Shown here: in pieces, positions 1 to 64,000 of the stretch | Layout: each line of letters starts with the position of its first letter | Position numbering within the stretch: position 1 is the stretch's first letter | Assembly: GCA_018664825.1 (NCBI GenBank) | Contig: JABJNO010000017.1 | Location: forward strand, 163,011 to 227,010 | Length of the DNA stretch: 64,000 nt | DNA from: Candidatus Parcubacteria bacterium | Lineage (GTDB): Bacteria; Patescibacteriota; Patescibacteriia; UBA1558; GWA2-36-10 | Direction of reading: 5' to 3' | The notes under the pieces: generated by a model | The model's database searches: none | Told to the model about the DNA's origin: nothing | What the model saw: the letters and a program-made list of their open reading frames with translations, nothing else | Position numbers and translations under genes: made by a program

Positions 1-1460
1 TCAAAAGCAATTTTTTCACCTAATTTTGTTAGTTTTTCCTCATGATGCTTCTTTACAGCTTCTTCATATTCTAATTTTATTTTTTGAAATTCTGCCTCGG
101 CTTTTTTCTTTAAGTTACCTATACCAAATTTTCTTTCCTTAAAATTAAAAGCCTTTCTCCTGTTTCTCAAAGCTTCTGCATATTGGTTACGCGCTTCTTC
201 AAGTACACTCTCCAAAGACTCTTCACCTTCTGGAGTTTCTTCACCGTCCTCCGATGCAGATGATTCCTCTTCGCTAAATTGTTCTGATCGACTATCTCTT
301 TGAAATTTATTTTCTTCTTCTATTGTTCTACCTGTATTTACGTCAATTTTACAATCATCACAAAGATTGGTTCCGGGAATACTAGGCTTCCCACAATTTG
401 GACATTCTTTTTCAGCATTCTCTCCATAATATGCTTCATGTGCTTCTAATACTCTACCTTTAAAATATTGAACAGTTGAAGCAGCGTTCATTTTTTCTCC
501 AAGCATCGATTCTTGTGTTTTGATACTCTTTAAAAATCCCTCTACTTCAGACATAAACTCTTTTTCCCAATCAGCAGGATTATCTTTTCCTTTTAATTTA
601 TCTAGAAAGTCCTTAATACCTTCAAAATCAACAACTTCGGCCTCTGGGGCCTCTGGACTATTGTCAGTCTCTGATTCTGTAGTTGGTACAGCCTCTGTAT
701 TATTTTTTCTTTTTATATCACTATGCTTTGCAATAGCCGCTAATACAGCATTATGAACCTCTTCTTGTATTTTATCCTTCTCTTTTCCTTTTATATCACC
801 AAGCGCTAGACTATCAAATAATTCAATAACCTCCATCATCAAAACTCTCGCTTGTTCTTGATCGTCCACTTGAGTGAGTCGTTCCTTTAAGATTGCTAAT
901 TTATTTCCCGCTTCTCCTACTATAGACTCTTCCGTTGGGATTTCTTCAACTGGTTCTACGGGTTTTTCAGCTGGCTCTTCTGTAGCTTCTTGGTCATCTC
1001 CACCAAAGCTATTTTTGTATAGTTGTACCAAATTATCTTCATGAAAACGTACAGCTGAAACTGCCTGCACACTTTCACCCACGCTAGATTCTGCCAATTT
1101 TATTCTGGCAATTATTTTTTCAGCTTGCGCCAAAAAACGCTTATCTTTGTCTGATAAGTCCTTACCTTTATTGGCTTCAATAAAGTCTTTGACAGTTCCA
1201 AAATTTACATCACCACCTTCAATACCAGTGAGGGTTTTTTCAATTTGAGCTTCTGTTTCATCGGCAATAGTTCTCAATTCATCTACAGAATCCGGTCTTG
1301 CTCTACCAGCTTCTGACCCTGCAAATTCATCTACGTTTTCTTCAATTTTATCTACAGTTTCTTTACCTTCATCTTCGGGTGAGGTTTCATTTTCAGCACC
1401 AGACTCTGGACCACCTTCTTGTGTCTTGTCTTTGTCTGGATCTTCAGTGTGTTTAGGCAT
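1..1460 (-). CDS. Partial CDS (start codon at 1460, runs off the window). Acidic coiled-coil protein with a C4 zinc ribbon (CPNCGKPS...CDDCKID).
   Basis: Reverse-strand translation from ATG at 1460 stays open through position 1. Frame checked at 419 (NAEKECPNCGKPSIPGTNLCDDCKID) and 899 (LAILKERLTQVDDQEQARVL). Not in the ORF track because it is truncated at the edge. Confidence 0.45.
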   Translation of the reverse strand, partial: MPKHTEDPDKDKTQEGGPESGAENETSPEDEGKETVDKIEENVDEFAGSEAGRARPDSVDELRTIADETEAQIEKTLTGIEGGDVNFGTVKDFIEANKGKDLSDKDKRFLAQAEKIIARIKLAESSVGESVQAVSAVRFHEDNLVQLYKNSFGGDDQEATEEPAEKPVEPVEEIPTEESIVGEAGNKLAILKERLTQVDDQEQARVLMMEVIELFDSLALGDIKGKEKDKIQEEVHNAVLAAIAKHSDIKRKNNTEAVPTTESETDNSPEAPEAEVVDFEGIKDFLDKLKGKDNPADWEKEFMSEVEGFLKSIKTQESMLGEKMNAASTVQYFKGRVLEAHEAYYGENAEKECPNCGKPSIPGTNLCDDCKIDVNTGRTIEEENKFQRDSRSEQFSEEESSASEDGEETPEGEESLESVLEEARNQYAEALRNRRKAFNFKERKFGIGNLKKKAEAEFQKIKLEYEEAVKKHHEEKLTKLGEKIAF

Positions 1461-1464
1461 AAGT

Positions 1465-1632
1465 TTAAAAATTATTATTAATCTTATCTAAAATTTTATC
1501 TACCTCTTTTTTTTCGATAGATTCTATTTGATTTTTCAAACTACCATTGGCATCTTTTTTGATCCTAGATAGTTCAGTCAAAAATTCTTTGTAGATAGCT
1601 CTGATTTTTTCTATTTTTTGTTTTTTTGTCAT
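1465..1632 (-). CDS. Small ORF (~55 aa, MTKKQKIEKIRAIYKEFL...) packed between two minus-strand genes.
   Basis: ATG at 1632, stop at 1465, same strand and tight spacing with neighbours. No homology recognised. Confidence 0.2.
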   Translation of the reverse strand: MTKKQKIEKIRAIYKEFLTELSRIKKDANGSLKNQIESIEKKEVDKILDKINNNF

Positions 1633-1646
1633 TTTTACTATTTCAT

Positions 1647-1949
1647 TTATAAAATAGCTTCTTTCATTTCAACCATTTCTTTTTTTAGGTCTTCAACAAT
1701 TTCTTGGTGAATTTCAGCAAAATTTGGAACCTTTTTTTGAATAAATTTATTCATTTTTTCCAAATCTTCACCTGCCAACAACTCATCAAGCTCTTTCTTG
1801 TCTTTTTCAGTCAACATACCAAGTAGCACTCGATTAAAGCGACTCTCAACAAGGCCAATTATTTTTTCTTGGAGTATTACTTTTTTGTCATCTGGCAAAT
1901 CTTCTAAGCCAAATTCTTTTAAGAGATCAAAGTCTTTTTGTGTAGGCAT
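1647..1949 (-). CDS. Hypothetical 100-aa protein.
   Basis: ORF track. Operon-like spacing with downstream genes. Confidence 0.4.
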   Translation of the reverse strand: MPTQKDFDLLKEFGLEDLPDDKKVILQEKIIGLVESRFNRVLLGMLTEKDKKELDELLAGEDLEKMNKFIQKKVPNFAEIHQEIVEDLKKEMVEMKEAIL

Positions 1950-2002
1950 AATTTTTATTTTAAAAATTTTAATTAATTATATTAAATCATACTTAGGCAA
2001 AA

Positions 2003-2031
2003 AAAACAACCCCACATCCGTAGATGTGGGG
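2003..2031 (-). terminator. Rho-independent terminator (CCCCACATC-loop-GATGTGGGG followed by a U-run on the minus strand) after the 2049..3512 gene.
   Basis: GC hairpin with A-run on plus strand (U-run on minus strand). Confidence 0.6.
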
Positions 2032-2048
2032 TTTGGTTGGGGAAATTA

Positions 2049-3512
2049 TTAGGTAAGCTTAGTGCTAGCAAAACGTGACAGGGCCGAACCTAGTGGTCCA
2101 ACACCAATCACATGGCTTGCAGCCTTACCCGCACGTTCGTGCTCAATTACGAGCTGCCATACGTCGTCAACAGTAAGCTTTTCGCCCGCTGCGCGAGTAC
2201 GATTGATCGTCGTCCTGATCGTCCCGAGATAAGCCATAAAGGCTTTACCCTTGGCGGTCTGGACATTGATATCCCGAAGAGCAGTCTGCTCTTCGGCGTT
2301 TTTGGTCGCGTAGTCTTCCATGGCCTTTTCGAAGTTCTTGTCGGGAGTACGATCGATAATACCAATCACCTCAAGGGTATGTCCTGTTTCATCCAGGACT
2401 TTCTTCTTGAGATCCTTGATAGCATCATTGATCTTTCTCTGGATCTCATATGCTTCCAGAGCATCTTTGTACTCTTGTGAATCAACGTCATCCGAAACAC
2501 GACGAGATGTACGATAAGCATCGAAGTTGACAGGAAGATTTTTGATCTCCCGCATAAAGGTCTCATCCAGAATATCGGATGCCTCCTGCGAGTTCAAATA
2601 ATCAGCCATCCAATCTTCGATCACTCGACGAATATACTCGTCGATGTTGTTTCGCTCATCATCATCCATCTCCAAGAAAATATCAAGATTCCTCGGATAT
2701 TCAGAATGACCAGGATCCATCTTGTGTACTTCACGGTACTCAATCTTAAACTTGGTACCAGCAGCCACAGCCTCTTTACCACCTTCATTGCTCATAGCTT
2801 TACTTGGCAGCTCACCTGTCTTGTATTTCTCTTCCCGCTTTGCAACGGAAACAGGAATAATATCGACAAAGGTAAACCAAGTTGACCACGCCCAGAAAAA
2901 GTTGAGGCCAGTTTTCATGGCCCAGCTTGTCCAAGGTTTGTTGAATACTGTTGGTATCCAAATCTGACGAAGTGGAACACTGTGAAGCAATGACAGGATA
3001 TACATACCCGGAACCAAAATGCATGCCACAAGGACAAACAATTTGTTGAATCCGCTCATGATAGCGCCCATGGCCGACAACCACGAAACAAGGTGGGTAA
3101 TCGACAGATTGAGGTAGACCTTATCAATCCGAACAGGCTTGCTCTTTTGAAAAGTCACAAACCAATCACGAGGCTGGTAAGCCTTGTAACCTATCGAAAA
3201 GTAAAGGACTGTTACCAATACGGCGGTAACGATTGAGCCGACACTTAGGTCAACACTGATAATATCACGTAGATACCACAGTGCCGTCACTAGCAAAGTA
3301 CCAATCAGACCAGAGGCCTGGGTTTTGGTACTCCTGTTGGAGCTACAAAAGATCGACAGAGCGATCAGAGCAAGAATCGGAACAACAAAGATGCTGAACC
3401 AATGCGAACCCATGTAACTAAGAGCAGAATCAAACCAAGCACTGATTTTTTCTTCACCAGACATAATTTCCTCCTTTTTTTCCAATTTATTTGGAAGTTT
3501 TTTAACGAACAA
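2049..3512 (-). CDS. Membrane protein (N-terminal multi-TM region) with a C-terminal soluble charged domain. Function unknown.
   Basis: ORF track. Hydrophobic helices in the N-terminal half. The C-terminal half (about 2049-2900) is clearly more GC-rich than its surroundings. Confidence 0.55.
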   Translation of the reverse strand: MFVKKLPNKLEKKEEIMSGEEKISAWFDSALSYMGSHWFSIFVVPILALIALSIFCSSNRSTKTQASGLIGTLLVTALWYLRDIISVDLSVGSIVTAVLVTVLYFSIGYKAYQPRDWFVTFQKSKPVRIDKVYLNLSITHLVSWLSAMGAIMSGFNKLFVLVACILVPGMYILSLLHSVPLRQIWIPTVFNKPWTSWAMKTGLNFFWAWSTWFTFVDIIPVSVAKREEKYKTGELPSKAMSNEGGKEAVAAGTKFKIEYREVHKMDPGHSEYPRNLDIFLEMDDDERNNIDEYIRRVIEDWMADYLNSQEASDILDETFMREIKNLPVNFDAYRTSRRVSDDVDSQEYKDALEAYEIQRKINDAIKDLKKKVLDETGHTLEVIGIIDRTPDKNFEKAMEDYATKNAEEQTALRDINVQTAKGKAFMAYLGTIRTTINRTRAAGEKLTVDDVWQLVIEHERAGKAASHVIGVGPLGSALSRFASTKLT

Positions 3513-3543
3513 ACAAGATTTTCTCTATCTTAAGAACAATATA

Positions 3544-3572
3544 GTATAGCATATATTATAGTTTTTGTCAAT
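3544..3572 (-). promoter_or_regulatory. Sigma70-like promoter (TTGACA-17-TATACT, minus strand) for the 2049..3512 gene.
   Basis: Consensus -35 and -10 hexamers with a 17-nt spacer. Confidence 0.5.
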
Positions 3573-3664
3573 CCTTTCGACTTTGCTCAGGATTGACCCT
3601 GAGCGTAGCCGAACGGGTCAATATATATATTGACTCGTATTTTACCCCAATATTAGGGCTTTTT

Positions 3665-4333
3665 TTAGAGGTCTCGATCCCCTTCTGGACCTTTTTTTAT
3701 ACTTTTATATACAAAATATGAGTAAACTAGACTACTCAAAATAGCTAATATAGCCAAAATAAAGGCATATACAAACATCCCAGGAGGAAAAAAGGGAATA
3801 GCCAAAAACATTACTCCTCCAATCATAAAGGCTTTGCCGCCATATTTATGAGTCCTCTGCCAGACCTCATCACTAGAAAGTGTCCAGGGAGTACGAATAC
3901 CAACAAACCAATTTGGCTTGATGTCTTTCATATATACGCCCATGATTATAAATAAAATTCCAACCATAAACGGTATTACCATACCAATTGGAATATTATA
4001 ATCCATATTTACCAAGCTTGTTATCACAAACAACACAAAGAAAAAGCCGATTATTACCAATTGAATTATTTTGTAGGTAGGCATAAAGTCATCATAGTTT
4101 CTCCTTTTTGGGTCAAGTTTTGGTAGGTACATAAATAAAATCCAAACAGCAATCATCAACAATGGTGTAAATAGTATATGAAACATTTTACTGCCCCAGT
4201 CATCTGGCTGACCAGCTCCATTCCAATGAGTAATTACTTCATCTGGCAAAACCTGATAAAAATAATAAGCCAGACCAACGGTGGCTAGCATTAATAATTT
4301 AATAATTAGATCAATTACTTTTGATTTTTTCAT
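3665..4333 (-). CDS. SdpI/YhfL-family membrane protein (DUF1648-like N-terminus).
   Basis: Motifs HWNGAGQPDDWGSK and GIRTPWTLSSDEVWQRTHK resemble the SdpI/YhfL family. Multiple TM helices. Confidence 0.55.
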   Translation of the reverse strand: MKKSKVIDLIIKLLMLATVGLAYYFYQVLPDEVITHWNGAGQPDDWGSKMFHILFTPLLMIAVWILFMYLPKLDPKRRNYDDFMPTYKIIQLVIIGFFFVLFVITSLVNMDYNIPIGMVIPFMVGILFIIMGVYMKDIKPNWFVGIRTPWTLSSDEVWQRTHKYGGKAFMIGGVMFLAIPFFPPGMFVYAFILAILAILSSLVYSYFVYKSIKKGPEGDRDL

Positions 4334-4346
4334 ATGTTTGTATTAA

Positions 4347-5204
4347 TTATTTTTGACAACTTGGACAAAAATGAGTCCCTCTGCCTGCCAATTTTATTTT
4401 TTTAATATTTGATTTTTTACAATTCAAGCATTTTTTATCTTGACGACCATATACTTTGAGAAAATCTGCAAATCCTCCTCTACCTCCATCAGCATTTCTA
4501 TAATCACTAAAAGTTGTTCCTTTTTTATCAATAGCTTTCTTTATTATATATTTACTAGCTTGCCAAAGTCGCCTGATTTCATCTTGGCTCAAAGTATCTA
4601 GATGCCTACTTGGCATTACCTTGGCTCGAAAACATATCTCGTCAGCATAAATATTACCAATACCTGATATAATTTGTTGATTTAATAAAAAAGCTTTTAG
4701 CACTGCCCTCCGTCCTTTTACCAATGCTTTGAAATTTTTTAAAGTAAACTCTTTGTCCGTTGGCTGTAAGCCGTGCCTATCTACTGCTTTTTGCTTATCT
4801 GCTTTATTTACCAACTTCAAATAACCAAATTGCCTCAAGTCATTGAAAAATAGTTTTGAATTGTCATCAAAGGTAAAAATAATGTGTGAATATTTATTTG
4901 GCAAATCATCTACTTTTGGCCAATTGTGACCCCCGGCAACCAAGTCATCCTCTTTGGAATATATCAATTGTCCAGTCATCTTGAGATGAATCAATAAATA
5001 TTTTTCTTCTGGCAATACAAAAATAAGTAATTTTCCTACTCTATCTATATCCAAAAACTTGTTTCCTACCAATTTTTCAATAAAACTTTTAGTATTATTT
5101 TTTATTAGTTTATCTTTGGAAACCTTTAGATCTACTATCTTTTTATTCAAAATTTTGGCTTGCAAGCCAAGTCTTATTGTCTCTACTTCGGGTAGTTCTG
5201 GCAT
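4347..5204 (-). CDS. mutM: Formamidopyrimidine-DNA glycosylase (Fpg/MutM/Nei family).
   Basis: N-terminal MPELPEVET with catalytic Pro2 and Glu3. C-terminal zinc finger CLNC...CPSCQK. Start refined to the internal ATG at 5204. Confidence 0.85.
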   Translation of the reverse strand: MPELPEVETIRLGLQAKILNKKIVDLKVSKDKLIKNNTKSFIEKLVGNKFLDIDRVGKLLIFVLPEEKYLLIHLKMTGQLIYSKEDDLVAGGHNWPKVDDLPNKYSHIIFTFDDNSKLFFNDLRQFGYLKLVNKADKQKAVDRHGLQPTDKEFTLKNFKALVKGRRAVLKAFLLNQQIISGIGNIYADEICFRAKVMPSRHLDTLSQDEIRRLWQASKYIIKKAIDKKGTTFSDYRNADGGRGGFADFLKVYGRQDKKCLNCKKSNIKKIKLAGRGTHFCPSCQK

Positions 5205-5234
5205 AACTCTATTATATGCCAAAAACAATCAAAA

Positions 5235-5258
5235 AACCACCCCCAGACGGGGGTGGTT
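5235..5258. terminator. Bidirectional terminator hairpin (AACCACCCCCAGACGGGGGTGGTT) flanked by A- and T-runs.
   Basis: Perfect GC-rich inverted repeat between convergent or tandem genes. Confidence 0.6.
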
Positions 5259-5270
5259 TTTGTCTATATC

Positions 5271-8200
5271 TTAGTATTTATTTAACACATCATCAGTTAC
5301 GTTGTATATTTCTTCTCCTGCATATTTAGCCAATTCTTTCAAAGTCTTGATATGACGTTTATGACCATCTTCGATGATATAAATTCTCATATCACTACCT
5401 CTTAGTAAGCTACCATCTGCAAATTCTTTGATACCAAGAATCTGTTTGTTATCTTCCCAGTCTGGATAATTATCCAATACATCGGTCAATACATTGTAGA
5501 TTCTTTGTCCCAAATAGTTATCATGCAAATACTGCCAACTTGGAATATGCCACTTCTTTTGTTCACGAAGTAGATATACCATCATTTCTGCACTACAAGC
5601 ATCTCTCAATAAACTACCATCAGGATATTGGAAAATTTGATCAATATCAACGTCTGGACCAGTTGAATGACTAGGTCTCATAAAGTCACAAGATAAAATC
5701 TTTTCACCCAATACCTCTGGAGGAGTTGGTCCTGGAGGTGGAGGTGGAGGCGGTGTGTCTCCACATGATTCTGCGGTTGGGGTAGTAAATGTTCTGTCAT
5801 AATCAACCTTTGCAGCATTGTCTACACCTTTTGATTTTACAAGATAATGATAAGTAGTACCTGGTTCTAAGCCAGCCAATAGAACTGAGTGACTTGAAAC
5901 ATAATCTGTACTCAAGATTTCTTCACCGTAAGTTTGAGTAAGTCCATGAATCATCCAAGTAAGAGAATCTTTTGAGGTATTCCAAGTAATAGTTGCGTCA
6001 TTTTGACATGAGGTCACAGCTAAAATATCTGAAATATCTGGAGGTGTCTTTCCTCCACCACAATTGGTAATACATCCGCCGCCACGAGTTTGAACTGTTA
6101 CAGTTCTAGTGACTTGAGAGGCATCGTTGCCATCTGAATCAGATACGTCATAAGTGACAAGATAGGTACCTACTGCAGCAACTACTGGATTTACAGTGAC
6201 AATATCAGGGGTGATATCACCATCTTCATCGTCATAAGCTGTAGCTCCGTCATCAACATAAGTTTCGTCAGTATAAATATATACTGGATCAGCTCCAATC
6301 AAAGTGATTACTGGAGGCTCATCTGTATATGGACACATTTCAAATGGTGGTACGAAATGACTATAACAAGTAGTACTGTTTCCTATTGGATCAGCCATAT
6401 ATTGAGACATAATAACTATATCACTCAAGTTGATAACTCCTAGGCCATCACCTTGATATAAGTCAAAATGTTCAAAATATCTTTCTGGTCTATTTACTGA
6501 ATCTGTTACTCCTTGTAGTAGAGCATCACACCAACCTACAGCTGGATCTTCACATTGAAATTGAAAACCTTCTTCAGGATGATCAAACTCGTTATAACAT
6601 AGCTTATCATTTCCTTCGCTGTACATCTGAGATACTAAGCTTATATCAGTCAAATTTACCTTTCCATCATTGTTTAGATCAGCTACAGGATTGTAACTTG
6701 GAGTATTTATTGAATGTTTTACAACTCCCAATAAAGCACTACACCATGGAGCCCATGGGGTCTCACAATCTTCATCAATAGTCCAATCGGTATAAAAGCC
6801 ATCGTCAGCCACAGTAGTGGTCAACCAATAATGTGACATATTATCAGCCAGCCATACTTCGTCGTTTCCGGCATTGTAACTACCTACTCCTGTACCATCA
6901 AAACCTTTTTCTAGACCATTCCAAGCAGGAATTCCAGTAGCATCATCGCTTCTTTGAGTTGTTGCTGTAGCGTTATAAAACTCAATTTCACCAGATACAT
7001 GCTCTTTTTGACCTTCTAAGCCAGTACCATGCATAACTACTCTCAAGTTGTTTTCCAACCTTTGAACAGCTAAACCTGGAACATCCTCATATTGAGGACT
7101 AGCAGCTACATCTGGATCTATATAATGTGCACCGTTATAATATAGAGCAAACCATACATTTGATGGAATTTTATAACTAGCAGAACCTAGGAATAAATCT
7201 GAAGTCATATCTCCACCATTCCAGTTTTGTGTATCATCAACGTTTATTTTAGCTAAAGTCAAATCACTACATTCTGGAACAATAAATCGACATTGTTCTG
7301 AACATCCAACAAAATCTTTATGTGTAAGAGATATATTTGGATCACATTGTTCCCATTCTTGGTTTATTACACCATCACCACAATACGGGCTGTATTCTGG
7401 TAAGTCCTCTGTATTAAAGGCAACACAATAATATGTAGAATCTGAACTAACATCAATCCATTCAGCGTTATCATAATTTACAACATCGCTGTTACACCAA
7501 AATTCAGCACTTACATCATTACCTGGGGCGCTTCCTGGAGGAAAAGAAAATGGAACATAACCATCTTTCAATACTTCTCTAAACCAAAGTCTACCTGGTA
7601 AATTATCTAAGTCTAATTCTGTTTCTGTTCTACCGTTTATATCGGTAAGAGCATCAAAATCATACCAACCATCAACATTGTGTTCACCAATATAATTTCC
7701 ATCTAAATCTAACAAACTATTGTTGGTACCCCATTCAAATTTCCAATCTGATTCAAAACGACAGTTAGGGTGGCTATCTACAAAATCTTGAGCTGTATCA
7801 GCATTGATATTTGCAGAGCCAGACCAGTTTGGTAAATCAGTTTCATTGTCACACACAATTTTGTGTGCAATCACAGTAGCCTTGTTTTCTGGTTCTGGAT
7901 CAGCGGTTTTACAAAGACGTACATCGTCAACAAAGGTTCCAAAGCTGTTGCTTGGTCCAATATCTTCAAATGCTATCTCTGTAGTTGTATTATCAGCATT
8001 AAATACATAGCTAGAATTTGTCCAATCACCCTGAGCAAGAGGTGCGCTGCCTGTTACTGGGCCATCTGTATCTACTTGAATACCATCAACTTCAATTGAA
8101 AGTTCATTTTGTTCAGCAGTTATATTATGACGTGGGGCAAAAGACCAGAATAATTTGTATTCTGCACCTTCTTCTGTTCCAACGTCTTGAGAAATACGTG

Positions 8201-9656
8201 TTGAATGGTCTCCGTCAAGCTCAGCATATTGCAAGCCATCAGCCGCTACATTACCACTCCAGCCTTTGTGAAGCTCGAGAGTAGTAGCAGAACCATCAGA
8301 AGCCTTTTCGATTACCCAGCCAAGTACAGAACTCATTTTCTGCCATAAAGAGGCGTTGGTAACTACAGGTTCTTCAAAACTATAATTTACAAGAAGATTA
8401 TCTTCTACAGAACATTCTTCTTGTAATTCTGCTTCATTTAAGAAGTAAATAATATAAGTACCAGCGCCGTCTACAGTAAGGTCAACTGAACCGTTTGGTT
8501 GAGCAACACCGTTACCGCCAACACCAGTTCTTGACCAGCCTGACTGCATAACTTCATCAACGTTGTATGTACTATATGGTAAATCAAGAGTAGCACAACC
8601 ATCTAAAGTGCCATCATCAGCATCATTGTAGGTTGTTTGACCATCTACTGTAAAATCCCAACCATGTATAGTTGGTTCTCCTGAATCAAGAATACCATTA
8701 CCGTTTAGATCATTTTGCTTACAAAATTTGACTTGACCAGTTGGTGGTGCCTCTACTTCGTATAAACAAAGTTTTGTAACAGCAACACTGTTTCTATCCA
8801 TATCACTTGGATCAGAACATGTTTCAGTTGTGTCCATATGAATAGTATTTGTATTATCTACAAAATCAAAAGTTCCAGCATTTTGGATTTGCCAGGTTGT
8901 TCCTGGTGGTTGATCCAAAACTGCAGGACCTGCAGAACTAGTATTCACTCTCATGGTAAATTCTTCGTTGTCTTGTCCATAAGGAGAACCAGCATTGTCA
9001 CCACTACGATGAACTACGGTATGCAATTCATAGCTGCCACCATTTGTAGACAAATCAATGTCTTCAAAATCATAAGCAGGTACATTTTGTGAACCGCAAT
9101 TTAAACCCATTACTTCTAGGTCAACTACAAACTCATGATCAGCACCCTGACAACTTGGTTCAGGCTCTTCACAGGCAAAATTTATCAATACTGCATTACC
9201 TGGTTCATAATGATAACCACCATCTGTCAATGCTGCGTTATCTGGGGCACCAGTTGGTGTATTGTATCTAGCTGTGACAGAAAAATAATAATTCTGATCA
9301 CAAACTAGAGGACCATTCCAGGTATAAGAGAAAGTTGAAGTGCCTTCATAAGATAAAAGCACATCTCCTGAATTTGTAGGGTATTCTGGATTTGTATTGG
9401 TTTCAGACATTACAACCTTGTAACCTACCAATCTATCATCCTGAATAGGATCCCAGGTAATTTCAACGCTGTCTTGAGTCGGACTCAGATCAGCATAGAC
9501 CGTTGGAGCTGTATATGGCTCAACAATCACCAAATCTGGAACCGCCTCTTCTTCAGCGTTGGCAATAGAAACAGATACAAGGCTTAACCCTGTACTTGAA
9601 ACTACCATGCTCAAGGCTACAAAATATAGTAACCCCTTTGCCAAAAATTTCCTCAT
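5271..9656 (-). CDS. Giant secreted surface protein (1461 aa) with signal peptide, FN3-like and Ig-like regions, a PPPPPPPGPTPP linker, dockerin-like Ca loops, and two C-terminal copies of a ~55-aa module shared with the 12152..13498 gene.
   Basis: Signal peptide MRKFLAKGLLYFVALSMVVSS. Dockerin-like DLNNDGKVNLTDISLV and DLYQGDGLGVINLSDIV. C-terminal DGSLLRG...KRHI...GEEIYNVTDDVLN. Confidence 0.8.
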   Translation of the reverse strand: MRKFLAKGLLYFVALSMVVSSTGLSLVSVSIANAEEEAVPDLVIVEPYTAPTVYADLSPTQDSVEITWDPIQDDRLVGYKVVMSETNTNPEYPTNSGDVLLSYEGTSTFSYTWNGPLVCDQNYYFSVTARYNTPTGAPDNAALTDGGYHYEPGNAVLINFACEEPEPSCQGADHEFVVDLEVMGLNCGSQNVPAYDFEDIDLSTNGGSYELHTVVHRSGDNAGSPYGQDNEEFTMRVNTSSAGPAVLDQPPGTTWQIQNAGTFDFVDNTNTIHMDTTETCSDPSDMDRNSVAVTKLCLYEVEAPPTGQVKFCKQNDLNGNGILDSGEPTIHGWDFTVDGQTTYNDADDGTLDGCATLDLPYSTYNVDEVMQSGWSRTGVGGNGVAQPNGSVDLTVDGAGTYIIYFLNEAELQEECSVEDNLLVNYSFEEPVVTNASLWQKMSSVLGWVIEKASDGSATTLELHKGWSGNVAADGLQYAELDGDHSTRISQDVGTEEGAEYKLFWSFAPRHNITAEQNELSIEVDGIQVDTDGPVTGSAPLAQGDWTNSSYVFNADNTTTEIAFEDIGPSNSFGTFVDDVRLCKTADPEPENKATVIAHKIVCDNETDLPNWSGSANINADTAQDFVDSHPNCRFESDWKFEWGTNNSLLDLDGNYIGEHNVDGWYDFDALTDINGRTETELDLDNLPGRLWFREVLKDGYVPFSFPPGSAPGNDVSAEFWCNSDVVNYDNAEWIDVSSDSTYYCVAFNTEDLPEYSPYCGDGVINQEWEQCDPNISLTHKDFVGCSEQCRFIVPECSDLTLAKINVDDTQNWNGGDMTSDLFLGSASYKIPSNVWFALYYNGAHYIDPDVAASPQYEDVPGLAVQRLENNLRVVMHGTGLEGQKEHVSGEIEFYNATATTQRSDDATGIPAWNGLEKGFDGTGVGSYNAGNDEVWLADNMSHYWLTTTVADDGFYTDWTIDEDCETPWAPWCSALLGVVKHSINTPSYNPVADLNNDGKVNLTDISLVSQMYSEGNDKLCYNEFDHPEEGFQFQCEDPAVGWCDALLQGVTDSVNRPERYFEHFDLYQGDGLGVINLSDIVIMSQYMADPIGNSTTCYSHFVPPFEMCPYTDEPPVITLIGADPVYIYTDETYVDDGATAYDDEDGDITPDIVTVNPVVAAVGTYLVTYDVSDSDGNDASQVTRTVTVQTRGGGCITNCGGGKTPPDISDILAVTSCQNDATITWNTSKDSLTWMIHGLTQTYGEEILSTDYVSSHSVLLAGLEPGTTYHYLVKSKGVDNAAKVDYDRTFTTPTAESCGDTPPPPPPPGPTPPEVLGEKILSCDFMRPSHSTGPDVDIDQIFQYPDGSLLRDACSAEMMVYLLREQKKWHIPSWQYLHDNYLGQRIYNVLTDVLDNYPDWEDNKQILGIKEFADGSLLRGSDMRIYIIEDGHKRHIKTLKELAKYAGEEIYNVTDDVLNKY

Positions 9657-9795
9657 AAGTTTGTTTCGTTTAGATTAATTATTTTTTGCTTTTTTAAGCA
9701 ATATATTTAAAACTTTTTACTCCATACTATAACATAACTCCCCTCCTAGAGTCAATATGTACTTTAAAAATTCTACACCTCAAACTTACTCCTTT

Positions 9796-11610
9796 TTAGA
9801 AAATAGTCAAGAATCCCATCAATAGAATCAACCCTAAAGTTGACAAAATAGTGTGAGGGTGTTGTTTCTTTATTTCAATAAAAATGTTGAGTAGCAATGC
9901 AAAAATTGCTAACACTAGTATAACTTTATAATAAATGGCACTAAAATCAAATAATGGCTTTATGTGCTCTGATTGATTATTTTTTAGGAATAAATATTGA
10001 TCCAAAGCTGAGTTATCCACAGGAGTAACTTCTTTCCAATCTATGTCTTGCATGGCAATATTTCCTGCCCTATCTTTGACACGAATAGTAGCCATAATTA
10101 TTGGATTCATCAGTTCATCATAGTCTTGATCATTGATAATGACATTACCTGACCATTTGTTTATATCTGTTGGATCTTGGTTCAATTTTATAATATTTCC
10201 TTTGAATATCACCTCTGCTTGACTGACATCTTCAGAAAGTAAAGCATCCGCCTTCATCACAATAGCCTCATCTCCAAGAGGACGACTTACCATAATATTG
10301 GTAACTTTACTATCAATGGTTGGGGCTATTGTATCAACTGTCAGGGTATAAGCACTAGAAGAGATAGTTTCCTCTCCATTGCTAGCATCTATCACAATAG
10401 TATGTAAACCTTCTCCCAAATCAAGAGAAACATTTACTGTATCTTTATTTACTGCTTTGGTAATTATTTCTTTATTATTATCAAAAACAGTAATCTGCGT
10501 AGCATTTGGTGCAGAAATATTCAATGAAACTAGATTATTTTTTAAAACTGATCTATCAATTGGGTCAAATAATGTCGGTACTGACAAAGGACTAACTACA
10601 GATTCTGCCAAAACCTCGATCTCTTCTTCCAAGATAGGCTCTAATTCTGGTATTTCTGGTAGACTTGGCTCTGTAGGTACTATATCTGGTGTAGGCTCTA
10701 CTATTGGCTCTACTTCTGGTATTTCTACTGGTTCTGGAGTTAGCGTAGGCTCCGGAGTTGGTGTAGGCTCTGGTGTAGCAGGTTCTGGTGTGGGTTCAGG
10801 AGCTTGATATGTCTTTTTGGTGCCAAAATACTGGGCAATCAATGTAGTATCATATTCTTTGTAGTTACCACTGACTGCTCCAACACCAATTTGGTCATAA
10901 TCTGTATCAATCATATTGGCGTAATGAACTGGACTACCTACCCAGGCATCCACAACATCTTCGGCACTAGAAAATCCAATAGCCAAGTTTTCACCAGCTA
11001 TCTTATAATCATAACCTCTGCCTGCAAGCCAGCTTTTCAAGCTTTTATTGTCTGGGCCAACATGAGCAAAATACTCATTGACCAACATATCTTGAGCTTT
11101 ATCGAGAGCTGCTGCCTGCAAAGTATTGTCAGTTTCTAAGGTATTTAATCCTAAATTAGTACGAATATTATTTGTTAGTTGGACTATTTTTTGACTTTGT
11201 TCAAACAAAACATCGGGAGTCAACCATGCTTGGACAGGAAAAGTAAATAAAAAGGCAACCAAGACCAACTTTATCACTACAGCTGAAGCTGCGTGAAAAG
11301 CTATACGATGCGGATGCAAGGCATGTGGTTTGTAATGGTTGCATTGATTGGGGATAAACAAACGTCTCAATATACCCGTACCTCTTGGATTGAAACCAGC
11401 TTTTACTTCTACACCATCTTCTATTTGGTCACAATCTGTATCAGGGTCTAGTGGGTTTGTTTTATAAACATGGACTTCTTGGTAGTCACCAAGCTGATCT
11501 CTATCTGTATCTGAATGGTTTGGATCGGTACCCAAAGCCTCTTCCTCATGGTCAAATAAACCATCAGCATCAGAGTCCAATATTTCTTTTTTTATCTCCT
11601 TTTTCCCCAT
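9796..11610 (-). CDS. CAP/SCP/PR1-like domain surface protein with PEPT-rich linker, Ig-like region and C-terminal TM helices. The N-terminus has thrombospondin type-3-like D-x-D-x-D-G repeats.
   Basis: CAP-domain-like segment NNIRTNLGLNTLETDNTLQAAALDKAQDMLVNEYFAH...GENLAIGFSSAEDVVDAWVGSPVHYANM. PEPTPEP low-complexity linker. Confidence 0.65.
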   Translation of the reverse strand: MGKKEIKKEILDSDADGLFDHEEEALGTDPNHSDTDRDQLGDYQEVHVYKTNPLDPDTDCDQIEDGVEVKAGFNPRGTGILRRLFIPNQCNHYKPHALHPHRIAFHAASAVVIKLVLVAFLFTFPVQAWLTPDVLFEQSQKIVQLTNNIRTNLGLNTLETDNTLQAAALDKAQDMLVNEYFAHVGPDNKSLKSWLAGRGYDYKIAGENLAIGFSSAEDVVDAWVGSPVHYANMIDTDYDQIGVGAVSGNYKEYDTTLIAQYFGTKKTYQAPEPTPEPATPEPTPTPEPTLTPEPVEIPEVEPIVEPTPDIVPTEPSLPEIPELEPILEEEIEVLAESVVSPLSVPTLFDPIDRSVLKNNLVSLNISAPNATQITVFDNNKEIITKAVNKDTVNVSLDLGEGLHTIVIDASNGEETISSSAYTLTVDTIAPTIDSKVTNIMVSRPLGDEAIVMKADALLSEDVSQAEVIFKGNIIKLNQDPTDINKWSGNVIINDQDYDELMNPIIMATIRVKDRAGNIAMQDIDWKEVTPVDNSALDQYLFLKNNQSEHIKPLFDFSAIYYKVILVLAIFALLLNIFIEIKKQHPHTILSTLGLILLMGFLTIF

Positions 11611-11670
11611 ATTTTAAGGATATTTAATAAATTATATTATTATATCAAATTTATGACATTTTGTCAATAT

Positions 11671-12069
11671 CTAGTCAATTAGCTCCAACTGAGAACAATC
11701 AACTTCAATAATACTACCTTTACCAAGGCTTTCATCTACCACTGTGACTTTTGCTTTAGGATAATTAATTTCCATTACTATTACTGTTGCGACTTTCTGT
11801 ACATTTTCCGGTACATCTTGGACTCTTGATTCATCGATCAATGGATAATGCACTACGTCCCCCTCTTTGTAAGGTAATATGCATTCTCCTAAATACTTCT
11901 TTAGAAAACTTATATTTAAGGTAATAGACTCTTGAAGCGTTTTGGATGTATTAAAATCCCAGGTACCCACTACATCAATCAAGGCATCATTGAGTTCTCC
12001 TATCCTAAGATTAGCCTTGTCCAGTCTTCGGTTCAACTCTATACATTTTTCTGTTTTTGTAGCCGGCAT
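11671..12069 (-). CDS. Hypothetical 132-aa protein.
   Basis: ORF track only. Confidence 0.4.
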   Translation of the reverse strand: MPATKTEKCIELNRRLDKANLRIGELNDALIDVVGTWDFNTSKTLQESITLNISFLKKYLGECILPYKEGDVVHYPLIDESRVQDVPENVQKVATVIVMEINYPKAKVTVVDESLGKGSIIEVDCSQLELID

Positions 12070-12151
12070 ATATTTATTTAATTATAGCATAAAGTCAAAC
12101 AAAAAAACTACCCAGGTGGATAGTTTTTTTGAAACTTATTTTAGTTTTAAT

Positions 12152-13498
12152 TTAGAATAAATCTAAAATATCATTTGTTACATTATAGATTCTTTCTCCA
12201 ATATAGTTTAGTAATTCTGAAAAACTAGTAACATGACGTTTTTCTTGATTTTCAATACGGTAAACTTCTGGTCCACAGCCACGCAATAGTGTGCCGTCTT
12301 CCCAGTCAGTTTTTCCTAAAACATCTTCATCAGGAGTAGAATAAGTACAAACTTCTTCTTTTTCTCCCAAAACCTTAGGTTCTGGATCTTCAATAGAAAT
12401 CTTTTTACCTAATACTACACCACATGATTCAGCACTTGGAGTAGTAAAACTATAGTTATAGTCATTTTTACTTGCTCCTGCAATAGCCTTTGTTTTTACC
12501 ATGTAGTTGTAAGTAGTGTCATATGGTAAGCCAAATAGTGAGAAATTATGAGCTGAACTAAAGTCTTCGCTTGCAAATTCATCACCATAACCAGTAGTTT
12601 GACCATAAACAATCCAGGTAAGTGAGTCTTTTGAGGTTTCCCAAGTAAGATCTACTTGCTCACAACTTATTTCAGAACTAAGTTTTGAAACATCTGGAGC
12701 AGAAACTCCACCGCCACTCATATTGGCTGTTTCAACTGGAGTTGGATCACATACAAATTCACTAGCACACCAAGCATTGTCTTGGTTGTTTGAAGCATAC
12801 AATGTGACATCAACTAAATTGTGGATACCATCACCATTTACGTCAAAGGTGTCTGCACACTCTGCAAGCATGACTACATCAGTCAAATTACGAACGTTAT
12901 CACCATTGTGATCACAGATGTCCAAAGTATTTACTACGTCAGTAGTTTCTACTTCTGTTGCTGGGTCACACACAAATTCACTTGCACACCAAGCATTGTC
13001 TTGGTTCTTTGAAGCATACAATGTGACATCAACTAAATCATGATATCCATTGCCATCTACATCAAAAGTGCTTGTACAACCTGCAAACATGGCTACATCA
13101 GTCAAATTACGGATGTTGTCACCATTGTGATCGCAGATGTTTAAAGTTGGATTAACTATTGTCAATCCTTCCAGTGTACTTTCAGGTGCTTCCTCAGGAA
13201 CTACCGTAGGATTACACACAAATTCACTAGCACACCAAGCATTATTTTGGTTGTTTGAAGCATAGATTGCAACATCAGCTAAATCATGGATGTTGTCACC
13301 ATTTACGTCAAATGTATCAGTACAACCTGCAAAAATAGCTACATCGCTCAAATTACGAACGTTGTCACCATTGTGATCGCAGATAGCAAGAGTTGTCGGC
13401 GTTTCTACAGAATCAGTAGAAAGATCAGCAGCTTTTACTGCTAATGCGCTAAAACTAGCTAAAATAACTAGAACAGCAACTAATTGTTTTTTAAACAT
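12152..13498 (-). CDS. Secreted protein with three tandem ~80-aa repeats (each with two dockerin/EF-hand-like Ca-binding loops), an FN3-like domain, and the same C-terminal module as the giant protein.
   Basis: Signal peptide. Repeats LxICDHNGDNxRNLxDV...FDVNGDxIHxLxDV...NAWCASEFVC occur three times. C-terminal DGTLLRGCGPEVYRIENQEKRHV...GERIYNVTNDILD. Confidence 0.75.
   Translation of the reverse strand: MFKKQLVAVLVILASFSALAVKAADLSTDSVETPTTLAICDHNGDNVRNLSDVAIFAGCTDTFDVNGDNIHDLADVAIYASNNQNNAWCASEFVCNPTVVPEEAPESTLEGLTIVNPTLNICDHNGDNIRNLTDVAMFAGCTSTFDVDGNGYHDLVDVTLYASKNQDNAWCASEFVCDPATEVETTDVVNTLDICDHNGDNVRNLTDVVMLAECADTFDVNGDGIHNLVDVTLYASNNQDNAWCASEFVCDPTPVETANMSGGGVSAPDVSKLSSEISCEQVDLTWETSKDSLTWIVYGQTTGYGDEFASEDFSSAHNFSLFGLPYDTTYNYMVKTKAIAGASKNDYNYSFTTPSAESCGVVLGKKISIEDPEPKVLGEKEEVCTYSTPDEDVLGKTDWEDGTLLRGCGPEVYRIENQEKRHVTSFSELLNYIGERIYNVTNDILDLF
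12725..13390 (-). repeat. Three tandem ~220-245 nt intragenic repeats encoding the dockerin-like repeat units.
   Basis: Near-identical nucleotide blocks (for example ...aattcactagcacaccaagcattgtcttggtt...) repeated three times. Confidence 0.7.
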
Positions 13499-13754
13499 TT
13501 CTTTTCTATTAGTTAATTAAAATATATAAAATCACATATATACCTAGAGGACTATACTATACTTTATAAAAAATGTCAATAGCCAGGGGGTGCTCCTAGA
13601 ATAACTATATTCTTGACAAAAACAATATAAAATAGCAAAATAAGCCCAGCGTTCTGTTGTTGACTCTGGTAGAATCCTCTGAACGCGGGAATGGCTACCT
13701 TAGTACTTTCACCGACGAGATTTAATGGCTTGTCGAGAATGAAGGGTATTTTTC

Positions 13755-14615
13755 ATGAAAGTTCATTTTGACGAACCGATGTCCAAAAAGAGCATCGTAA
13801 TCCTTTTTGGCACACTAGCTTTATTTTGTTGGCTATTGAGCCTAACTATTCCTCGAATCTCCAGAGAACATATCGAAGTTATAATTGTTCTCATCGTAGA
13901 AGTTTTTGTTATCATTTGCTGCTTGGGACTCGTTGGTTCTGAATGGTTCCCTCGAAACTTTAAACCCAGCTACATTTGGTATTGGACACAAAACTACAAT
14001 GGCACACGAAGAAATGTCGTTGGACACAACAGCTTGGATGGCGAAGACATCACCAAAACTCCAATATGCTTCCAAGTAAAGACTTCTGGTTGGTTTGCTA
14101 AAAACCAAGTCTTGATCAATGGTCATCTTGGTAAAAATTGGAAAATCGAGGTTTTGAAGCAACCTCGCTACTCTGAGGGACACAAGCTGATTTTGATCGA
14201 CAAAGATAACCGCCCTCTCTGTGTTGATGGTCATTCCTTTGATGCTATCGAATACCTATTTTGGGTGATTGAACACTTTGCTGATTTGACCGAGTACTGG
14301 AGTCATATGTACGAAATCGATTACCAGCATCGTGATCTAATCTACGCTATGACTGTCCTCGAAGAAGCTGGTACCGTCCATGGTACTCTGGGCAATGTCT
14401 GGCAAGCCAAAGTTGTACATGATTTTGCTGCTCACGAGCTCGACCGAATCATTCCCAAGCTATTCCAAGATGAAGCCTTACTGACCACTGATGATGGCCT
14501 CTCTTGCAAGCGTAGTGCCTTGGGAGCTGTTCTTTTGAGAACTATTGGCCGACCAAAATTCGTGCCAGTCACACCTGTCATTAGGCAATTCAAAGATTCG
14601 CCTGAAATGGCATAA
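13755..14615 (+). CDS. Hypothetical protein with N-terminal TM helices, in a GC-rich (~48%) islet.
   Basis: ORF track. GC content clearly above the flanks. Followed by a terminator of the same family that flanks the 48556..49305 cassette. Confidence 0.5.
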   Translation: MKVHFDEPMSKKSIVILFGTLALFCWLLSLTIPRISREHIEVIIVLIVEVFVIICCLGLVGSEWFPRNFKPSYIWYWTQNYNGTRRNVVGHNSLDGEDITKTPICFQVKTSGWFAKNQVLINGHLGKNWKIEVLKQPRYSEGHKLILIDKDNRPLCVDGHSFDAIEYLFWVIEHFADLTEYWSHMYEIDYQHRDLIYAMTVLEEAGTVHGTLGNVWQAKVVHDFAAHELDRIIPKLFQDEALLTTDDGLSCKRSALGAVLLRTIGRPKFVPVTPVIRQFKDSPEMA

Positions 14616-14623
14616 AAAACAAC

Positions 14624-14657
14624 CCCCGTATGAAAATACGGGGGTCTTTATTTTAAT
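14624..14657. terminator. Terminator CCCCCGTATGAAAATACGGGGG followed by TCTTTATTTTA, apparently bidirectional (also downstream of rlmN).
   Basis: Hairpin plus T-run, with an A-run upstream. Confidence 0.6.
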
Positions 14658-14664
14658 TTATTTT

Positions 14665-15663
14665 TTATTTACAATTATTTTTGTTGGCTAGTTGACCACA
14701 GGCTGCATCTATATCAGCCCCAAAACTATAACGTTGAGTCACACCGACTCCTTCTTGTTCCAATATAGTCTTGAAATCTTCAATAGCTTTTTTGTCCGTT
14801 GGCTTGAATACATCCGTGGGATTGTAAGCAATCAAGTTGACCATATAGAGTGGTTTTTTCATCAACCCGGCTAGCTGGGATGCTTGAGCTGGACTATCAT
14901 TGACTCCTTTGATCATTAAATACTCAAACATTACTCTGCGACCTGTTTTGACAATATATTTATCTACGCTTTTTAGCAAATCACGTAAAGGAAATTTTTT
15001 GTTGATAGGCATCAATTCGCTACGCAGTTTATCATTTGGGGCATGCAGAGATACAGCTAGATTGATTTGCATCTTTTCATTGGACAATCTTTCTATACCC
15101 TTGATCACTCCGCTGGTAGAAACTGAAATATGCCTAGCCCCAATACCTAGATCTTCATTGATATATCCAATAGCCTTGAGAGTGTGGTCATAATTGAGAA
15201 ATGGCTCTCCCATTCCCATAAATACTACATTGGATACTCTTTTATCTTCTTCATGAAGCATTCTAGAAAAAAACAGTACCTGTTCTAACATCTCCTCTAC
15301 TTCTAAATTTCTTTTGAGTCCCATCTTGCCGGTAGCACAAAAAGTACAGGCCAATGGACAACCTACTTGAGTAGAGACACAGACGGTATGTCGTCCATCT
15401 TTGTGTGCTAGCATGACACTTTCAATCTGCAAACCATCGCTCAAAGTAATCAAAACCTTGGTAGTTTTGGCATCTCGAGAAGCAAAAATCATAGCATCTA
15501 TCTCTAGCGGGCATTCTTTGTTTAGCTTTTCTTTGAGGTCTTTGGAAATATTTGAAACTTCGTCCCAATTACCAGCCAATCTTTTGAATATACCATCTTT
15601 GGCTTGTTGGATACGATATTTTGGTTGACCTTCTAGTGTTTTATATAGTTTTTCTAAATTCAT
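14665..15663 (-). CDS. rlmN: 23S rRNA (adenine2503-C2)-methyltransferase, radical SAM RlmN/Cfr family.
   Basis: CPLACTFCATG (Cx3Cx2C radical SAM motif), MGMGEPFLNYD, and a C-terminal catalytic-Cys region. Confidence 0.85.
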   Translation of the reverse strand: MNLEKLYKTLEGQPKYRIQQAKDGIFKRLAGNWDEVSNISKDLKEKLNKECPLEIDAMIFASRDAKTTKVLITLSDGLQIESVMLAHKDGRHTVCVSTQVGCPLACTFCATGKMGLKRNLEVEEMLEQVLFFSRMLHEEDKRVSNVVFMGMGEPFLNYDHTLKAIGYINEDLGIGARHISVSTSGVIKGIERLSNEKMQINLAVSLHAPNDKLRSELMPINKKFPLRDLLKSVDKYIVKTGRRVMFEYLMIKGVNDSPAQASQLAGLMKKPLYMVNLIAYNPTDVFKPTDKKAIEDFKTILEQEGVGVTQRYSFGADIDAACGQLANKNNCK

Positions 15664-16060
15664 TTATTTTATTATTTATTTCTTTGGGTCGAAAATCTAT
15701 ACTATCTAATTTATCCACATCTGTCCACTCTATTTTATAAGCTCCAATATAGCCTGAATCTTTTTGAAATTCTGGACCATCACCAGAACCAAGCTCACCA
15801 CCCACAATCTCAGCCAGATAAAAATACTCCATTTGTCCTTTTGTCTCTGCTTTTTGAGATTCCATTTGATGAAACAACTCTAATACTTTTACATCTAATC
15901 CTAGTTCTTCTTTGCATTCACGAATCAAGGCTTGTTCATTTGTTTCTTCTTTTTCTATCATACCACCCGGACAACACCAAAAAATTTCTTTCGGCTTTGT
16001 CCTTTTCATAGATAAAATCTTATTATCCTTGATAATTATCGCTCTAGCTCTAGAAGGCAT
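15641..16060 (-). CDS. Nudix hydrolase.
   Basis: Nudix box GGMIEKEETNEQALIRECKEELGLD. Confidence 0.7.
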   Translation of the reverse strand: MPSRARAIIIKDNKILSMKRTKPKEIFWCCPGGMIEKEETNEQALIRECKEELGLDVKVLELFHQMESQKAETKGQMEYFYLAEIVGGELGSGDGPEFQKDSGYIGAYKIEWTDVDKLDSIDFRPKEINNKINEFRKTI

Positions 16061-16071
16061 TGTTTTTTATA

Positions 16072-16530
16072 TTATGGTTTCAAAAATAACTGATCAGCTG
16101 TCACCCAGTCGGCTACTGGATTGGCATCACAGGCCATGGCCTCGTATTGGACATTTTCTCCTGTGATTGGGTTGCCACCGCGGTCATATGACCAAACTAC
16201 CGATTCTGTGATTGTACCAGCTCCTGCTCGACAGCCACCATTTGTACTGTATGGACAAGTTGTTTTGTTGTAAGTACCAGCTCCTTGGCAATTGAGCTTC
16301 ATCTGTTCGTCAGTCCAAAAACTACCAATATAATCTAGACAATGACTAGCAGAAGCAATAGTATCGCAACTACCACGTACTTTGTACTCATCTTCAACTT
16401 CTTCTAGTAGATCCTCTACCACCTCTATACCCTCGTCTATTTCTTCCTGGCTTAGTTCTTCGCCTTTTTTACCACACCCCGCTCCCATGATCAATGGGAT
16501 GATTAATAAAAGTAATAATGTTTTTTTCAT
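16072..16530 (-). CDS. Cys-containing lipoprotein, function unknown.
   Basis: Signal peptide plus lipobox IMGAGC. GC-richer than the flanks. Confidence 0.5.
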   Translation of the reverse strand: MKKTLLLLLIIPLIMGAGCGKKGEELSQEEIDEGIEVVEDLLEEVEDEYKVRGSCDTIASASHCLDYIGSFWTDEQMKLNCQGAGTYNKTTCPYSTNGGCRAGAGTITESVVWSYDRGGNPITGENVQYEAMACDANPVADWVTADQLFLKP

Positions 16531-16637
16531 ATGATTGATTTAAATAATTTTATAAGTTTATTGTATCAAAAAGCCCTAGTATTTACTAGAACTTAAAATA
16601 AAAAAGAGGGTAAGTATAAACTTACCCTCTTCGCGAT

Positions 16638-16799
16638 CTAGCAGTCGTCATAGTCAGCGCAATCGCAATCATCTTGCCCACAATCACCATCGCAATCACT
16701 GGGCATAGGACTATTGCTCTGCAAACGCTCTGACTGAAGAGCTTCCTGTGACACGGGAACAAATTCCCGGTCAACCAGACCGCTAATAATAGTATCCAT
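16638..16799 (-). CDS. Candidate RiPP precursor peptide (53 aa) with a Cys/Asp-rich core: MDTIISGLVDREFVPVSQEALQSERLQSNSPMPSDCDGDCGQDDCDCADYDDC.
   Basis: Perfect SD AAGGAGGTG 5 nt upstream of ATG at 16799. Lies immediately downstream of the rSAM/SPASM gene on the same strand. Five Cys interleaved with Asp, ranthipeptide-like. Confidence 0.55.
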   Translation of the reverse strand: MDTIISGLVDREFVPVSQEALQSERLQSNSPMPSDCDGDCGQDDCDCADYDDC

Positions 16800-16813
16800 C
16801 TGACACCTCCTTA

Positions 16814-17833
16814 CTAGGCAACGCCTCGAATATGGTCCTGTGCGCTTCTCGAAAACCAAATCAGATTACACCCACCAAAGCAGGTGTTCCACAGTTTACA
16901 ATCAACGCACTTTTCACTCGGTGCATGAGTACGAAGAACAGTTCTGTCGCACTCTTTTTTGGCTAGAAAATTCTCAATAGCCTCGGGCTCATTGAGGTTG
17001 CCGTAGCTCAAACCAGCCATATGTGTACAAGGCAATAAATTGCCCTCCGGATCAACTGTTACTGCACGAGCAAACAAAGCGCAGGAAACAATGAGTCGCC
17101 TAAGCTCTATCAATTCGCGTAGTTTGTCCTGATCAAATAAACACAGTGGCACCAAAGCGTAGAAACTGACAAAGTCATAGGCAAGACCAATGTCTTCCAC
17201 CAAGCTAACATAATCCTGCAAATCAACAATGCCTGCGTCTTCGCCTTCTTCAAAACCACTTGGCTGAGATGAGCACATATTGAAAGCTGAGCGCTTCAAG
17301 CCGAATTCTTGAAAAAAATTCACCAAATCTGGTATGTTTTCCAGATTATAAGAACCAACCGTGGTTATTGAGTTGATTGGAATATCTTCCAACTGACAAT
17401 TTTCCAAACCACGAATAGCTTGAGAAAAAGATCCTTCTCTCATAGTGATGTTGTCATGAACTGCTTCTGTGCCTTCGATAGAAATCGAACAGTTTTGTAT
17501 GCCCGCTGCCTTGAGATCTTGCACAAAACTACGTTGAGCAAAACGACGACCGTTGGACATCATTTTTACTCGAATACCAAGGTTTGCGGCATACTCTACT
17601 ACTTGTAAAATGTGGGGATAAATACTAGGTTCCCCACCAACCAAAATACAAGTCCTGGCACCAGCATCAAACATTTGTTTGATGTATCTCTTGGCATCAA
17701 CCAATGTCATATCTATGCTATGACACAACTTACTGCCAGCATAGCACCACCGACAACGATTATTGCATTTGTAAGAGGGCGCAAGCCAGAATCCAAAAAT
17801 GCCCTTTTTATGGGCGTTTGTTAATTGTTTCAT
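16814..17833 (-). CDS. Radical SAM / SPASM-domain peptide maturase.
   Basis: N-terminal CNNRCRWC (Cx3Cx2C). C-terminal CVDCKLWNTCFGGC (Cx2Cx5Cx3C SPASM signature). GC ~48%, atypical for this window. Confidence 0.8.
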   Translation of the reverse strand: MKQLTNAHKKGIFGFWLAPSYKCNNRCRWCYAGSKLCHSIDMTLVDAKRYIKQMFDAGARTCILVGGEPSIYPHILQVVEYAANLGIRVKMMSNGRRFAQRSFVQDLKAAGIQNCSISIEGTEAVHDNITMREGSFSQAIRGLENCQLEDIPINSITTVGSYNLENIPDLVNFFQEFGLKRSAFNMCSSQPSGFEEGEDAGIVDLQDYVSLVEDIGLAYDFVSFYALVPLCLFDQDKLRELIELRRLIVSCALFARAVTVDPEGNLLPCTHMAGLSYGNLNEPEAIENFLAKKECDRTVLRTHAPSEKCVDCKLWNTCFGGCNLIWFSRSAQDHIRGVA

Positions 17834-18039
17834 GGTTTTGACTCCTTTTCAAGGTAGAAAGATAGACTGTTAATGAGCTATTATAATGTATTAATCTACA
17901 ACAATGTCCCAAAAGTGTCAATAATAATTGACATAAACAGTCAAAAATTATATAGTAATCTGTCAGGAGAATGTTCTTATAATTTAAAAGTGAGGTCCAA
18001 AAAAACGTAGTTAAATACTACAAACCTAGGAGTAAAATC

Positions 18040-18237
18040 ATGACAGACACTTGGTGCAAACAAGCTAATTGTAGCCATTGCGGTGGAAAAACTAAATGTA
18101 ACTGTTCAACTTGCGGAGGTAATCAACCAGGTACTTTTGACAGTAAACCTAATTGGTGTGCGGGTATTTGCAAAGTTTGCAAAGGTTCTGGCAAAGTGCC
18201 AAATCCTTACTACGATCCAAAGACAGGACAACAATGA
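18040..18237 (+). CDS. Small Cys-rich protein (65 aa) with DnaJ-type CxxCxGxG zinc-finger repeats.
   Basis: CSHCGG, CSTCGG and CKVCKGSG motifs. RBS AGGAG upstream. Terminator 18245..18272 downstream. Confidence 0.5.
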   Translation: MTDTWCKQANCSHCGGKTKCNCSTCGGNQPGTFDSKPNWCAGICKVCKGSGKVPNPYYDPKTGQQ

Positions 18238-18355
18238 AAATAACCCCCATACAAAAGTATGGGGGTTTTATTATTGACAATATCTGTATATCATAATATA
18301 TTAAATTGTTCGAAAAAGTCCTTTTAAACCCAAACCTCTGAAAGGAGGTGAAATC

Positions 18356-19006
18356 ATGAAAGAATTCAAAGTTATCTCAATCTTGATGATTGTTGCTTTT
18401 GTCTGCTACTGGATCTGGCGTTGGTACAAACTTGTCACTTCTGAAACTTGGCAAGGTTACCTTGCTATATTTATCACTGTTGGTGTACTTGCTCTGGCCT
18501 ACTGGCTATTTGGAAAATGGAGTGAGTGGAGTTATGCTCAACAACAAGAAATAGCCAATCAAAGAAGTGCGCAACGAAAAGCAGAATATGAAAAAGGTCT
18601 CCAAGAAGACAGAGAGCTAGCGGCCAAGTATGACCCCAAGAAAGATCCTTATCTAATTCGTCTAAGGGCTCAACATAAAAAAATATATGATGAAATAGAC
18701 GAAGTACGCGTTTCTTGTGGGCAACCCACTCAAGCTGAAGAAGCTGCTCAAAAAGAAGCTGAGCGCATACGACAACGTGAAGCAAGGCTACAATTACTAC
18801 GCGATAACGAGGCTAAAGGGAGAGATGTTTGCTGGGTTTGTGAAACTATTGATCCCCGTAGATGTGACTACTACTCCTGCGATAATTGCATGAATTGCGA
18901 TAATGATTATTCGCAATATTGCAGCGATTGTCGTAGCTCAACATATTGCGGTGATCCAACTTGTAATGGTTATTGTTATATGTGTGATGACGATGATGAC
19001 GACTAA
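18356..19006 (+). CDS. Membrane protein (2 TM) with a coiled-coil region and a C-terminal Cys-rich domain ending in poly-Asp (...CYMCDDDDDD).
   Basis: RBS GGAGGTG upstream. C-terminus has multiple CxxC pairs and a D6 tail. Terminator 19009..19037. Confidence 0.55.
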   Translation: MKEFKVISILMIVAFVCYWIWRWYKLVTSETWQGYLAIFITVGVLALAYWLFGKWSEWSYAQQQEIANQRSAQRKAEYEKGLQEDRELAAKYDPKKDPYLIRLRAQHKKIYDEIDEVRVSCGQPTQAEEAAQKEAERIRQREARLQLLRDNEAKGRDVCWVCETIDPRRCDYYSCDNCMNCDNDYSQYCSDCRSSTYCGDPTCNGYCYMCDDDDDD

Positions 19007-19107
19007 CAACCCCGTACTAAAGTATGGGGTTTTTATTTATTGACAAAACAATATCTAATAAGCTAAGTTTAATATTGTAAATAAGCTAATAAAATAACTT
19101 ATACCAT

Positions 19108-19695
19108 ATGAGAAATGCACGTAACTTACTATTAATAATAATTTTATCGGTGACCCTAAGTGGCTGTACACTTGGTTCTTCATGGCTTGATAATTTTTTT
19201 GGCCTTGGTCCAAATACGGGCACAGACCTTGTAGCAAGCAACGATGCTATTTTTGATTTGTTCCAAGATACTGATACACAGTATTCTGAGATCTTCAAAG
19301 ATAGTGGTGATGGTGATTTGAATGTTGGTGATACCAATACTTCTGCTGACGGAGAAGTGAGGTATGATTTAGAAGAAGGCCTAACTTTTGATCCTGTATA
19401 TACTGAAATAGGCAAAATGACTCCATCTGAACTCCATGGAAAAGAAGTATTGGAAATTCCTGTTTTGATGTTAGGCGACAATTTCTTCCCTTTCCCTGAC
19501 AAACAATTTGGTGATCAATATGATCCTGAACTGTGTGACCACAAACATCATCATGGAGTAACTGGATATACCTTGGATGGTAAAATCATACCCGAACCAG
19601 ATGATCCTTGTGGTTTTGACAACGCAACAAAAATAATGCGTGTAAGTGGTGACGAAATGATTGAATGGTTTCACAATCGCCCTCGTAACTTCTAA
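19108..19695 (+). CDS. Lipoprotein, function unknown.
   Basis: Signal peptide plus lipobox LSGC. Terminator 19703..19729. Confidence 0.5.
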   Translation: MRNARNLLLIIILSVTLSGCTLGSSWLDNFFGLGPNTGTDLVASNDAIFDLFQDTDTQYSEIFKDSGDGDLNVGDTNTSADGEVRYDLEEGLTFDPVYTEIGKMTPSELHGKEVLEIPVLMLGDNFFPFPDKQFGDQYDPELCDHKHHHGVTGYTLDGKIIPEPDDPCGFDNATKIMRVSGDEMIEWFHNRPRNF

Positions 19696-19759
19696 AAAAC
19701 TTAAAGCAGGTCATTAGGCCTGCTTTTTTGTATTAAAAAAACACCCCATTGGGGTGAAA

Positions 19760-20088
<329 letters not shown>

Positions 20089-20222
20089 TATTTTATCGTC
20101 TCATGCCCTTCGGCTACGCTCAGGACATTCTCCTCGTCTTGGTATATCAAGAATGGTTGGCGCTCCGAACGAAAGTGAGGAGCAAAAACCATGAGCGAGG
20201 AGCTATTTAGCGACGAGTCGAA

Positions 20223-20308
20223 TGGTGGGCCCGGAGGGATTCGAACCCCCGAAGGCGAAAGCCAGCAGGTTTACAGCCTGCCCCGTTTGACCGCTTCGGT
20301 ACAGACCC
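20223..20308 (-). tRNA. tRNA-Tyr (anticodon GUA) with long variable arm.
   Basis: Manual fold. Acceptor GGGUCUG/CGGGCCC (2 G-U pairs), 3-bp D stem, anticodon loop CUGUAAA, long variable arm, T-arm GGGGG-UUCGAAU-CCCUC, CCA. Confidence 0.7.
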
Positions 20309-20424
20309 ACATATAAAAACTATTTGGTCTGACCCTGAGCAACGCCGAAGGGTACAGACCCACATAAAAACTCAACAGCTGACACAAGTCATGAGCCAAC
20401 TGTTTATATATTCTATATTAACTG

Positions 20425-21309
20425 TTATAAATTATCAATGCGCTCTTGAAGTTCAGAAATTTTTTGATTCTCAGGATTTACTTCTCGTAGTTTATCCAAG
20501 TATTGTTTTCCGAGCTCATAATCTGCCATTATTATACTGATATCTATCAGAAAGTCAAGAACCTTGGGGTTGTTCGGGGAAAGTAATAGTGCTCTTTGGG
20601 CAACTTCTAAAGCCTTTTCTTGCTCTTCTAAATCAAGATAAACCTCTGCTAAATTTAAAAAATAAAAATAATTATCATCAGATAAAGAAATTGATTTGAG
20701 ATAATCTTCTTCTGCCTGTTTGAGGTTTCCTCGCTCTTTGGCAATATTTCCCAGAGATGAATATACAGCTGCATCATCATCATGAGTGAGCTTCAAAAGA
20801 TATTGCAAAGTTTCCTTGGCTTGTACGTACTCTTTGCGACAACGATAGACCTCGGCCAAAAGCATATAAGCTTCGGCATTGTGTTGATCAATATTTAAAA
20901 TATCCAGCAAAGTCTCCTCTGCTTTTTCATATTCTTCACTATTTATATATTGCTTAGAGTCAACCAACAACACATCGACAGTTTGTAGCTTGTCCACTGA
21001 AGAAGTCAATTGTTTGTGTCCTCTGCGACGCAGATCTTTTTCGATTGTTTTTAGCTTTTGATAATACTGCCTAAAAACATTATTAAATTTATCCTGAACT
21101 GGCTCAGACAAATCCTTTGCCCTCAACCACAAATCATACCAACTTCTTTGTAGGCGCCCTTTGAGAATGGCATCTTTTTGCTTGCGTACCCTTGTCTCTG
21201 GCAAACTATCCACATTGATGTTGGTCAAATTTGGGACTTTTTGTACCACTTTAAAAACAATGAATACCAAGGCCAAAACTCCAAAAATTATCAATATAAT
21301 ATCAATCAT
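20425..21309 (-). CDS. TPR-repeat protein with N-terminal TM anchor.
   Basis: N-terminal hydrophobic helix followed by repeated TPR-like helical pairs (AEAYMLLAEVY, SSLGNIAKERGNLKQAEEDY, ...). Confidence 0.6.
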   Translation of the reverse strand: MIDIILIIFGVLALVFIVFKVVQKVPNLTNINVDSLPETRVRKQKDAILKGRLQRSWYDLWLRAKDLSEPVQDKFNNVFRQYYQKLKTIEKDLRRRGHKQLTSSVDKLQTVDVLLVDSKQYINSEEYEKAEETLLDILNIDQHNAEAYMLLAEVYRCRKEYVQAKETLQYLLKLTHDDDAAVYSSLGNIAKERGNLKQAEEDYLKSISLSDDNYFYFLNLAEVYLDLEEQEKALEVAQRALLLSPNNPKVLDFLIDISIIMADYELGKQYLDKLREVNPENQKISELQERIDNL

Positions 21310-21311
21310 AT

Positions 21312-22181
21312 TTATGCTTTATTGCTGCTCCCAAAGATACGAATCATCTTTTCTACTTCACGCTGCATAGCATCTGTAGATGGAGCCAAAATCTTTCGCG
21401 GGTCTATAATATCGCTTTTTTTCTTCATGCTGTCAAGTAAAGCTTTTCTAAAAGCTAATCGTAAATTTGTATCTATATTTATGACGCTGACGCCATTTTT
21501 TATAGCTTTTTTAAAAGTCCCAGTAGATAACCCACTTCCCCCGTGCAAAACCAAGGGTAAACTCACTAAACTTCGGATTTTTTTCAATCGAGGGTGATCT
21601 ACTCTTTCTATACCTTTGAAATGCCCATGAATAGTACCCACAGAAATAGCCAAAGTATCAATACCGGTTTTTTTGACAAAGTCCGCAGCCTGATAGGGAT
21701 CAGTCATCATGTCTTTCATATTTATTTCACCTGTCGCCAACTTGACCATACCTTCTTTACCCAAAATACTCCCCAGCTCTGCTTGTACCCAGATTCTTTT
21801 TTTATGAGCTACTTCTACAGTTTTTTTACTAAGACGTACATTTGTGGCATAATCTTTTTCTGAAGCATCCATATGAACAGAACTATAACCAATATCGATA
21901 CAACTTTTGACGATTTTGTAATCATGTCCGTGATCAAGATGGATAGCAATCGGTACAGATTTTCCGATAGTGTTGGCTATATTTGTCATAATATCAAAAA
22001 TAGTCGGCAGGCTTGAATATTTGATAGCACTCTCAGAGGTCTGGATGATAACAGGAGCCCCTTGCTTTACGGCTGCTCTGATAATCGCCATACTAATCTC
22101 TAAATTTGAAGTATTAAAAGCTCCAACGGCATACTTGCCTTTTTGGGCTTTGGTTATGATTTGTTTGATTGGGACTATCAT
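21312..22181 (-). CDS. fba: Class II fructose/tagatose-bisphosphate aldolase.
   Basis: IAIHLDHGHD zinc-binding motif and LVLHGGSG. Confidence 0.8.
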   Translation of the reverse strand: MIVPIKQIITKAQKGKYAVGAFNTSNLEISMAIIRAAVKQGAPVIIQTSESAIKYSSLPTIFDIMTNIANTIGKSVPIAIHLDHGHDYKIVKSCIDIGYSSVHMDASEKDYATNVRLSKKTVEVAHKKRIWVQAELGSILGKEGMVKLATGEINMKDMMTDPYQAADFVKKTGIDTLAISVGTIHGHFKGIERVDHPRLKKIRSLVSLPLVLHGGSGLSTGTFKKAIKNGVSVINIDTNLRLAFRKALLDSMKKKSDIIDPRKILAPSTDAMQREVEKMIRIFGSSNKA

Positions 22182-22182
22182 A

Positions 22183-22932
22183 TTATGAATTTTTAATTAA
22201 TTTTACAAAAGTTTTTGCCTCTAAACTAGCTCCACCAACCAAGGCTCCCTTGAAACCATCTTTTCCTACAAAATCAGTCACCGTATCAGGACCCACGCTA
22301 CCACCATATATAATATCAAAGTTTTTGAGCTTGGCAGGTACTGCCTCGCGAATAGTATAAAGCTCTTTTTTGGCTTCAGCTGGAGTGATGATTTGGCCAC
22401 TACCACTAGTACTGATAGCCCAGACAGGCTCATAGGCAACTATAAAATATTTGTTTGGCACATCTTCCAGGGCTTTTTGAATTTGATGGATAAGTACATC
22501 ACTAGTTTTACCACCTTGTCGCTCGGCCATTTTTTCTCCAATACAAATAATCGGTATTATATTATTTTCTATCAATGCTTTTACTTTTTTGTTGACGCTA
22601 TCATCGGTCTCTCCCATAGCCCGTCTTTCTGAATGACCAACTATCGTATACTTACAACCAATCTTTTTTAGATTGTCCGGAGATATTTCTCCAGTAAAAG
22701 CTCCCGCGTCTTCATAAAATACATCTTGGGCACCAAAATCTATTTGACTACCAGATAATACTTTTGAAATATCATACAAAGCCAAAAAACTTGGACACAG
22801 AATGACTTTTTTATTTGCGTCTAACTTTGCCTTATCCAAAAGCATATGAATCTCCTTGGCTATGTCGATAGACTGTCCAGGGTCTAGATTCATTTTCCAG
22901 TTAGCAATTATTATTTTATCAAAATTATTCAT
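22183..22932 (-). CDS. tpiA: Triose-phosphate isomerase.
   Basis: IIANWKMN, VGHSERR, AYEPVWAI. Confidence 0.9.
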   Translation of the reverse strand: MNNFDKIIIANWKMNLDPGQSIDIAKEIHMLLDKAKLDANKKVILCPSFLALYDISKVLSGSQIDFGAQDVFYEDAGAFTGEISPDNLKKIGCKYTIVGHSERRAMGETDDSVNKKVKALIENNIIPIICIGEKMAERQGGKTSDVLIHQIQKALEDVPNKYFIVAYEPVWAISTSGSGQIITPAEAKKELYTIREAVPAKLKNFDIIYGGSVGPDTVTDFVGKDGFKGALVGGASLEAKTFVKLIKNS

Positions 22933-23420
22933 AATACTGATTTAAAAAATCCAAAAATTCCTAAAGATATCAATGTGACCAGTACTCCAGCCAACATCGC
23001 TCCCAAAATAATATATATCAACGAATCTTTTTTCTTGATCCCAAACAACCAAGCTGCAACCGAACCAGTCCAAACTCCTGTAAATGGCAATGGTATAGCT
23101 ACAAAAAACAATAACGCCAAGTTACCCCAAACTTTGTACTTAGCATCAAACCTTGATCTTGTATGAGCAAACAGCCAAACAAAAAATTTGTCAGCTATCC
23201 TCCATTTGCGCAAAAATCTGGATATCGGACCAATAAAATAAATAATCAAGACTCCAGGAATAATATCTCCCACTACTGACAATACATAAGCCTGCCAGAT
23301 AGGTAAATCAAAAGTCTCCAAAGCCACTGGTATAGAAACCCTCAGCTCAGTGATCGGCAACATAGCTAACAAAAAAGTAGCCAATTGCGGAGATAAATTA
23401 TTTATCCATTCAATGTCCAT
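22929..23420 (-). CDS. Small polytopic membrane protein (small multidrug export-like, COG2426-like).
   Basis: Four predicted TM helices, and an ITELRVSIP motif resembling that family. Confidence 0.45.
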   Translation of the reverse strand: MDIEWINNLSPQLATFLLAMLPITELRVSIPVALETFDLPIWQAYVLSVVGDIIPGVLIIYFIGPISRFLRKWRIADKFFVWLFAHTRSRFDAKYKVWGNLALLFFVAIPLPFTGVWTGSVAAWLFGIKKKDSLIYIILGAMLAGVLVTLISLGIFGFFKSVL

Positions 23421-23447
23421 TTATATTATTATAAAACAAATAGTACT

Positions 23448-24374
23448 TTAAGACCAGTCAAAATTTTCTAGTATCCAACCTGTCAAAATTTTGAGATCCT
23501 GAAAACGATCTGGATTTGTTTCTGAACCCAAAACCACTGTAATAACATTTGCTTGTTCGCCCTTTACTTCGGCAACTATACAATAGCCCGAAGCATTTAT
23601 AAATCCTGTTTTACCTGCTTCGATATCTAGATAACTACTAAGTAATTGATTGGTAGAAAAAATCCGATGACTTTCTCCACTCAAAGATGTAAAATTGTAT
23701 TCGGCCAGACCTGCCACTGCATTGATATCCTCGTGTTCAAAGGCGTATTTGGCAAGTTGCAATATCTCTATAGCAGTTGACTTGTTGTCATCACTCAGGC
23801 CAGTTGGTCCAACAAAATGTGTATTTTCAAGTCCCAAACTTTTGGCTTTTTTATTCATCTCTTTTACAAATTCATCTCGTGTCAGCCCTGTACTACGTAC
23901 CAAAGCCAAGGTTGCATTGTTGTCAGAGGCAATCAAAGAGGTATGAAACAAATCTTTGACCCTGACCGTTTCACCGCGCTTGATATCTGGTGTACCGCCA
24001 TTTGCTTCGTCTCTCGGTTCCAAAACAATAGAATCATTCCAGTCTGGTTTATTTTCCAAAAATATTATAGCCGTCATCAATTTTGTGATACTAGCTATAG
24101 AGCGTATTTGGTCAGCATTTTTCTTCCACAAAACAATGCCAGAATCTTTATCAATCACAGCAGCTGATTGGGCAGTAATCTTTACTCCCAATGAACCATT
24201 GTCTAGTTTGTGTGGTAAGGCAGTCCTGTTTTGATTTGATACCTGATGATCATTCAAAATCGCTTGTTTATTTTGACCATCCTCAACAAAATCAATTGTT
24301 GGCAAATGATAAACAGGGCTTGAAGTCAAGCCAAGTGCTATTACAACTGTAGAAATTATACTCCACAAACTCAT
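23448..24374 (-). CDS. dacA: Serine-type D-Ala-D-Ala carboxypeptidase (PBP5/DacA-like).
   Basis: SITKLMT (SxxK), SDN, and KTG motifs. Signal peptide. Confidence 0.8.
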   Translation of the reverse strand: MSLWSIISTVVIALGLTSSPVYHLPTIDFVEDGQNKQAILNDHQVSNQNRTALPHKLDNGSLGVKITAQSAAVIDKDSGIVLWKKNADQIRSIASITKLMTAIIFLENKPDWNDSIVLEPRDEANGGTPDIKRGETVRVKDLFHTSLIASDNNATLALVRSTGLTRDEFVKEMNKKAKSLGLENTHFVGPTGLSDDNKSTAIEILQLAKYAFEHEDINAVAGLAEYNFTSLSGESHRIFSTNQLLSSYLDIEAGKTGFINASGYCIVAEVKGEQANVITVVLGSETNPDRFQDLKILTGWILENFDWS

Positions 24375-25063
24375 ATAATGTCTTTTTTATCCAATTTTTT
24401 ATATTTACCAACTGGTAGATCACCCAAAACCAGTTTTCCTTCTTTTATTCTCTGCAATTCCATCACACCATAACCAAATTCTCCAAGCATCCTTCTAATC
24501 TGCCTATTCCAACCCTGGTGAACCACAATTTCCATCTTTCTTTTCTCTTTTATGACCACATGATCTGCCTTGGCTATACCTTCTGTCAGTTGGACTCCTT
24601 TTTTTAATTGAGCCACATCTTTTTTGTCTATATCTTTGTTGATGGTTACCAAATATGTTTTTTTGACTTCAAACTTTGGATGAGTGACCTTATAAGTCAA
24701 ATCACCATCATTACTAAGCAACAATAATCCACTTGAGTCTTTGTCTAACCTGCCCACTGGAAACACTCTAGGATGTCGGGGTACAAACTTCAAAACTGTT
24801 TCTTTGTAGTGTGGATCACTGACCGAACTCAAGGTGCCTACTGGCTTGTGTAATAAATAATAAACTTTATGTTCAATGGTTATTTTTTTACCATTTACAA
24901 AAATATCATCTGCATCAGGTGACACTTTGGTGGCCAAGTTTTTTACAACTTCAGTCCCAATTTTTACTTTTCCAGCCGAGATTATATCTTCTGCCTTACG
25001 ACGAGAAGCTACACCTGCTTCAGCCAAAAATTTGGCTATTCTTATTTTATTATTTACTTCCAT
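24371..25063 (-). CDS. Pseudouridine synthase, RsuA/RluB family (S4 domain plus catalytic domain).
   Basis: S4-like N-terminus (ASRRKAEDIISAGKV) and catalytic VGRLDKDSSGLLLLSNDGDL. Confidence 0.8.
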   Translation of the reverse strand: MEVNNKIRIAKFLAEAGVASRRKAEDIISAGKVKIGTEVVKNLATKVSPDADDIFVNGKKITIEHKVYYLLHKPVGTLSSVSDPHYKETVLKFVPRHPRVFPVGRLDKDSSGLLLLSNDGDLTYKVTHPKFEVKKTYLVTINKDIDKKDVAQLKKGVQLTEGIAKADHVVIKEKRKMEIVVHQGWNRQIRRMLGEFGYGVMELQRIKEGKLVLGDLPVGKYKKLDKKDII

Positions 25064-25598
25064 CCAATATTTCTTTTGCTTTTTTCAAAAAAGTTAAATC
25101 TCTTTCCCTCATAAAATGACCATTATAAGTAGTGGCTTTTACATTTTCGGCTTTGACAATTGCTTCATCAAAGTTTATCCACTCCAAACTATAGCCATAG
25201 CTCTTCTCCGTATCATCGTATTGAGGTTCACCCTTTTCTCCAACAAGTTTTGCCAAATAACAATCAGACTCCAGTTGTTTTTTCGTTTGCTCCGGAAGCT
25301 CTACTATTTTACCAAGCTCAGCTATCACTTCTGCCTGACAACCCGCCTCTTCCAATACTTCTCTGTTTAGAGCTTCTTCTAGACTTTCTCCTGATTCTAT
25401 TCCGCCACCTGGTATTTTGTAATGATTATTGTGTTTATCAAAAATAAGTGGCGTCTGATCATTTTCATCCAAAATAACAGCTCTAACTGTTTGTGTTTTG
25501 GTATTAAATTTTACTTCTTCGCCTGCCTTATAATTTGGTACTACATCTTTGTCTCTTATAGTTTTCAATAATTCCATTTTATTTTTCTTCTTTCTCAA
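25050..25598 (-). CDS. Nudix hydrolase.
   Basis: Nudix box GGGIESGESLEEALNREVLEEAG. Confidence 0.7.
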   Translation of the reverse strand: MRKKKNKMELLKTIRDKDVVPNYKAGEEVKFNTKTQTVRAVILDENDQTPLIFDKHNNHYKIPGGGIESGESLEEALNREVLEEAGCQAEVIAELGKIVELPEQTKKQLESDCYLAKLVGEKGEPQYDDTEKSYGYSLEWINFDEAIVKAENVKATTYNGHFMRERDLTFLKKAKEILDGSK

Positions 25599-26172
25599 GC
25601 CGCTTCTCTTCTTGAGCTTCAGCTGTGTTATCCAAAAGTTTATTTAAATTGTCATCACTATTTAATTTTTCAAAATCTGGCAACTCTGTCACAGAATCTA
25701 TTCCCAGATGACGTAAAAAATCCATAGTAATAGAATAAGTAGTAGCTAGACTATCTTTGTCATCACGAGTTTCTACAAAACCACGAATCAACAAATTTCT
25801 CAAAATCAAACTACAATTGACACCACGAATCTGCTCAAGCTCTTCTTTGGATATTGGTTGACGATAAGCTATGATAGTCAAGGTTTCCAAAGATGGCTTA
25901 GTAAGCTCGCTAGTCAACTCTTCTTTGTAGTATTCTTGCAAAATTTTGGCATTGTCGGGATTGCTAATCAATCGAATCTTATTGTTGTTTATAGCTATAT
26001 GAACACCACTTTCTAAAGTGTTTAATTTTTCTTGGAGCTCAGCTACCAAAGATTTTATTTTGTCTTCATCAACAGACAAAAAACTAGCCAATTCTTTGGT
26101 GGTCAACGGTTTACCCGCTACCAACAACAAGCTCTCTAAAGCTGAAGATTTATTACTCATACTATTCACCAT
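25579..26172 (-). CDS. scpB: Segregation and condensation protein B.
   Basis: LESLLLVAGKPLTTKELASFL winged-helix N-terminus. Adjacent to scpA. Confidence 0.8.
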   Translation of the reverse strand: MVNSMSNKSSALESLLLVAGKPLTTKELASFLSVDEDKIKSLVAELQEKLNTLESGVHIAINNNKIRLISNPDNAKILQEYYKEELTSELTKPSLETLTIIAYRQPISKEELEQIRGVNCSLILRNLLIRGFVETRDDKDSLATTYSITMDFLRHLGIDSVTELPDFEKLNSDDNLNKLLDNTAEAQEEKRLEKEEK

Positions 26173-26866
26173 TTTTATTAATATTTAGATCACCAAACAT
26201 ATCGTCCTGATGGACCATGATTTCTTTTTGTTTGACTAGCTCCAACATTGCCAAAAAACTGACAATCACTTCCATTTTATTATTTTTAGCTCTCAACAAT
26301 TCGTTGAAACTAAATTTATTTTTATTACGAATCAAATCTTTTATGTTTTTTATTCTCTCTCCAATAGACACTGCTCGAGCGATCACAGCTTTTGGCAAAT
26401 TAACCACTCTTTGAATACGAGCCAAAACTCCACCAAACATTTCTTGTAAAAGTCCTGTGTCTACATTTTTGGGCTCAATAAATCCTTTTTGCAAAATATT
26501 TTTGTAGCTCGCCACCGGGCTATGAGATCTTTTCTTTTTATCAGAAAATATTTTTTGGATATGTTTACTAGCCTCATAATACTGACGATAGATTTTGAGC
26601 TGATGTTCTAGATCTACCACTTCTTCATCATCAGTAGCTAGCTCTGGCAAAAGAAACTTTGATTTGATATAAATCAATTTTGAAGCGATTAATAAAAAAT
26701 CAGCCACCTCTTCGGAAGCTAAATTTTCATTGTTCTCAATATAGTCCAAGTATTGATCAGTAATTTTGGCCAGAGAAATTTCTGTAATCTGTAGTTTGTT
26801 TTTCTCTATCAACTGCAAAAGGAGATCAAGCGGACCTTCAAATTGTTCTACCTGAATTTTGTGCAT
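26162..26866 (-). CDS. scpA: Segregation and condensation protein A.
   Basis: FEGPLDLLLQLIEKNKL motif. Overlaps the scpB start. Confidence 0.8.
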   Translation of the reverse strand: MHKIQVEQFEGPLDLLLQLIEKNKLQITEISLAKITDQYLDYIENNENLASEEVADFLLIASKLIYIKSKFLLPELATDDEEVVDLEHQLKIYRQYYEASKHIQKIFSDKKKRSHSPVASYKNILQKGFIEPKNVDTGLLQEMFGGVLARIQRVVNLPKAVIARAVSIGERIKNIKDLIRNKNKFSFNELLRAKNNKMEVIVSFLAMLELVKQKEIMVHQDDMFGDLNINKNGE

Positions 26867-26934
26867 TATTTATAAAAAAATAACACCTATATTATAGCAT
26901 TTTTATAGTATTATTTCCAGATTTTTGGGAATAA

Positions 26935-27095
26935 AAAAAAGGGGACCGCCGTAGCTGGGTGCTGGCGGTCCCCGTTGGACTGTCGCTTGATAGCGGAGGG
27001 CGTTGGCAGGAGGCTACCAGCGACAGTGGATGTTTGCTATTAGATAACTTATCTAATTATGCTTTATTATATGGTACGTTTCTCAATTGATTTAG
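26935..27095 (-). ncRNA. Candidate small RNA (~155 nt): promoter TTGACA-17-TATACT (27097..27125) to terminator GGGGACCGCC..GGCGGTCCCC plus U8 (26935..26973). Contains a long bulged hairpin whose 18-nt loop carries two CCUCC motifs.
   Basis: Seen directly. Consensus promoter, no ORF of 30 aa or more, stable stem ACUGUCGCU/AGCGACAGU plus GGUAGC/GCUAUC, loop CUCCUGCCAACGCCCUCC, intrinsic terminator. Confidence 0.35.
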
Positions 27096-27149
27096 CAGTA
27101 TACACTATATTTGATATTTTGTCAACCCCCTATACGAAAACAATAAAAA

Positions 27150-27515
27150 ATGGGCCCAAGCGATTACCTGGGCCCTGCAAGTCCCTCCCACCGGGATGAC
27201 TTACTGACTAAAACAAAAACGTTGGTCAGCTGAGCTGAAAACATCTATTGCTTTCATACCTCGTGGCGTGATCCTACTAAAATGGTTCGGATCAACAGAT
27301 CTCTTAATTTTTTTACCCTTCAAGGTCATTTTATGCATCTAGCATATTGACAGGCACTTCAAAGAGAGCTGAGTTTAGTATTTCACCCTAAACCAAGGAT
27401 AGTTGTTGTTTGATGCGTTGAAAACACCAACAGTTTTGCCATGCCGACACTTGCATGCTTCTGGGCGTAAAAACGCACCGCCTTCTGCACACAAGCTTCC
27501 TGTTTCAGCACTGGC
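27150..27515 (-). ncRNA. Candidate ncRNA unit A (~360 nt): weak promoter (TTTACA..TATATA near 27525-27550), conserved 5' domain 27367..27491, variable 3' part, terminator GGGCCCAGG..CTTGGGCCC plus U6 (27150..27182).
   Basis: The ~125-nt segment is ~80% identical to 27775..27900. No conserved reading frame between the copies. Confidence 0.3.
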
Positions 27516-27554
27516 TTTATATAACAATTTTATTATTTTGTAAAGTAAAAAAAG

Positions 27555-27928
27555 GAGGCCTAAACAATAAATGCTTAGGCCCCAGTGCCTTAGACTAAGC
27601 AGTAATAAGTCCAAAGCTTACTAGAAAAAGAACGATCAGCGGGGTGATAGTTAAAAAACTATCTTCTCATAATAATCTATCTCTATTAAAGAGATAGTAC
27701 AGCTATAAAGTTAATTTCTGGTCTATTATACTTTTGTATAATTAGACAAACAAACGGCGGAAACTAACTAATTAGCTGAGTCCAGTATTTCACCCTGAAC
27801 CAAGGATAGTCGTTGTTTGGTGCGTTGTAAACACCGACGCTAGTAGATGATTGCTGAAATTGCTTGCTTCTGGGCGTAAAAACGCACCGCCTTCTGCACA
27901 GCAACTGTTCTTCATTATTCTAGCGTCA
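27555..27928 (-). ncRNA. Candidate ncRNA unit B (~370 nt): consensus promoter TTGACA-16-TGcTATAAT (27933..27960), conserved 5' domain 27775..27900, variable 3' part with an 8-bp perfect hairpin, terminator GGCCTAAGC..GCTTAGGCC plus U7 (27555..27590).
   Basis: Paralogous to unit A. Between the copies, substitutions and a non-3n indel break any reading frame. Confidence 0.3.
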
Positions 27929-27994
27929 GTATTATAGCATAGTTATGCTATTTTGTCAATATATATACTCTCCCCTATTTTAGCAATAAATAAA

Positions 27995-28030
27995 AAAGGG
28001 GCCCAGTAATACAACCGGGCCCCAGGACAT
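27995..28030 (-). terminator. Terminator GGGGCCCGGTTGTATTACTGGGCCCC plus U6.
   Basis: Perfect GC hairpin plus U-run on the minus strand. A second terminator lies at 28168..28197, directly after the aspS stop. Confidence 0.6.
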
Positions 28031-28197
28031 CATTAGAGTCGGTTGGGGGTACAACTTAATTGCACGATTGTGGTGTGCAACCCTCTAATGATTATCCAAA
28101 CTAAAAGAACTTAACGTCTATAATACATATATTTTGGATATCTGTCAATAGCTAAAGCGGGTAAAATAAAAAGCCCCGGACTAGCCGAGGCTTTTCT

Positions 28198-29616
28198 TTA
28201 TTTCTTTTTTATTTCCAGTCCAAGTTCATCAAGTTGAGCTTTATCTACTGGTGATGGCGAATCCATCATTGGATCTCTGCCGTCAGAGGTCAAAGGAAAA
28301 GCGGTCACTTCTTTGAGATTTTTCTCTCCCAAAAGGACCATCATCAATCTATCAAGTCCTGGGGCAATACCGCCGTGTGGTGGTACTCCATATTTGAAAG
28401 CTTCAAAATAATGCTGAAACTGTTTTTTCTGTTCATCAGTAAAACCAATCAAATCCCAAACTTTTTCCTGAATCTTCATATCATGGATACGGACAGCTCC
28501 TCCGCCTACCTCAAAACCATTGAGAGCCAAATCATGTTGATATGCCTTGGCTTTACCTGGATCTGAATCCAACAAAGGAATATCCTCTTCTTTTGGCATA
28601 GTAAACATATTGTGACTTGGTCCCCGAGTGTCTCCAGCACCGTGAAATTTGTCTTCTTCGGTCTGCTTGGCAAACAACGGGAAATTGACTATCCAAGAAA
28701 ATGCCAATTCATTTGGATCATTTTTATCTTTACGTAAATCTGGTTTATCATTACCATATTTTTTCATGGCCTCATCATAATCTATTCGTGGCCATGGCTT
28801 GCTTGTGATTTTCTTTTCAGGGAACAAAGTCTCTACCATTTCAGTAAACATCTTTTCGGTCAGATCCAGAATCTCTTCTTGAGTCATAAAACTCATTTCC
28901 ATATCCAACTGATAAAATTCACCCGGACTTCGGTCTGCTCTAGCATCCTCATCTCGAAAACATGGAGCTACTTGAAAATATCTATCCATACCCGCTACCA
29001 TCAATAGCTGTTTGTACTGTTGAGGTGCTTGTGGTAAAGCAAAGAAATTTCCTGGATGAAGTCTAGAAGGTACCAGATAGTCCCTAGCTCCTTCTGGAGT
29101 AGACTTTGAAAGTATTGGAGTCTGGATTTCTACAAAATCATTTTTGTGTAGCCATTCTCTAAAAAACATTATTACATTGTCGCGAGCTACGATATTGTTT
29201 TTCATACGCTCATGACGAAGATCTAGATATCTATGTTTGAGACGAAGATCTTCTCCAGCCTGACGTTCTTCATTATCTATTTCAAATGGTGGGGTTTCAG
29301 CCTCTGATAATATCTCAATCTTTTTGGCCAATACTTCTACTGTACCTGTAGCCAAATCTTTGTTTATTTGTTTTTCTCCTCTTTTTTGAACTATCCCTTC
29401 TATAGATAGTACAAATTCTGGACGAATATTATTGAGTATTTTTTGAGAATCTTCATCGAGCTCAGCAGGAACTGCTACTACTTGGAGTATGCCCCAACGA
29501 TCACGGATATCAAGAAATGCAATTTTACCCATGTTTCGGCGGACATTTACCCAGCCTTTTATAAGGACTGTCTTGTCTGCTTGTCCTACCGTCTCTATTG
29601 TTTTTATTCTTTTCAT
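28198..29616 (-). CDS. aspS: Aspartyl-tRNA synthetase (short form, reduced or absent GAD insertion).
   Basis: Class IIb motifs FRDEDARADRSPGEF, QHDLALNGFEVGGGAVRIHD, GVPPHGGIAPGLDRLMM. N-terminal OB fold GWVNVRRNMGKIAFLDIRD. Confidence 0.85.
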   Translation of the reverse strand: MKRIKTIETVGQADKTVLIKGWVNVRRNMGKIAFLDIRDRWGILQVVAVPAELDEDSQKILNNIRPEFVLSIEGIVQKRGEKQINKDLATGTVEVLAKKIEILSEAETPPFEIDNEERQAGEDLRLKHRYLDLRHERMKNNIVARDNVIMFFREWLHKNDFVEIQTPILSKSTPEGARDYLVPSRLHPGNFFALPQAPQQYKQLLMVAGMDRYFQVAPCFRDEDARADRSPGEFYQLDMEMSFMTQEEILDLTEKMFTEMVETLFPEKKITSKPWPRIDYDEAMKKYGNDKPDLRKDKNDPNELAFSWIVNFPLFAKQTEEDKFHGAGDTRGPSHNMFTMPKEEDIPLLDSDPGKAKAYQHDLALNGFEVGGGAVRIHDMKIQEKVWDLIGFTDEQKKQFQHYFEAFKYGVPPHGGIAPGLDRLMMVLLGEKNLKEVTAFPLTSDGRDPMMDSPSPVDKAQLDELGLEIKKK

Positions 29617-29628
29617 ATTTTTAAAATT

Positions 29629-30918
29629 TTATGGTTTTAATCTATTTATTGTACGTGGAAAAGGAATTGTCTCTCTGACATGTTGAATCCCACATACCCA
29701 GGCTACTATACGCTCCAGGCCAAAGCCGAAACCACCATGAGGTACTGATCCATATTTACGTAAGTCTAAGTACCAATCAAAGTCCTCTTGTGAAAGTTTT
29801 TCTTCTTTGATGCGCTGGAGCAGCGTATCATAATCATCTTCACGCTGACTTCCGCCAATAATTTCTCCATAACCTTCTGGAGCAAGTAAATCACTACATT
29901 CCGCCAATGAATCATCTTTGGCATTTCTTTTCATATAAAAAGATTTTATTTTAGCTGGATAATGAGTAACAAATAATGGATTATCAAATTTCTTAGTAAG
30001 TATTGTTTCATCATCTGCTCCTAGGTCTTCACCGTCTTTTATGTCGCTACCCATATCTTGTAGCATCTTAACAGCCTCAACATGAGTAATTTTGTGGAAT
30101 GGTTTAATAATATTTTCCAGAGCCTTGGTATCTCTTTCTAAAATTTCTAAATCAGCTTTATTATTTTCTAATACTGCTGTCACCATATGACGAATAAGCT
30201 CTTCCTGAACATTCATATTATCATCAAGATCAATAAAAGCCATCTCAGCATCCATCATCCAAAACTCTGTTAGGTGTCTTCTGGTTTTTGATTTCTCAGC
30301 ACGAAAAACTGGACCAAAGTCAAATACTCTATTGTGAGCAAAAATTGCTGACTCTATATACAGTTGTCCGCTTTGTGACAAATAAGCCTTGTCATCAAAA
30401 TAATCAATCTCAAATAGCTCTGTAGTACCCTCACAAGCATTGGGAGTCAATATTGGAGCATCAATCTTGGTAAATGAATTCTTGGACATATAGTCATAGT
30501 TGGCCTGAATAAGAGTATTTCTAATTTTCTGAATAGCAATCTGTTTGCTAGACCTTAGCCATAGGTGTCTATTGTCCATAAGAAAATCTACACCATGATC
30601 TTTTTTGCCAATCGGATACTCATCAGCTATTTGATAAAATTCAAAATCTTTTACTTGTAGCTCATACTCATCTTTTTTGGGATGCTTGGCTACCTTGGCA
30701 ATTATTTTTACGGAAGTTTCTATACTTACCTTTTTGGATTCTTCCCATTTGTCATCAGACAAATCAGTGGAAGACAAAATCGCCTGACTAAAGCCAGAAC
30801 CATCTCGTAGTTGCCAAAAGGCTATTTTTCCAGATGACCTAAAATTTGTCACCCAAGCACTGACCTCTACTTCTTTGTCTACAAATTTCTCCAAATCTCT
30901 AATAAATACTTTTTCCAT
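29629..30918 (-). CDS. asnS: Asparaginyl-tRNA synthetase.
   Basis: FRAEKSKTRRHLTEFWMMDAEMAF, GEIIGGSQRED, GSVPHGGFGFGLERIVAWV. Confidence 0.85.
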   Translation of the reverse strand: MEKVFIRDLEKFVDKEVEVSAWVTNFRSSGKIAFWQLRDGSGFSQAILSSTDLSDDKWEESKKVSIETSVKIIAKVAKHPKKDEYELQVKDFEFYQIADEYPIGKKDHGVDFLMDNRHLWLRSSKQIAIQKIRNTLIQANYDYMSKNSFTKIDAPILTPNACEGTTELFEIDYFDDKAYLSQSGQLYIESAIFAHNRVFDFGPVFRAEKSKTRRHLTEFWMMDAEMAFIDLDDNMNVQEELIRHMVTAVLENNKADLEILERDTKALENIIKPFHKITHVEAVKMLQDMGSDIKDGEDLGADDETILTKKFDNPLFVTHYPAKIKSFYMKRNAKDDSLAECSDLLAPEGYGEIIGGSQREDDYDTLLQRIKEEKLSQEDFDWYLDLRKYGSVPHGGFGFGLERIVAWVCGIQHVRETIPFPRTINRLKP

Positions 30919-31042
30919 AAATATAAAATAATAGCTGTTTATCAGGTTAAATCATACCTAAGTTTGGGATATTTTTCAAGTTTTTAAAAAAATTTAAAAA
31001 CCCCGCTACATTTGCATGCAGCGGGGCCAGATATTACCTCTT

Positions 31043-31924
31043 TCAAGAACCAGGGTAGATGACTTGGCTAAAGCTGAAATTTAGCCTTAGCTGCCATTTG
31101 TTGTTGGTATCATAGAAAATACCAAAAGTATTTCCTTTGTCGTTGGGAAATAGTGCGTAGTTGAGGCCGCCGATAAAAGCGCCTCGATGATCACCAATGT
31201 CCTGGTGAGCAAAGATACGAACGCGATCACCCAAACGAATATGATTTTCAACAAAGGCAGTATTCCGTCGATCCGGAAAATCTCGATCAATTCGATCCTC
31301 GTAATTGGTCCAACCCATATGTAGATTGACCCAAGGATGAAAACTTTCCTTGAAGAAAAGTCCTTGACCGTAATTCTTGATCCAGAAGGCTGTCACGGGG
31401 CCAAGATCTACTTTGGCTTGATAAGCTTCGTAACCAAAGTTGCCAAAATGCAACTTTAAATCCCCGCGCCCGACATAAGCACAAAGACCAGTTCCATAGA
31501 CCGGTAGATCTTTGATGGCATAAGCCCACCTAGGCATCGGTCGAAACACGGGTGGCGGAAAATTACCCATCATAGGTACCAGGTGCTTTCCACCCTTGAT
31601 ACCAAACTTCCAGTCAGCATAGTAATCGGAATATTCCAAATAACTATATTTCATGGAATTACTGTAAAGATCCTGCTCGATGCGGAGCATAAACTTGCCC
31701 CTGTAAGCCTTGAAGCCCAAACGCGTCCAGTCAAACTGACCGTAACCTTCTTCCTTTTCTTGAAGAGTTGTGGTGTTTGCGGAAAACACATAGACCTGCA
31801 AACTATCGGGCTGAGCCGCCCAACTTGCCTGACTGGTTAATATGAAGCCGGCTACCAGAATCACGATGAAAAACAGTGCTCTCCAGACTCTTTGCATGGT
31901 TGTCCTTTGCTTCTTACGACGCAT
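31043..31924 (-). CDS. Secreted hypothetical protein, Trp/Tyr/Gly-rich with possible beta-rich fold. GC-rich (~47%) relative to flanks.
   Basis: Signal peptide (ALFFIVILVAGFILTSQASWA). Compositional shift. Consensus promoter 31981..32009 upstream. Confidence 0.5.
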   Translation of the reverse strand: MRRKKQRTTMQRVWRALFFIVILVAGFILTSQASWAAQPDSLQVYVFSANTTTLQEKEEGYGQFDWTRLGFKAYRGKFMLRIEQDLYSNSMKYSYLEYSDYYADWKFGIKGGKHLVPMMGNFPPPVFRPMPRWAYAIKDLPVYGTGLCAYVGRGDLKLHFGNFGYEAYQAKVDLGPVTAFWIKNYGQGLFFKESFHPWVNLHMGWTNYEDRIDRDFPDRRNTAFVENHIRLGDRVRIFAHQDIGDHRGAFIGGLNYALFPNDKGNTFGIFYDTNNKWQLRLNFSFSQVIYPGS

Positions 31925-31980
31925 TTTCTTGCCTTTCTTTGAGGTTTTTAAATGTTGGAACGAACTTTTAGGAATATATA

Positions 31981-32009
31981 ATTATAGCATATTTATGATA
32001 TTTTGTCAA
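31981..32009 (-). promoter_or_regulatory. Consensus promoter TTGACA-17-TGcTATAAT (minus strand).
   Basis: Exact -35 and -10 hexamers with extended -10 TG. Confidence 0.6.
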
Positions 32010-32047
32010 TAATAAAACCACCCTATTTTCATAGGGTGGTGAAGTTT

Positions 32048-32287
32048 TTAGGCAGTAACCGGGTTGACGTTTAGAGCACCATCAAATCCCAATTGATTTC
32101 CCATCAATTTTAGTAGTTTTTCAAGGGTAAGCTCAATACGAGCAACGGGGTATTTGGCGGAACCAGTTTCATCCATTGGTGGAACATAATCATCCCGGTT
32201 ATCAGGGATAATATCTGCTCCAGAAATCATAGCAATTACAGCCATTACAATGACCAAAGCCATTAAATCAGCGAGTCGCTGCCTCAT
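32048..32287 (-). CDS. Small single-TM membrane protein (~79 aa).
   Basis: SD AAGGAGG upstream of ATG at 32287. One TM helix. Confidence 0.4.
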   Translation of the reverse strand: MRQRLADLMALVIVMAVIAMISGADIIPDNRDDYVPPMDETGSAKYPVARIELTLEKLLKLMGNQLGFDGALNVNPVTA

Positions 32288-32449
32288 GTTTTTTTCCTCC
32301 TTGTTTATGTTTATTGTTATGAACGTTTTACCAAAACATATTAGCAGTCTTTTGTATATCTGGCAATATATAAGAGTTATTGACAAATAAACCAATAACT
32401 AATAAAGTAAATCTTGGTTTATTGTACTTTTAAAAAAAGGAGGATGTCG

Positions 32450-32659
32450 ATGTCTGATAATAGAAATCAGGAAAGGTTCGAGGCAATTGCTCAAAAACTC
32501 CACGGTCAAAAAATGATCAGCGATGCTCTTGTCAATCAACTAGTTGCCGAGGAATTTGGCAAAGACCCAATCCCCGCAGACGCCAACTCTCAAGTAATCC
32601 GACATCTTCGCAGTATCCAAAAACGCGAAAGAATCGCTAATAGTGAAAAAACTGCATAA
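32450..32659 (+). CDS. Small hypothetical protein (~69 aa).
   Basis: SD GGAGG 6 nt upstream of ATG at 32450. Bidirectional terminator 32665..32700. Confidence 0.4.
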   Translation: MSDNRNQERFEAIAQKLHGQKMISDALVNQLVAEEFGKDPIPADANSQVIRHLRSIQKRERIANSEKTA

Positions 32660-32707
32660 AAAACAAAGCTCAAGGTAACCCTTGAGCTTTTTTATATAAA
32701 TATAATT

Positions 32708-35700
32708 TTAAATATTTCTTTCTTTTAGTTGCTTCTTTCCTTCAAATTTCAAATATACCATAGGAATGATAAATAGTTGCATAATGGTCGCAAAAGATAG
32801 ACCAAAAATGATAGCTATAGACATACCAAGCCAAAAAGGATCAGCAATAGCTAGTGGTATCACGCCAAATATAGTTGTAATAGATGTAAGTAGTATAGGT
32901 TGCAATCTTGTATCTCCGGCATCAGCCAAAGCATCTCGGATCAACATCTTTTTTTCATCTACGTTACGTTGGGTTTTGTCGAGTAATACAATAGCATCAT
33001 TTACAACTATACCAGCCAAAGATACTAGTCCCAAAAATACTGCAAAACTAAATGGTAAATTGAATATAAGCATTCCAATCACTACACCTATAAGCATAAG
33101 TGGTAATGTCATAAGGACTGCAAAGGGTTTTTTGTATGAATTGAATTGTAATACCAAAATAATCATGATAAGGAGTACAGCCACAATCATAGCACTCCAA
33201 AGCTCTTGGAAAGATTGCTCTATATCCTCTACCTCACCACCAAAACCAACGGTATAACCAGCAGGAACAATACCCTGCTCTTTGACTTGCTTTTCAATCT
33301 TTGGCACTACGGCATTTGGAGTATAACCAGATTCCAAATCTGCCTGGACAGTAATAGTCCTGACAAAATCTCTATGCCTTATAGCAGCAAGTGCAGGTTC
33401 AAGTGAAAAATCTGCCACATATGAAAGTTTTACTTCCTCACCAAAATTGTTTATCAAAGAAAGATTTTTGATTTCTTCTACAGAAGATATACTTTCTTTA
33501 TCAAGTCTAACTATCACATCAACATCTTCGTTGTTGATACTAGTCTCTGTGGCTGTGACACCAAATATTGCAGTACGTAAAAAGCTAGACACTTCTCCGA
33601 CCGATAGTCCAGATTTGGCCAAGGCTTCTTTGTCCAATGTAAAAGTAAGGTCAGCTGGAGATACCGCTCTATTGCTAACGACATTGATCACTCCTTCGGT
33701 GCCTTCCAAAAGACTCACAACATCTACAGATACCTTGTCCAAAACATCCAAGTCGTCTCCCAAAATACGAGCTTCTATTGGCGCGCCCGTTGGAGGTCCG
33801 GATGATAATTCTTGTAAAGTAATTTTACCTTTATTTATAGCCTGTAATTCTTCTCGGAGCTCATCTGTGATTTCATAACTCTTGAGTTTTCTATCATTTT
33901 CGTCTACCAAATTTATATTTATATTGGCTACATGCTCATTTGAGCTTGCACTATCAAAACCAAAGGCAGATGACTGACCAATTGTAGTCACAAAACCTTC
34001 GATATAATCTTTTTCATAAAGCCTTTCTTCAACCAAGGCTACCACTTCTTCTGTGGTCTCAAGGTCGGTCCCTATTGGCATTTCTATATCTACAAAAGAA
34101 AAATCCACATCTGTTTTTGGAAACAAAGCTACTGGCACAATACCTGAAATCAAAAGTCCGAGTGAAGCCAAAAACATAACTACCATAACAGACATCATTT
34201 GAACTTTCTTTTTTCTGGAAGTCAAAAACTTTGCAATCGCTATTTTATATTTTTTACGTAAAGCATTTGTCAAAAATTTTTCCAACAAAGAATCCTTTTG
34301 CTCTTTTTGTTTACCAGCTTTCAAAAATACTGCTCCCACAGAAGGTACCAATACTAGAGATACAAAAAGTGAAGCAAGTAATGTAATGGCAATGGTGATT
34401 GGAAATATTTTGAGATATTCTCCCAAAATACCAGAAACCAAAAGCATTGGCACAAAAGCAGAAATAGTAGTAAGTGTTCCTGCAGTCAAAGGTTTACGAT
34501 AGTGAGATACAGAAAGCAAGGCAGCTCGTCTTGGTCCATAACCCTCTCTTATGTTATGAAAAATACCTTCCAAAATAACTATAAATGTATCCACCAAAAG
34601 TCCGAGCGACAATACAAGTGCGTAAAGAGTCATACTATTTAGAGTATATCCCGCGTTGTACAAAACTATAAAAGTAATCAAAAAGGTCATTGGTATAGCA
34701 AACAGCGAGATCAATGCTTCTTTGAAACTTAGGGCCGCAAACATTATAATAAAAATAAGTATAGTTGCTTGGACACCACTATTACCCAAGGTGTTCAAAT
34801 CCTCACGAATAAATGAAGAATAATCACTACTGACTTCTATCTTCACCTCTTGAGGTACTATTTGTTTTGTTTGAAGTTCTTCTACTTTTTCTTTAGCAGA
34901 ATCTACAATATTCAAAATATTGCCACCTGTTTTTTTGAAAACCTGAAGAGATACAGATGACACTGTAGGCTCTCCATCTACTGAAATTTTGGAGATAGTT
35001 TTTACATCTTTGAATTTTTCTTGAACAATAGCTATGTCTTCCAACAAGATAGACTTACCTTCGTCATTGCTGACTACTACTTTTTTCAAATCATCTATAC
35101 TCTGAAATTTGGCTACAGTTCTTAGGTTGTAATTTAAATTACTAATAGTAATATCTCCCAATGGCATATCCATGTTGGCAGCAGAAATCGCACCAACTAC
35201 TTGACTCATTGGTAAACTAAGACGAGATAATGAAGCTTTATCTATAACAACGGAAAATTCTTTTTCTTTGGCTCCCAAAAGCGGCGCCTCAGATACTCCT
35301 GAGATAGATTCTAGTTCGTCTTGGACTATTTCACCCAATTGTTTGAGCTGAGTGTCAGTCAGGTCTCCTACAAGAGAAAAAGTAATAATAGGGAAATCAT
35401 TGGCTCGAATTTGAGTCACAACTGGATCTTCTGCCTCATCTGGCAAACCCCTTACTTCTAAAACTTTATCTTTGAGCTCCCTGATACTATCATCTAGATT
35501 TGCTGAAGCATCAAATTCTACAACAATAGAAGATACGCTAGTTAGAGAGCTGGAAGTAATAAGTTTTACACTATCTAACTCTTCTAATCTATTTTCAATC
35601 TCGTCGGTCACTAAATTTTCAATGTCTGCTGGACTAGCTCCAGGATAAAAAGTAGAAACTACGGCAATGGGTATTTTTACTTCTGGGTCAGACTCACGGT

Positions 35701-35899
35701 CTATGTTTGTCACAGCCATAACACCCAATAGCAAAATAGACATTATCAAAAGTAAGGCTACTCTAAAATGAGTAATAAAATAACCAGCCAAACCTTTGCG
35801 AGATTCAGCTATCCTTTTTTCGGAGAGATTTTCTTCTTTATCAATCTCAATTATTTTTTCTGGATCTTCTCCTTCAATTCTATCGTTTATGTTTGACAT
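32708..35899 (-). CDS. RND-family efflux transporter permease (AcrB/MMPL-like, 12 TM plus two large loops).
   Basis: ~1060 aa with the characteristic duplicated TM and periplasmic-loop architecture and RND-like TM4 region. Confidence 0.8.
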   Translation of the reverse strand: MSNINDRIEGEDPEKIIEIDKEENLSEKRIAESRKGLAGYFITHFRVALLLIMSILLLGVMAVTNIDRESDPEVKIPIAVVSTFYPGASPADIENLVTDEIENRLEELDSVKLITSSSLTSVSSIVVEFDASANLDDSIRELKDKVLEVRGLPDEAEDPVVTQIRANDFPIITFSLVGDLTDTQLKQLGEIVQDELESISGVSEAPLLGAKEKEFSVVIDKASLSRLSLPMSQVVGAISAANMDMPLGDITISNLNYNLRTVAKFQSIDDLKKVVVSNDEGKSILLEDIAIVQEKFKDVKTISKISVDGEPTVSSVSLQVFKKTGGNILNIVDSAKEKVEELQTKQIVPQEVKIEVSSDYSSFIREDLNTLGNSGVQATILIFIIMFAALSFKEALISLFAIPMTFLITFIVLYNAGYTLNSMTLYALVLSLGLLVDTFIVILEGIFHNIREGYGPRRAALLSVSHYRKPLTAGTLTTISAFVPMLLVSGILGEYLKIFPITIAITLLASLFVSLVLVPSVGAVFLKAGKQKEQKDSLLEKFLTNALRKKYKIAIAKFLTSRKKKVQMMSVMVVMFLASLGLLISGIVPVALFPKTDVDFSFVDIEMPIGTDLETTEEVVALVEERLYEKDYIEGFVTTIGQSSAFGFDSASSNEHVANININLVDENDRKLKSYEITDELREELQAINKGKITLQELSSGPPTGAPIEARILGDDLDVLDKVSVDVVSLLEGTEGVINVVSNRAVSPADLTFTLDKEALAKSGLSVGEVSSFLRTAIFGVTATETSINNEDVDVIVRLDKESISSVEEIKNLSLINNFGEEVKLSYVADFSLEPALAAIRHRDFVRTITVQADLESGYTPNAVVPKIEKQVKEQGIVPAGYTVGFGGEVEDIEQSFQELWSAMIVAVLLIMIILVLQFNSYKKPFAVLMTLPLMLIGVVIGMLIFNLPFSFAVFLGLVSLAGIVVNDAIVLLDKTQRNVDEKKMLIRDALADAGDTRLQPILLTSITTIFGVIPLAIADPFWLGMSIAIIFGLSFATIMQLFIIPMVYLKFEGKKQLKERNI

Positions 35900-35901
35900 G
35901 A

Positions 35902-37545
35902 TTATTCTGTAATTATTTCTACCTCATCACCAGTGGCTACAAAAACTCCATTGAGTAAAATCAATTGATCGTTTTCTTCTAGTCCACTTGTGATGGATAC
36001 TTTATCACCAAATACTTGATCAAGAGTGACATTTTTACGAGCAACCTTGCCGTTTTCGCCAATAACGAATACATAGTTTCCAGTAGCTTCTATGGTCACA
36101 GATTTTATTGGTACGACAATCACGTCAACTTCTGTATAATTTAGTTTGATTTCTACTTCAGCAATATCACCAGCTCTTAGATTTTCTTTGGCTTCGCTAC
36201 TTTGGATAGTGACGTTTACTTTTCCACTATTTAAGTCCCCAATAGGTTCCACTTCTGAAACAATGCCTGTATATTTGTTTTCGATCATTATTTCATCACC
36301 AAGCTTGATGGCTTCAGAAAAATCAACATCAACATCAACCTTGACTTCTACGATTGCCAAATTACCAATTTCGATCAATTGCTGACCAACAGTAACTTGC
36401 TCACCCATATTGGTATAATGAGAAAGGATTGTTCCTGAAAATGGAGCAGCCAAAGTAAGGTTACCGTAGCTATAGGCTACACTATCAAACTGAGTTTGAG
36501 CGATATTTTTTTCCAAAGTTGCTCCGTCTTGAGCATTTTGAAAACCAATAGTTGCATTATCATAATCAATCTTTGCCAAATTCAGTTGGCTTTGCGCTTG
36601 ATTCAAAGAGAGTTGTTTGGAAATTTTTGTATTTGTAATATTATTGATAGAGGTAATAACTCCACTAACATGTCCATTTATTTGTAATTGATAATTTGAA
36701 TTCAAAAGTTTATTACTTTCTATAGTAACTGCTGTAAATTCTCCTCCATCTATAGCACCTTGCAAAAGTATAGCTGTATTATCGACCACATCTTTGGTAG
36801 CAGACACGGTAATTTGCATTTGACTCAGGGCAGAGTCAAGATTTGTTGTATTTACTGTATTTGGTAAAAGCAAAAAATTATCCACTGCGTTGGGATAGAG
36901 AATCATAGTATTGCTTTTTAACTGAGAATTGGTAGTTGCCAAATCTTTGAAAGCATAAAAACCTTCTTTATCTAGCAAATATCTTTCATCATCAATACTT
37001 CCGCCAGTTAAATAATTTAGAGTTTGATTTAAAGTATTATAAGCTGAGCTATAAGCTACAATTGCAGAATCTTCGGCTACTCGTACAGCTTGATCGGTTT
37101 GGGCTACACTAGAATTGTATTGACTCTCAGCCAAGTCTAGTCTGGCCTGAGCACTATTTAATCCAAGTTGTGATTGCTGGACACGTTGGTCCGTCACAAC
37201 TCGAGTTTGTTCAAGATTTTGTAAAGCATTGAAATATCCACTTTCAATTCCTTCGTCTCGAATACTAAACAACGGTTGACCCACAAAAATCTCTGAACCA
37301 ACCGGGCTTAGATATTCTACAGTACCAGGTACCAAACTTCTGATATTACTATATTGCTTTGGAGTGACTGTGCCACTAGCTAGCAATGAAGCAGTTACCT
37401 GATTTTGTCTGGCAATCTGTTGTACTTCAACTTGTTTTTTTATAACCGGTTTTTCCTCTTCTTCTTGTTTACCACATCCAGTAGTAAACAAAACCATAGC
37501 AAACAAGACTACAATCAGACTTAGCGACTTCAATTTCTTTGACAT
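35902..37545 (-). CDS. Efflux periplasmic adaptor (membrane fusion protein, HlyD/AcrA-like) lipoprotein.
   Basis: Lipobox LFTTGC after the signal peptide (start refined to ATG at 37545). Long coiled-coil hairpin. C-terminal beta-domain typical of MFPs. Stop is 3 nt from the RND start. Confidence 0.7.
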   Translation of the reverse strand: MSKKLKSLSLIVVLFAMVLFTTGCGKQEEEEKPVIKKQVEVQQIARQNQVTASLLASGTVTPKQYSNIRSLVPGTVEYLSPVGSEIFVGQPLFSIRDEGIESGYFNALQNLEQTRVVTDQRVQQSQLGLNSAQARLDLAESQYNSSVAQTDQAVRVAEDSAIVAYSSAYNTLNQTLNYLTGGSIDDERYLLDKEGFYAFKDLATTNSQLKSNTMILYPNAVDNFLLLPNTVNTTNLDSALSQMQITVSATKDVVDNTAILLQGAIDGGEFTAVTIESNKLLNSNYQLQINGHVSGVITSINNITNTKISKQLSLNQAQSQLNLAKIDYDNATIGFQNAQDGATLEKNIAQTQFDSVAYSYGNLTLAAPFSGTILSHYTNMGEQVTVGQQLIEIGNLAIVEVKVDVDVDFSEAIKLGDEIMIENKYTGIVSEVEPIGDLNSGKVNVTIQSSEAKENLRAGDIAEVEIKLNYTEVDVIVVPIKSVTIEATGNYVFVIGENGKVARKNVTLDQVFGDKVSITSGLEENDQLILLNGVFVATGDEVEIITE

Positions 37546-37688
37546 ATTTATCATTATTAATACCTTAATTCGTTCGCCTAAATTAACATAATAGGACTTT
37601 TTTGTCAATCTTGATAATTGACCCAAAATATATTCTATGTTAAAAATAATCATTGTTTTAAGAAAGTTCTTTAACAAAGGAGAAAGAT

Positions 37689-38486
37689 ATGCTGAGAATA
37701 GCAGGTTTTGCCAGACTAAATGGCATTACTTTTATTGGTCCCAAATACCAAGTCACTGCCACCCACACAGGAAAAGGCATCATAATAAAACAAAAAAGAG
37801 TGCCAAAACTCTTTTCATTTGCTGCCTGGCCAAAAAAAGTTCCCTTACTGCGAGGTATGTGGACTTTTATTGAAATGCTTGCCCATATGGTAATCAGTGG
37901 CAGTAAAAAAGCCAAAACAGCATTTGCTGCCTTGTTTTTACTTGGAGCTTATGTAGAATTTTGGCCAAAAGCCGAAAAAATCCCTGTCCCAAAATCATCT
38001 ACACTGATTACTGAAAATATTTTGATTTTAGGCAACTTACTAATGATGGTAGTCTTGATCTGGGCCCTACAAGGTCTATTTAGATATCACGCCGCCGAAC
38101 ATATGGCAATCAATGCCTACTTGTCTGGTAAAAATCTAAACCTTGAAAACATAAGGGAATCAAGTCGAATCAGTTCACGTTGTGGTACAAATCTGGTTGT
38201 AATCTTATATTTAATTCAAATAATTTTAATAGGATTTCTACATCTACATTTTTTTGTCTACCTCGACGTACTGTTTACGTTTGCAATTGCCTATGAGATT
38301 TTTAGGTTACAACTCAAGCCATTTATCTGGCTAGGTACTCTGGCACAAAAACACATTGTCACCAGAAAACCCGAAAATTACCACTTGATTATTGGTGGTA
38401 TGGGATTGGAAAGTCTGATTTCTCTAGAAGAAACCGGAGAGTTTCCTAAGCAATACACAATGAAAGAACATCTTTCTTCCGACTAA
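37689..38486 (+). CDS. DUF1385 (YqhQ-like) membrane-associated protein.
   Basis: RYHAAEHMAINAY signature. Terminator 38495..38525. Confidence 0.65.
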   Translation: MLRIAGFARLNGITFIGPKYQVTATHTGKGIIIKQKRVPKLFSFAAWPKKVPLLRGMWTFIEMLAHMVISGSKKAKTAFAALFLLGAYVEFWPKAEKIPVPKSSTLITENILILGNLLMMVVLIWALQGLFRYHAAEHMAINAYLSGKNLNLENIRESSRISSRCGTNLVVILYLIQIILIGFLHLHFFVYLDVLFTFAIAYEIFRLQLKPFIWLGTLAQKHIVTRKPENYHLIIGGMGLESLISLEETGEFPKQYTMKEHLSSD

Positions 38487-38598
38487 CTACAACGCCAAGC
38501 TCAGCTTGGCGTTTTTATTTATCTACAAGTACACTATTCCTCGCTTGACAGACTTTGTGAGTATGTTAGTATGTGTATATAAGACACTAACTAAGTAT

Positions 38599-39282
38599 AT
38601 GAAAGATTCAAAGATAAAAAAAGAACACGCCAAGCAAAATATCAAGCTTGCTGTTGATAATTGCATCTTTACCATCAAGGATGGTAAGTTGTGTGTTTTG
38701 CTGATAAAAATGAAAGATAAGCTCCAAGGACACTGGGCTTTACCAGGTGGCTTGGTCAACAATAACGAGACCTTGGATTCTGCAGCCAAAAGAATCCTGA
38801 AGACCCAAACTAGCGTCAGTGATGTTTATTTAGAACAACTATATACTTTTGGTGATGTCAAAAGAGATCCTTTTGCCAGAGTCATATCTACCGCCTATTT
38901 TGCTCTAGTTCCACCAAAAACCAACAATATCAAAACTTCTGCAAAATATAGCGATGTTCGGTGGATTCCAGTCAAAAAACTACCTGGATTGGCTTATGAT
39001 CATGATAAAATAGCTAAATATGCCAAACAAAGATTAGCCGATAAAATAAGCTATACCAACGCCGTATGGTCTCTTTTACCTACAAAATTTACCCTAACAG
39101 ACCTACAAAAAGTATACGAAATTATCCTTGGAAAAGTCATAGATAAACGTAATTTCCGTAAGAAAATCCTTGCTTTAGACATTATCCACCCTACTTCTGA
39201 GACCAAAATAAAAGGTGCTCATAGACCTGCTAAATTATATGAATTTAGCTCAACTAAGCCAAAAATAGTGGAAATTGTCTAA
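38599..39282 (+). CDS. nrtR: NrtR-like regulator: degenerate Nudix domain plus C-terminal winged-helix DNA-binding domain.
   Basis: Nudix box present but catalytic residues replaced (GGLVNNNETLDSAAKRILKTQTSV; the REuxEE residues are replaced by RILKTQ). ~90-aa C-terminal extension. Sits directly upstream of the pncB/prs/nadE operon. Own promoter TTGACA-16-TAGTAT at 38545..38572. Confidence 0.6.
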   Translation: MKDSKIKKEHAKQNIKLAVDNCIFTIKDGKLCVLLIKMKDKLQGHWALPGGLVNNNETLDSAAKRILKTQTSVSDVYLEQLYTFGDVKRDPFARVISTAYFALVPPKTNNIKTSAKYSDVRWIPVKKLPGLAYDHDKIAKYAKQRLADKISYTNAVWSLLPTKFTLTDLQKVYEIILGKVIDKRNFRKKILALDIIHPTSETKIKGAHRPAKLYEFSSTKPKIVEIV

Positions 39283-39318
39283 CATTAGCCAAATTCTTTG
39301 ATTTTTTTTGATCTTAAT

Positions 39319-39355
39319 TAGTGTAAAATATACACTAATGTAAAATATACACGTA
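39319..39355. promoter_or_regulatory. Candidate operator: 19-bp palindrome TAGTGTA-N5-TACACTA followed by a second half-repeat ATGTAAAATATACACGTA, abutting the -35 TTGACA (39359..39364) of the NAD/TerY-P operon promoter (-10 TAAAAT 39382..39387).
   Basis: Seen directly. Perfect 7-bp arms. Position overlaps the promoter of the downstream operon. Confidence 0.45.
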
Positions 39356-39536
39356 CTATTGACAAAAATACGAAAATATGATAAAAATAGCGGTTTCATA
39401 TGTAATAAAAACAATGTATTACTCCCCTATTTTGACCTAACTAGTGGAGCTCATTTTTGGGCTATATCAGTGAGGCCAAAAGTCCTAGTTCATTAACAAT
39501 TGGTTTTGGTAAAAAAACAAAACGAAAGGAGAAAAT

Positions 39537-40397
39537 GTGAAACTTTCAGACGTATTCGAAATCGCTTCTGGCACTATCACAGGCTTTGATCATGTGATCT
39601 CAAGCAAAAACAATCAGGACGGTCTAGCTATCTATGCTGATGATGATCAGCTAATAGCCGCTGTCTGTGATGGTTGTAGTGGTAGTAAAAAAGCGGAAGT
39701 CGGCTCAAACATTGCCGCGCGGTTGATTGTAAATCTACTGCGTGACAACCATTCTCTCTATTACGAGGATGCGCGTGCCTTGGAAAGGCTAAAGGATGAT
39801 TTCCTTATTGGTCTTTGCAATGTCGCGAAAGAGTTGGACACCAACTATCGTCAAGTTTTGATTGAGTACTTCCAATTCACTACCGTAGTGATGGTGCTCA
39901 ATCGTATCCAAAATAAGCTCTGGATTTTTTCTATTGGAGATGGTGCTATTGCTGTCAACGGAGAATTCGTTGACCTTGGTCCTTTCCCTGATAATGCGCC
40001 TCCCTATGTTGTCTACAATATGTTGGACACTAGCTTGGCTCAAGACAATCCCGAACTTTTGGATTTTCGGCTCAACTATGAGCTAGAACTAGACGAACTC
40101 CAGTCAGCAATGATTGGAAGTGACGGAGTTATTGACCTTGTCAATATTTCCGAACACAAGATGCCAGGAAAACAAACCTTAGTCGGTCCTCTGTCTCAAT
40201 TTTGGGAAAACGATTTGTTTTTCCGCAATCGAGATGCCTTGAGACGCAAACTGGTCTTGACCAGTCGTGAGTCTATCAAGCTGGATCGTAGCACTACCCC
40301 CTTTGGACTCCGTAAAGAACCTGGACTTTTGCCCGATGACACAACTATGTTTATCATCCGTCGCAAAAAGCCAAGCGAGGAAGGTGAAGTAACATGA
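39537..40397 (+). CDS. PP2C-family Ser/Thr protein phosphatase (GTG start).
   Basis: AAVCDGCSGS (PP2C motif DGxGG-like), conserved Asp positions, C-terminal LPDDTTMFIIR (DDxT motif). SD AAGGAG 5 nt upstream of GTG. Confidence 0.7.
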   Translation: MKLSDVFEIASGTITGFDHVISSKNNQDGLAIYADDDQLIAAVCDGCSGSKKAEVGSNIAARLIVNLLRDNHSLYYEDARALERLKDDFLIGLCNVAKELDTNYRQVLIEYFQFTTVVMVLNRIQNKLWIFSIGDGAIAVNGEFVDLGPFPDNAPPYVVYNMLDTSLAQDNPELLDFRLNYELELDELQSAMIGSDGVIDLVNISEHKMPGKQTLVGPLSQFWENDLFFRNRDALRRKLVLTSRESIKLDRSTTPFGLRKEPGLLPDDTTMFIIRRKKPSEEGEVT

Positions 40398-42262
40398 ACG
40401 TCTATCTAGGCGGAAAGCTTCTTCGCCTAAATCCAACCAAGTCAATTGGTAAAGGTGGTGAAGCTGATGTCTTCAACGTTGGTCAAGGATTGGCGGCTAA
40501 AATTTTTAAAGCCCCTAATCATCCTGACTATACTGGTCAAGCACACGAACAAAAAGCAGCCCAAGCTCGTCTGCTAGAACATCAGACAAAGCTCCGAGAA
40601 TTTCCTCAAAACTTACCTCCCAGAGTAATCACACCTAGAGGCTTGATTACCAACAAACCGGGAACTAAAATTTTGGGTTATGCTATGGAGCTAAAGCTAG
40701 GTGCTGAAGTATTGCTTCGCTACGGCGAACGCAGTTTCCGACAAGGTGGAGTTGGCAATGACTTGATAGTTGATATTTTCAGTGACTTGCATGAGACTGT
40801 CCTTGGTACACACAAAGCAAACGTTGTCTTCGGTGACTTTAATGATTTGAATATTTTGGTCATCAACAACCAAGCTTTTGTAATCGATGCTGACAGCGCT
40901 CAATTTGGCAAGTATCTCTGCAAAATGTTTACCGCCAAGTTTGCTGACCCCCTACTCTGTGATCCCAAGGCAACTTCGCTTGCGCTCAAAAAACCTCACA
41001 ACTCCAACTCTGACTGGTATTCCTTTGCTATCATGTTGATGCAATCCCTGCTCTTTGTCGGTCCTTATGGCGGTGTCTATCGCCCCAAAGACAAAAGCAA
41101 ACGCATGACGCATGATGCTAGGCCGTTGCACCGAGTGACTGTGTTTGACCCAGAGGTCAAATACCCTCGGCCAGCTACACCATTTGGTGTATTACCTGAC
41201 GATCTCTTGCAAGAATTTCATCGTATTTTTGTAGAAGATAAACGCGGAATCTTTCCGTTGCAACTTCTCCAAGAATTACACTGGACTACTTGTAGTGCCT
41301 GTGGTGCCGAACATGCTCGTGGTACATGCCCCGAATGTTCTCAAGTTGCCCCAAGCGCAATCAAAGAGACTGTCATGATCCGTGGCACAGTGACATCTAC
41401 CAGGGTTTTCAAAACTGCTGGTGTGATTATCTATGCTGCTGTTCAAAATGCTAAGCTCCATTGGCTCTGCCATGAAAACGGTGCTTACTTCAGAGAAGGA
41501 AATCGTAAGGTTATTCCTGGAAATCTCGATCCCCAGATGCGTTTCCGCATTCAGGGAAAAAATACGTTGATAAGCAAGACCGGACAATTGATAAAGATGC
41601 TCCCCGATGGGTCAACGTCCAAAGAACGAGTTGATAGCTTTGGCATCCTGCCAATCTTTGACTCAAATTCTAGTCACTCATACTGGCTCCAAGGCGGACA
41701 ATTGATGCGAGACGGACAATTTGGTCCCAAACGCATTGGTGATGTTTTGGAAGGACAGACGCTCTTCTGGACTGGAGATGAATTTGGCTTTGGTTTTTAC
41801 CGAGCTGGAAATCTCTGTGTAGCCTTTAGCTTTGATGCAAAAAAACCAGGTATCAATGACTCGATCAAATTACCTCCTATCAGAGGTCAGATGATTGATT
41901 CTACCTGTACATTTTCCAAAGAACGAGCTTGGTTTTTGATTGCTACCCGCCAAGGCGGAAAAACAATCAACCAATGTATCATCATCAACCGCAACGGAAC
42001 TATCGAAGCCGAAGCTGAAGCCGAAGAAGGCGACGGTAGCTGGCTCTCTAGCATCCGAGGCAAATGTGCAGCCGGCAAATTTTTGCTGGTCGCTACCGAT
42101 GATGGCATTGTCCGAGTGGAAGAAAATGGCGGCCAACTGTCGGTCACCAAAAAATTCCCTGACACTGAGCCCTTTGTACATTCTGGCTGCAAGCTATTTT
42201 CTAGCCAGGATGGTCTATGTGTTATCGATCAAAAAGAAATCCGCATCCTGAAAATAAAGTAA
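40394..42262 (+). CDS. Eukaryotic-like Ser/Thr protein kinase with a central zinc ribbon and a ~330-aa C-terminal beta-rich domain.
   Basis: GKGGEADVF (Gly loop), AAKIFK (VAIK-like Lys), FGDFNDLNILV (catalytic loop D..N), IDADSAQFG (DFG-like), CSACGAEHARGTCPEC. Start overlaps the PP2C stop (ATGA). Confidence 0.7.
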   Translation: MNVYLGGKLLRLNPTKSIGKGGEADVFNVGQGLAAKIFKAPNHPDYTGQAHEQKAAQARLLEHQTKLREFPQNLPPRVITPRGLITNKPGTKILGYAMELKLGAEVLLRYGERSFRQGGVGNDLIVDIFSDLHETVLGTHKANVVFGDFNDLNILVINNQAFVIDADSAQFGKYLCKMFTAKFADPLLCDPKATSLALKKPHNSNSDWYSFAIMLMQSLLFVGPYGGVYRPKDKSKRMTHDARPLHRVTVFDPEVKYPRPATPFGVLPDDLLQEFHRIFVEDKRGIFPLQLLQELHWTTCSACGAEHARGTCPECSQVAPSAIKETVMIRGTVTSTRVFKTAGVIIYAAVQNAKLHWLCHENGAYFREGNRKVIPGNLDPQMRFRIQGKNTLISKTGQLIKMLPDGSTSKERVDSFGILPIFDSNSSHSYWLQGGQLMRDGQFGPKRIGDVLEGQTLFWTGDEFGFGFYRAGNLCVAFSFDAKKPGINDSIKLPPIRGQMIDSTCTFSKERAWFLIATRQGGKTINQCIIINRNGTIEAEAEAEEGDGSWLSSIRGKCAAGKFLLVATDDGIVRVEENGGQLSVTKKFPDTEPFVHSGCKLFSSQDGLCVIDQKEIRILKIK

Positions 42263-42290
42263 TCAAAAGGAGGCCTTTTCCGTTAAGACT

Positions 42291-43373
42291 TTGTCTTTCA
42301 CCGTCAAACCTTTTCACTTTTCCGGAGGAAAAATCATGAATAAGATTCTACCCATTCCCCCTCATTTCAATCCGTCCCAGGCTAGCGAAGCCTATCGCAA
42401 TCCCTACCAAGAGCTGTTTGTAGCCGCTCAAAAGTGGGCTCGTGATCACGGATTGACCTCAGCTGGCGCTGACAAAAAGAGGGTCTGTTTGATGCCGATC
42501 GATACCCAAAACACCTTTTGCCTGCCCGACTTCGAGCTCTTTGTAGCTGGTGCGAGTGGCAATGGTGCTGTCGATGACAATATCCGTCTGTGTGAGTTTA
42601 TCTATCGCAACCTCGGTACTATTACCGAGATCTGTCCGACTATGGACACGCACAAGCTCATGCAAATCTTTCACCAGATGTTTTGGGTGAATGAAAACGG
42701 AGAACATCCCGAACCGATGACTATCATCAGTTTGGATGATGTCAAGACTGGTGTCTGGAAGGTCAATCCCAAGATCGCCGTAAGTGTTGCCAATGGCAAC
42801 TACGCTGGTCTCCAACGTCATGCTTTGCACTACGTCACTGAGCTTACCAATGCTGGCAAGTATCCACTCATCATCTGGCCCTTCCACGCCATGCTGGGTG
42901 GAATCGGTCATGCTTTGGCGAGTGTGATAGAAGCAGCTTGCTTCTTCCACGCTACCGCTCGCGGTATGGATACTGGCTTCGAGATCAAGGGAGGCAATCC
43001 GCTTTCTGAGAACTACTCTGTTCTTCGTCCGGAAGTACTCACCACTGATGGTGGCAATCCTATCGGACAAAAGAATACGACTTTCATCGAAAAGCTGTTG
43101 TCGTCCGACGTGCTGATCATTGCAGGACAAGCCAAAAGCCATTGTCTGGCCTGGACTATTCAGGATCTCTTGGATGAGATTTTGGCCCAGGATCCCAGTC
43201 TGGCGAAAAAGGTTTACATCCTGTTGGACTGCACTTCTCCTGTCGTCATTCCTGGTGTGATTGATTTCACTCCTCAGGCCGACGAAGCCTTCCAGCGCTT
43301 TGCTGATGCTGGTATGCATATCGTCAACTCGACCGACCCGATCACTGATTGGCCCGACATCGACTTGGGCTAA
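42291..43373 (+). CDS. Isochorismatase-family hydrolase (nicotinamidase PncA-like), unusually long at 360 aa.
   Basis: LMPIDTQNTFC (catalytic Asp motif) and AGQAKSHCLAWTIQD (catalytic Cys motif). Confidence 0.65.
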   Translation: MSFTVKPFHFSGGKIMNKILPIPPHFNPSQASEAYRNPYQELFVAAQKWARDHGLTSAGADKKRVCLMPIDTQNTFCLPDFELFVAGASGNGAVDDNIRLCEFIYRNLGTITEICPTMDTHKLMQIFHQMFWVNENGEHPEPMTIISLDDVKTGVWKVNPKIAVSVANGNYAGLQRHALHYVTELTNAGKYPLIIWPFHAMLGGIGHALASVIEAACFFHATARGMDTGFEIKGGNPLSENYSVLRPEVLTTDGGNPIGQKNTTFIEKLLSSDVLIIAGQAKSHCLAWTIQDLLDEILAQDPSLAKKVYILLDCTSPVVIPGVIDFTPQADEAFQRFADAGMHIVNSTDPITDWPDIDLG

Positions 43374-43438
43374 GTGTTTCATTTTCTTTATTGATCAATC
43401 GATCAATATAAACTTTTCTTAAAACAAGGAGGAGCAAA

Positions 43439-44227
43439 ATGAGCTCACCCAACGTTAGTGATCTTTTCCAGACTGCTGCTGAAGAAGGCGAATTGTCTGC
43501 TGGTACCATGCAAGTTTTGCAGGTAGCCGACATTGGCGCCAAAATTCAGGGAGCCCTGGGAATTGGTGTCGATCAGTTTGAATCCAGCGAAACTACGCTA
43601 GTCACTCTGATGCCGGACGATTCTGGTAGCATCCGTTTTGCAAACAACACTCAGTTGATGCGAGATGGTCACAACTTGGTACTCGACTCTTTGTCGGACA
43701 CCAAGCAAGCCGACAACATCCTGGCTATGACCCGTTATCTCAATGGAGAAGTTCTCTTTCCTTACGGTCCACTGGCATCTGCCGTCCGTATGGATCAGGG
43801 CAACTACAATCCCAATCAGGGTACTCCGCTCTATGATGAGTCGGTAGTCTTGCTCGGCGCTGTCCTGGCCAAAGCTCAGGAATTTGCCGATGCTGGAATC
43901 ATGGCTCGGACAATCACCCTACTCATCTCCGACGGAGCTGATCAGCATTCTCGACACCACGGTGCGGCTGACGTCGCAAAATTGGTTGCCGACATGCTGA
44001 GTCAAGAACGCCATATCATCGCTGCCATGGGTATCGATGATGGTCACGGTACTGATTTCCACCAGATTTTTGCTGCTATGGGTATTCCCGCCGAGTGGAT
44101 TCTCACTCCGGGTACCGATGCTAGTGAAATCCGAGCGGCTTTCAATACTTTCTCCAAGTCGGCTGTTCGTGCTAGCCAAGGTGCTGGTAGTTTTTCCCAG
44201 ACTGCAATGGGAGGCTTCGGCGCTTAA
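43439..44227 (+). CDS. vWA-domain protein (TerY-like).
   Basis: MIDAS motif LMPDDSGSI (DxSxS) with downstream Thr and Asp positions. Size ~260 aa, typical of TerY. Terminator 44246..44285. Confidence 0.65.
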   Translation: MSSPNVSDLFQTAAEEGELSAGTMQVLQVADIGAKIQGALGIGVDQFESSETTLVTLMPDDSGSIRFANNTQLMRDGHNLVLDSLSDTKQADNILAMTRYLNGEVLFPYGPLASAVRMDQGNYNPNQGTPLYDESVVLLGAVLAKAQEFADAGIMARTITLLISDGADQHSRHHGAADVAKLVADMLSQERHIIAAMGIDDGHGTDFHQIFAAMGIPAEWILTPGTDASEIRAAFNTFSKSAVRASQGAGSFSQTAMGGFGA

Positions 44228-44398
44228 CCAAAACCAACAACGGTGGAGTGTGTACCAAAAGGTGCACACTCCACTACTCTATTTTTAGAAAAGTGTTACC
44301 AAATACTTTGGTGATAATTTTCTTACCTTAAATATTTTGAGGTAATGTGTTCGTTTACAAATGTTCAACAATCAACCACCACTCAAAAGGAGAAAAAG

Positions 44399-44995
44399 AT
44401 GTTTGATCATGGAATGCCCAGTAAAATAGTTTGGAATGGTTTCTACAAAGTAGAGCTAATCGAAATCCCTGGAGCTCCTCATCCCCTCGAAATCATCCAT
44501 GCTACTGACTCTGTCAGCGTCCTATTTTACAACCTTGCCGAGCGTTATGCCCTGCTGGTCCGCCAGCCCCGTATCGCTATGGCAACTGATAAAAATCCCG
44601 AAGGCATGATCACCGAAACAGTTGCTGGTCGCTTTGACCTCAAAATCGGTGCTCGTGGCCTGATCGTCAAGGAAGCTCTCGAAGAAGCTGGTGTCGAAAT
44701 CACCGAAGGCCAAATCGAAATGCTCAACAACGGTCAGCCTATGGCTCTCACCGCTGGATGTAGCACTGAAAAAGCCTATCTGGCTATCTGTGAAATCAAT
44801 GCAACTATGATCGAGGCTCAGGAAAGAGTCTTTGGCGTCAAAGACGAAGGCGAAGAGATCGAAAGAATCTTTATCCCCTTTGCTGATCTGGAAGAATACG
44901 TCTGTGAAGACCTGCGTGTCTTTACTCTCATCCAGTACCTACTCAGCAAGCTGACGACCAAGGCTATCACCAGGCTCATCGACGATGTCGTATAA
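44399..44995 (+). CDS. Nudix-fold hydrolase (ADP-ribose pyrophosphatase-like).
   Basis: ETVAGRFD...KEALEEAGVEI matches the REuxEExGu half of the Nudix box. SD AAAGGAG upstream of ATG at 44399. Confidence 0.5.
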   Translation: MFDHGMPSKIVWNGFYKVELIEIPGAPHPLEIIHATDSVSVLFYNLAERYALLVRQPRIAMATDKNPEGMITETVAGRFDLKIGARGLIVKEALEEAGVEITEGQIEMLNNGQPMALTAGCSTEKAYLAICEINATMIEAQERVFGVKDEGEEIERIFIPFADLEEYVCEDLRVFTLIQYLLSKLTTKAITRLIDDVV

Positions 44996-45029
44996 ACTTT
45001 CCAAACCCCTTAACACAAGGAGAATTCAC

Positions 45030-46280
45030 ATGGACAGACCAATCATCAAATCCCTGATGGACTTGGATTTTTACAAGCTCACCATGGGACAGTTGATATT
45101 TCTCATGTACGCTCACATTCCAGTGACTTTCAGTTTTATCAATCGTAGCATTGACGTGCAACTTCCAAAGCATATCAATGTCGATGAACTGCGCGAACAA
45201 CTGGAGCATGCTCGTACTCTGCGTATCAACCCCGATGAACTTGGCTGGCTGGTCAGTAGCACAAGTATTTCTGGAAAACGAATCTTACAAGATCCGTATC
45301 TGAAATTCCTGTCTACTCTGCGCTTGCCAGAGTTCAACCTCGAAGTTGATGATGATAGAAGATTGCACCTGCAATTTTATGGCCCCTGGTCAACAGTCGT
45401 TTACTGGGAGACCATTGCCCTCTCAATCATCAATGAGATGTGGTGTCAGAGCCAGATGAAGGATATGAGTCGCTTCGAACGCGACTTGATTTTGACCGAA
45501 GGCAAGATGCGTCTAGGAAAAAAGATAGCACTTCTCAATCAACCTCAATGTGAAGGCCTGACTTTTTCTGACTTCGGTACCCGTCGTCGTTTTTCTGGCG
45601 ATTGGCAGTCGTATGTAGTTGACGCTATGGCCAATGAGCTGACCCAAGCAAAATTCAGGGGAACTTCAAATGTTCGCCTGGCTATGGATCACCATCTCCG
45701 ACCAATCGGTACTTCGGCTCACGAATTACCGATGATCATGAGCGGTATTATGCACAAAAACGATGACTCTATCCGAGCTTCCAACCAGCAGGTTTTGACC
45801 GACTGGTGGAATCTTTACGGACATGAGCTGTCTATTTTCTTGCCTGATACCTATGGTACCAAGTTTTTCTTTGACAACCTGACTCATGAACAGGTAGTCA
45901 ATTGGAGAGGCTTCCGCCATGACAGTGGTGATGCTATCGAGTTTGGCGAAAAGGTCATTTCCTTTTATCAGTCTCATGACGTCGATCCTCGTGAAAAGAT
46001 AGTTGTTTTCAGTGATGGACTTGATATTGAAAAAATTATCAAGTTCTATGGTCATTTCAAGGGTCGCATCGACACCGATAATGGTTGGGGTACTACTCTG
46101 ACCAATGACATGGGATTACGTACCTTGTCTCTGGTAGTCAAAGCTACCGAGGCCTGTGGTCATGGCTTGGTCAAATTGTCTGACAATCTGGCCAAAGCTA
46201 CTGGTAACCCCACTGATGTTGAACGCTTCAAAAAGATCTTTGGTCACACCGTGACCACTCGTACTGAGTGTAAGGTCTAA
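45030..46280 (+). CDS. pncB: Nicotinate phosphoribosyltransferase (NAPRTase family).
   Basis: N-terminal LMDLDFYKLTMGQ and SDFGTRRRFS motifs. SD AAGGAG upstream of ATG at 45030. Confidence 0.75.
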   Translation: MDRPIIKSLMDLDFYKLTMGQLIFLMYAHIPVTFSFINRSIDVQLPKHINVDELREQLEHARTLRINPDELGWLVSSTSISGKRILQDPYLKFLSTLRLPEFNLEVDDDRRLHLQFYGPWSTVVYWETIALSIINEMWCQSQMKDMSRFERDLILTEGKMRLGKKIALLNQPQCEGLTFSDFGTRRRFSGDWQSYVVDAMANELTQAKFRGTSNVRLAMDHHLRPIGTSAHELPMIMSGIMHKNDDSIRASNQQVLTDWWNLYGHELSIFLPDTYGTKFFFDNLTHEQVVNWRGFRHDSGDAIEFGEKVISFYQSHDVDPREKIVVFSDGLDIEKIIKFYGHFKGRIDTDNGWGTTLTNDMGLRTLSLVVKATEACGHGLVKLSDNLAKATGNPTDVERFKKIFGHTVTTRTECKV

Positions 46281-46401
46281 CACCTGTGGTGGGTAGAACA
46301 AAACTCTACCCACCACTCTTTTCTCAAGTCACCAAAACTTTGGTGATTTAAAAAAGGAAAATGTTCATTTACAATCAAGGTTTAAAACAAAGGAGAAGGC
46401 G

Positions 46402-47373
46402 ATGATTAAGTACCTACTTGCCTATCGTGAGATGGGTGAACTAGCCAAAGCTCTTGGCGAGTCAATGGCAACTCAAGACTCTACAACCCTAGTACCCAAA
46501 CACATCGAATGGAATAGGTTTGAAAACAACTACCCCAACCTCTTTATACCCAAGGTAGAAGAGATCGATGGCAGTGATGTAGTTTTTCTGGCCAATTTGG
46601 AAAAACCGGAAACTATTTTTGAACAACTAGCCATCATCCATGCTCTGCCTCGTTATGGTGTCCGCTCCCTGACTATCGTCCTACCATATTTCCCTACAGG
46701 AACTATGGAAAGAGTCGACAACGAAGGTCAGGTTGCTACTGCCATGACTCTGGCTCGGCTACTTTCAGCTACACCCTTGACTATGAATGGTCCTGCTCGG
46801 ATTGTCATCTTTGACATCCATGCCTTACCTGAACGCTTTTATTTTGGTGACGCAGTGATACCTCAATTGGTATCGGCTATCCCTTTGCTAAAAAGCCGAC
46901 TGGTAAAATTTGCCGAGGAAACCGATGATCCTCTTGCTATCTGTTTTCCGGACGAAGGCGCCAGAAAAAGATTTGGCAACATGTTCCCTGGTTACCCGCA
47001 GATTATTTGTGACAAAATTCGCGATGGCAATTCTAGAAATGTAGTCATAAAAGAAGGCGATCCTCGTGGTTACCACGTAGTGATTGTCGATGATCTGGTA
47101 ATTAGTGGTGGCACTACCAATGAGTGCAAAAAAGTACTCTTTGCCAATGGAGCCGCTGCTGTAAGTGCTTATGTCACTCATCCTGCATTTCCTCAAAAAA
47201 GTTGGAAACGCTTCATCGAGCGTGATCCTGAAGGATTGAATTTCTCAAACTTCTGGATTACAGACTCTTGTCCAAATACGGTCAGTGAGATCTTTTCTTA
47301 CAACAAGCATCAGGGCCATGGTCCTTTTGAAGTTTTGTCTCTGGTAGACCCTCTACTGGAAATGCTTAGTTGA
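46402..47373 (+). CDS. prs: Ribose-phosphate pyrophosphokinase-like PRTase-fold enzyme. Atypical.
   Basis: PRPP/ribose-5-P binding loop VVIVDDLVISGGT and overall Prs architecture. The canonical catalytic flexible loop (PYxGYARQDR) is replaced by PYFPTGTMERVDNEGQ. Confidence 0.65.
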   Translation: MIKYLLAYREMGELAKALGESMATQDSTTLVPKHIEWNRFENNYPNLFIPKVEEIDGSDVVFLANLEKPETIFEQLAIIHALPRYGVRSLTIVLPYFPTGTMERVDNEGQVATAMTLARLLSATPLTMNGPARIVIFDIHALPERFYFGDAVIPQLVSAIPLLKSRLVKFAEETDDPLAICFPDEGARKRFGNMFPGYPQIICDKIRDGNSRNVVIKEGDPRGYHVVIVDDLVISGGTTNECKKVLFANGAAAVSAYVTHPAFPQKSWKRFIERDPEGLNFSNFWITDSCPNTVSEIFSYNKHQGHGPFEVLSLVDPLLEMLS

Positions 47374-47433
47374 TTTGATCTCATCAAACCATCTCTTGTC
47401 TAAAACAAGAATACTCAAACGAGGAGATAAACA

Positions 47434-48396
47434 ATGAAAAAACCTGGAATCTTGGAAAAAGATCAGTGCGAGGCTATTATTGGCCTAGCAGCAAGCTCAC
47501 TCTATGAATACTGTGAACATCATGGTATTCACTATGTAGTCACTGGATCTTCCGGTGGTTTGGATAGTGCTGTCACTCTAGCCTTGGCTCAACGAGCCTG
47601 CAAGATGGCCGCTGAGAATGACTTTGATCTCACCTCTGTGGGTTTGATCATGCCTTGTCATTCTGACGAGTCTGCCGAACGCCTCGGCAAGATGGTCATC
47701 GAAAAATTTGGTGCCGAACAGATCACTATTGATCTAACATCAAACTTTGACTATGCCACCAATCTAATTGATGGCACCAATAGCCAAATCACGCATATTC
47801 TCAGAACTACCGGCGGTGTTGATGCTATTGATCAGCTAGATTGGTCCAAGAATATTGCCCAAGGCAATATCAAAGCTCGTATGCGAATGATGTTTGGTAC
47901 TTACCACGTCGCTCGCATGATGAATGGGATGGTCCTATCTACTGACAACCTGTCTGAGTTTTGGATGGCCTTTTGGACTATCTGTGGTGATGTCGGCGAC
48001 TACGGCATGATCCAGAGCCTCCTCAAAGGTCTCGAACTTTACGACTTGGCTGATTGCCTGGGTGTACCCAAGGAAATCATCAACTCCAAACCCGATGATG
48101 GATTAAACGTCGGTAACGGTGATGAAGATCAACTGGGTGCTTCTTATCCAGTACTCGATCTAGTAATGATCGAGCTTATCCATCAGGGATTTGATCCCGA
48201 TGGCAGCCTCGACCAACTCATGACCCTACCTTCTGTCGAAGGTGTTGACCAAGACGTGGTCGTGAAATTGGCCAAACGTTGTTTGCGAGGTAGCTTCAAA
48301 CGACATGGTCCAATCGTACTTTCACGTGCTGAGCTTGGCTTAGCTGCAATTAAAAACCTTGACCTTGATATGATTCAAAATCATTTCAGGGACTAA
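47434..48396 (+). CDS. nadE: NH3-dependent NAD+ synthetase.
   Basis: PP-loop VTGSSGGLDSAV (SGGxDS). ~320 aa is typical for NadE. Confidence 0.8.
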   Translation: MKKPGILEKDQCEAIIGLAASSLYEYCEHHGIHYVVTGSSGGLDSAVTLALAQRACKMAAENDFDLTSVGLIMPCHSDESAERLGKMVIEKFGAEQITIDLTSNFDYATNLIDGTNSQITHILRTTGGVDAIDQLDWSKNIAQGNIKARMRMMFGTYHVARMMNGMVLSTDNLSEFWMAFWTICGDVGDYGMIQSLLKGLELYDLADCLGVPKEIINSKPDDGLNVGNGDEDQLGASYPVLDLVMIELIHQGFDPDGSLDQLMTLPSVEGVDQDVVVKLAKRCLRGSFKRHGPIVLSRAELGLAAIKNLDLDMIQNHFRD

Positions 48397-48403
48397 CACA
48401 AAA

Positions 48404-48440
48404 CCCCCGTCGATTTTTTCGACGGGGGTCTTTATTTTAT
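48404..48440 (+). terminator. Terminator CCCCCGTCGATTTTTTCGACGGGGG followed by TCTTTATTTTAT (copy 1).
   Basis: Identical 39-nt copy at 49335..49373. Confidence 0.7.
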
Positions 48441-48464
48441 ATAAAAGATAAATTTTACTAATTC

Positions 48465-48493
48465 TTGACATTTTCTGTATTTTATGCTATAAT
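48465..48493 (+). promoter_or_regulatory. Consensus promoter TTGACA-17-TGcTATAAT driving 48556..49305.
   Basis: Exact hexamers with extended -10. Confidence 0.6.
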
Positions 48494-48555
48494 AATAAAT
48501 TAGTAAAAATCACTAGTTTTACCGACGGTTCATTAACACAAAAAAGGAGAAAACA

Positions 48556-49305
48556 ATGAAATTTTCAAAAACCAGTCTGCGCACCCTTCTGGTTGTATTT
48601 GTTGCAATCATTGCAGCGCTCACCCTTAACAATCTCACAAACAATCTGATCACCGATTATTCATCAGATGAATTCGCATCTGATGACAACTACAACAACA
48701 CCTCCGAGCTGTACTCTGATGAAGTGCCTGCTGAATCAAGTAAAAACACCAACAACTCATTCCCCATTCCCCCGACCCCCATCATCATTTTATTGAGTAT
48801 GTCACTTGTTACAATCGTTGGCATGATATTTGTTTGGACTAGAAATTTCATTAGGGTTCCGCCTGATTGCGTGATGGTAATCTTTGGATCCAAATCCAAG
48901 GGTGGTAAACCATATCGCGTTGTCAAGGGTGGTGGCGGTGCATTTGTTGCGCCGGTAATCCATTCCTACAAGTTGATCTACATGGGATCACAGAAGCTTG
49001 AGATCGACTTCAATGCCCTGTCTGCAGATTCTGAAAATCTCACAATCTTCTTGACTGCTCATTGCTCGCCCCTTACTTCTACCGAGGGCTTTGAGTCCTA
49101 CCTTGAACGTGGCATATACGAAAACTCCTCAATAGTGGAACAAACTATTGAGTCGTGCCTTAGGAGGCATATCGGTGAGTTCGAAGCCACAGATCTCAAG
49201 TCCAGTCCCCAAAAAACGTTATCAGAAGTCATTGATCTTATACGACCCGACCTAGAAGAGTTGGGCATGATGATCAATACCCTGATAATCACTGAAGTGA
49301 TGTAA
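48556..49305 (+). CDS. SPFH/flotillin-like N-terminal domain protein with TM anchor (short, 249 aa).
   Basis: FIRVPPDCVMVIFGSKSKGGKPYRVVKGGGGAFVAPVIHSYKLIYMGSQKLEIDF resembles the flotillin SPFH N-terminus. SD AAAGGAG. Flanked by identical terminators. Confidence 0.5.
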   Translation: MKFSKTSLRTLLVVFVAIIAALTLNNLTNNLITDYSSDEFASDDNYNNTSELYSDEVPAESSKNTNNSFPIPPTPIIILLSMSLVTIVGMIFVWTRNFIRVPPDCVMVIFGSKSKGGKPYRVVKGGGGAFVAPVIHSYKLIYMGSQKLEIDFNALSADSENLTIFLTAHCSPLTSTEGFESYLERGIYENSSIVEQTIESCLRRHIGEFEATDLKSSPQKTLSEVIDLIRPDLEELGMMINTLIITEVM

Positions 49306-49336
49306 GTCACCCTCTAATTCTCCTCTTTCGAGTAAA

Positions 49337-49373
49337 CCCCCGTCGATTTTTTCGACGGGGGTCTTTATTTTAT
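49337..49373. terminator. Terminator copy 2 (identical to 48404..48440), between convergent genes.
   Basis: Identical hairpin and tail. Confidence 0.7.
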
Positions 49374-49381
49374 AAAAATTA

Positions 49382-51142
49382 TTAAGCAATAAACCCACCT
49401 ACCTGTTTTTCCCATAACCTTTTATAGAGGCCTCCTGATTTCTTGATAAGCACTTGGTGGGTACCCTGTTCTACTATATTTCCTTTATCCAAAACTAAGA
49501 TTCTATCCATCTTCATGATAGTAGATAATCTATGAGCGACCACTATTACTGTTTTATCTTTCATAAGATTGGCTAAAGCATCTTGAATCATCTCTTCTGA
49601 TTCAGAATCCAAAGAGGATGTTGCTTCATCCAATATCAAAATTGGAGAATTTTTAAGTATAGACCGGGCAATAGCTACACGCTGACGTTCTCCTCCAGAA
49701 AGTTTTACTCCTCTTTCTCCAACATAGGTCTGATAAGCTTCGGGAAAATCATTTATAAATTTATCAGCATGTGCTAATTTGGCAGCTTTTTTAATTTCTA
49801 AATCTGTAGCCCTTGGCTGACCATAGCGAATATTTTCTTTGAGAGTCCTGTGAAACAATATTGGATCTTGATTGACCAAGGATATATTTTTCCACAAAGA
49901 ATCTTGAGTAACACCAATTATTCTTTGATCATCTATCAAAATCTTACCCCCATCAATATCATAATTTCTGAGTAATAAATTTATCAAAGTAGATTTTCCA
50001 GAGCCAGATGGTCCAATTAGGGCTATTTTTTCCTTGGCTTTAATATTTAAATTAAAATTAGAGATAATCTTACGAGTCTTATTATAAGCAAAAGATACTT
50101 TCTTAAATTCTATTTGCCCTCCTTTTACTTTTAATACCTTGGCAGTTTTTACATCTTGAATTTCATGAGGCTGCTCTAATATTTCAGTCATTTCTTCTGC
50201 TTCGGCCATAGCTTCATAATATTTTCTAATAATACGACCAAAATTCCATAATCTCATCATAATAGTAATCAAATAAGTTTGAATCAAAACAAATTCACCC
50301 ACACTTATAATACCTTTTTGCCATAATGAAATAGCATAATACATAATACCAATCTCCAAAACCATCATAAGTAAAGTCTGAGCAGCTTCAAAATAATTAG
50401 CTAAATTCCAAGTGAATTGCCTCAATTTTTGTAATTGACCAGTTGCTGTTTTAAAATGCTTTCTCTCTCTGCTGTAGCCGGTAAATAATTTTAAATTTAA
50501 ATGGTTGGTAATAGTGTCAGCTAAAACTCCGGTGACTTTAGAATTTAATCCTGCTCTTTGCACATCGTATTTTAATTTGTACAAAGAAAAATAATAATTA
50601 ACTAGCATATAAATTATTATCCATATCAGTATTCCTAAACCTAGCCATATGTTTCGCTTACCTAAAAATATAATAATCAAAAATAAGTTTACGAAAATTG
50701 GTAAAAAATCCCAAAAAATTAAATCTGTCACCACTTCAAAAGATCTAGAAAATCTATTTACTTTTTTGACTAGTGATCCTACAAAATTATTATTGAAAAA
50801 AGAAATAGAATGCTTGTGCATATATGCAAAAGATGAGTTGGATATACTAGCCATAGCATTGGTCTGAAAGTATGCTGTCAAAAATGTAGCTGCTCTCCAA
50901 AAAATCCAAGAACTCAAATAAACGGCCAATACTTTCATCAAGGTAATTTTGAGCATTGGAATCTTATCAAGAGTATTATCTGAACTAGTTAGGATATCAA
51001 AAAAGTCTTTATAATATAACGGTCCAATGACATGACCAAGCGAAGCAATGGTTATAGAAACGATTATAAACCAAGGAGCCCATCTATATTGTACTAGATG
51101 TTTCCAAAAAATTTTAAATGTTTGTTTTGTTAAATACTGCAT
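49382..51142 (-). CDS. ABC exporter, fused permease and ATPase (MsbA-like).
   Basis: Six TM helices, then Walker A GPSGSGKST, signature LSGGERQRVAIAR, Walker B ILILDEATS. -10 TATAAT lies only ~9 nt before the ATG, so the transcript may be leaderless. Confidence 0.85.
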   Translation of the reverse strand: MQYLTKQTFKIFWKHLVQYRWAPWFIIVSITIASLGHVIGPLYYKDFFDILTSSDNTLDKIPMLKITLMKVLAVYLSSWIFWRAATFLTAYFQTNAMASISNSSFAYMHKHSISFFNNNFVGSLVKKVNRFSRSFEVVTDLIFWDFLPIFVNLFLIIIFLGKRNIWLGLGILIWIIIYMLVNYYFSLYKLKYDVQRAGLNSKVTGVLADTITNHLNLKLFTGYSRERKHFKTATGQLQKLRQFTWNLANYFEAAQTLLMMVLEIGIMYYAISLWQKGIISVGEFVLIQTYLITIMMRLWNFGRIIRKYYEAMAEAEEMTEILEQPHEIQDVKTAKVLKVKGGQIEFKKVSFAYNKTRKIISNFNLNIKAKEKIALIGPSGSGKSTLINLLLRNYDIDGGKILIDDQRIIGVTQDSLWKNISLVNQDPILFHRTLKENIRYGQPRATDLEIKKAAKLAHADKFINDFPEAYQTYVGERGVKLSGGERQRVAIARSILKNSPILILDEATSSLDSESEEMIQDALANLMKDKTVIVVAHRLSTIMKMDRILVLDKGNIVEQGTHQVLIKKSGGLYKRLWEKQVGGFIA

Positions 51143-51164
51143 AATTTTTTAATTATAGCATATT

Positions 51165-51239
51165 TGGCTCCGGGGGCAGGATTCGAACCTGCGATATCCA
51201 CGTTAACAGCGTGGCGTTGTACCACTCAACTACCCCGGA
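51165..51239 (-). tRNA. tRNA-Asn (anticodon GUU).
   Basis: Manual fold. Acceptor UCCGGGG/CCCCGGA, D-loop AGUGGUA, anticodon loop CUGUUAA, T-loop UUCGAAU, CCA. Confidence 0.85.
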
Positions 51240-51382
51240 AAATTAAAAAAACCGATCATCTGGACCGGTCAACTATGATTATATTATAAAAAAGCCGCCG
51301 GTATTAAAATCGGTTATTATTATTTAAATTGTTGGCTTTCTTATACATCATGTCTATATATTAACATAAAAACTCATATTTG

Positions 51383-51859
51383 TCAATTCCCTATTTTCTT
51401 TAGAATAACATCGATTTCATGAAGGACATTTTCAAACATCGGCAAAGTCTTTAAGTCACTCACCCCAAACCAACCAATGTCGTGAGATTCTTTTATTTGA
51501 CGACTTACCTTTTGCATAGGCACTTCAAAGACATAAACAAAATCTATATGATAGTGTTCTGGTTGACCACCATGAGGATCTATTGTTTCTTCCAAAATAA
51601 AAGTAGGCACTGGTAAAATCTTTGCTCGATCATCTATTTTTTTGACTTCCTGTAAAAAAGGTCTAATATCTACACCTGATTCTTCTTTTACTTCCCTGAC
51701 CGCTGCTTCAATAGGATTTTCCAATTTTTCTATATGACCACCAGGAGGCATCCATTTGTCAAACTTTTTGTGATGGGTCAACAAAATCTTACGAGGTTTT
51801 GCCTCGGATACCACAAACACAGTTGCTGTATATTGTTTTTGTCCTTTTACTATATCCAT
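51383..51859 (-). CDS. Nudix hydrolase.
   Basis: GGHIEKLENPIEAAVREVKEESG canonical Nudix box. Confidence 0.75.
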   Translation of the reverse strand: MDIVKGQKQYTATVFVVSEAKPRKILLTHHKKFDKWMPPGGHIEKLENPIEAAVREVKEESGVDIRPFLQEVKKIDDRAKILPVPTFILEETIDPHGGQPEHYHIDFVYVFEVPMQKVSRQIKESHDIGWFGVSDLKTLPMFENVLHEIDVILKKIGN

Positions 51860-51914
51860 AGATAGATTCTAACACAAAATAAAAACCCCGCCAATTTCTT
51901 GACGGGGTTGTTTG

Positions 51915-53639
51915 TTAGTTGGTTATTGGCTCAGCAGCCTTCTGGTGAGCACGAGCACGTCTACGCAACTTTTCACCTTCAGTGATCTGAGCGACCTGCA
52001 TCTGGAGAAAATCTCCGATAAAGGTCTTTGTCACTGCTTCGTGGTCAGTCGGTAGACCAAACTCAGTCAAGGCCAAGATAGCCACTGTCTCTTGATAGCG
52101 AATCAGATAAGCATCTTTTACTTCACACCTGAACCACAACTTGTGACTACAGTTGAAAGTCAAAATGCCATTTTCGCGATCAAAAGTATATGCTTCACTG
52201 GAGCGAGGCATATAATCAAAGGCGAATTGCAGACCACTGCTACTACCTTTGACAGTCTTTCGCCTCTGACCCTTTGGACCTTGGACCGTGATAGGAGTGT
52301 GACCCTGCATCTCATCGGGTCGGACTCTATCCTTGCCCTTGGCACCAGACCCCTTGCCCGTGTCTTTGAGCTTGGGAGCTGACATCGCAGGATTATCCTG
52401 CGTAGCCTTGGGAGGCAAATCAGCATGACCTTTTCCGGTCGTGCCAAAAGCAAAATTCTCGATCAGGTCTTTGAGACCTCTTTGCTCAAGAATACCCTCG
52501 ACTACCGAAATAGCTACCAAACCAAGTCGCTGAAAGCGAGCCTCTTTGGAGCTATTTTGGATCTCACCCATGATCTCCTTGCCAACTTTGTTCCACCACT
52601 CTTCGATGCACATACACATGTCAACGAAGTTGTCGCTGTCCACAAACCGCTTACGGTCAGGATGGAGCTTGACGCGAGTAGCGGTGATTTCACCCTCAAA
52701 TATTCCTGATCTGAGAGCATCTATCGCTTCTTCGGGGAGGCCCAAAGATTTGACCTTGTCCCAAAAAGTCTTGGTAGTAAAACGAAATTCATCGTTTCGT
52801 TCACCAAAAAGTACCTTACCTCTCCGATCTTTCTTCTTGCCCTGCTTGGGGGCAATAAAAAGATCAAAGTAAGTAACTACTTTACTATCAGCTACCTCGA
52901 AAATCACCGGTTCGATAGGCTGGCCCTCAAAGCCAGATGCCTCAACCTTGTATGCCCTTTTGGCATTGGATTCATCGATATAATCAATATCAACGACCAC
53001 GCCACGCTTGTGCATGACTGTGCCAAAACGCTCCAAAATAGCGCCGTTGAGTTGATGAGGAGTCAGACGGGTAAGCTCCCTATCCTTGGTGATTTTCATC
53101 ACTCTCACCTGAGTACGCCAATCGACATAAATAGGCGTCCTGCCGCGAGCAGACCTCTTTTTGGAAGTCTCACGTCCAGGAGCATAGGTGTGCCACTTGA
53201 GCGGTGTCATGGGAATACCTTCCCCAACTACCAAGCCCTTGACCTCATCCGAGATAAACTTCCACTCGACATATGCATTGACGCCGTTTGCCTTTGCGCA
53301 AGACGTAAAGGTAAACATGTCACACTTATCGAGCGGAGAAATCAATCCCCGACCGAAACGACCAAGTTTTCCACTTGTCTTCATGGTCTGAAAAATCTGA
53401 CCAAGAGCCTGCTCAAACTTGTCCTTGGTGACACCTTCGCCGTCATCCATTACTTCGAGAGTCCGTTTTGAAAGATTCAGTTTGACTCGGATATTTTTGG
53501 CATTGGCATCTAGTCCATTTTGGATAATCTCCAAAATGAAATCCTGAAGATAAGGATAACACTGAGCGGCTGCCAAAAGCGCTCCTCCTAAATGTACACC
53601 AAGCTTACTTTCTCCAGCAGTCGCACGTCGAGCGTTCAT
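51915..53639 (-). CDS. GHKL-superfamily ATPase (MORC/MutL/HSP90-like Bergerat fold) with a Gly/Lys-rich linker and unknown C-terminal domain.
   Basis: Motif I ILEIIQNGLDANAKNIRV (ExxxNxxDA), motif II VMDDGEGV (DxGxG), G-rich motif III GKLGRFGRG. GC ~48%. Terminator 51880..51907. Start overlaps the upstream gene stop (ATGA). Confidence 0.65.
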   Translation of the reverse strand: MNARRATAGESKLGVHLGGALLAAAQCYPYLQDFILEIIQNGLDANAKNIRVKLNLSKRTLEVMDDGEGVTKDKFEQALGQIFQTMKTSGKLGRFGRGLISPLDKCDMFTFTSCAKANGVNAYVEWKFISDEVKGLVVGEGIPMTPLKWHTYAPGRETSKKRSARGRTPIYVDWRTQVRVMKITKDRELTRLTPHQLNGAILERFGTVMHKRGVVVDIDYIDESNAKRAYKVEASGFEGQPIEPVIFEVADSKVVTYFDLFIAPKQGKKKDRRGKVLFGERNDEFRFTTKTFWDKVKSLGLPEEAIDALRSGIFEGEITATRVKLHPDRKRFVDSDNFVDMCMCIEEWWNKVGKEIMGEIQNSSKEARFQRLGLVAISVVEGILEQRGLKDLIENFAFGTTGKGHADLPPKATQDNPAMSAPKLKDTGKGSGAKGKDRVRPDEMQGHTPITVQGPKGQRRKTVKGSSSGLQFAFDYMPRSSEAYTFDRENGILTFNCSHKLWFRCEVKDAYLIRYQETVAILALTEFGLPTDHEAVTKTFIGDFLQMQVAQITEGEKLRRRARAHQKAAEPITN

Positions 53640-54373
53640 GAATTCACCTTCCCGATTTGAGCTTTGAGCTCAGCCATGAAAATCTTGCGAGATTCTTTGC
53701 TGCAGAGAGCCAGAAGCATTCTGGCCAACTCTTGCAAACCATCATCTGGGATGCTGTTACGAAGTTCCCGACGCTCAGCGTCGCTAAACTTGTCGCTAAG
53801 TAAATACATTGCGACCGGCATCATTGCTTGAACCTGATGTCCGAGAACACCGATAGTTGCCTGGTGTCTTAGAGAATCCGGATCGTGAGACGATACCATG
53901 GGCCGAGTGGGCTTATTGGCTTCTTCCTTTTTCTTGTAAGGAGCCAAAAAACGATTCCACTTGTCCCTAGCACTTTGCCTAGAAGAAAATTTTTGTCTTC
54001 CAACCAACAATGCCAACAATGAATCATGAGCTTTGAATCCCAAGGATTCCTGAGCAAAATCAAATGTGACTTCGCCATCAGAAAAGATCTCCGCCAAACG
54101 ACGTACACATCGATGAATGGCCTTGAGCTCCTGGCAAAGATATCCTTGCCTTTCCAAAAAAACTCGGCATCGAACCAAATTTTCACCAATAGGCATGACA
54201 CTGCCTGTTACCCAACGGTAAACTGCGCGATCAACCATATTGGTATAGTCTGCCATGGGCTTTCGTGCCCCTTTGGCTGCTCTACCTGTTGCTAAAGTTT
54301 CACCATAAGCAATTAGGCATTCCTGGGTTGTACCGACGAATTTGTATCCGCCTGCATTGTTTCCATCATTCAT
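53636..54373 (-). CDS. Hypothetical protein (~245 aa) translationally coupled to the GHKL ATPase.
   Basis: SD AAGGAG 5 nt upstream of ATG at 54373. GC-rich like its partner. No motif recognised. Confidence 0.5.
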   Translation of the reverse strand: MNDGNNAGGYKFVGTTQECLIAYGETLATGRAAKGARKPMADYTNMVDRAVYRWVTGSVMPIGENLVRCRVFLERQGYLCQELKAIHRCVRRLAEIFSDGEVTFDFAQESLGFKAHDSLLALLVGRQKFSSRQSARDKWNRFLAPYKKKEEANKPTRPMVSSHDPDSLRHQATIGVLGHQVQAMMPVAMYLLSDKFSDAERRELRNSIPDDGLQELARMLLALCSKESRKIFMAELKAQIGKVNS

Positions 54374-54568
54374 CTCTTCTCCTTCCAAGGGTGTGAGGTG
54401 TTGACTATCTATTGTTTCTTGAAAAGCTATAACCAACTTATCAAAGAACCCTTATATATGAACGTAATTGTCCATAATACAACAATATAAAATAACATTT
54501 TTAGTAAAATCTGTCAACATTTAAAAAACTCCCAAAAAAGGGAGTTTTTTATAAATTACTGAGCAAAT

Positions 54569-57241
54569 CTAAGTCCTGTGCCTTTTACGATAAGTGATAA
54601 ATATCCATTTTACAGTCTCTATCAATAAGAGACCTATTACAATAACGCCCATAAGTATCTCCCATTCTTGCCAGCCCAGAGGAACTGTTCTCAAGACACG
54701 ATTGAAAAAAGGAATATATATTGAGGATAGTTGCAAAAATAATCCCAACACAACTGCGGCATTTAAATATTTATTTCTAAATGGTTTTGATTTCAAAATA
54801 ATCCTATCCAAACTTTTTACACTAAATACATAAAATAAAGTATCAATACCCAAGGCTGTAAAAGTAACTGTTCTAGCCAAATCTAGATTACCTGTCTCTT
54901 TCCAAAAATAATAAAATAATCCCAAACTGCTACCACTAGTAATCAAACTAATAATAACAATCAAAACTCTTCCTTCAAAATCAACTAAGGATTTTTCTTT
55001 TGTTGGCCTCTTGTTCATAATTTCTGGATCCTCAGGCTCCATAGTCAGGGCTAATGCCGGGAAGCCATCACTAACCAAGTTGACCCACAAAATCTGTGCA
55101 GCCAAAATTGGTAATGGAATTTGCAACAACAAACTACCTACAATAATCAAAACTTCTGAAAAACTATCAGACAGCAAATATAAAATTACTTTTTTGATGT
55201 TTGCAAATATCACCCTCCCCTGCTTGATAGACATCACGATAGTTTCAAAATTATTATCAAGCAAAACTAGATCCGCAGTTTCTTTGGCTACATCAGAACC
55301 GCTAAATACAGCTACTCCTATATCAGCAGCCTTGAGCGCCGGCGCATCATTGACGCCATCGCCAGTCATAGAGACTATTTCTCCTTTTTTTTGCCAAGCA
55401 TTGATAATACGTAATTTATCAGCCGGCGTCACCCGAGCATAAACTTTTATATCTTTGATTCTTTTACTCAGTTCTTCGTCTGTCATTTTGAGAAGCTCAT
55501 CGCCAGTCACCACAGTGTCCTTGGTTGTGGCTATGCCTAGATCTTTGGCAATCTTGTTGGCAGTAAATTTATTATCACCCGTGATAATAACAGTCTTGAT
55601 GCCGGCAGACAGTGTCTTGGCCAATGTCGCCTTTGTCTCTGGACGAAGTGGATCAGATAATCCCCAAATACCTACAAAAGTAAAACCCTTAGGCTCATCC
55701 TTGAAATCATCAAAGTCTTTGAAATTTTTTGATACCAAACGATAACCACCACCCAAAACACGCAAACCTTTTTTACTAGCTTCTTGCCATTTTTTATTAA
55801 AAAGATCTTCTTTGGCTTTGGTGAGCTTGCTAGTTTTTTTACCATCTAAATATTTATCTGAAAAACTAAGCATTTTTTCTGGAGCACCCTTGATAAACAA
55901 AATATCCTGCCTAGCGTCATAGCTATGCCTAGTTATCATATATTTTCGGAGAGAATCAAAAGGAATCTCTTCTAAACGAGGATATTTTTTGTTTAAGCCT
56001 TTTAAGTCATATCCCCTGGAACCAAACAATAACAAAGCTTTTTCTGTTGGACTACCTATCACCAACCAAGTATCTTGACTATCTTTTGGATTTTGAACAA
56101 TCGAATCATTACACAAAAAGGCAGTGTGCCCCAACATAGTAAGCTCTTTGTCTATGTCCATATCCCGCAAAGATTCCACCGCCAAATCCACCTGATGGCT
56201 AGCAGAGATAAGCTGAGTAACCCTCATCTCACCCTCGGTCAAGGTGCCTGTCTTGTCTGTACAAATCACAGTAGTAGAACCCAGTGTCTCGGCAGATACC
56301 AATTTTCTAACCAAACCATTGTGCTTGAGTATCCTCTGCATACCAACTGTCAAAATCATAGTCATACTTATGACCAATCCCTCAGGAATAGCAGAAACCG
56401 CGACTGCGACCGCCATAGTAAACATATGAGCCCATTCATATCCCTGAACAATACCCAAAACAAACAACAGGAACACAATAACCATGATTATCTTGGTGAT
56501 ATTTTTGGCAAAATTATCAAGTCTTTTTTGTAAAGGTGTTTTTTCTTCTTTGGTTTCTTTGAGTAATTGTGTAATCTTGCCCATCTCAGTTTGAAGGCCT
56601 GTGCTCGTCACTACTACCTGAGCCCGCCCTTCTACTATCAAAGTACCCATAAAAACCATATTGCTTCTTTCTGCCAATACAGTCCCTACATCCAAGGTAC
56701 CCAATTTTTTCTTGACTGGCCAAGATTCTCCTGTTAGCGAAGCTTCATTGACTTCAAAGTCATTGAGAATAACCAAGTATCCATCAGCCGGCACTCTATC
56801 TCCTGATTGCAACAAAATAATATCTCCTGGTACGAGTTCATTTGCTTCTACTTTTTTTTCGTGTCCACTTCGCAAAACAATACTTTCTTTTTTGACAATC
56901 TTGTTTAGTTTTTCCAAAGACTTGTTGGCTTTGTACTCTTGAAAAAACCCAACTACTACATTGAGAAAAACTGCTGCAAAAATAACATAAGCATCTACAA
57001 ACTCTCCAAAAAAGAAGCTCACAGCACCAGCAATCAATAAAACATACACCAAAGCACTTTTAAATTGTGATAAAAGCAAACGCCAAGCAGAAAACTTTTC
57101 TGCCTGAGCTAAAATGTTTAAACCATGTTTATTTAGACTTTTCTTGGCCTCATCATCAGACAAGCCTTGTTTGCTACTATTTAGCTGCTTCAAAACTTGA
57201 GCCGAGCTTAAAGTGTGCCAATTGATATCAATCTTTGACAT
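54569..57241 (-). CDS. Cation-transporting P-type ATPase (P2-type, Ca2+/Mg2+-like).
   Basis: DKTGTLT phosphorylation site, TGES, MTGDGVNDAPALK hinge, 10 TM helices. Confidence 0.85.
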   Translation of the reverse strand: MSKIDINWHTLSSAQVLKQLNSSKQGLSDDEAKKSLNKHGLNILAQAEKFSAWRLLLSQFKSALVYVLLIAGAVSFFFGEFVDAYVIFAAVFLNVVVGFFQEYKANKSLEKLNKIVKKESIVLRSGHEKKVEANELVPGDIILLQSGDRVPADGYLVILNDFEVNEASLTGESWPVKKKLGTLDVGTVLAERSNMVFMGTLIVEGRAQVVVTSTGLQTEMGKITQLLKETKEEKTPLQKRLDNFAKNITKIIMVIVFLLFVLGIVQGYEWAHMFTMAVAVAVSAIPEGLVISMTMILTVGMQRILKHNGLVRKLVSAETLGSTTVICTDKTGTLTEGEMRVTQLISASHQVDLAVESLRDMDIDKELTMLGHTAFLCNDSIVQNPKDSQDTWLVIGSPTEKALLLFGSRGYDLKGLNKKYPRLEEIPFDSLRKYMITRHSYDARQDILFIKGAPEKMLSFSDKYLDGKKTSKLTKAKEDLFNKKWQEASKKGLRVLGGGYRLVSKNFKDFDDFKDEPKGFTFVGIWGLSDPLRPETKATLAKTLSAGIKTVIITGDNKFTANKIAKDLGIATTKDTVVTGDELLKMTDEELSKRIKDIKVYARVTPADKLRIINAWQKKGEIVSMTGDGVNDAPALKAADIGVAVFSGSDVAKETADLVLLDNNFETIVMSIKQGRVIFANIKKVILYLLSDSFSEVLIIVGSLLLQIPLPILAAQILWVNLVSDGFPALALTMEPEDPEIMNKRPTKEKSLVDFEGRVLIVIISLITSGSSLGLFYYFWKETGNLDLARTVTFTALGIDTLFYVFSVKSLDRIILKSKPFRNKYLNAAVVLGLFLQLSSIYIPFFNRVLRTVPLGWQEWEILMGVIVIGLLLIETVKWIFITYRKRHRT

Positions 57242-57321
57242 GAATTTATTATACCATACAAAGCTCTTCTACATAAATCAAAACTTTGATATAATTCTGT
57301 ATATTATATATAATATAAAAC

Positions 57322-59139
57322 ATGAAAGTAATAAACAAAATAAAAATCGATATTCAGGGAGCAATCAAAAAAACCTTTGAATATGACATAGACGTCGACA
57401 AAATCGAATTAGTTTTTCCACTTGAAGAAAAATACGGCGATTATGCCTTCAATTGTTTTGCCTTGGCCAAAGAATTGTCCAAAAATCCACATGATATTTC
57501 TGCTGAATTAGCCAAAAATCTATCAAACAGTGATTTTGTTACCGAAGTAAAAAGTGCTGGTCCATATCTAAATTTTTATATAAATGACGATTTTCTCAAA
57601 GATATTTTGTTGGAAATAAATACTAACAAAAAATTTGGTAATTCTGATATAGGTCGTGGTCAAAAGATATTGATTGAATTTTCTGGACCAAACACAAACA
57701 AGCCTCAACATATCGGCCATGTCCGCAATGATTGTTTGGGACAAAGTCTAGTAAATATTCACAATGCTTGTGGCTACAAAGTGATTCCTACCAATATTAT
57801 AAATGATCGCGGTATCCATATAGTCAAAAGCATGCTAGCCTGGCAAGAGTTTGGTAAAGGTGAAACTCCAGAAAGCTCTGGTGTCAAGGGCGATCACTTG
57901 GTTGGTAAATATTATGTAAAATTTGGTCAGCTCCTCAAAGAGGAAGAAGAAAAATACAAAAAAGAGCATAAGCTTGATTTTGATGCTCTAGATAATCTAG
58001 CTCGCCGTAAAGCCGAAGATAATTTTTTGTCTCAATCCAGTTGGATGCAAAAAGCTCGCGACATGCTCCAAAAATGGGAAGCCAATGACGCCGAAGTACG
58101 TAAGCTCTGGAAAATGATGAATGATTGGGTTTATGATGGCTACAAACAAACTTATGCGGATCTAGGAGTAAACTTTGATCACGTTGATTATGAAAGTGAT
58201 ACCTATCTACTAGGCAAAGATTTGGTTGAGCTTGGACTAAACAAAAAAGTATTTTTCAAAAAAAATGACGGTTCTGTTTGGATTGACCTCACAAAAGATG
58301 GCCTGGATGAAAAAATAGTCCTCAGGAGTGACGGCACTTCTGTCTATATGACTCAAGATATTGGTACAGCTGAAAAAAGATACAAAAAATTTAAATTTGA
58401 TAAAGCAGTTTATGTAGTTGCCAACGAACAAGAATACCATTTTAAAGTATTATTTTTGATTTTGAAAAAACTGGGCTTTGAATGGGCAGATGACTTGCAT
58501 CACCTATCATATGGCATGGTCAGCCTACCAGATGGCAAAATAAAATCACGCGAAGGTAAAACTGCTGATGCTGATAGCATCATAGAAGAAATGACCACCA
58601 AGGCAAGTGAAATAATGTCTCAAGCTCAAAAGCAGGTCAAGAAAACAAAAAAAGAAAAACAAGACATTTCAAAAATAGTAGGTTTGGGTGCTTTGAAATT
58701 TTTTATGCTTGGTACCAACCCACAAAAAAATATCACTTACAAAGCAGAAGAATCAATTTCTTTTGATGGCTACACTGGTACTTTTATCCAATACACTCAT
58801 GCTCGTATTTCTACGATGCTAAACAAAGGAAAAAAAATAAAGCCTGTCAAAAAACTAGACACACCTCAATTTGAATTGGAAGAAAAAAGATTGTTGAAAA
58901 GTCTAGCCACCTTACCAGATATAATAATCAACTCTGCCATGACATACAATCCGGCAGATTTGTGTCATCGCTTGTTTGAAATCGCAAGGTTGTACAACAA
59001 CTTTTACCAACAACACTCCGTCCTAAATGCAGATGACGACAATACAAAACAGATCCGAATGAATATTTCTCTGGCTACCAAAAATACCATCAGAAAAGGA
59101 CTAGAACTTTTGGGTATAGAATCTCCTGAAATTATGTAA
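57322..59139 (+). CDS. argS: Arginyl-tRNA synthetase.
   Basis: HIGH motif PNTNKPQHIGHVRN. ~605 aa. C-terminal DALK-type anticodon-binding domain. Terminator 59152..59180. Confidence 0.9.
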   Translation: MKVINKIKIDIQGAIKKTFEYDIDVDKIELVFPLEEKYGDYAFNCFALAKELSKNPHDISAELAKNLSNSDFVTEVKSAGPYLNFYINDDFLKDILLEINTNKKFGNSDIGRGQKILIEFSGPNTNKPQHIGHVRNDCLGQSLVNIHNACGYKVIPTNIINDRGIHIVKSMLAWQEFGKGETPESSGVKGDHLVGKYYVKFGQLLKEEEEKYKKEHKLDFDALDNLARRKAEDNFLSQSSWMQKARDMLQKWEANDAEVRKLWKMMNDWVYDGYKQTYADLGVNFDHVDYESDTYLLGKDLVELGLNKKVFFKKNDGSVWIDLTKDGLDEKIVLRSDGTSVYMTQDIGTAEKRYKKFKFDKAVYVVANEQEYHFKVLFLILKKLGFEWADDLHHLSYGMVSLPDGKIKSREGKTADADSIIEEMTTKASEIMSQAQKQVKKTKKEKQDISKIVGLGALKFFMLGTNPQKNITYKAEESISFDGYTGTFIQYTHARISTMLNKGKKIKPVKKLDTPQFELEEKRLLKSLATLPDIIINSAMTYNPADLCHRLFEIARLYNNFYQQHSVLNADDDNTKQIRMNISLATKNTIRKGLELLGIESPEIM

Positions 59140-59221
59140 ATTTTTTCTACGCAGCGAGGCATTTGCCTCGCTATTTTTTTTGAAACAAAAAACAACCCTG
59201 TTGGGATGTAATTTTTAAAGA

Positions 59222-59298
59222 TGGTGCGCCCAGAGGGATTCGAACCCCCGACCATCAGCTTAAAAGGCTGTTGCTCTACCAGGCTGAGCTATAGGCGC
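59222..59298 (-). tRNA. tRNA-Lys (anticodon UUU).
   Basis: Manual fold. Acceptor GCGCCUA/UGGGCGC, D-loop AGCCUGGUA, anticodon loop CUUUUAA, T-arm GGGGG-UUCGAAU-CCCUC, CCA. Confidence 0.8.
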
Positions 59299-59441
59299 AA
59301 AATGTAAAATACGGGAATTATTATATACAATAATTTGCAATATGTCAACACAAATAAGTCCCTAATTGACAAAAAAGCTTTAAAATAGTAGAGTAAAGCG
59401 TTAACTTTTGTACTTTTCAAAACTAAACAAGGAGGTGTGAA

Positions 59442-60533
59442 ATGCCTGGCAAAATCGTACATCGGGCTTCACTGGCCTGGGAAAAATGGAGTCCATCCAA
59501 AATCAACACCGCTACATCCTGTCCTCTACGCTGCTATTATGAATATATGTTGCGTATGCGAGGTGAACGTTTCCCTTTGACCGTGTTTGGCTCTGCCTTG
59601 CACTATATGTTTGAAAAATTCTTCAAGGCTCACAAAAAAACCGGCAACTTCCCCTATCAGGAAGTCCGTAAATTCCAAAATGTCTGGAAAGGCTTTTGGT
59701 GGCGAGCAGTTGCAGGAAATCATGGTTTTTCCAACATGGGATCTGATCCCGAAGAAGTGCCCTGGAGAGACAGCGAACAAGTCGGACAACTCTTTGGATC
59801 AGGCTGGAATATTTTGGGTAAATTCTATGACCGCTATCAACCTTTTCGTATGGCTGGGAATATTCATATTCCCGAAAGAAGATTTACTTTTGATTTTTGT
59901 GGTTTGACCCTCAATGGAGTAATTGATCGCATCGATCTTTTTGATAACCATGCAGTCATCCTCGATTACAAAAGTAGAGTCTTCCCCAAACACGAACAAA
60001 TGACCGGCACTCAACTGACTGCCTACCAACTAGCCTATCAACAATACCTACGCAATCATATCGGCCAAGGCCGACCTTTGCAGAGTATGCAAGTCTATGG
60101 CTACTGGAAAGATGCTGTCCAAGATCTCCCTCTCAGGGATGATTATCAAATTGGTATGCTATTTTACTATATGTTGGAAGCTAGCGAATATTATCGTAGT
60201 ATCCTCACCGGACGTCCTGTCCGCAGAGAAATCATCGAACGCTTTCGATTTTTCCCTGAAGAGGATATTGAAACTGGTAATATCTCGCCTCGGCTACCTC
60301 GTGGTAATCACTGCACCTACTGTGAAAACGTTGAGACCTGTCTAGCCTGGGAAAAGGGAGAACATGACACTCCTCGTAAGTTGTTTGCTGATAAGCACAA
60401 AGAAAAATGGGATGCCAAAACTCCCACTCAAATTTCTCTGCCTTTTCAGTTCAGCCCCGTTGTCCGCATCGGTGCAAACAATTTTTACAGATTAAAAAAT
60501 CTGCCCTTTATAGAGCAGACCTCCTTGTTCTAA
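59442..60533 (+). CDS. PD-(D/E)xK nuclease of the RecB/Cas4-like family with probable Fe-S Cys cluster.
   Basis: GVIDRIDLFDNHAVILDYKS (D...D/ExK core), N-terminal Cys (SCPLRC) plus C-terminal CTYCENVETC. GC-rich relative to flanks. SD AAGGAGG. Terminator 60546..60580. Confidence 0.65.
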   Translation: MPGKIVHRASLAWEKWSPSKINTATSCPLRCYYEYMLRMRGERFPLTVFGSALHYMFEKFFKAHKKTGNFPYQEVRKFQNVWKGFWWRAVAGNHGFSNMGSDPEEVPWRDSEQVGQLFGSGWNILGKFYDRYQPFRMAGNIHIPERRFTFDFCGLTLNGVIDRIDLFDNHAVILDYKSRVFPKHEQMTGTQLTAYQLAYQQYLRNHIGQGRPLQSMQVYGYWKDAVQDLPLRDDYQIGMLFYYMLEASEYYRSILTGRPVRREIIERFRFFPEEDIETGNISPRLPRGNHCTYCENVETCLAWEKGEHDTPRKLFADKHKEKWDAKTPTQISLPFQFSPVVRIGANNFYRLKNLPFIEQTSLF

Positions 60534-60564
60534 ATCAAACCCCTTCAATTTTTTGGAGGGGTTT

Positions 60565-61098
60565 TTATCTTTTCCAAAAATTATCAAAAAATGTATCTAC
60601 ACTTGATATGATCAATGCCTTGCTTACCAAACCACTGCCAGCCAATTTCATTCTCTTTTCTAGATGGATATAATCCTGACCATGACTAAAACCCAAAACT
60701 CTATGAGCAAAATTATTTCCTTCTATAGCTCCTGTATATTTATCACCCACCTTTATTTCTACTTCTCCCAAATTGCTCTCCAACATTATACTAAAAATAT
60801 TTTGATCAAGATTTATAGCTTCGCCCTCTATCTCTACACCTGGACCAACCTCACTAAATACATTGTCTATACCAGCTGACAATCTAGCTCGACTATCTTC
60901 TCTCAAATAATTCATCCTACTTTTTAAAACCTCTATTTCATCTTCTATATATTGTTTTTGGGTTATAAAATTTCTGCCCTCTCGAGCAAGGCCCCGATCT
61001 TTTTTTAGACCTCCTAAGTTGTCCGAATATTTAGCCACCTTATCTTTGATGCTAGCTAATTCTTCTTCTATTAAATTTTTACAAATTGGATCTTTCAT
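60565..61098 (-). CDS. Paralog 1 of a tandem small-protein family (177 aa).
   Basis: N-terminal MKDPICKNL and internal IKVGDKY...VLGF. Family resemblance to the six genes upstream. Confidence 0.5.
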   Translation of the reverse strand: MKDPICKNLIEEELASIKDKVAKYSDNLGGLKKDRGLAREGRNFITQKQYIEDEIEVLKSRMNYLREDSRARLSAGIDNVFSEVGPGVEIEGEAINLDQNIFSIMLESNLGEVEIKVGDKYTGAIEGNNFAHRVLGFSHGQDYIHLEKRMKLAGSGLVSKALIISSVDTFFDNFWKR

Positions 61099-61100
61099 AT

Positions 61101-61652
61101 TTATATTCTTGCAAAACCATCAAACCAAGTTTCATCAAAACTTGTTGCAAATGCTTTATTATTATATTTTTCATTTTCGCCTTTATACAACAAAATAGGA
61201 TCACTATCCTCCTCTCCTTTTTGCTTTGTAAAACCAACTACAATAAACTCATCTCCTGGAAAAATCTGAAAAAAACCAAAAGCCCCTACAACTTTAAATC
61301 TATCTCCTGTATTTAATTTCTCAAATAATTCCTGTCCAAGGCCATCTCTACCCATAGATCTGTTTATCATCAAAGTATTTGGATCAGGAGTCAGCTTAAT
61401 ACCTCTCCCCTCTATATGTTCATATTTTTGCCTCATCAACTTTAGCTTATCAGAATTAAAAAGTAATGAACCAAAGGCAAGCCTAAATCTCATAAGCTCC
61501 TGATGAAAATTACTAATACTTATATGCGCATCTTCAATAGCTGTAATATCTCTATCTTTTTGACCACTTTCAAAATAATCATCAAAATCTTTTTTGTATG
61601 AAAGTACATGATCAAATTTTACTTTTAATTTGTCACAAATTTTTTTATCCAT
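61101..61652 (-). CDS. Paralog 2 (183 aa).
   Basis: MDKKICDKL N-terminus (identical to paralog 5). NTGDRFKVVGAFGF / FIVVGF motifs. Confidence 0.5.
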   Translation of the reverse strand: MDKKICDKLKVKFDHVLSYKKDFDDYFESGQKDRDITAIEDAHISISNFHQELMRFRLAFGSLLFNSDKLKLMRQKYEHIEGRGIKLTPDPNTLMINRSMGRDGLGQELFEKLNTGDRFKVVGAFGFFQIFPGDEFIVVGFTKQKGEEDSDPILLYKGENEKYNNKAFATSFDETWFDGFARI

Positions 61653-61657
61653 ATATT

Positions 61658-62176
61658 TTATAATAATCCAAAATCTCTCTCTGGCCCAACTTTATAAGAA
61701 GATAGGCCATCTTCATCGATAGTATAATGTATTTTTGTTATCCTACCCCTGGCTTCTACAATCAACTCTTTAGTATGCACTCTAAAGCCAACTATTTTTA
61801 TTCTCATTTTAGCCGGCTCATATTCTTTATTGTTATACTTCATTCTCAGGCCCTTGGCTGCTCTCATCTCATCACCAATCCTAAAAACATAACCATCAAT
61901 CTCCACGCTCTCAGCAAAAGAAGCATAAACCTCGGTGTTCTTTATAGTCATATATCTTTGTCCAGAAGTAGACCTCAGGGTAGCCTGCCAACTTTCTAAT
62001 ATTCCATCTCCATCATAGTCCATCCTGCGATACAATCTACTCCTGATTTGTTCAAAACCATCTACAAATTTTCCTATTTGTTCTGATTTATCAAAAGCAT
62101 CATCAAAATCAACTAGCCAAGACTTAGCCTTGTTTAGCTCCCCTCTCCATTCTTTACAAAGTTCTGCTTTTGTCAT
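61658..62176 (-). CDS. Paralog 3 (172 aa).
   Basis: MTKAELCKEW N-terminus. FRIGDEM...RIKIVGF motif. Confidence 0.5.
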   Translation of the reverse strand: MTKAELCKEWRGELNKAKSWLVDFDDAFDKSEQIGKFVDGFEQIRSRLYRRMDYDGDGILESWQATLRSTSGQRYMTIKNTEVYASFAESVEIDGYVFRIGDEMRAAKGLRMKYNNKEYEPAKMRIKIVGFRVHTKELIVEARGRITKIHYTIDEDGLSSYKVGPERDFGLL

Positions 62177-62179
62177 ATT

Positions 62180-62653
62180 TTATATCTTCTTATAATCATC
62201 AGCTATGGTGTAGAGATACTGAATAGCATAAAGTTTTTCTTTTTTATCAAGGTACTGAACTATAACTTTATTTGTGCTCAATTCAAAGCCTACTATTTTG
62301 ATTTTAACTGAGCCAGTTGGCCCTGGACCAGTTTCTATTGTATCTACAAAAACATCTCCTATTCTATATATCCTACCTGCATGAGCCAATCGTTTATTGA
62401 TACTTGCCTCAAATGTTTGCCGAAGGTCACTATCACAGAAAAATTTTTTACCACTTGAAACATACTGCCCATCTTCCTCATGATCATCTAGGCAAGAAGC
62501 TAATCTATTCCCAAGCTCTTGTTTCAACTCCAATAGCGTTGTCAAAGCTCTACTGTCTTTGCAATTCTCCAGATATTTAATAAAATAGTCTCTATCATAT
62601 TTTATTTTTTCTAGGTTTCGCAACCATTTTTTACAAAATTCTATTTTTGTCAT
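62180..62653 (-). CDS. Paralog 4 (157 aa).
   Basis: MTKIEFCKKW N-terminus. YRIGDVF...KIKIVGF motif. Confidence 0.5.
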   Translation of the reverse strand: MTKIEFCKKWLRNLEKIKYDRDYFIKYLENCKDSRALTTLLELKQELGNRLASCLDDHEEDGQYVSSGKKFFCDSDLRQTFEASINKRLAHAGRIYRIGDVFVDTIETGPGPTGSVKIKIVGFELSTNKVIVQYLDKKEKLYAIQYLYTIADDYKKI

Positions 62654-63153
62654 ATTTTTTCCATAGCATAAAGTGCTGTATCAAGGTGCATAGCAAAAAA
62701 AGTACCTTCTTTTTCGGGATGCTCCATTATAGGCATGCCACTAAACAATTCAAATGCCAAAATTTTATATCGTTTTTTAGCTTCTTTTTCTTTTCTTTCT
62801 TCTGACTCATCTTTAAATTTTGAATCCAAATATTCCTGATTTGCCTTCAAGACATCACCCAATAGAAAAACACCTTCTCTAAAAGACGATCTCTTAGCAC
62901 AACTTGCTCTCAGCTCTTCTTTAGAATCTTCGGCACTAGGAAATTTTACACCACTTGGCGTCCTGCTAATACCTAGCACCAACTCATCTTGACACTCTTT
63001 TATTCTTTTAGCAAAACTTTCATTTCCATGCCTAAACAGTTTAGTAAAATCCTTATTGTCTAAACACCTTTGACGGTCTTCCTCAAAAATACGACTATCA
63101 CGATTTAAATTACCTAAATAATCTCTCAATTTGTCACAAATTTTTTTATCCAT
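62650..63153 (-). CDS. Paralog 5 (~167 aa, start refined to MDKKICDKL).
   Basis: MDKKICDKL N-terminus. FLLGDVL...KILAF motif. Confidence 0.5.
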   Translation of the reverse strand: MDKKICDKLRDYLGNLNRDSRIFEEDRQRCLDNKDFTKLFRHGNESFAKRIKECQDELVLGISRTPSGVKFPSAEDSKEELRASCAKRSSFREGVFLLGDVLKANQEYLDSKFKDESEERKEKEAKKRYKILAFELFSGMPIMEHPEKEGTFFAMHLDTALYAMEKI

Positions 63154-63157
63154 ATAT

Positions 63158-63640
63158 TTATATTTTTTTATAAACATCTCCAAAGAGATTATCACTCACA
63201 AAAATTACTCTACCATTTTTAAGTTTTAGCAAAGCTTGTCGACGACTTTTTATATATTTATCCTCAACAAAACCTACTAGCTCAAAAACATCGGTACCCA
63301 AAACTTCGTCTCTCAGCAAGCCACCTCTTTTGACAAGTTCAAATTTATCACCAACCCGTATCACTTCTCCGCTTGCCAACTTTTTTCTCCTACGAATACT
63401 AGCAGCCACCTCATGCCCTTTGTCTACCAACTTAAATTTTTGTGATATAGAACCATTTTCAAATGTATCATACATTGATTTCAGTTTTCTTATGTTCATT
63501 TCTACGGTTGCCCAAAATTTATGAATATTTCTAAAATCTCCTGTTTCTCTAGTTGTATTCATTTGCAAATCAAAATTATCCAAATGATTTTTAATTTGGC
63601 TAAGTCTCAATAACATTTCTTGGCAAGATATTGTATTCAT
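63158..63640 (-). CDS. Paralog 6 (160 aa).
   Basis: MNTISCQEM N-terminus. IRVGDKF...ELVGF motif. Confidence 0.5.
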   Translation of the reverse strand: MNTISCQEMLLRLSQIKNHLDNFDLQMNTTRETGDFRNIHKFWATVEMNIRKLKSMYDTFENGSISQKFKLVDKGHEVAASIRRRKKLASGEVIRVGDKFELVKRGGLLRDEVLGTDVFELVGFVEDKYIKSRRQALLKLKNGRVIFVSDNLFGDVYKKI

Positions 63641-63641
63641 A

Positions 63642-63980
63642 TTATTTCAATTTAAATGCGCTATAAAAATGCTGTGGAGTATAAGCTACGATTCTGCCAT
63701 CAAAGCTGACTACTGGGCGCTTACCTTGAAAACCGACGAGTTCTACTTTTTTGGTAGTTTTTACAAAAGGCCGATCTTTTCCTATCCTTTCTATTTCTTT
63801 TTTTACCATAAGCAATATATCCCCCATGCGAAACTTTCTACCATTGATGACCATGATTCTAATGCCAGAAGTCCTAACCGTATTATACTCTTGAAAATGA
63901 TCATTAAAACGTCTACCATCGTGTACTTCGGCAAAAATATCCTGATAATGTTCATGCATATGATTTTTATCTCTATTCAT
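63642..63980 (-). CDS. Paralog 7 (112 aa, shorter). A further ORF continues to the window edge.
   Basis: FRMGDIL...VELVGF motif. Confidence 0.45.
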   Translation of the reverse strand: MNRDKNHMHEHYQDIFAEVHDGRRFNDHFQEYNTVRTSGIRIMVINGRKFRMGDILLMVKKEIERIGKDRPFVKTTKKVELVGFQGKRPVVSFDGRIVAYTPQHFYSAFKLK

Positions 63981-64000
63981 ATCTTTGAGCCGATGACTTG

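Follow-up and report, generated by a model that had tools for sequence, protein, structure and literature searches.

A radical-SAM/SPASM enzyme gene paired with a Cys/Asp-rich peptide gene in Candidatus Parcubacteria: a candidate RiPP-type cassette outside the characterised families

Introduction

Thioether formation is the commonest reaction of radical-SAM (rSAM) RiPP maturases (PMC10177961). In the freyrasin system, the rSAM/SPASM enzyme PapB forms, within CX3D motifs, a bond between the sulfur of Cys and the beta-carbon of Asp (PMC9413430), and a thiol and a carboxylate are nearly all that it requires (PMC9413430, PMC12715619). Its precursor PapA is a short peptide of alternating Cys and Asp with six regular CX3D repeats, and PapB itself has an N-terminal RRE (residues 1-85). 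In the SCIFF (thermocellin-type) systems of CteB and Tte1186, the cassette is a minimal one of two genes, for a short Cys-rich peptide and a rSAM/SPASM enzyme, with no exporter or protease of its own, and the acceptor is Thr C-gamma; CteB is ~450 aa long, with an RRE and an open Aux I site (PMC6231123). The canonical SPASM motif, CX9-15GX4C-gap-CX2CX5CX3C-gap-C, binds two auxiliary clusters (PMC6231123), of which, in PapB (as predicted), CteB and Tte1186, AC1 has three Cys ligands and an open site that takes the substrate Cys, and AC2 has four (PMC10177961). High mutual similarity is reported for the ranthisynthases (PMC10288494).

Other rSAM/SPASM enzymes act differently, e.g., SuiB forms the Lys-Trp cross-link of streptide and anSME converts Cys or Ser to formylglycine; in both, the two auxiliary clusters are fully Cys-ligated. 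The recognition motif of anSME is C/S-x-P/A-x-R. Another rSAM/SPASM enzyme, QhpD, makes Cys-Asp and Cys-Glu side-chain thioethers in QhpC, a small Cys- and acid-rich polypeptide that is the gamma subunit of quinohemoprotein amine dehydrogenase; QhpC is a subunit of a periplasmic enzyme, and it is encoded with dehydrogenase genes. Lastly, the three-residue cyclophane synthases (ChlB and other triceptide maturases) need an aromatic residue.

Bacteria of the CPR have tiny genomes with few recognisable biosynthetic loci, and a conserved modified-peptide cassette is thus one of few ways into their chemistry and their dealings with hosts or metals. Here, a two-gene cassette is described from Candidatus Parcubacteria (CPR), found in a window of 64,000 nt (the whole stretch of DNA that was analysed), and is compared with the systems above.

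Results

The cassette consists of a rSAM/SPASM gene followed, 14 nt after its stop codon and on the same (minus) strand, by an ORF of 53 aa (Table 1). The Shine-Dalgarno site of this ORF is strong, a terminator-like hairpin begins 5 nt past its stop codon, and a promoter-like site is situated ~60 nt ahead of the rSAM start codon. We somewhat favour the reading that the cassette is a self-contained transcription unit of two genes, for a maturase and its ribosomal substrate.

Table 1. Positions of the cassette features in the window
Feature	Position	Strand	Details and basis
rSAM/SPASM enzyme gene	16814..17833	-	339 aa, without N-terminal RRE domain
rSAM motif CNNRCRWC (C23-x3-C27-x2-C30)	codons 17744..17767	-	predicted [4Fe-4S] ligands; read from sequence
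Auxiliary-cluster (SPASM-type) region	16868..17143	-	seven invariant Cys in family alignment
Precursor ORF	16638..16799	-	53 aa; ATG at 16799, stop 16638-16640
Leader-like part of precursor, residues 1-33	16701..16799	-	peptide alignment
Core of precursor, residues 34-53, SDCDGDCGQDDCDCADYDDC	16641..16700	-	family-invariant block
Shine-Dalgarno of precursor, AAGGAGGTG	16804..16812	-	4 nt before ATG; read from sequence
Intrinsic-terminator-like hairpin	16603..16632	-	13-bp stem, 4-nt loop, T-run
Promoter-like site TTGACA-17 nt-TAGATT	17893..17921	-	consensus scan; pattern match only

The peptide gene lies directly downstream of the rSAM gene in all 11 dereplicated close relatives of the enzyme (>=50% identity) that have enough flanking sequence, some of these loci carrying two copies of it, and an all-against-all comparison of neighbours showed that these two genes are the only ones common to all 12 loci. 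The two families are also similar in size: among the 5.8 billion proteins of the database searched, the peptide family has 35 members and the close rSAM family ~27. Small ORFs with 'CDC' are enriched directly downstream of members of the wider clade (odds ratio 20, p = 9e-22). The pairing of enzyme and peptide is far beyond chance. On account of its position in the close relatives, its invariant core with synonymously varying codons, and its membership of the only shared gene pair, the 53-aa ORF is a real gene.

As in RiPP loci in general, a precursor with a leader and a core adjoins a modifying enzyme, and the two are kept as a pair. No leader peptidase, exporter or immunity gene is conserved in the 12 loci, and no neighbouring gene gave a Pfam match of this kind; such linked genes are common in RiPP loci but not defining. 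With neither a protease nor an exporter linked to the pair, the product may remain intracellular or use general machinery. The sole extra gene shared near the cassette, for a 152-aa lipoprotein, is shared with one locus only (L001), a GIY-YIG ORF ~2 kb away has a single homologue (in L002), and the Cys-rich 65-aa and 216-aa neighbouring ORFs are not conserved among the 12 loci. The close relatives whose taxon label was read are all Patescibacteria or unresolved MAGs. Rare and uncurated, the family is restricted to metagenomes of Patescibacteria, and literature searches on CDGDCGQ-type motifs, on ranthipeptides and rSAM enzymes in Patescibacteria/CPR, and on Cys-rich SPASM substrates and metallothioneins returned nothing on it.

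The 53-aa peptide divides into a leader-like N-terminus, a variable linker and a C-terminal core. The leader-like motif, M-x-T-I-I-x-G-x-A-x-R-x-[YF]-x-P-V-S, is found in 35 members of the precursor family, with R11 invariant and V16 and S17 conserved in at least 90% of the peptide alignment. The peptide ends in SDCDGDCGQDDCDCADYDDC, so that its last 20 residues hold 5 Cys and 9 Asp, and the block DCDGDCG[Q/G]xDCDC within it is invariant across the family. Every invariant core column varies synonymously in its codons (14 distinct DNA versions), and the peptide is under purifying selection at the protein level. Invariance is confined to Cys, Asp and Gly, with one position taking Gln or Gly, and no aromatic, Lys, Thr or hydrophobic residue is among the invariant ones. 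The Cys residues form a single compact CX3CX4CXC block in which Asp flanks every Cys and one CX3D is invariant (C40-G-[Q/G]-x-D44); this is the pattern of ranthipeptide substrates, in which a Cys has a short-spaced Asp, Glu, Thr or Asn acceptor (e.g., CX3D). The precursor and 13 relatives matched no NCBIfam family at a limit of E = 10 other than by one chance-level match (E = 0.11), the SCIFF precursor family (six Cys in forty-five residues) being among those not matched, and neither these peptides nor five others from the clade reached an NCBIfam or Pfam cut-off.

The 339-aa enzyme has a rSAM core and a SPASM-like C-terminus. The CX3CX2C motif of the rSAM superfamily lies in a partial TIM-barrel core, and C23, C27 and C30 are conserved in at least 90% of the family alignment, the exceptions being N-terminally truncated sequences only. 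In the auxiliary region, the invariant Cys are C231 in the linker, C251-x12-G-x4-C269, and C309-x2-C312-x5-C318-x3-C322, the last four forming the C-terminal SPASM motif CVDCKLWNTCFGGC. Six of the seven canonical SPASM Cys are thus present and invariant (Pfam SPASM, 20.8 bits against a cut-off of 21.5); the final 'gap-C' Cys is missing, only 17 residues separating C322 from the C-terminus, and it is missing clade-wide, with the extra linker Cys C231 invariant. The preliminary description had read the two Cys motifs of the enzyme, the downstream ORF with its Shine-Dalgarno sequence and the Cys/Asp-rich C-terminus as a maturase and precursor of RiPP type, and all of these features recur in the present analysis, joined by the leader-like N-terminus, the variable linker, the invariant core, the strict co-occurrence and the purifying selection.

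Cluster ligands were assigned from alignments to anSME and SuiB, with PMC6231123 and PMC10177961 for the motif and its ligands. C231 aligns with the linker Cys of SuiB and is a possible fourth Cys ligand of Aux I, and Aux II, by alignment, is without its fourth Cys. On this basis, the AC1-three/AC2-four scheme of PapB, CteB and Tte1186 is not found in the enzyme, and its putative pattern is the reverse of theirs. No RRE was detected in the enzyme or among the neighbouring genes; its rSAM motif begins at residue 23 and, in the AF2 model, an N-terminal wHTH domain is absent and residues 1-9 are of low confidence. The nearest solved folds to this model include SuiB, anSME, SkfB, ChlB and CteB, all peptide-modifying enzymes of the SPASM or Twitch type, from which it is equidistant, and the fold search did not discriminate between their chemistries; anSME is one of the two closest folds.

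In NCBIfam and Pfam profile searches, no curated family was reached above its cut-off by the enzyme or by five enzymes of the wider clade. For the PapB-family model NF047865 (cut-off 340 bits), the enzyme scored 59 bits and wider-clade members 49-71 bits; for the StsB model it scored 75 bits against 625, and for the anSME model TIGR03942, 59.8 bits against 349. Its best-scoring NCBIfam match was NirJ2 (105.8 bits against 500), and AhbD (98.4 bits against 500) and AhbC (77.6 bits against 650) matched over the rSAM core only. The SCIFF maturase model TIGR03974 was absent from its best 25 matches and gave 27.9 bits with one clade member (cut-off 425). The enzyme is also dissimilar to ranthisynthases and, judged from these profiles, groups with no characterised family. 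Whether it sides with RiPP maturases or with cofactor and sulfatase-maturating enzymes had been proposed as a check of the RiPP reading, and the outcome is neutral: its best partial matches are to the cofactor enzymes NirJ2 and AhbD, at ~100 bits against 500.

The enzyme belongs to a wider, RRE-less clade that comprises 846 clusters (50% identity, E <= 1e-30); its enzymes are often paired with CDC/CxC peptides and, where the source was read, come mostly from Patescibacteria. The peptides of distant clade members have Lys, Asn or Gln in place of Asp (CKCKC, CNCNC, CQCQC), and some have cores no larger than CDCKK, without CX3D, or GCDCRGY. Because the enzymes are RRE-less, RRE-guided mining misses the family, and because no transporter is linked, transporter-guided mining misses it as well (PMC10288494).

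The cassette had been labelled as horizontally acquired on the basis of a GC content of ~50% against a background of ~33%. Recomputed per gene and in sliding windows, these figures do not hold: the pair has 43.7% GC (rSAM gene 42.8%, peptide gene 48.8%) and the window 38.6%, 16% of equal-sized windows are as GC-rich as the cassette, and, among 52 genes, the rSAM gene is 15th by GC (z = +0.76) and likewise 15th by GC3 (z = +0.66). With the rSAM gene well within the distribution of the window's genes, GC was rejected as a mark of transfer. A recent horizontal acquisition seems rather unlikely to us, although the family is patchy and rare in distribution, its neighbouring genes vary between loci, an IS605-type TnpB lies ~0.8 kb upstream in two of the loci (L003 and L004), and two tRNA genes accompany the GIY-YIG ORF ~2 kb upstream of the cassette in the window. 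Protein searches of phage and plasmid collections and of IMG/VR viral contigs yielded only relatives of at most 35% identity, on which a mobile-element origin was likewise set aside, and the taxonomy of the close relatives given above also argues against transfer. The actual high-GC block of the window is at 39.5-49.3 kb.

Discussion

The evidence supports the locus as a RiPP-type maturase and precursor pair, and the family looks like one of uncharacterised enzyme-modified peptides. Among the known systems, PapB/PapA shares with it the combination of a rSAM/SPASM enzyme and a short Cys/Asp precursor, but the present enzyme lacks the RRE, has a linker Cys added and the last AC2 Cys missing, and its putative substrate is one compact block instead of regular repeats. 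With SCIFF/CteB it shares the minimal layout and, for the first two Cys of the SPASM motif, a C-x17-C spacing (C344/C362 in CteB, C251/C269 here), whereas it has 339 residues, is RRE-less, and would act on a core without Thr. SuiB and anSME are only 17-18% identical to the enzyme, they have the full set of Cys cluster ligands where this clade lacks the final Cys, and their substrates are unrelated, the core having neither a Lys/Trp pair nor C-x-P/A-x-R. No dehydrogenase genes of the kind that accompany QhpC are seen around the cassette, and the invariant core has no aromatic residue for a cyclophane synthase.

Among the invariant core residues a SPASM enzyme would find nothing aromatic or hydrophobic and neither Lys nor Thr, which makes chemistry at Cys the obvious choice. 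We lean slightly towards some form of thioether as the modification; that Asp is the acceptor is a more tentative proposal. Cys-to-Asp cross-linking is our best guess, because the invariant residues are limited to Cys, Asp and Gly and include one CX3D, and no computed result separates it from alpha-thioether or other chemistry. The preliminary description had classed the peptide as ranthipeptide-like, with freyrasin-type links: the Cys/Asp core with its invariant CX3D is compatible with this, while the failure of the PapB model, the absence of an RRE and the different auxiliary ligand scheme speak against it. In the proposed mechanism, the enzyme would directly recognise the leader IIxGxAxRx[Y/F]xPVS without an RRE domain, and the C23/C27/C30 cluster would cleave SAM reductively. 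Cys thiolates would then couple to carbon radicals and close thioether rings within the peptide, the second electron passing to the auxiliary clusters; the likeliest acceptors would be the Cys-flanking Asp residues at the side-chain beta-carbon, as for PapB and QhpD, e.g., in C40-x3-D44. The swap of Asp for Lys, Asn or Gln in distant clade peptides, some of them lacking CX3D, suggests that the acceptor may not be the carboxylate side chain.

A true maturase-precursor pair whose chemistry differs from the known sacti- and ranthi-type thioethers is the next reading to consider, and we regard it as unlikely though still of some weight. It would cover oxidation of the Cys beta-carbon (as by anSME), a link spanning CxC, sulfur insertion or epimerisation, and Aux II, with its incomplete set of ligands, might be where the substrate binds. 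The place of the enzyme outside all characterised families and its alignment-based ligand pattern, unlike that of known thioether synthases, agree with it, as do the wider-clade peptides, which share C-D-C/CxC and not CXnD (some cores being only CDCKK or GCDCRGY), and the closeness of the fold to anSME, which is RRE-less like the enzyme. However, the recognition motif of anSME is absent from the core, the literature search gave no such chemistry for CxC peptides, and thioethers are the commonest outcome for Cys-rich SPASM substrates (PMC10177961). A broader and less probable version is that the enzymes of the clade act on a minimal C-D-C/CxC unit by undescribed chemistry, e.g., with the substrate at Aux II or with a cross-link across CxC, giving a compact acidic thiol/thioether peptide for metal binding or for episymbiont-host interaction; the present cassette would then be the best-conserved branch.

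It is improbable that the small protein serves mainly to bind metal, like a metallothionein or through a Ca2+-binding DxDxD loop, with the enzyme tailoring it or serving elsewhere and the product being a chelator and not an antibiotic-like RiPP. The extreme Cys/Asp content and CxC repeats of the clade peptides (e.g., GDCKCKCGDCKCNEHCG and CRCNRC...CACVCKCDC), which we take to resemble metallothioneins, and the lack of a linked exporter, protease or immunity gene in any locus fit this reading. Yet no Pfam or NCBIfam metal-binding, TSP-3 or EF-hand model matched, even at E = 10, and simple metal binding explains neither the leader-like N-terminus nor the strict pairing with the rSAM gene. Metal binding is moreover compatible with the preferred thioether reading, as a cross-linked chelator, and does not exclude it. 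A Ca2+-binding/TSP-3 reading of DxDGDxG had no HMM support and was reduced to a minor rival.

Very improbable, finally, is a cofactor or sulfatase-maturating rSAM enzyme (NirJ-, AhbD- or anSME-like) with an incidental ORF downstream: NirJ2 (106 bits) and AhbD (98 bits) are the top NCBIfam scores and anSME is a top structural neighbour, but all matches fall 3- to 6-fold under the family cut-offs and most (those to NirJ2 and anSME excepted) span the generic rSAM core only, the downstream ORF is the sole conserved neighbour and under purifying selection, and heme or sulfatase genes were not found adjoining the cassette.

With no RRE, an unusual set of auxiliary ligands and an invariant substrate of 13 residues, the system is a tractable one for studying peptide recognition by SPASM enzymes and the roles of their auxiliary clusters. 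If the Cys-Asp thioethers are true, peptide macrocyclisation would gain in this enzyme, of 339 aa, a compact alternative to PapB.

In the GenBank MAG record, the precursor is apparently unannotated.

Anatomy and conservation of the cassette

The preliminary description had reported a ranthipeptide-like maturase and precursor pair, and the radical-SAM/SPASM gene (rSAM) and the Cys/Asp-rich precursor ORF do lie where it had placed them, with the cysteine motifs that it had named: CNNRCRWC (C23/C27/C30) and, near the rSAM C-terminus, CVDCKLWNTCFGGC (C309/C312/C318/C322), both read from the sequence. The precursor ATG at 16799 stands 4 nt past AAGGAGGTG, and the arrangement is that of a predicted two-gene transcription unit (Table). 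Exact-sequence matching assigns rSAM and its neighbours, RlmN and a class II aldolase, to MAGs named 'Candidatus Parcubacteria bacterium'. The precursor appears to be missing from the GenBank annotation of the Parcubacteria MAG, since the accessions of the downstream lipoprotein (MBT4849906) and of rSAM (MBT4849907) are consecutive; the JGI annotation calls it a hypothetical protein.

Table. Features of the cassette and its surroundings (window positions) and of relatives' loci (locus positions)
Feature	Position	Strand	Remarks
448-aa secreted protein	12152-13498	-	three repeats of ~90 aa each
152-aa predicted lipoprotein	16072-16530	-	directly downstream of terminator; signal peptide and lipobox ...GAGC
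13-bp hairpin with T-run	16603-16632	-	3' of precursor; sequence scan
Precursor ORF, 53 aa	16638-16799	-	MDTIISGLVDREFVPVSQEALQSERLQSNSPMPSDCDGDCGQDDCDCADYDDC; ends at 16638-16640
AAGGAGGTG	16804-16812	-	between rSAM stop and precursor ATG; sequence
rSAM stop codon	16814-16816	-	sequence
rSAM ORF, 339 aa	16814-17833	-	SD-preceded ATG; read from sequence
Promoter-like TTGACA-17-TAGATT	~60 nt upstream of rSAM start	-	pattern match
65-aa ORF	18040-18237	+	divergent from cassette
216-aa ORF	18356-19006	+	divergent from cassette
tRNA-Thr(GGT) and tRNA-Tyr(GTA)	19760-20308	-	~2 kb upstream of cassette
87-aa GIY-YIG ORF	19825-20088		between the two tRNA genes
High-GC block	39537-49305	+	
Lipoprotein homologue, L001	6705-7172		1.4 kb downstream of cassette
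IS605-family TnpB, L003	1957-3195		~0.8 kb upstream of cassette
IS605-family TnpB, L004	837-2075		~0.8 kb upstream of cassette
Region with rSAM fragment and precursor, L023	2977-3400		87-aa C-terminal rSAM fragment, intact precursor downstream

The small ORF proved to be a real gene, judged by its pairing with the enzyme, its conserved core and its synonymous codon variation. A search of 5.8 billion proteins returned about 27 close relatives of the enzyme (52-68% identity), all derived from metagenomes or MAGs, and every distinct locus among them with enough downstream DNA carries a 47-79-aa ORF of the precursor family 3' of the enzyme gene, in two copies in L002 and in L003/L004 (in L003/L004 one of the two copies is divergent: DCGGTGPQGDGCDCATDCAECSNDC). 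A profile of 14 peptides retrieved 35 proteins and nothing else, none of them named beyond 'hypothetical'. In the family alignment, a leader-like N-terminus, M-x-T-I-I-x-G-x-A-x-R-x-[Y/F]-x-P-V-S (R11 invariant, V16/S17 conserved at at least 90%), is followed by a variable linker, the invariant DCDGDCG[Q/G]xDCDC and usually xSDCDD. Each invariant residue column is encoded by two to four synonymous codons among 14 distinct DNA versions, the signature of protein-level selection. When all ORFs of 12 loci were compared with one another, the enzyme and peptide were the only genes common to all, with no linked protease, transporter, RRE protein or immunity gene among them. In L023, from one MAG, rSAM is truncated while the downstream precursor is intact, and a second, distant rSAM (~27% identity) lies at the locus edge.

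Family placement of the enzyme

The enzyme scores 83.5 bits against Pfam Radical_SAM and falls just below threshold for SPASM (20.8 vs 21.5 bits), and the AlphaFold2 model computed from the family alignment has high confidence (pLDDT 89.3). It matches 69 radical-SAM families of NCBIfam, none near its own cut-off (given in brackets): NirJ2 106 (500), AhbD 98 (500), StsB 75 (625), DynA 75 (450), mycofactocin 65 (265), anSME 60 (349) and PapB 59 (340) bits. The maturase-precursor pair stands; the freyrasin-type assignment made for it is not established, and the enzyme does not group with anSME or cofactor enzymes. By every test run, enzyme and locus fall outside the PapB, SCIFF, sactisynthase, anSME and cofactor families, although the locus works like SCIFF/ranthipeptide minimal cassettes. 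A cobalamin domain is absent, as is an N-terminal RRE, the radical-SAM motif beginning at residue 23; in contrast, CteB, SuiB, SkfB and PapB contain an RRE (PMC6231123, PMC12715619).

Searching 1.84 billion representatives with a profile gave a wider clade of 846 clusters (E <= 1e-30), mostly of 330-370 aa and therefore also without RRE. In ~100 retrieved loci, enzymes with 21-36% identity often precede other short Cys-rich peptides, e.g., ...GIGCDCRGCDKD, ...NCDCKK, (CDCADCS)x3-4, GDCKCKCG..., CNCNCNC and CQCQCDCNFCNCCTCKC. 'CDC' is present in 29 of the 184 small ORFs that lie directly downstream, compared with 24 of the 2643 at other positions in these loci (odds ratio 20, p = 9e-22). The association is not universal, since no peptide of this kind was seen in about half of the distant loci. 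Tested against curated families, these enzymes and peptides gave no match. Several relatives (P0073, P0076, P0077, P0080, P0082 and others) have 600-1400 aa with two to five radical-SAM-like stretches and resemble tandem fusions of such enzymes.

We class the cassette as a putative radical-SAM-modified Cys-rich peptide system; it is confined to CPR bacteria, lacks an RRE and has a set of SPASM cysteines that is atypical. The searched literature mentions neither motif nor family. Large-scale mining in the literature depended on a co-occurring RRE or transporter (PMC10288494), both of which this family lacks; it is a good genome-mining lead.

Auxiliary clusters and predicted chemistry

Seven C-terminal cysteines are invariant in the family alignment (C231, C251, C269, C309, C312, C318, C322). 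Of the canonical SPASM motif, CX9-15GX4C-gap-CX2CX5CX3C-gap-C (PMC6231123), the enzyme keeps C251-x12-G-x4-C269 and CX2CX5CX3C; the last cysteine is missing, as in the wider clade, the enzyme terminating 17 residues past C322. C269, C309, C312, C318 and C322 align with anSME C276, C317, C320, C326 and C330, and C231 with the SuiB linker cysteine, the first Aux I ligand, by which both SuiB clusters are fully ligated (PMC6231123). From these alignments we infer that C231/C251/C269/C322 may ligate Aux I, leaving three cysteines for Aux II. This would be the opposite of CteB, PapB and Tte1186, in which Aux I has three cysteines and an open site that takes a substrate cysteine, and Aux II has four (PMC10177961).

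Apart from one Gln-or-Gly position, the invariant core consists of Cys, Asp and Gly alone, which rules out cyclophane, Lys-Trp, Tyr-based (PQQ, mycofactocin) and Thr-based chemistry as the conserved reaction. SPASM enzymes with Cys-rich substrates most often form thioethers (PMC10177961), and no anSME recognition motif is present. Asp adjoins every precursor Cys, and C40...D44 forms one invariant CX3D, in agreement with the CX3D motif of PapB, which accepts altered spacing if thiol and carboxylate are present (PMC9413430). Given this core, the commonest SPASM outcome, the CX3D and the lack of both cobalamin domain and anSME motif, thioether cross-linking is somewhat favoured, with the Asp side chain as a tentative acceptor. 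Alpha-carbon (sacti-type) links, or a reaction centred on the CxC unit, are possible alternatives, because the enzyme fails the family tests, its predicted ligand scheme departs from known thioether synthases, and distant peptides replace Asp with Lys, Asn or Gln or shrink the core to CDCKK. A purely metal-binding role has no HMM support and leaves leader and enzyme unexplained, although the product may be a cross-linked metal-binding peptide.

Composition and genomic surroundings

Horizontal acquisition had been proposed from ~50% GC against a ~33% background. These figures are not correct: the pair has 43.7% GC vs 38.6% for the window, 16% of windows of equal size are as GC-rich, and rSAM comes 15th among 52 genes in both GC and GC3 (z about +0.7). 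Per-gene and per-window composition thus offers no support. Close relatives were not found in phage, plasmid or viral-contig collections. The patchy distribution, unrelated flanks and an IS605-type TnpB near one lineage would fit movement of the cassette within Patescibacteria without demonstrating it. This TnpB (OrfB_IS605/Cas12f-like TNB domains) accompanies the two-copy cassettes of L003 and L004.

The truly GC-rich block of the window, whose genes have 44-52% GC and GC3 0.40-0.56 (window gene means 38.9% and 0.337), encodes, in order, a PP2C phosphatase, four ORFs without Pfam match, NAPRTase, a PRPP-synthase-like protein, NAD synthase and an SPFH/Band7 protein, and may be an acquired NAD-salvage island.

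Two Cys-rich ORFs diverge from the cassette: the 65-aa ORF has three CxxCxGxG-like knuckles, and the 216-aa ORF a hydrophobic, possibly membrane, N-terminal segment and a Cys/Asp-rich tail that closes with DDDDDD. No homologue of either lies beside the cassette in the 11 other loci, so any functional link is tentative. The lipoprotein has a homologue in L001 only (E about 1e-27). The 448-aa protein has no significant Pfam match; its repeats (ICDHNGDN.RNL.DV...FDVNGD..H.L.DV..YAS.NQ.NAWCASEFVC) resemble calcium-binding repeats of the dockerin or EF-hand type.

Follow-up and report, generated by a model that had tools for sequence, protein, structure and literature searches.

What is encoded by the two promoter-to-terminator units that follow one another between aspS and scpA in the genome of an uncultivated member of the Patescibacteria? 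Both are intergenic and on the minus strand of the window (the whole stretch of 64 kb that we analysed, to which all coordinates refer), unit 1 extending over ~27959-27547 and unit 2 over ~27544-27145. A sequence-only reading of this DNA had taken them for paralogues and for a candidate pair of small RNAs (sRNAs), a proposal upheld in every test that we ran. Most likely, the locus holds a tandemly duplicated gene whose product is a folded non-coding RNA of ~360 bases. Genomes of the candidate phyla radiation are small and encode few protein regulators, and to our knowledge, apart from the universal RNAs, very few with a regulatory or structural role have been described in this group.

Two tandem units between aspS and scpA

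The features previously named for the two units are all present, at essentially the same places. The consensus promoter of unit 1, earlier given as 27933..27960, lies at 27959-27931 and exhibits the sequence TTGACA-17-TATAAT, with a TG before the -10 hexamer (extended -10) and 12 of 12 consensus matches. Ahead of unit 2, where a second, weaker promoter had been proposed, we find TTTACA-17-TATAAA (27516..27544). This sequence is below the rule of our scan, in which the -10 hexamer had to end in T. It aligns with the unit 1 promoter as its homologue, and the duplication therefore took in the promoter. The terminators, earlier placed at 27555..27590 and 27150..27182, have their hairpins at 27583-27555 and 27175-27152. 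The intrinsic terminator of unit 1 (27547-27583) has 12 pairs and then a T run, that of unit 2 (27145-27175) has 10 pairs, of which 7 are G-C, and each unit also exhibits a pre-terminator hairpin (27588-27616 and 27177-27204, respectively). If the promoter sets the start and the terminator the 3' end, unit 1 would give rise to a transcript of ~375 nt (27547..27925) and unit 2 to one of ~365 nt (27145..27510). A further promoter-terminator unit (D, ~27125-26938) lies between unit 2 and scpA, and scpA has a separate promoter (26919-26891). Another unit of the window, at 17928-18267 on the plus strand, was rejected as a further RNA gene because it contains an ORF of 65 aa that is rich in Cys and has a Shine-Dalgarno sequence.

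The two units share a 5' block of ~125 nt, as had been noticed; its identity, put at ~80%, is slightly higher, 84-86% over the whole conserved domain. Two pairs of repeat blocks make up the similarity, 27367-27431/27774-27838 (89% identical) and 27451-27491/27860-27900 (98% identical), with a spacing of 407-409 nt between the paired blocks. The 5' block includes a core of 35-36 nt that is identical in the two units. This identical sub-block had been correctly recognised, the sequence quoted for it being that of the plus strand; in the RNA sense it reads as the reverse complement, UGUGCAGAAGGCGGUGCGUUUUUACGCCCAGAAGC. Each of two sub-blocks occurs exactly twice in the 64-kb window, for a chance expectation of 0.00. 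Five independent assemblies exhibit the same arrangement with 99.75-100% identity, so that it is not an assembly artefact.

The two copies have diverged very unevenly. The core is 80-87% identical between copies, promoter and leader 63-74%, and the variable domain is near the level of shuffled sequence. As the core is so much more conserved than its flanks, purifying selection appears to act on the core only. The G+C content of the core is 0.46-0.48, that of the genome ~0.36-0.39. The ~185 nt downstream of the conserved block had been described as unrelated in the two units. This is true of the variable domain, which in unit 1 occupies 27641..27775, forms AU-rich hairpins including the perfect 8-bp hairpin already pointed out (at 27697-27677), is barely alignable with unit 2 and resembles the copy of the related species described below no better than a shuffled sequence does. 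It does not hold for a block of ~25 nt before the terminator region (27620-27640 and 27207-27230), which is conserved with 71-80% identity between copies, compared with ~47% for shuffles. A guide RNA, made of a conserved scaffold and a variable targeting part, was considered and rejected: searched against the window and the loci of relatives, the variable domains yielded matching or complementary stretches at chance level only.

An orthologous copy in a related species

A related species, of which ScpA is 85% identical, possesses one copy of the element at the same place between aspS and scpA (locus L011). This copy too is intergenic, on one strand, with an intrinsic terminator and a promoter of its own, the latter homologous to those above and likewise TTGACA-17-TATAAT. 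A covariance model (R1) gives 154.7 bits for unit 1 (27775-27906), 142.2 bits for unit 2 (27368-27497) and 144 bits for the L011 copy. The structural comparison below thus involves three sequences from two closely related species, two of the three being paralogues.

Predicted secondary structure and covariation

All three RNAs fold far better than their own shuffled versions. The minimum free energy (MFE) of unit 1 is -122.1 kcal/mol against -85.3 ± 5.3 for its shuffles (z = -6.99), that of unit 2 is -124.2 kcal/mol against -98.8 ± 5.8 (z = -4.35), and the L011 RNA exhibits z = -6.16. In every copy the conserved 3' block is predicted to pair with the 5' leader (helix P1) and with a CAGC segment (helix P2), closing the molecule. 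In unit 1, the 5' strand of P1 (GCUAGAAUAAUGAAGAAC, 27907..27924) pairs with 27620-27633, with 14 pairs in the MFE fold, and the 5' strand of P2 (UCAGC, 27853..27857) with GCUGA at 27636-27640; GCUGA and the P1 3' strand GUUCUUUUUCUAGU together form the 3' block (27620..27640). In unit 2, of which the conserved 5' domain spans 27369..27509, the P1 strands lie at 27497-27509 and 27207-27219 (UUUUUGUUUUAGU) and the P2 strands at 27443-27448 and 27225-27230, the 3' block covering 27207..27230; the MFE fold has 13 bp in P1 and 9 pairs in P2. The P2 strands are GUCGGC/GCUGAC in unit 2 and GUCAGC/GCUGAC in the orthologue. Between units 1 and 2, one G-C pair of P1 has become A-U by changes on both sides and one A-U pair G-U by a one-sided change. 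P1 and P2 turn up independently in the three MFE folds, from different sequences.

Three hairpins follow one another in the conserved domain. The first, H1 (27858..27906 in unit 1, 27449-27496 in unit 2), consists of a lower stem, an internal loop AGAA/CAGAA, a GGC(G)/(C)GCC stem and an 11-nt apical loop. It includes the core identical in the two units, and its internal loops with their flanking pairs are invariant in 3/3 sequences. The second, H3' (27809..27838 and 27402-27431), pairs GUCG.UGUUU with AAACA.CGAC around a 10-nt loop, ACAACGCACC in unit 1, with 100% of the alignment cells paired. A C-G pair of H3' in unit 1 is replaced by U-A in unit 2, both sides having changed, with the caveat that a competing 5-bp hairpin, GGUGU/GCACC, covaries as well. 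The third, H4 (27776..27804 and 27369-27397), is formed in unit 1 by GGUUCAG and CUGGACU with the loop GGUGAAAUA and a 2-bp extension; across the three sequences, two of its pairs have changed on both sides, three on one side, and none is broken. The single-stranded linker between H3' and H4, CAAACAACGACUAUCCUUGG, is invariant in the three sequences except for its covarying position.

Most substitutions of the conserved domain are compensatory changes within the three hairpins. In the alignment of the three sequences (A4), 94.9% of the cells are paired, against 26-49% when the partners are slid by 1-3 columns, and four pairs have changed on both sides. Covariation counts are small because the comparison is limited to three sequences, a pair of paralogues from one species and an orthologue from a second. 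In a shuffling control, 12 of 500 shuffles reached the observed covariation score, a control figure that is not to be read as a probability.

Loop-loop complementarity

The apical loop of H1 and the loop of H3' contain an 8-nt complementarity, GGUGCGUU/AACGCACC. In unit 1 the H1 segment GGUGCGUU (27881..27888) matches 27819-27826 with 8/8 Watson-Crick pairs; the partners in unit 2 are 27472-27479 and 27412-27419. This helix is paired at 8/8 positions in all three sequences and one position covaries, being G-C in unit 1, G-U in unit 2 and A-U in the orthologue. Three pairings are open to the segment AACGCAYC, namely with the other loop, in a plain long helix as RNAalifold has it, and in the local 5-bp hairpin, which also covaries. 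A tertiary contact between the loops would thus be one reading among several for this segment. Three features that had been overlooked in the sequence-only reading, namely the closing helices, the conserved 3' block and the complementarity between the loops, together suggest a compact fold and not an sRNA that acts simply by base-pairing.

Distribution of the probable RNA family

An Rfam/Infernal scan and a search for further copies with covariation had been put forward as ways to check the candidate, and both were run. The scan revealed no known family: with Rfam 15 (4227 models) at gathering thresholds the whole window exhibits four tRNAs only, and for the region 26800-28300 at E ≤ 10 there are terminator-like chance matches well below threshold and none across the conserved domain. 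Rfam detected only tRNAs in the syntenic loci of relatives, and ARAGORN found no tmRNA in the window or in those loci.

The search for copies yielded the L011 orthologue with its compensatory changes, and no other member from genomes, metagenomes or viruses. At the syntenic loci of further relatives (ScpA 60-68%, AspS 83-96% identical), the covariance model with its filters off returned nothing better than E ~0.2. For this reason we dropped the idea that the different intergenic units of these relatives are diverged homologues. The relatives retain the aspS-scpA synteny without the element, and since homologues are absent even at 66-68% ScpA identity, the RNA must be dispensable for the wider lineage. 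Each relative that we examined has its own set of small RNA genes in the aspS-scpA intergenic region. A ScpA fragment with 99% identity (P0002) lies in another genomic context, from which the element is absent.

Pattern searches gave chance matches or none. The pattern GTGCAGAAGGCG-N8-20-CCCAGAAGCA has four matches in the GTDB species-representative genomes, all in unrelated GC-rich bacteria and below 18 bits by the covariance model, and none in viral contigs. No match to CAAACAACNACTATCCTT-N7-GGNGAAATA was found in metagenome contigs, nor to a shorter form of it in viral contigs. A looser pattern retrieved at least 120 stretches from metagenomes; among the matches listed, all are chance by the covariance model, the best with 20.8 bits. 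Neither unit had a BLAST match among phage records. Judged by these sequence comparisons, the putative RNA family is lineage-restricted, with three members in two species.

Alternative explanations

We consider it possible, though unlikely, that the units encode trans-acting base-pairing sRNAs, the linker between H3' and H4 or a conserved loop serving as a seed for mRNAs, possibly at ribosome-binding sites (AUCCUU against AAGGAU), and the rest as a stabilising scaffold. A promoter and terminator of their own would suit such sRNAs, many of which are, like these units, most strongly conserved in the 5' part, and the near-invariance of the linker would be expected of a seed. Nevertheless, it would be unusual for an RNA of the seed type to measure 300-375 nt and to have a multi-branch core closed by two long-range helices, and conservation is highest in a hairpin interrupted by an internal loop rather than in an open strand. 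The 64-kb window holds no complementary site of ≥11 nt, the elements' own plus strand aside, and the sole 10-mer complementary to the conserved segments is at 53089. Neighbouring units and those of relatives have CCUCC or CCUCCUUACC motifs that resemble anti-Shine-Dalgarno sequences, so the intergenic island may hold base-pairing regulators. However, most genes of the window have no Shine-Dalgarno sequence, and with no target sites found in the window the anti-Shine-Dalgarno idea was rejected. Duplexes with small RNAs A and D of the neighbourhood were rejected as well, their energies being no better than those of shuffled sequences.

It is improbable that the locus is a functionless remnant, of which the internal similarity would reflect a recent duplication and the folds would be by-products of base composition. 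The narrow distribution and the small number of sequences (three) are what such a remnant would exhibit. A recent neutral duplication is disfavoured because divergence is so uneven, with a core 80-87% identical and flanks near random. Moreover, the orthologue of another species retains the core and the long-range helices, the substitutions are compensatory, and the consensus promoter and the terminators have been kept.

Still less probable is that units 1 and 2 are genes for small proteins or dual-function RNAs, with ORFs of 41 aa (27915-27790) and 42 aa (27511-27383), respectively. Both ORFs start ~6-16 nt from the -10 hexamer, as would fit leaderless or short-leader mRNAs. Many genes of the window lack a Shine-Dalgarno sequence and some start near the -10 box, so that short-leader translation is plausible here. 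The two candidate ORFs end at the same UGA with a common C-terminus, VF(T/S)THQTTTILG(S/L)G, in which two substitutions are synonymous. Yet every substitution in this shared part is matched by a compensatory one in an RNA helix, as would not be expected of coding sequence, and over the N-terminal two thirds the two ORFs run through the identical 35-nt core in different frames. In the orthologue, a 1-nt insertion shifts the frame, compensating shifts are present, no ATG, GTG or TTG start is available, and the shared stop codon is lost. That the copies do not encode protein, as had been argued from their substitutions and indels, is borne out: the three copies have no open frame with a start codon in common, indels shift the frame, and the pattern of a small protein-coding gene, a common frame with a start and a synonymous bias, is missing. 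A search for a conserved small ORF in the homologous copies, the finding that was to speak against an RNA, was negative. The 79-aa ORF suspected of being spurious has no relative among 5.8 billion proteins. The 41-aa ORF matched a single protein of 281 aa with four repeats (E = 2.8e-5), rejected as a chance match multiplied by the repeats; the small ORFs are otherwise without protein relatives. No gene is called in the intergenic region in the listed assemblies that span both units. As far as these sequences tell, a conserved full-length protein from units 1 and 2 is already refuted.

Type I toxin-antitoxin-like mRNAs or fold-back-silenced transcripts, in which the closing helix and alternative pairings would control a small toxic peptide, are hardly credible: a long-distance 5'/3' helix with mutually exclusive pairings, the hallmarks of hok-type and AapA-type toxin mRNAs, is present and the intergenic content changes fast between relatives, as at toxin-antitoxin loci, but no ORF is conserved, those present are not hydrophobic, and the plus strand exhibits no convincing antisense promoter or promoter-terminator unit. 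As remote is a cis-acting role as leader or attenuator of the scpA-scpB operon that follows, in the manner of a riboswitch-like aptamer and its terminators; the units do lie upstream of scpA on the same strand, with a folded conserved domain and then terminators, but the terminator is ~185 nt past that domain rather than adjoining it, no ORF follows within the unit, each unit has its own promoter, unit D and the scpA promoter intervene, and relatives have the synteny without the element.

Comparison with known RNAs

The units exhibit the features of a generic stand-alone structured sRNA gene, namely a promoter and an intrinsic terminator of their own on one strand of an intergenic region, and a structure kept by compensatory substitutions (n = 3 sequences). 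Among the orphan motifs that are specific to one lineage, Chlorobi-1 and Bacteroidales-1 are Rfam examples. Such structured non-coding RNA motifs have been found by comparative genomics (PMC2864571, PMC8632094). Like them, the units are stand-alone intergenic genes with promoter and intrinsic terminator, a G+C content above that of an AT-rich genome, helices supported by compensatory changes and a narrow taxonomic range. They differ in having no Rfam match even at E ≤ 10, in numbering three members from two species, and in the tandem duplication with a peripheral domain diverged beyond alignment.

With 6S RNA (ssrS; 6S-1 and 6S-2 of Bacillus), an abundant stable RNA that acts by binding a protein, RNA polymerase, the units share paired 5' and 3' ends and the coexistence of two paralogues. 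That RNA is a rod of ~180 nt (160-200 nt) with a large central bubble, in contrast to the 300-375 nt, multi-branched RNAs predicted here, conserved mainly in the 5' third; Rfam 6S models (RF00013 and related) do not match, and the closing stem alone is in common. The tRNA-like ends and tag frame of a tmRNA were not found, ARAGORN and Rfam being negative. RNase P RNA (P4 strands GGAAAGUCC ... ACAGAA) and SRP RNA (GNAR tetraloop, symmetric and asymmetric loops) gave no Rfam match at E ≤ 10, and their motifs are absent from the sequence; both are single-copy in a genome, unlike the two diverged copies here with an unconserved middle part. We take AGGGUGAAA and GGUGCG..CGCACC to be short resemblances to these two RNAs. 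The type I toxin mRNAs hok and AapA1 are similar in transcript size (200-400 nt), paired ends and mutually exclusive local pairings, and dissimilar in their conserved small hydrophobic ORF and antisense RNA gene.

ROOL, GOLLD and OLE are roughly two to several times larger than the RNAs considered here. In these, tertiary loop-loop contacts that had been inferred from covariation proved quaternary, that is intermolecular (PMC12286853). The present units resemble them in a covariation-supported complementarity between hairpin loops and in a variable or disordered region within a conserved fold. They differ in that ROOL, GOLLD and OLE are widespread, with Rfam models that have no match here, and an intermolecular contact has been established for those RNAs.

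Proposed mode of action and significance

The two units are duplicated, with constraint on the core, no reading frame in common, and helices that compensatory changes have preserved. We think it probable that they are tandem duplicated, independently transcribed genes of one lineage-restricted family of structured non-coding RNAs of ~300-375 nt. Each RNA would start a few bases past its sigma-70-type promoter and end at the intrinsic terminator. P1 would be formed by its 5' leader and a stretch immediately ahead of the terminator region, and the second long-range helix, P2 (CAGC/GCUG), would close a multi-branch core composed of the hairpin with the invariant purine-rich internal loop AGAA/CAGAA and two more hairpins. 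The 8-base complementarity between the loops of the first and second hairpins may form a kissing-loop or pseudoknot contact locking the fold. The 85-140 nt that separate the core from the 3' strands of P2 and P1 would form a peripheral domain free to vary. Such an RNA may act in trans as a stable compact molecule; a protein or other partner would recognise the invariant internal loop and the loop-loop-stabilised core, the RNA being a ribonucleoprotein scaffold or a sequestering RNA. A protein-binding scaffold is suggested because of the architecture alone, and a compact, recognised RNA seems more likely than a linear antisense seed.

A more far-reaching and rather doubtful proposal is that these RNAs form a new class of compactly folded Patescibacteria RNA, in which the 8-bp complementarity and its competing hairpin would act as a conformational switch, or as an intermolecular bridge leading to dimers or multimers, possibly of mixed paralogues, and which sits in an aspS-scpA "RNA island" where small RNA genes are reshuffled between close relatives.

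The two-species distribution limits the general importance of the family. The locus nonetheless provides a concrete, testable candidate RNA, with a consensus promoter, two predicted closing helices and a putative covarying loop-loop contact, in which duplication has kept the core alone. If expressed, it would offer a handle on RNA-based regulation in Patescibacteria and a small, tractable object for structural work on kissing loops.

Location and organization of the two units

The host of the window is an uncultivated Patescibacteria (CPR) bacterium, whose closest named relatives are Komeilibacteria and Parcubacteria MAGs. An identical ScpA also occurs in GCA_018670855.1 and in several metagenome contigs from ENA and JGI. 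The two units lie on the minus strand in the 1331-nt gap between aspS (28198-29616, minus strand) and scpA (26162-26866, minus strand), in which no gene is called across the listed identical-ScpA assemblies spanning both units. The same arrangement is found at 99.75-100% identity in five independent assemblies, so the duplication is real. The few polymorphisms among assemblies all fall outside the conserved domain.

The sequence-only reading had described two tandem promoter-to-terminator units with a conserved 5' block, and all the features it described were located. Unit 1 exhibits a perfect promoter with an extended -10 (27959-27931) and a terminator (27583-27555); the unit 2 promoter (27544-27516, TTTACA-17-TATAAA) is alignable to it and, as had been stated, weaker, and is followed by a terminator at 27175-27152 (all minus strand). 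The shared blocks (27774-27900 and 27367-27491, minus strand) share 84-86% identity across the entire domain, including an identical core of 36 nt. Each sub-block occurs only twice in the window, against a chance expectation of zero. The identical sub-block noticed earlier is indeed present in both copies, but it was quoted as the plus strand, of which the RNA is the reverse complement; the downstream sequences, described as unrelated, are mostly so, except for a conserved block of ~25 nt before the terminator region.

A second species (L011; ScpA 85% identical, same gene order) carries one copy between aspS and scpA, with a consensus promoter and a terminator. Between units 1 and 2, the conserved 5' domain (core) is 86% identical and the promoter with leader 64%, and the identity of the variable domain, between the core and the 3' block, barely exceeds the shuffled level. 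Unit 1 and the L011 copy are 87% identical in the core and at the shuffled level in the variable domain. Purifying selection on the core would predict such unevenness; a recent neutral duplication would not produce it. The core has a G+C content of 0.46-0.48, against ~0.36-0.39 for the genome.

Predicted RNA structure

Units 1 and 2 fold far better than shuffled sequences (z = -6.99 and -4.35, respectively). Both folds contain a helix of 13-14 bp (P1) between the 5' leader and the conserved 3' block, and a second helix (P2) in which a CAGC segment downstream of the first hairpin pairs with GCUG. P1 and P2 recur in the L011 fold (z = -6.16), despite the different sequences of its leader and 3' block. 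P2 encloses three conserved hairpins: H1, with an invariant internal loop AGAA/CAGAA, H3' (GUCG.UGUUU / AAACA.CGAC) and H4 (GGUUCAG / CUGGACU). In the alignment of the three sequences, standard pairs occupy 94.9% of the cells; sliding the 3' partners by one to three columns lowers this to 26-49%. Both partners have changed in four pairs, and broken pairs are confined to the lower stem of H1, where unit 2 retains a helix of 10 bp in a shifted register.

The H1 apical loop GGUGCGUU and the H3' loop AACGCACC exhibit an eight-base complementarity, one position of which reads G-C, G-U and A-U in unit 1, unit 2 and L011, respectively. The 3' base of this covarying position also fits a local 5-bp hairpin, in which its partner follows the same G/G/A series; this segment thus has at least two alternative partners, which exclude each other. 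The pattern, seen in three sequences and short of proof, is suggestive of both alternative pairings of the H3' loop segment being maintained by substitution. As covarying loop-loop contacts can prove intermolecular (PMC12286853), the contact might be so here, with low probability.

Possible function and coding potential

The units are probably structured non-coding RNA genes. We propose a stable, compactly folded, trans-acting RNA, of which the invariant core would be recognised by a partner. This proposal combines several features: strong promoter and terminator signals, ends that pair, a multi-branched core that is probably locked by a loop-loop contact, an invariant internal loop rich in purines, and a periphery that is dispensable. 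A scaffold or protein-binding mode specifically is a tentative assignment; the blended prediction, a structured non-coding RNA acting as such a molecule, is somewhat favoured overall. The main rival, a seed-type sRNA base-pairing through the invariant linker CAAACAACGACUAUCCUUGG, appears rather improbable, no targets being found in the available sequence. A guide RNA, joining a constant scaffold to a variable targeting part, was also considered, but the variable domains match nothing and no effector gene lies nearby. A type I toxin mRNA, a cis-acting leader and a functionless remnant are each unlikely.

Translation of the 41-aa (unit 1) and 42-aa (unit 2) ORFs, which start near the promoter and have in common a UGA stop and a C-terminus of ~15 residues, deserved serious testing since many window genes lack a Shine-Dalgarno sequence. 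This explanation does not hold up: the identical core falls in different frames in the two ORFs, L011 lacks a canonical start, has lost the stop and carries a frame-shifting insertion compensated further on, and wherever the shared C-terminal stretch carries a substitution, an RNA helix contains its compensatory partner. The frames and the L011 copy thus bear out the earlier view of the units as non-coding, and a search of 5.8 billion proteins found no relative of the 79-aa ORF, previously considered probably spurious. The single match of the 41-aa ORF (1.84 billion representatives searched), an unrelated repeat protein, was rejected as chance.

Elsewhere in the window, several genes begin 7-20 nt past a TATAAT box without a Shine-Dalgarno sequence (11631-11671, 49382-51170 and 54569-57270, minus strand), which suggests, from sequence, that leaderless or short-leader mRNAs are widespread in this genome. 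Another promoter-to-terminator unit (17928-18267, plus strand) was rejected as an RNA gene: it contains a 65-aa cysteine-rich ORF (18040-18237) with CxxC-type motifs and a clear ribosome-binding site. The region 40001-48000 has a G+C content of 0.44-0.49 (~0.36-0.39 elsewhere), and nearly all its plus-strand genes have strong AAGGAG-type ribosome-binding sites, versus none for most other window genes; this block may be horizontally acquired.

The aspS-scpA island

An island of small promoter-to-terminator units, one to four in 383 to 1331 nt, occupies the gap between aspS and scpA; its content is different in every relative examined, and the flanking gene order is conserved (window 26867-28197, minus strand; L011:7131-8000; L012:5662-6418; L014:7618-8000; L020:1445-1743; L021:11417-11968; L023:11417-11832; L151:900-1517; L147:1-519). 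Island units match no Rfam family (window region, L011, L012, L014, L020, L021, L023), nor ARAGORN models among those examined, and the available gene tables hold no ORFs for them.

Unit A (27998-28148, minus strand; L011 counterpart 7190-7345) has a near-consensus promoter (28148-28120), a terminator (28023-27998) and a predicted hairpin RNA of ~85 nt (AUCAUUAGAGGGUUG ... CAACCGACUCUAAUGAU). The L011 counterpart is well conserved and shows one compensatory change, located in the terminator stem; unit A has no Rfam match. Unit D (26938-27125, minus strand), directly upstream of the scpA promoter, has positional equivalents at L011:7767-7940, L012:6185-6350, L147:285-440 and L151:1285-1440; between L011 and the window, conservation is limited to the 3' hairpin. 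C/U-rich motifs resembling the 16S rRNA 3' end (CCUCCUGCC and CCCUCC in the window; CCUCCUUACC in L012, L147 and L151) hint that units at this position may be sRNAs mimicking the anti-Shine-Dalgarno sequence. Unit E (L020:1475-1700 and L023:11560-11770), absent from the window, occurs in a strain with a 96% identical AspS and in a Komeilibacteria relative; it exhibits a tRNA-like mini-structure (stem GGAGGGA..CAG / CUGUCCCUCC around a T-arm-like hairpin CUGGGUUCUAAUCCCAG) called by neither ARAGORN nor Rfam.

Contigs of many samples and several species break in this gap (L004-L010, L146, L149, L150, L152), starting 261-485 nt, often ~265 nt, upstream of scpA and outside the duplicated block, which suggests that coexisting strains differ upstream of that point. 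A 181-aa ScpA fragment 99% identical to the window protein (L144:1713-2258, L145:1669-2214) lies in a different context, downstream of genes for thymidylate synthase and an HTH_5 regulator; either a rearranged strain or a chimeric contig could account for this.

Distribution and significance

The units matched no Rfam family at gathering thresholds or at E <= 10, and ARAGORN found no tmRNA. The search for further copies yielded the L011 copy and no others among the matches listed. No true homologue emerged, among the matches listed, from pattern scans of representative GTDB genomes and of metagenome and viral contigs, and BLAST against phages gave none. With a covariance model of the conserved domain, the three known copies reach 142-155 bits, whereas none of the other matches listed exceeds 21 bits. 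The element was not found in relatives with 60-68% identical ScpA, despite aspS-scpA synteny; the family therefore appears to be known from two species only, among the matches listed.

Comparative genomics has already uncovered many orphan, lineage-specific structured sRNA genes (PMC2864571, PMC8632094). The present units are probably a new family of this familiar kind, a stand-alone, lineage-specific structured sRNA gene, notable for its CPR origin, for the doubly covarying alternative pairings around its loop-loop contact, and for its location in an RNA island whose content shifts between close relatives.

Follow-up and report, generated by a model that had tools for sequence, protein, structure and literature searches.

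The stretch of DNA that we analyzed (the window; 64,000 nucleotides of a contig from a Candidatus Parcubacteria bacterium) contains nine open reading frames on the + strand, which we refer to in order as g1 to g9. All nine are present where the first-pass annotation had placed them, and its domain assignments all hold. It had also described gaps of 0–120 nt between the genes, which is wrong for nrtR and the PP2C gene: these are separated by 254 nt, and this gap contains an operator and a promoter-like site. After nrtR comes a four-gene core, in the order PP2C, kinase with a zinc ribbon, nicotinamidase-like hydrolase, and vWA protein with a MIDAS. Downstream of the core, this genome encodes an ADP-ribose-type Nudix protein, PncB, a class II PRPP synthase, and NadE. 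NadD is absent from the window, as had been noted.

A terminator-like hairpin with a 15-bp stem and a T-rich tail (44242..44275, + strand) lies where the conserved core ends and the variable add-ons begin. Another such hairpin follows pncB (46286..46316, + strand), and a strong one ends the NAD gene block (48403..48429, + strand; an identical copy is at 49336–49362). Judging by the hairpins after g5 and pncB, transcription of the nine genes may be divided between two or more units. The GC content at third codon positions (GC3) is 0.40–0.57 in the island genes, as compared to 0.22–0.33 in most of the other long ORFs in the window, although a few of those reach 0.40–0.48.

The first gene, g1 (38599..39282, + strand), encodes NrtR, a Nudix-related repressor that responds to ADP-ribose and has a winged helix and a degenerate Nudix box (RILKTQTSV replaces REUxEExGU). 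It matches NrtR_WHD (PF21906, E = 1.2e-26), NUDIX (PF00293, E = 3.3e-13), and NF050029 (E = 1.1e-47), and its length of 227 amino acids is the same as that of its homologues. NrtR-type 21-bp palindromes lie before nrtR itself and before the PP2C gene. The palindrome before nrtR is a degenerate operator (38570..38590; core ATGTGTATATAAGACACTA) with two mismatches to TAGTGT-N7-ACACTA. It overlaps the -10 region of a promoter-like site (38545..38572, + strand; TTGACA-16-TAGTAT, which is a consensus match only, at 10/12 positions in a consensus scan) and is directly 5' of the ATG at 38599, which suggests that nrtR is autoregulated. Scanning with up to two mismatches gave three matches in the whole window; because this count alone is not above chance, we infer this operator from its position. 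The palindrome before the PP2C gene is a perfect 21-bp operator (39318..39338; TTAGTGTAAAATATACACTAA; zero mismatches); a second, degenerate copy overlaps it and ends at 39356. Directly 3' of these operators is a promoter-like site for the core operon (39359..39388, + strand; TTGACA-18-AAAAAT, 10/12 in a consensus scan).

The first core gene, g2 (39537..40397, + strand), encodes a PP2C-family Ser/Thr phosphatase (PP2C_2, PF13672: E = 3.5e-15, 56.6 bits versus a cutoff of 24) in which the motifs DG, DGCSG, GDG, SDG, and DDTT can be read. The second core gene, g3 (40394..42262, + strand), does overlap the PP2C gene by ATGA, as had been reported. It encodes a eukaryotic-like protein kinase with a CxxC...CPxC zinc ribbon, followed by a C-terminal domain of ~300 amino acids with no assigned fold. 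The kinase's match to Pfam's Pkinase falls short of the threshold (E = 0.0027, 17.6 bits versus 31.7), but all of its PDB profile matches are to protein kinases. Also, the glycine loop, the lysine, GDFNDLN, IDADS, SDWYAF, and the four zinc-ribbon cysteines show little or no variation among 18 homologues. Over 1,385 full-length homologues of g3 have about 55–69% identity. The third core gene, g4 (42336..43373, + strand), encodes a long (345 amino acids) nicotinamidase-like cysteine hydrolase of the isochorismatase superfamily, which fails against Pfam's Isochorismatase model. The fourth core gene, g5 (43439..44227, + strand), encodes a vWA protein whose MIDAS is intact and whose C terminus is a conserved, disordered, Ser-rich tail; tblastn against plasmid-borne proteins found no similarity to any of them.

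Core genes are conserved together across many phyla. The PP2C, the kinase, g4, and the vWA protein are each present in 44/45 well-flanked loci, and nrtR accompanies the core in 35 of these 45. In a census of 84 loci, the PP2C gene was found in 79, g4 in 75, and g5 in 72. The order of the core genes recurs in about 75 of the 84, across many phyla, so the arrangement is far beyond chance. All told, 420 cellular loci contain the core, from hundreds of bacteria. The 21-bp palindrome TTAGTGTA-N5-TACACTAA, which fits the published NrtR palindrome with its GT-N7-AC core, is also widespread: it lies upstream of the PP2C gene in 56/67 loci, at a median position of -87, and its density there is 2.77 per kb versus 0.039 per kb elsewhere (70-fold enrichment).

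The other genes in the island vary. The same census of 84 loci found the Nudix gene in 7, pncB in 17, prs in 3, and nadE in 2. The recurrent add-ons are NAD or ADP-ribose enzymes throughout: PncB (with a frequency of 27% of loci), an NMNAT-NAD kinase fusion, NAD kinase, two types of ADP-ribosylglycohydrolase, Nudix proteins, canonical isochorismatase, NadD, NadE, and an LSDAT SLOG domain. The first-pass annotation described a signalling triad interleaved with an NAD salvage operon, but this mis-frames the locus: the isochorismatase-like gene is part of the conserved core of four, and the genes for Nudix, PncB, Prs, and NadE come and go between loci. The core occurs without any NAD-synthesis add-on in about half of the loci, so it must have a function of its own. 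A canonical PncA-like isochorismatase is encoded next to g4 as well in L002, L010, L072, and L074 (four of the 45 loci with full flanks), so it may be too simple to regard g4 as the nicotinamidase of the pathway.

Could a housekeeping NAD salvage operon and an unrelated signalling triad have been juxtaposed by chance? Apart from this window, only close relatives within the Parcubacteria (L005 in the genome scan and the contig of P0001) have the complete nine-gene layout, and all of these together amount to one species-level locus, as might be expected of such an accident. But the kinase and the vWA protein flank g4 in about 90% of loci, an NrtR operator is upstream of the PP2C gene in 84% of them, and the recurrent neighbors all act on NAD or ADP-ribose. 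The neighborhood census refutes this extremely improbable explanation. The triad's link to NAD metabolism, which the first-pass annotation had proposed, is real and conserved, and no local coincidence.

Among the add-ons in this genome, g6 (44345..44995, + strand) encodes a Nudix hydrolase of the YffH/AdpP type (ADP-ribose / nucleoside-diphosphate-sugar pyrophosphatase). Its matches to TIGR00052 (E = 2.9e-11) and NudK (E = 3e-11) are both below the cutoffs, and the Nudix-box glutamates of its KEALEEAGV motif are kept; its true start may be an internal ATG at about 44399. PncB, or nicotinate phosphoribosyltransferase, is encoded by g7 (44985..46280, + strand; NF003704, 410 bits with a cutoff of 379; TIGR01514, 300 bits with a cutoff of 270). 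NadE, an NH3-type NAD synthetase, is encoded by g9 (47434..48396, + strand; PF02540, E = 9.5e-36; TIGR00552, 116 bits versus a cutoff of 63.65).

The remaining add-on, g8 (46402..47373, + strand), encodes a class II-type PRPP synthase, with 98 bits against TIGR01251 (below the cutoff of 113). As the first-pass annotation pointed out, this Prs-like enzyme lacks the canonical ARQDR loop and has TGTMER instead. That annotation left open a non-canonical substrate, as for Adps of the NARP1 pathway, an idea that was to be dropped if the enzyme was an ordinary PRPP synthetase. Class II PRPP synthases, which are defined along with class IV in PMC13252144, have a regulatory-flexible (RF) loop of the TTMER type, lack the glutamate of the FLAG region, and are proven PRPP synthases that are active without classical allosteric control (PMC13252144). 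Because the TGTMER loop is a hallmark of class II, the NARP1-like idea falls.

Specifically, g8 would have to be an Adps-like ADP-ribose pyrophosphokinase, and PncB would have to join ADPR-PP to nicotinate to give NaAD directly, bypassing NadD. We consider this very improbable. The missing ARQDR loop, the absence of NadD from the window, and the ADP-ribose-type Nudix gene nearby are all compatible with it, but the loop and the lost FLAG-region glutamate of g8 define an enzyme class whose product is PRPP. Also, the PP loop of g8 is DDLVISGGT instead of the Adps-type DDICDxAAS, g8 keeps a C-terminal region that Adps lacks, and it is only 24–30% identical to phage Prs/Adps. No Namat- or Nampt-type partner of the Prs-like gene is present, and homologues with ~50% identity to g8 stand alone in 45 metagenome loci, in contrast to Adps genes, 97% of which are beside Namat. 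Finally, g7 scores above the PncB cutoffs, and NMNAT or NadD co-occurs with Prs-like genes in two loci (L036 and L072).

Our best explanation, to which we give about an even chance, is that the locus is a horizontally acquired, ADP-ribose-inducible island for NAD+ recycling, built around a conserved five-gene module whose nicotinamidase step is coupled to a phospho-switch. Cleavage of NAD+ by NADases, ADP-ribosyltransferases, or sirtuins, such as during phage attack or stress, would give nicotinamide and ADP-ribose. ADP-ribose is reported to release NrtR in vitro, and here it would turn on transcription of the island. The nicotinamidase-like g4 would deamidate nicotinamide to nicotinate, the Nudix protein g6 would convert ADP-ribose to AMP and ribose-5-phosphate, and g8, whose class lacks feedback inhibition by ADP, would convert ribose-5-phosphate to PRPP. 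PncB would then form NaMN, NadD (encoded outside the window) would form NaAD, and NadE would carry out the last step to NAD+. Most speculatively, the kinase and the PP2C might control how far the vWA protein or the hydrolase is phosphorylated, and MIDAS-dependent binding might gate or scaffold the nicotinamidase step, restricting the removal of nicotinamide to defined conditions. The phosphorylation-gated NAD salvage of the first-pass annotation is a reasonable hypothesis; of its other interpretations, the TerY-P architecture and the NAD link hold up, while the interleaving and the NARP1 idea do not. We found no description in the searchable literature of a kinase-linked nicotinamidase module under NrtR.

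The core is also found in predicted huge phages. The PP2C, kinase, g4, and vWA genes are together on 14 IMG/VR contigs, mostly of 200–545 kb, whose viral status is given by the IMG/VR label and 10-kb flanks only. NrtR is on 0/14, PncB on 5/14, and NadE on 3/14, and no operator was found upstream of the PP2C gene on any of the 14. Because these predicted phages have the core without NrtR, it fits a role in conflict as well as in homeostasis. The module could belong primarily to mobile elements or huge phages and counter host defences by rebuilding NAD+ via the deamidated route, with the bacterial copies having been domesticated under NrtR control. Besides the contigs themselves, the genes in their flanks (homing endonucleases, RtcB, Archease, RlaP, T4 RNA ligase, Thg1, Prim-Pol, DenV, and NADAR) favor this scenario, as do the Preiss-Handler clusters that are known from jumbo phages. 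Still, we think it quite unlikely. No capsid or terminase genes were seen in the parts of the contigs that were examined, deposited GenBank phages gave just two matches, both distant and to the kinase domain only, and the 14 viral loci compare with 420 cellular ones. It also leaves the need for a kinase, a phosphatase, and a vWA protein unexplained.

Alternatively, this might be an anti-phage defence or conflict module, with the triad sensing infection and the nicotinamidase-like enzyme as the effector. Destroying nicotinamide would starve phages of NAD+ reconstitution (both NARP1 and NARP2 need nicotinamide), it could also relieve product inhibition of the host's NADases, and the host would keep the nicotinate route (PncB-NadE) for itself. 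According to the summary in PMC11090510, TerY-P-like triads are stand-alone defence systems and also accompany restriction systems. Moreover, predicted ADP-ribose conflict systems with vWA proteins among their members are headed by NrtR-type regulators, cyanobacterial versions of the module carry an inserted ADP-ribosylglycohydrolase, the composition is island-like, and the module's spread is wide, patchy, and suggestive of horizontal transfer (50–70% identity across phyla). We nevertheless view a defence module as unlikely, although not far-fetched. The kinase, g4, and the vWA protein have no matches in PADLOC; no nuclease, pore-forming protein, or other toxic effector recurs nearby; and the recurrent add-ons make NAD(P)+ instead of depleting it. 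The sequences are very highly conserved, unlike fast-evolving defence genes, and the core is also in predicted phages.

The first-pass annotation had recognized the TerY-P triad (Anantharaman, Iyer and Aravind 2012), and the architecture here does match the outline of it in PMC11090510 and the TerY-P-like defence systems of Gao 2020: adjacent genes for a vWA/MIDAS protein, a PP2C, and a Ser/Thr kinase whose zinc ribbon is C-terminal to the kinase domain, in a mobile set that has spread across phyla. Yet the three proteins have no HMM match to a PADLOC defence model that would identify TerY-P. Unlike TerY-P as outlined, the module has a long nicotinamidase-like hydrolase between the kinase and the vWA protein, an extra domain in the kinase after the zinc ribbon, and control by an NrtR operator. 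Nor do ter/tellurite genes or restriction systems recur near it.

The ARG-centered ADP-ribose conflict systems predicted by Iyer et al. 2022 (PMC9503650, section 3.8) resemble the module in having NrtR-like Nudix transcription factors, ADP-ribosylglycohydrolase (ARG), an occasional vWA "chaperone", and a conserved core with variable add-ons around it. Those systems center on ARG with rhodanese-type phosphatases and REase effectors, whereas ARG is inserted into the module here only occasionally, chiefly in cyanobacteria, and PP2C, kinase, nicotinamidase, and vWA form the core. NARP1-3 and the Preiss-Handler clusters of jumbo phages likewise rebuild NAD+ from breakdown products or precursors, huge phages have clusters of pncB and nadE, and the core module is on IMG/VR contigs. 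But the module lacks Adps/Namat (NARP1), the Nampt and NMNAT pair (NARP2), and PnuC with NadR (NARP3); it would use the deamidated route; and only the module has a protein-phosphorylation triad. As for g8, a predicted PRPP synthase, it shares its type of RF loop and the lost glutamate with plant PRS3/4 (PMC13252144), but its gene has been recruited into an NrtR-controlled NAD island.

A close regulatory parallel is with the NrtR regulons described by Rodionov et al. 2008 (PMC2330246), who also place Prs downstream of ADP-ribose in these regulons. Both have a Nudix-wHTH repressor, a 21-bp palindromic operator with a GT-N7-AC core, targets that include pncA-type genes, pncB, prs, and nadE, and ADP-ribose as the signal of NAD+ consumption. 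The published regulons consist of metabolic enzymes plus the unnamed genes nrtX and nrtY, and the main text of that paper describes no kinase/phosphatase/vWA set. In contrast, the primary and most conserved target here is a core of signalling proteins and a nicotinamidase, not the salvage enzymes.

The nine ORFs of the locus lie on the + strand and span 38599–48396 of the window. They encode, in order, an NrtR regulator, a PP2C phosphatase, a kinase with a zinc ribbon, a long nicotinamidase-like hydrolase, a vWA protein, a Nudix hydrolase, PncB, a Prs-like enzyme, and NadE. In the deposited Candidatus Parcubacteria MAG, the protein names are "hypothetical protein," "isochorismatase," and "ribose-phosphate pyrophosphokinase-like." The domains assigned by the first-pass annotation all hold, based on Pfam and NCBIfam models and, for the kinase, the nicotinamidase-like hydrolase, and the vWA protein, on motifs, a profile search of PDB, and hhalign.

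The kinase belongs to a family with more than 1385 full-length members (~55–69% identity), and scanning a single genome for each species yielded 420 confirmed loci. The best 80 of the 420 are in Patescibacteria, Cyanobacteria, Myxococcota, Gammaproteobacteria, Acidobacteriota, Planctomycetota, and other groups. In 84 loci whose neighborhoods we tabulated, the kinase gene is adjacent to PP2C in 79 and is accompanied by the nicotinamidase-like gene in 75, the vWA gene in 72, and NrtR in 55. The salvage genes are much less frequent (PncB in 17, Nudix in 7, Prs-like in 3, and NadE in 2). Among 45 loci with full flanks, each core gene is present in 44, NrtR is present in 35, and 22 have one or more additional enzymes that act on NAD or ADP-ribose. 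The recurrent extras are a fusion of NMNAT and NAD kinase, NAD kinase, two families of ADP-ribosylglycohydrolase, canonical isochorismatase, NadD, a histidine phosphatase, and an LSDAT/SLOG protein, all of which belong to this same metabolism. These counts imply that the conserved unit is NrtR, PP2C, the kinase, the nicotinamidase-like hydrolase, and the vWA protein, and that the salvage genes are add-ons. The first-pass annotation had described a TerY-P triad (vWA, PP2C, and kinase) inside an NAD salvage operon: the neighborhood search bears out the link to NAD, and it shows that linkage to the salvage genes themselves is not conserved. Just one locus from the genome scan (L005) has the full nine-gene layout, which is also found on a contig of a close Parcubacteria relative (P0001).

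Some loci have unusual arrangements. In six cyanobacterial loci, including L001 (9101–9916), a gene of one of the two ADP-ribosylglycohydrolase families lies between PP2C and the kinase, and in Leptolyngbya the locus is broken up by genes for Uma2-family endonucleases.

In the window, PncB scores above the cutoffs of NF003704 and TIGR01514, and NadE is also above its cutoff. The Nudix protein is nearest to the YffH/AdpP ADP-ribose/NDP-sugar pyrophosphatases (2.9e-11, under the family cutoff). NadD lies outside the window, as the first-pass annotation had said: NadD/NMNAT, which is an add-on in other loci, was undetectable by tblastn in the 64 kb. The complete Preiss-Handler set (PncA, PncB, NadD, and NadE) is not present in the window.

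The best-supported reading, which is by analogy, is that the island would carry out ADP-ribose-induced recycling of NAD+. Its parts would sum to a route from both products of NAD+ cleavage back to NAD+. The nicotinamidase-like hydrolase would convert nicotinamide to nicotinate, the Nudix hydrolase would convert ADP-ribose to ribose-5-phosphate, and the Prs-like enzyme, as a class II PRPP synthase (PRPS), would convert ribose-5-phosphate to PRPP. PncB would form NaMN from nicotinate and PRPP, NadD (from outside the window) would convert NaMN to NaAD, and NadE would convert NaAD to NAD+. We propose these steps because of the established functions of the families, and we propose induction by ADP-ribose because of Rodionov et al. 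2008.

The Prs-like enzyme scores slightly below the cutoff of TIGR01251. Its RF loop is PYFPTGTMERVD, with the motif TGTMER, which is common to its homologs. By manual alignment to human PRPS1, the counterpart of the FLAG region is RFENNYPN (F-x-D-G-[YFW]-P-N in the homologs), which has no glutamate. According to a 2026 survey (PMC13252144), class II PRPS have a TTMER-type RF loop in place of the R96-equivalent residue, have lost the glutamate of the FLAG region, and produce PRPP without classical allosteric control, while class IV is marked by STMER. By both motif criteria, the Prs-like enzyme is a predicted class II PRPP synthase, and since its RF loop is a class II signature, the loop does not point to a new substrate. 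Homologs with ~50% identity are abundant in metagenomes, and none of the 45 metagenome loci of at least 5 kb has NAD genes near them, so we consider the enzyme to be an ordinary class of PRPS.

This bears on the suggestion, from the first-pass annotation, that the enzyme might resemble Adps, which acts with Namat in the phage pathway for NAD+ reconstitution known as NARP1. The PP loop of the enzyme (DDLVISGGT) differs from that of Adps, and it has kept the C-terminal ITDSCP...VLSL, whereas Adps has lost the α11–α12 module. Its identity to the phage homologs is just 24–30%. Adps almost always adjoins Namat; the phosphoribosyltransferase next to the Prs-like gene is PncB-type, given its score against NF003704, and is not Nampt-like. 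With the class II motif and the stand-alone homologs as well, we abandoned the NARP1-like idea. In another locus (L072:20605–21579), the RF loop of the Prs-like protein has STMER, as in class IV, instead of TGTMER, so different non-classical classes of PRPS have apparently been recruited to the module.

The putative regulator has both the winged helix of NrtR (PF21906, 1.2e-26, 93 bits) and a Nudix-like effector domain (PF00293, 50 bits), and its Nudix box lacks the catalytic glutamates. It scores 162 bits against NF050029, which is under the equivalog cutoff of 400. PP2C is preceded by a gap of 254 nt, in which lie a perfect 21-bp palindrome, TTAGTGTAAAATATACACTAA (39318–39338), and an overlapping degenerate copy. 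The operators before PP2C adjoin a TTGACA promoter-like site, and a degenerate operator copy overlaps the promoter-like site of nrtR. Across the loci, the consensus WTAGTGTW-N5-WACACTAW occurs in the 450 nt that precede PP2C in 56/67 cases (median position –87), and its density there is 2.77/kb, as compared to 0.039/kb elsewhere (a 70-fold enrichment). In Rodionov et al. 2008 (PMC2330246), NrtR sites are 21-bp palindromes with a GT-N7-AC core, and ADP-ribose abolishes DNA binding by NrtR in vitro. The palindrome in the island matches this type of operator, and by analogy to the family, ADP-ribose would release the regulator.

Terminator-like hairpins lie 3' of the vWA gene, pncB, and nadE, so the nine genes may be a core unit followed by downstream units that are expressed by read-through. 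Across 38000–49600, including the 254-nt leader, Rfam gave no credible match to a riboswitch or any other structured RNA. On two IMG/VR contigs with GC of 0.58–0.59 (L087:2571 and L088:12332), the kinase and nicotinamidase-like genes are separated by a stretch that has a perfect NrtR-type box, TTAGTGTTATAAGTACACTAA, and NrtR is not encoded nearby. The two contigs could be bacterial or could contain a prophage.

The nicotinamidase-like hydrolase (345 amino acids) has a predicted isochorismatase-like fold, as in PncA and Pnc1. Its motifs IDxQNxF, DxH, WPxH, KG...YS, and SHCV align to the positions of the catalytic triad and of the metal ligands in these enzymes. The Asp-Lys-Cys triad (D56, K218, and C270) and the candidate metal-site residues (D104, H106, and H184) are all invariant in the family; in short alignments, it has WPYH where PncA and Pnc1 have WPPH or WPVH. 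In nicotinamidases, the metal site (DxH and the histidine of WPxH) binds the pyridine nitrogen. By hhalign, the family is joined to a canonical isochorismatase family (probability 96%, E = 1.5e-9), of which one member matches Pfam's Isochorismatase model. A search of BFVD with the hydrolase found giant-virus nicotinamidases only. Searches of PDB with the hydrolase and the vWA protein, using single sequences or profiles, were insignificant or empty, so both required fold prediction.

The family varies in domain content and copy number. In L010 (11914–13656), L036, and L057, the protein has an N-terminal domain of ~230 amino acids without a Pfam match, and the same domain is a separate gene in L026 (14738–15427), L074, L086, and L094, which include IMG/VR contigs. 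There are two paralogous copies in L029 (11854–12984 and 13967–15007) and in L072 (11936–12997 and 14059–15111). A canonical PncA-like isochorismatase is present besides the long form in L002, L010, L072, and L074. The 307-codon ORF antisense to the hydrolase gene (42459–43382, – strand) is a shadow ORF of this GC-rich gene, and nothing indicates that it is a real gene.

The module is mobile. GC3 for the genes from PP2C to SPFH (39537–49305) is 0.40–0.57, while most other long ORFs in the window are at 0.22–0.33; a few others reach 0.40–0.48, and the GC3-rich ones are at 2049–3512, 13755–14615, 31043–31924, 51915–54436, and 59442–60533. The SPFH/Band-7 gene (48556–49305) is bracketed by a 52-nt direct repeat, 92% identical, that comprises a strong terminator hairpin and its tail (48401–48452 and 49334–49385). 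The closest relative's contig lacks this gene, which, with the flanking repeat, points to an insertion event in which the terminator was duplicated. On two JGI contigs (L002, 1.7 Mb, and L003, 228 kb), the core genes are intact and are flanked by dozens of very short ORFs, which suggests recent acquisition of the module by a genome that uses an alternative genetic code.

We also found the core on 14 IMG/VR contigs, mostly of 200–545 kb. None of the 14 has NrtR or an operator before PP2C; five have PncB and three have NadE. As is typical of huge phages, their flanks contain genes for homing endonucleases, RNA repair, Prim-Pol, DenV, and NADAR, so by label and flanks these contigs are predicted phages. 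Deposited phage genomes gave two distant matches to the kinase domain only, and the module is absent from them and from deposited plasmids.

That phage-like contigs hold the core without its repressor also fits a conflict system, either a host defense against phage NAD+ reconstitution that depends on nicotinamide or a phage counter-defense. We keep this explanation alive because the core often stands alone without add-ons and some loci have a canonical PncA-like gene beside the long form. More specifically, it is conceivable, but we are doubtful, that the five-gene unit is an undescribed and widespread NAD+-conflict module, in which phosphorylation directly switches the deamidation of nicotinamide. 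Its expression would be controlled by an ADP-ribose-sensing repressor in bacteria and would be constitutive in huge phages. It would be either a fourth, deamidated-route pathway for NAD+ reconstitution or a way for the host to deny nicotinamide to the phage NARP pathways.

Under NAD+ recycling, the kinase, PP2C, and vWA proteins might phospho-gate or scaffold the nicotinamidase step. We suggest this because of their invariant co-occurrence, the MIDAS, and a conserved Ser-rich tail. The vWA protein (262 amino acids; 43439–44227) has conserved MIDAS residues (DxSxS, T, and D), and its residues ~236–262 form the tail, SQSAVRASQ..SFS..GGFG, which has several invariant serines and is low-confidence and predicted to be disordered. 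It may serve as a phospho-acceptor or as a docking motif.

These three proteins have the features of a TerY-P triad: a Ser/Thr kinase with a C-terminal zinc ribbon, a PP2C alongside (PF13672, PP2C_2, 56.6 bits versus a cutoff of 24), and a vWA protein with a MIDAS. The kinase (622 amino acids) is below the threshold of Pfam's Pkinase model (17.6 versus 31.7 bits). However, across 18 aligned homologs, it has an invariant glycine loop (GKGGEA), lysine, catalytic-loop variant (GDFNDLN), metal-binding IDADS, and subdomain-IX-like motif (SDWYAF), and the zinc-ribbon cysteines (C300, C303, C312, and C315; CxxC...CPxC) are invariant as well. Protein kinases were the sole, weak matches of the alignment profile in PDB, with the catalytic loop, the DFG region, and subdomain IX in register. 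Unlike the TerY-P plan of kinase and zinc ribbon, this protein has an extra C-terminal domain of ~300 amino acids, for which sequence searches returned no match. Among recurrent neighbor clusters in the 84 loci, there are no tellurite-resistance (TerD/TerB/TerC) or DNA restriction/processing families, and tblastn of the vWA protein against plasmid proteins gave no match to plasmid-borne TerY. PADLOC v2.0.0, which we take to include models of the TerY-P defense system of Gao 2020, has no match for the kinase, the vWA protein, or the other products from the third gene onwards; PP2C matches PDC-M21C alone (E = 0.0043).

The components of the module are known individually: NrtR regulons, TerY-P-like triads, nicotinamidases, class II PRPS, and, in jumbo phages, Preiss-Handler genes. 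With the first TerY-P publication and the supplement on NrtR regulons set aside, we found no description of the conserved combination in the searchable literature, and nothing relevant on TerY-P, PP2C, kinase, or vWA together with NrtR, nicotinamidase, or isochorismatase. This agrees with the first-pass annotation, which knew of no such system. The module is of interest for its breadth, its conservation, and its place in the field of NAD+ conflict. With 420 species-level genomes and over 1300 protein clusters, it is common; it is also unusually conserved (50–70% identity across groups such as Patescibacteria, Cyanobacteria, and Myxococcota) and occurs in predicted huge phages. A system of five genes that is common, conserved, and mobile should be a tractable one for studying how bacteria sense and repair the loss of NAD+. 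CPR bacteria have minimal metabolism, and they might acquire the capacity to recycle NAD+ as a ready-made island. The depletion and reconstitution of NAD+ is a central theme of the conflict between phages and bacteria, and to our knowledge the described pathways are all purely enzymatic. By comparison, this module would be the first in which a eukaryotic-like kinase/phosphatase/vWA switch is built in together with both an enzyme of NAD salvage and NrtR as the sensor of ADP-ribose.
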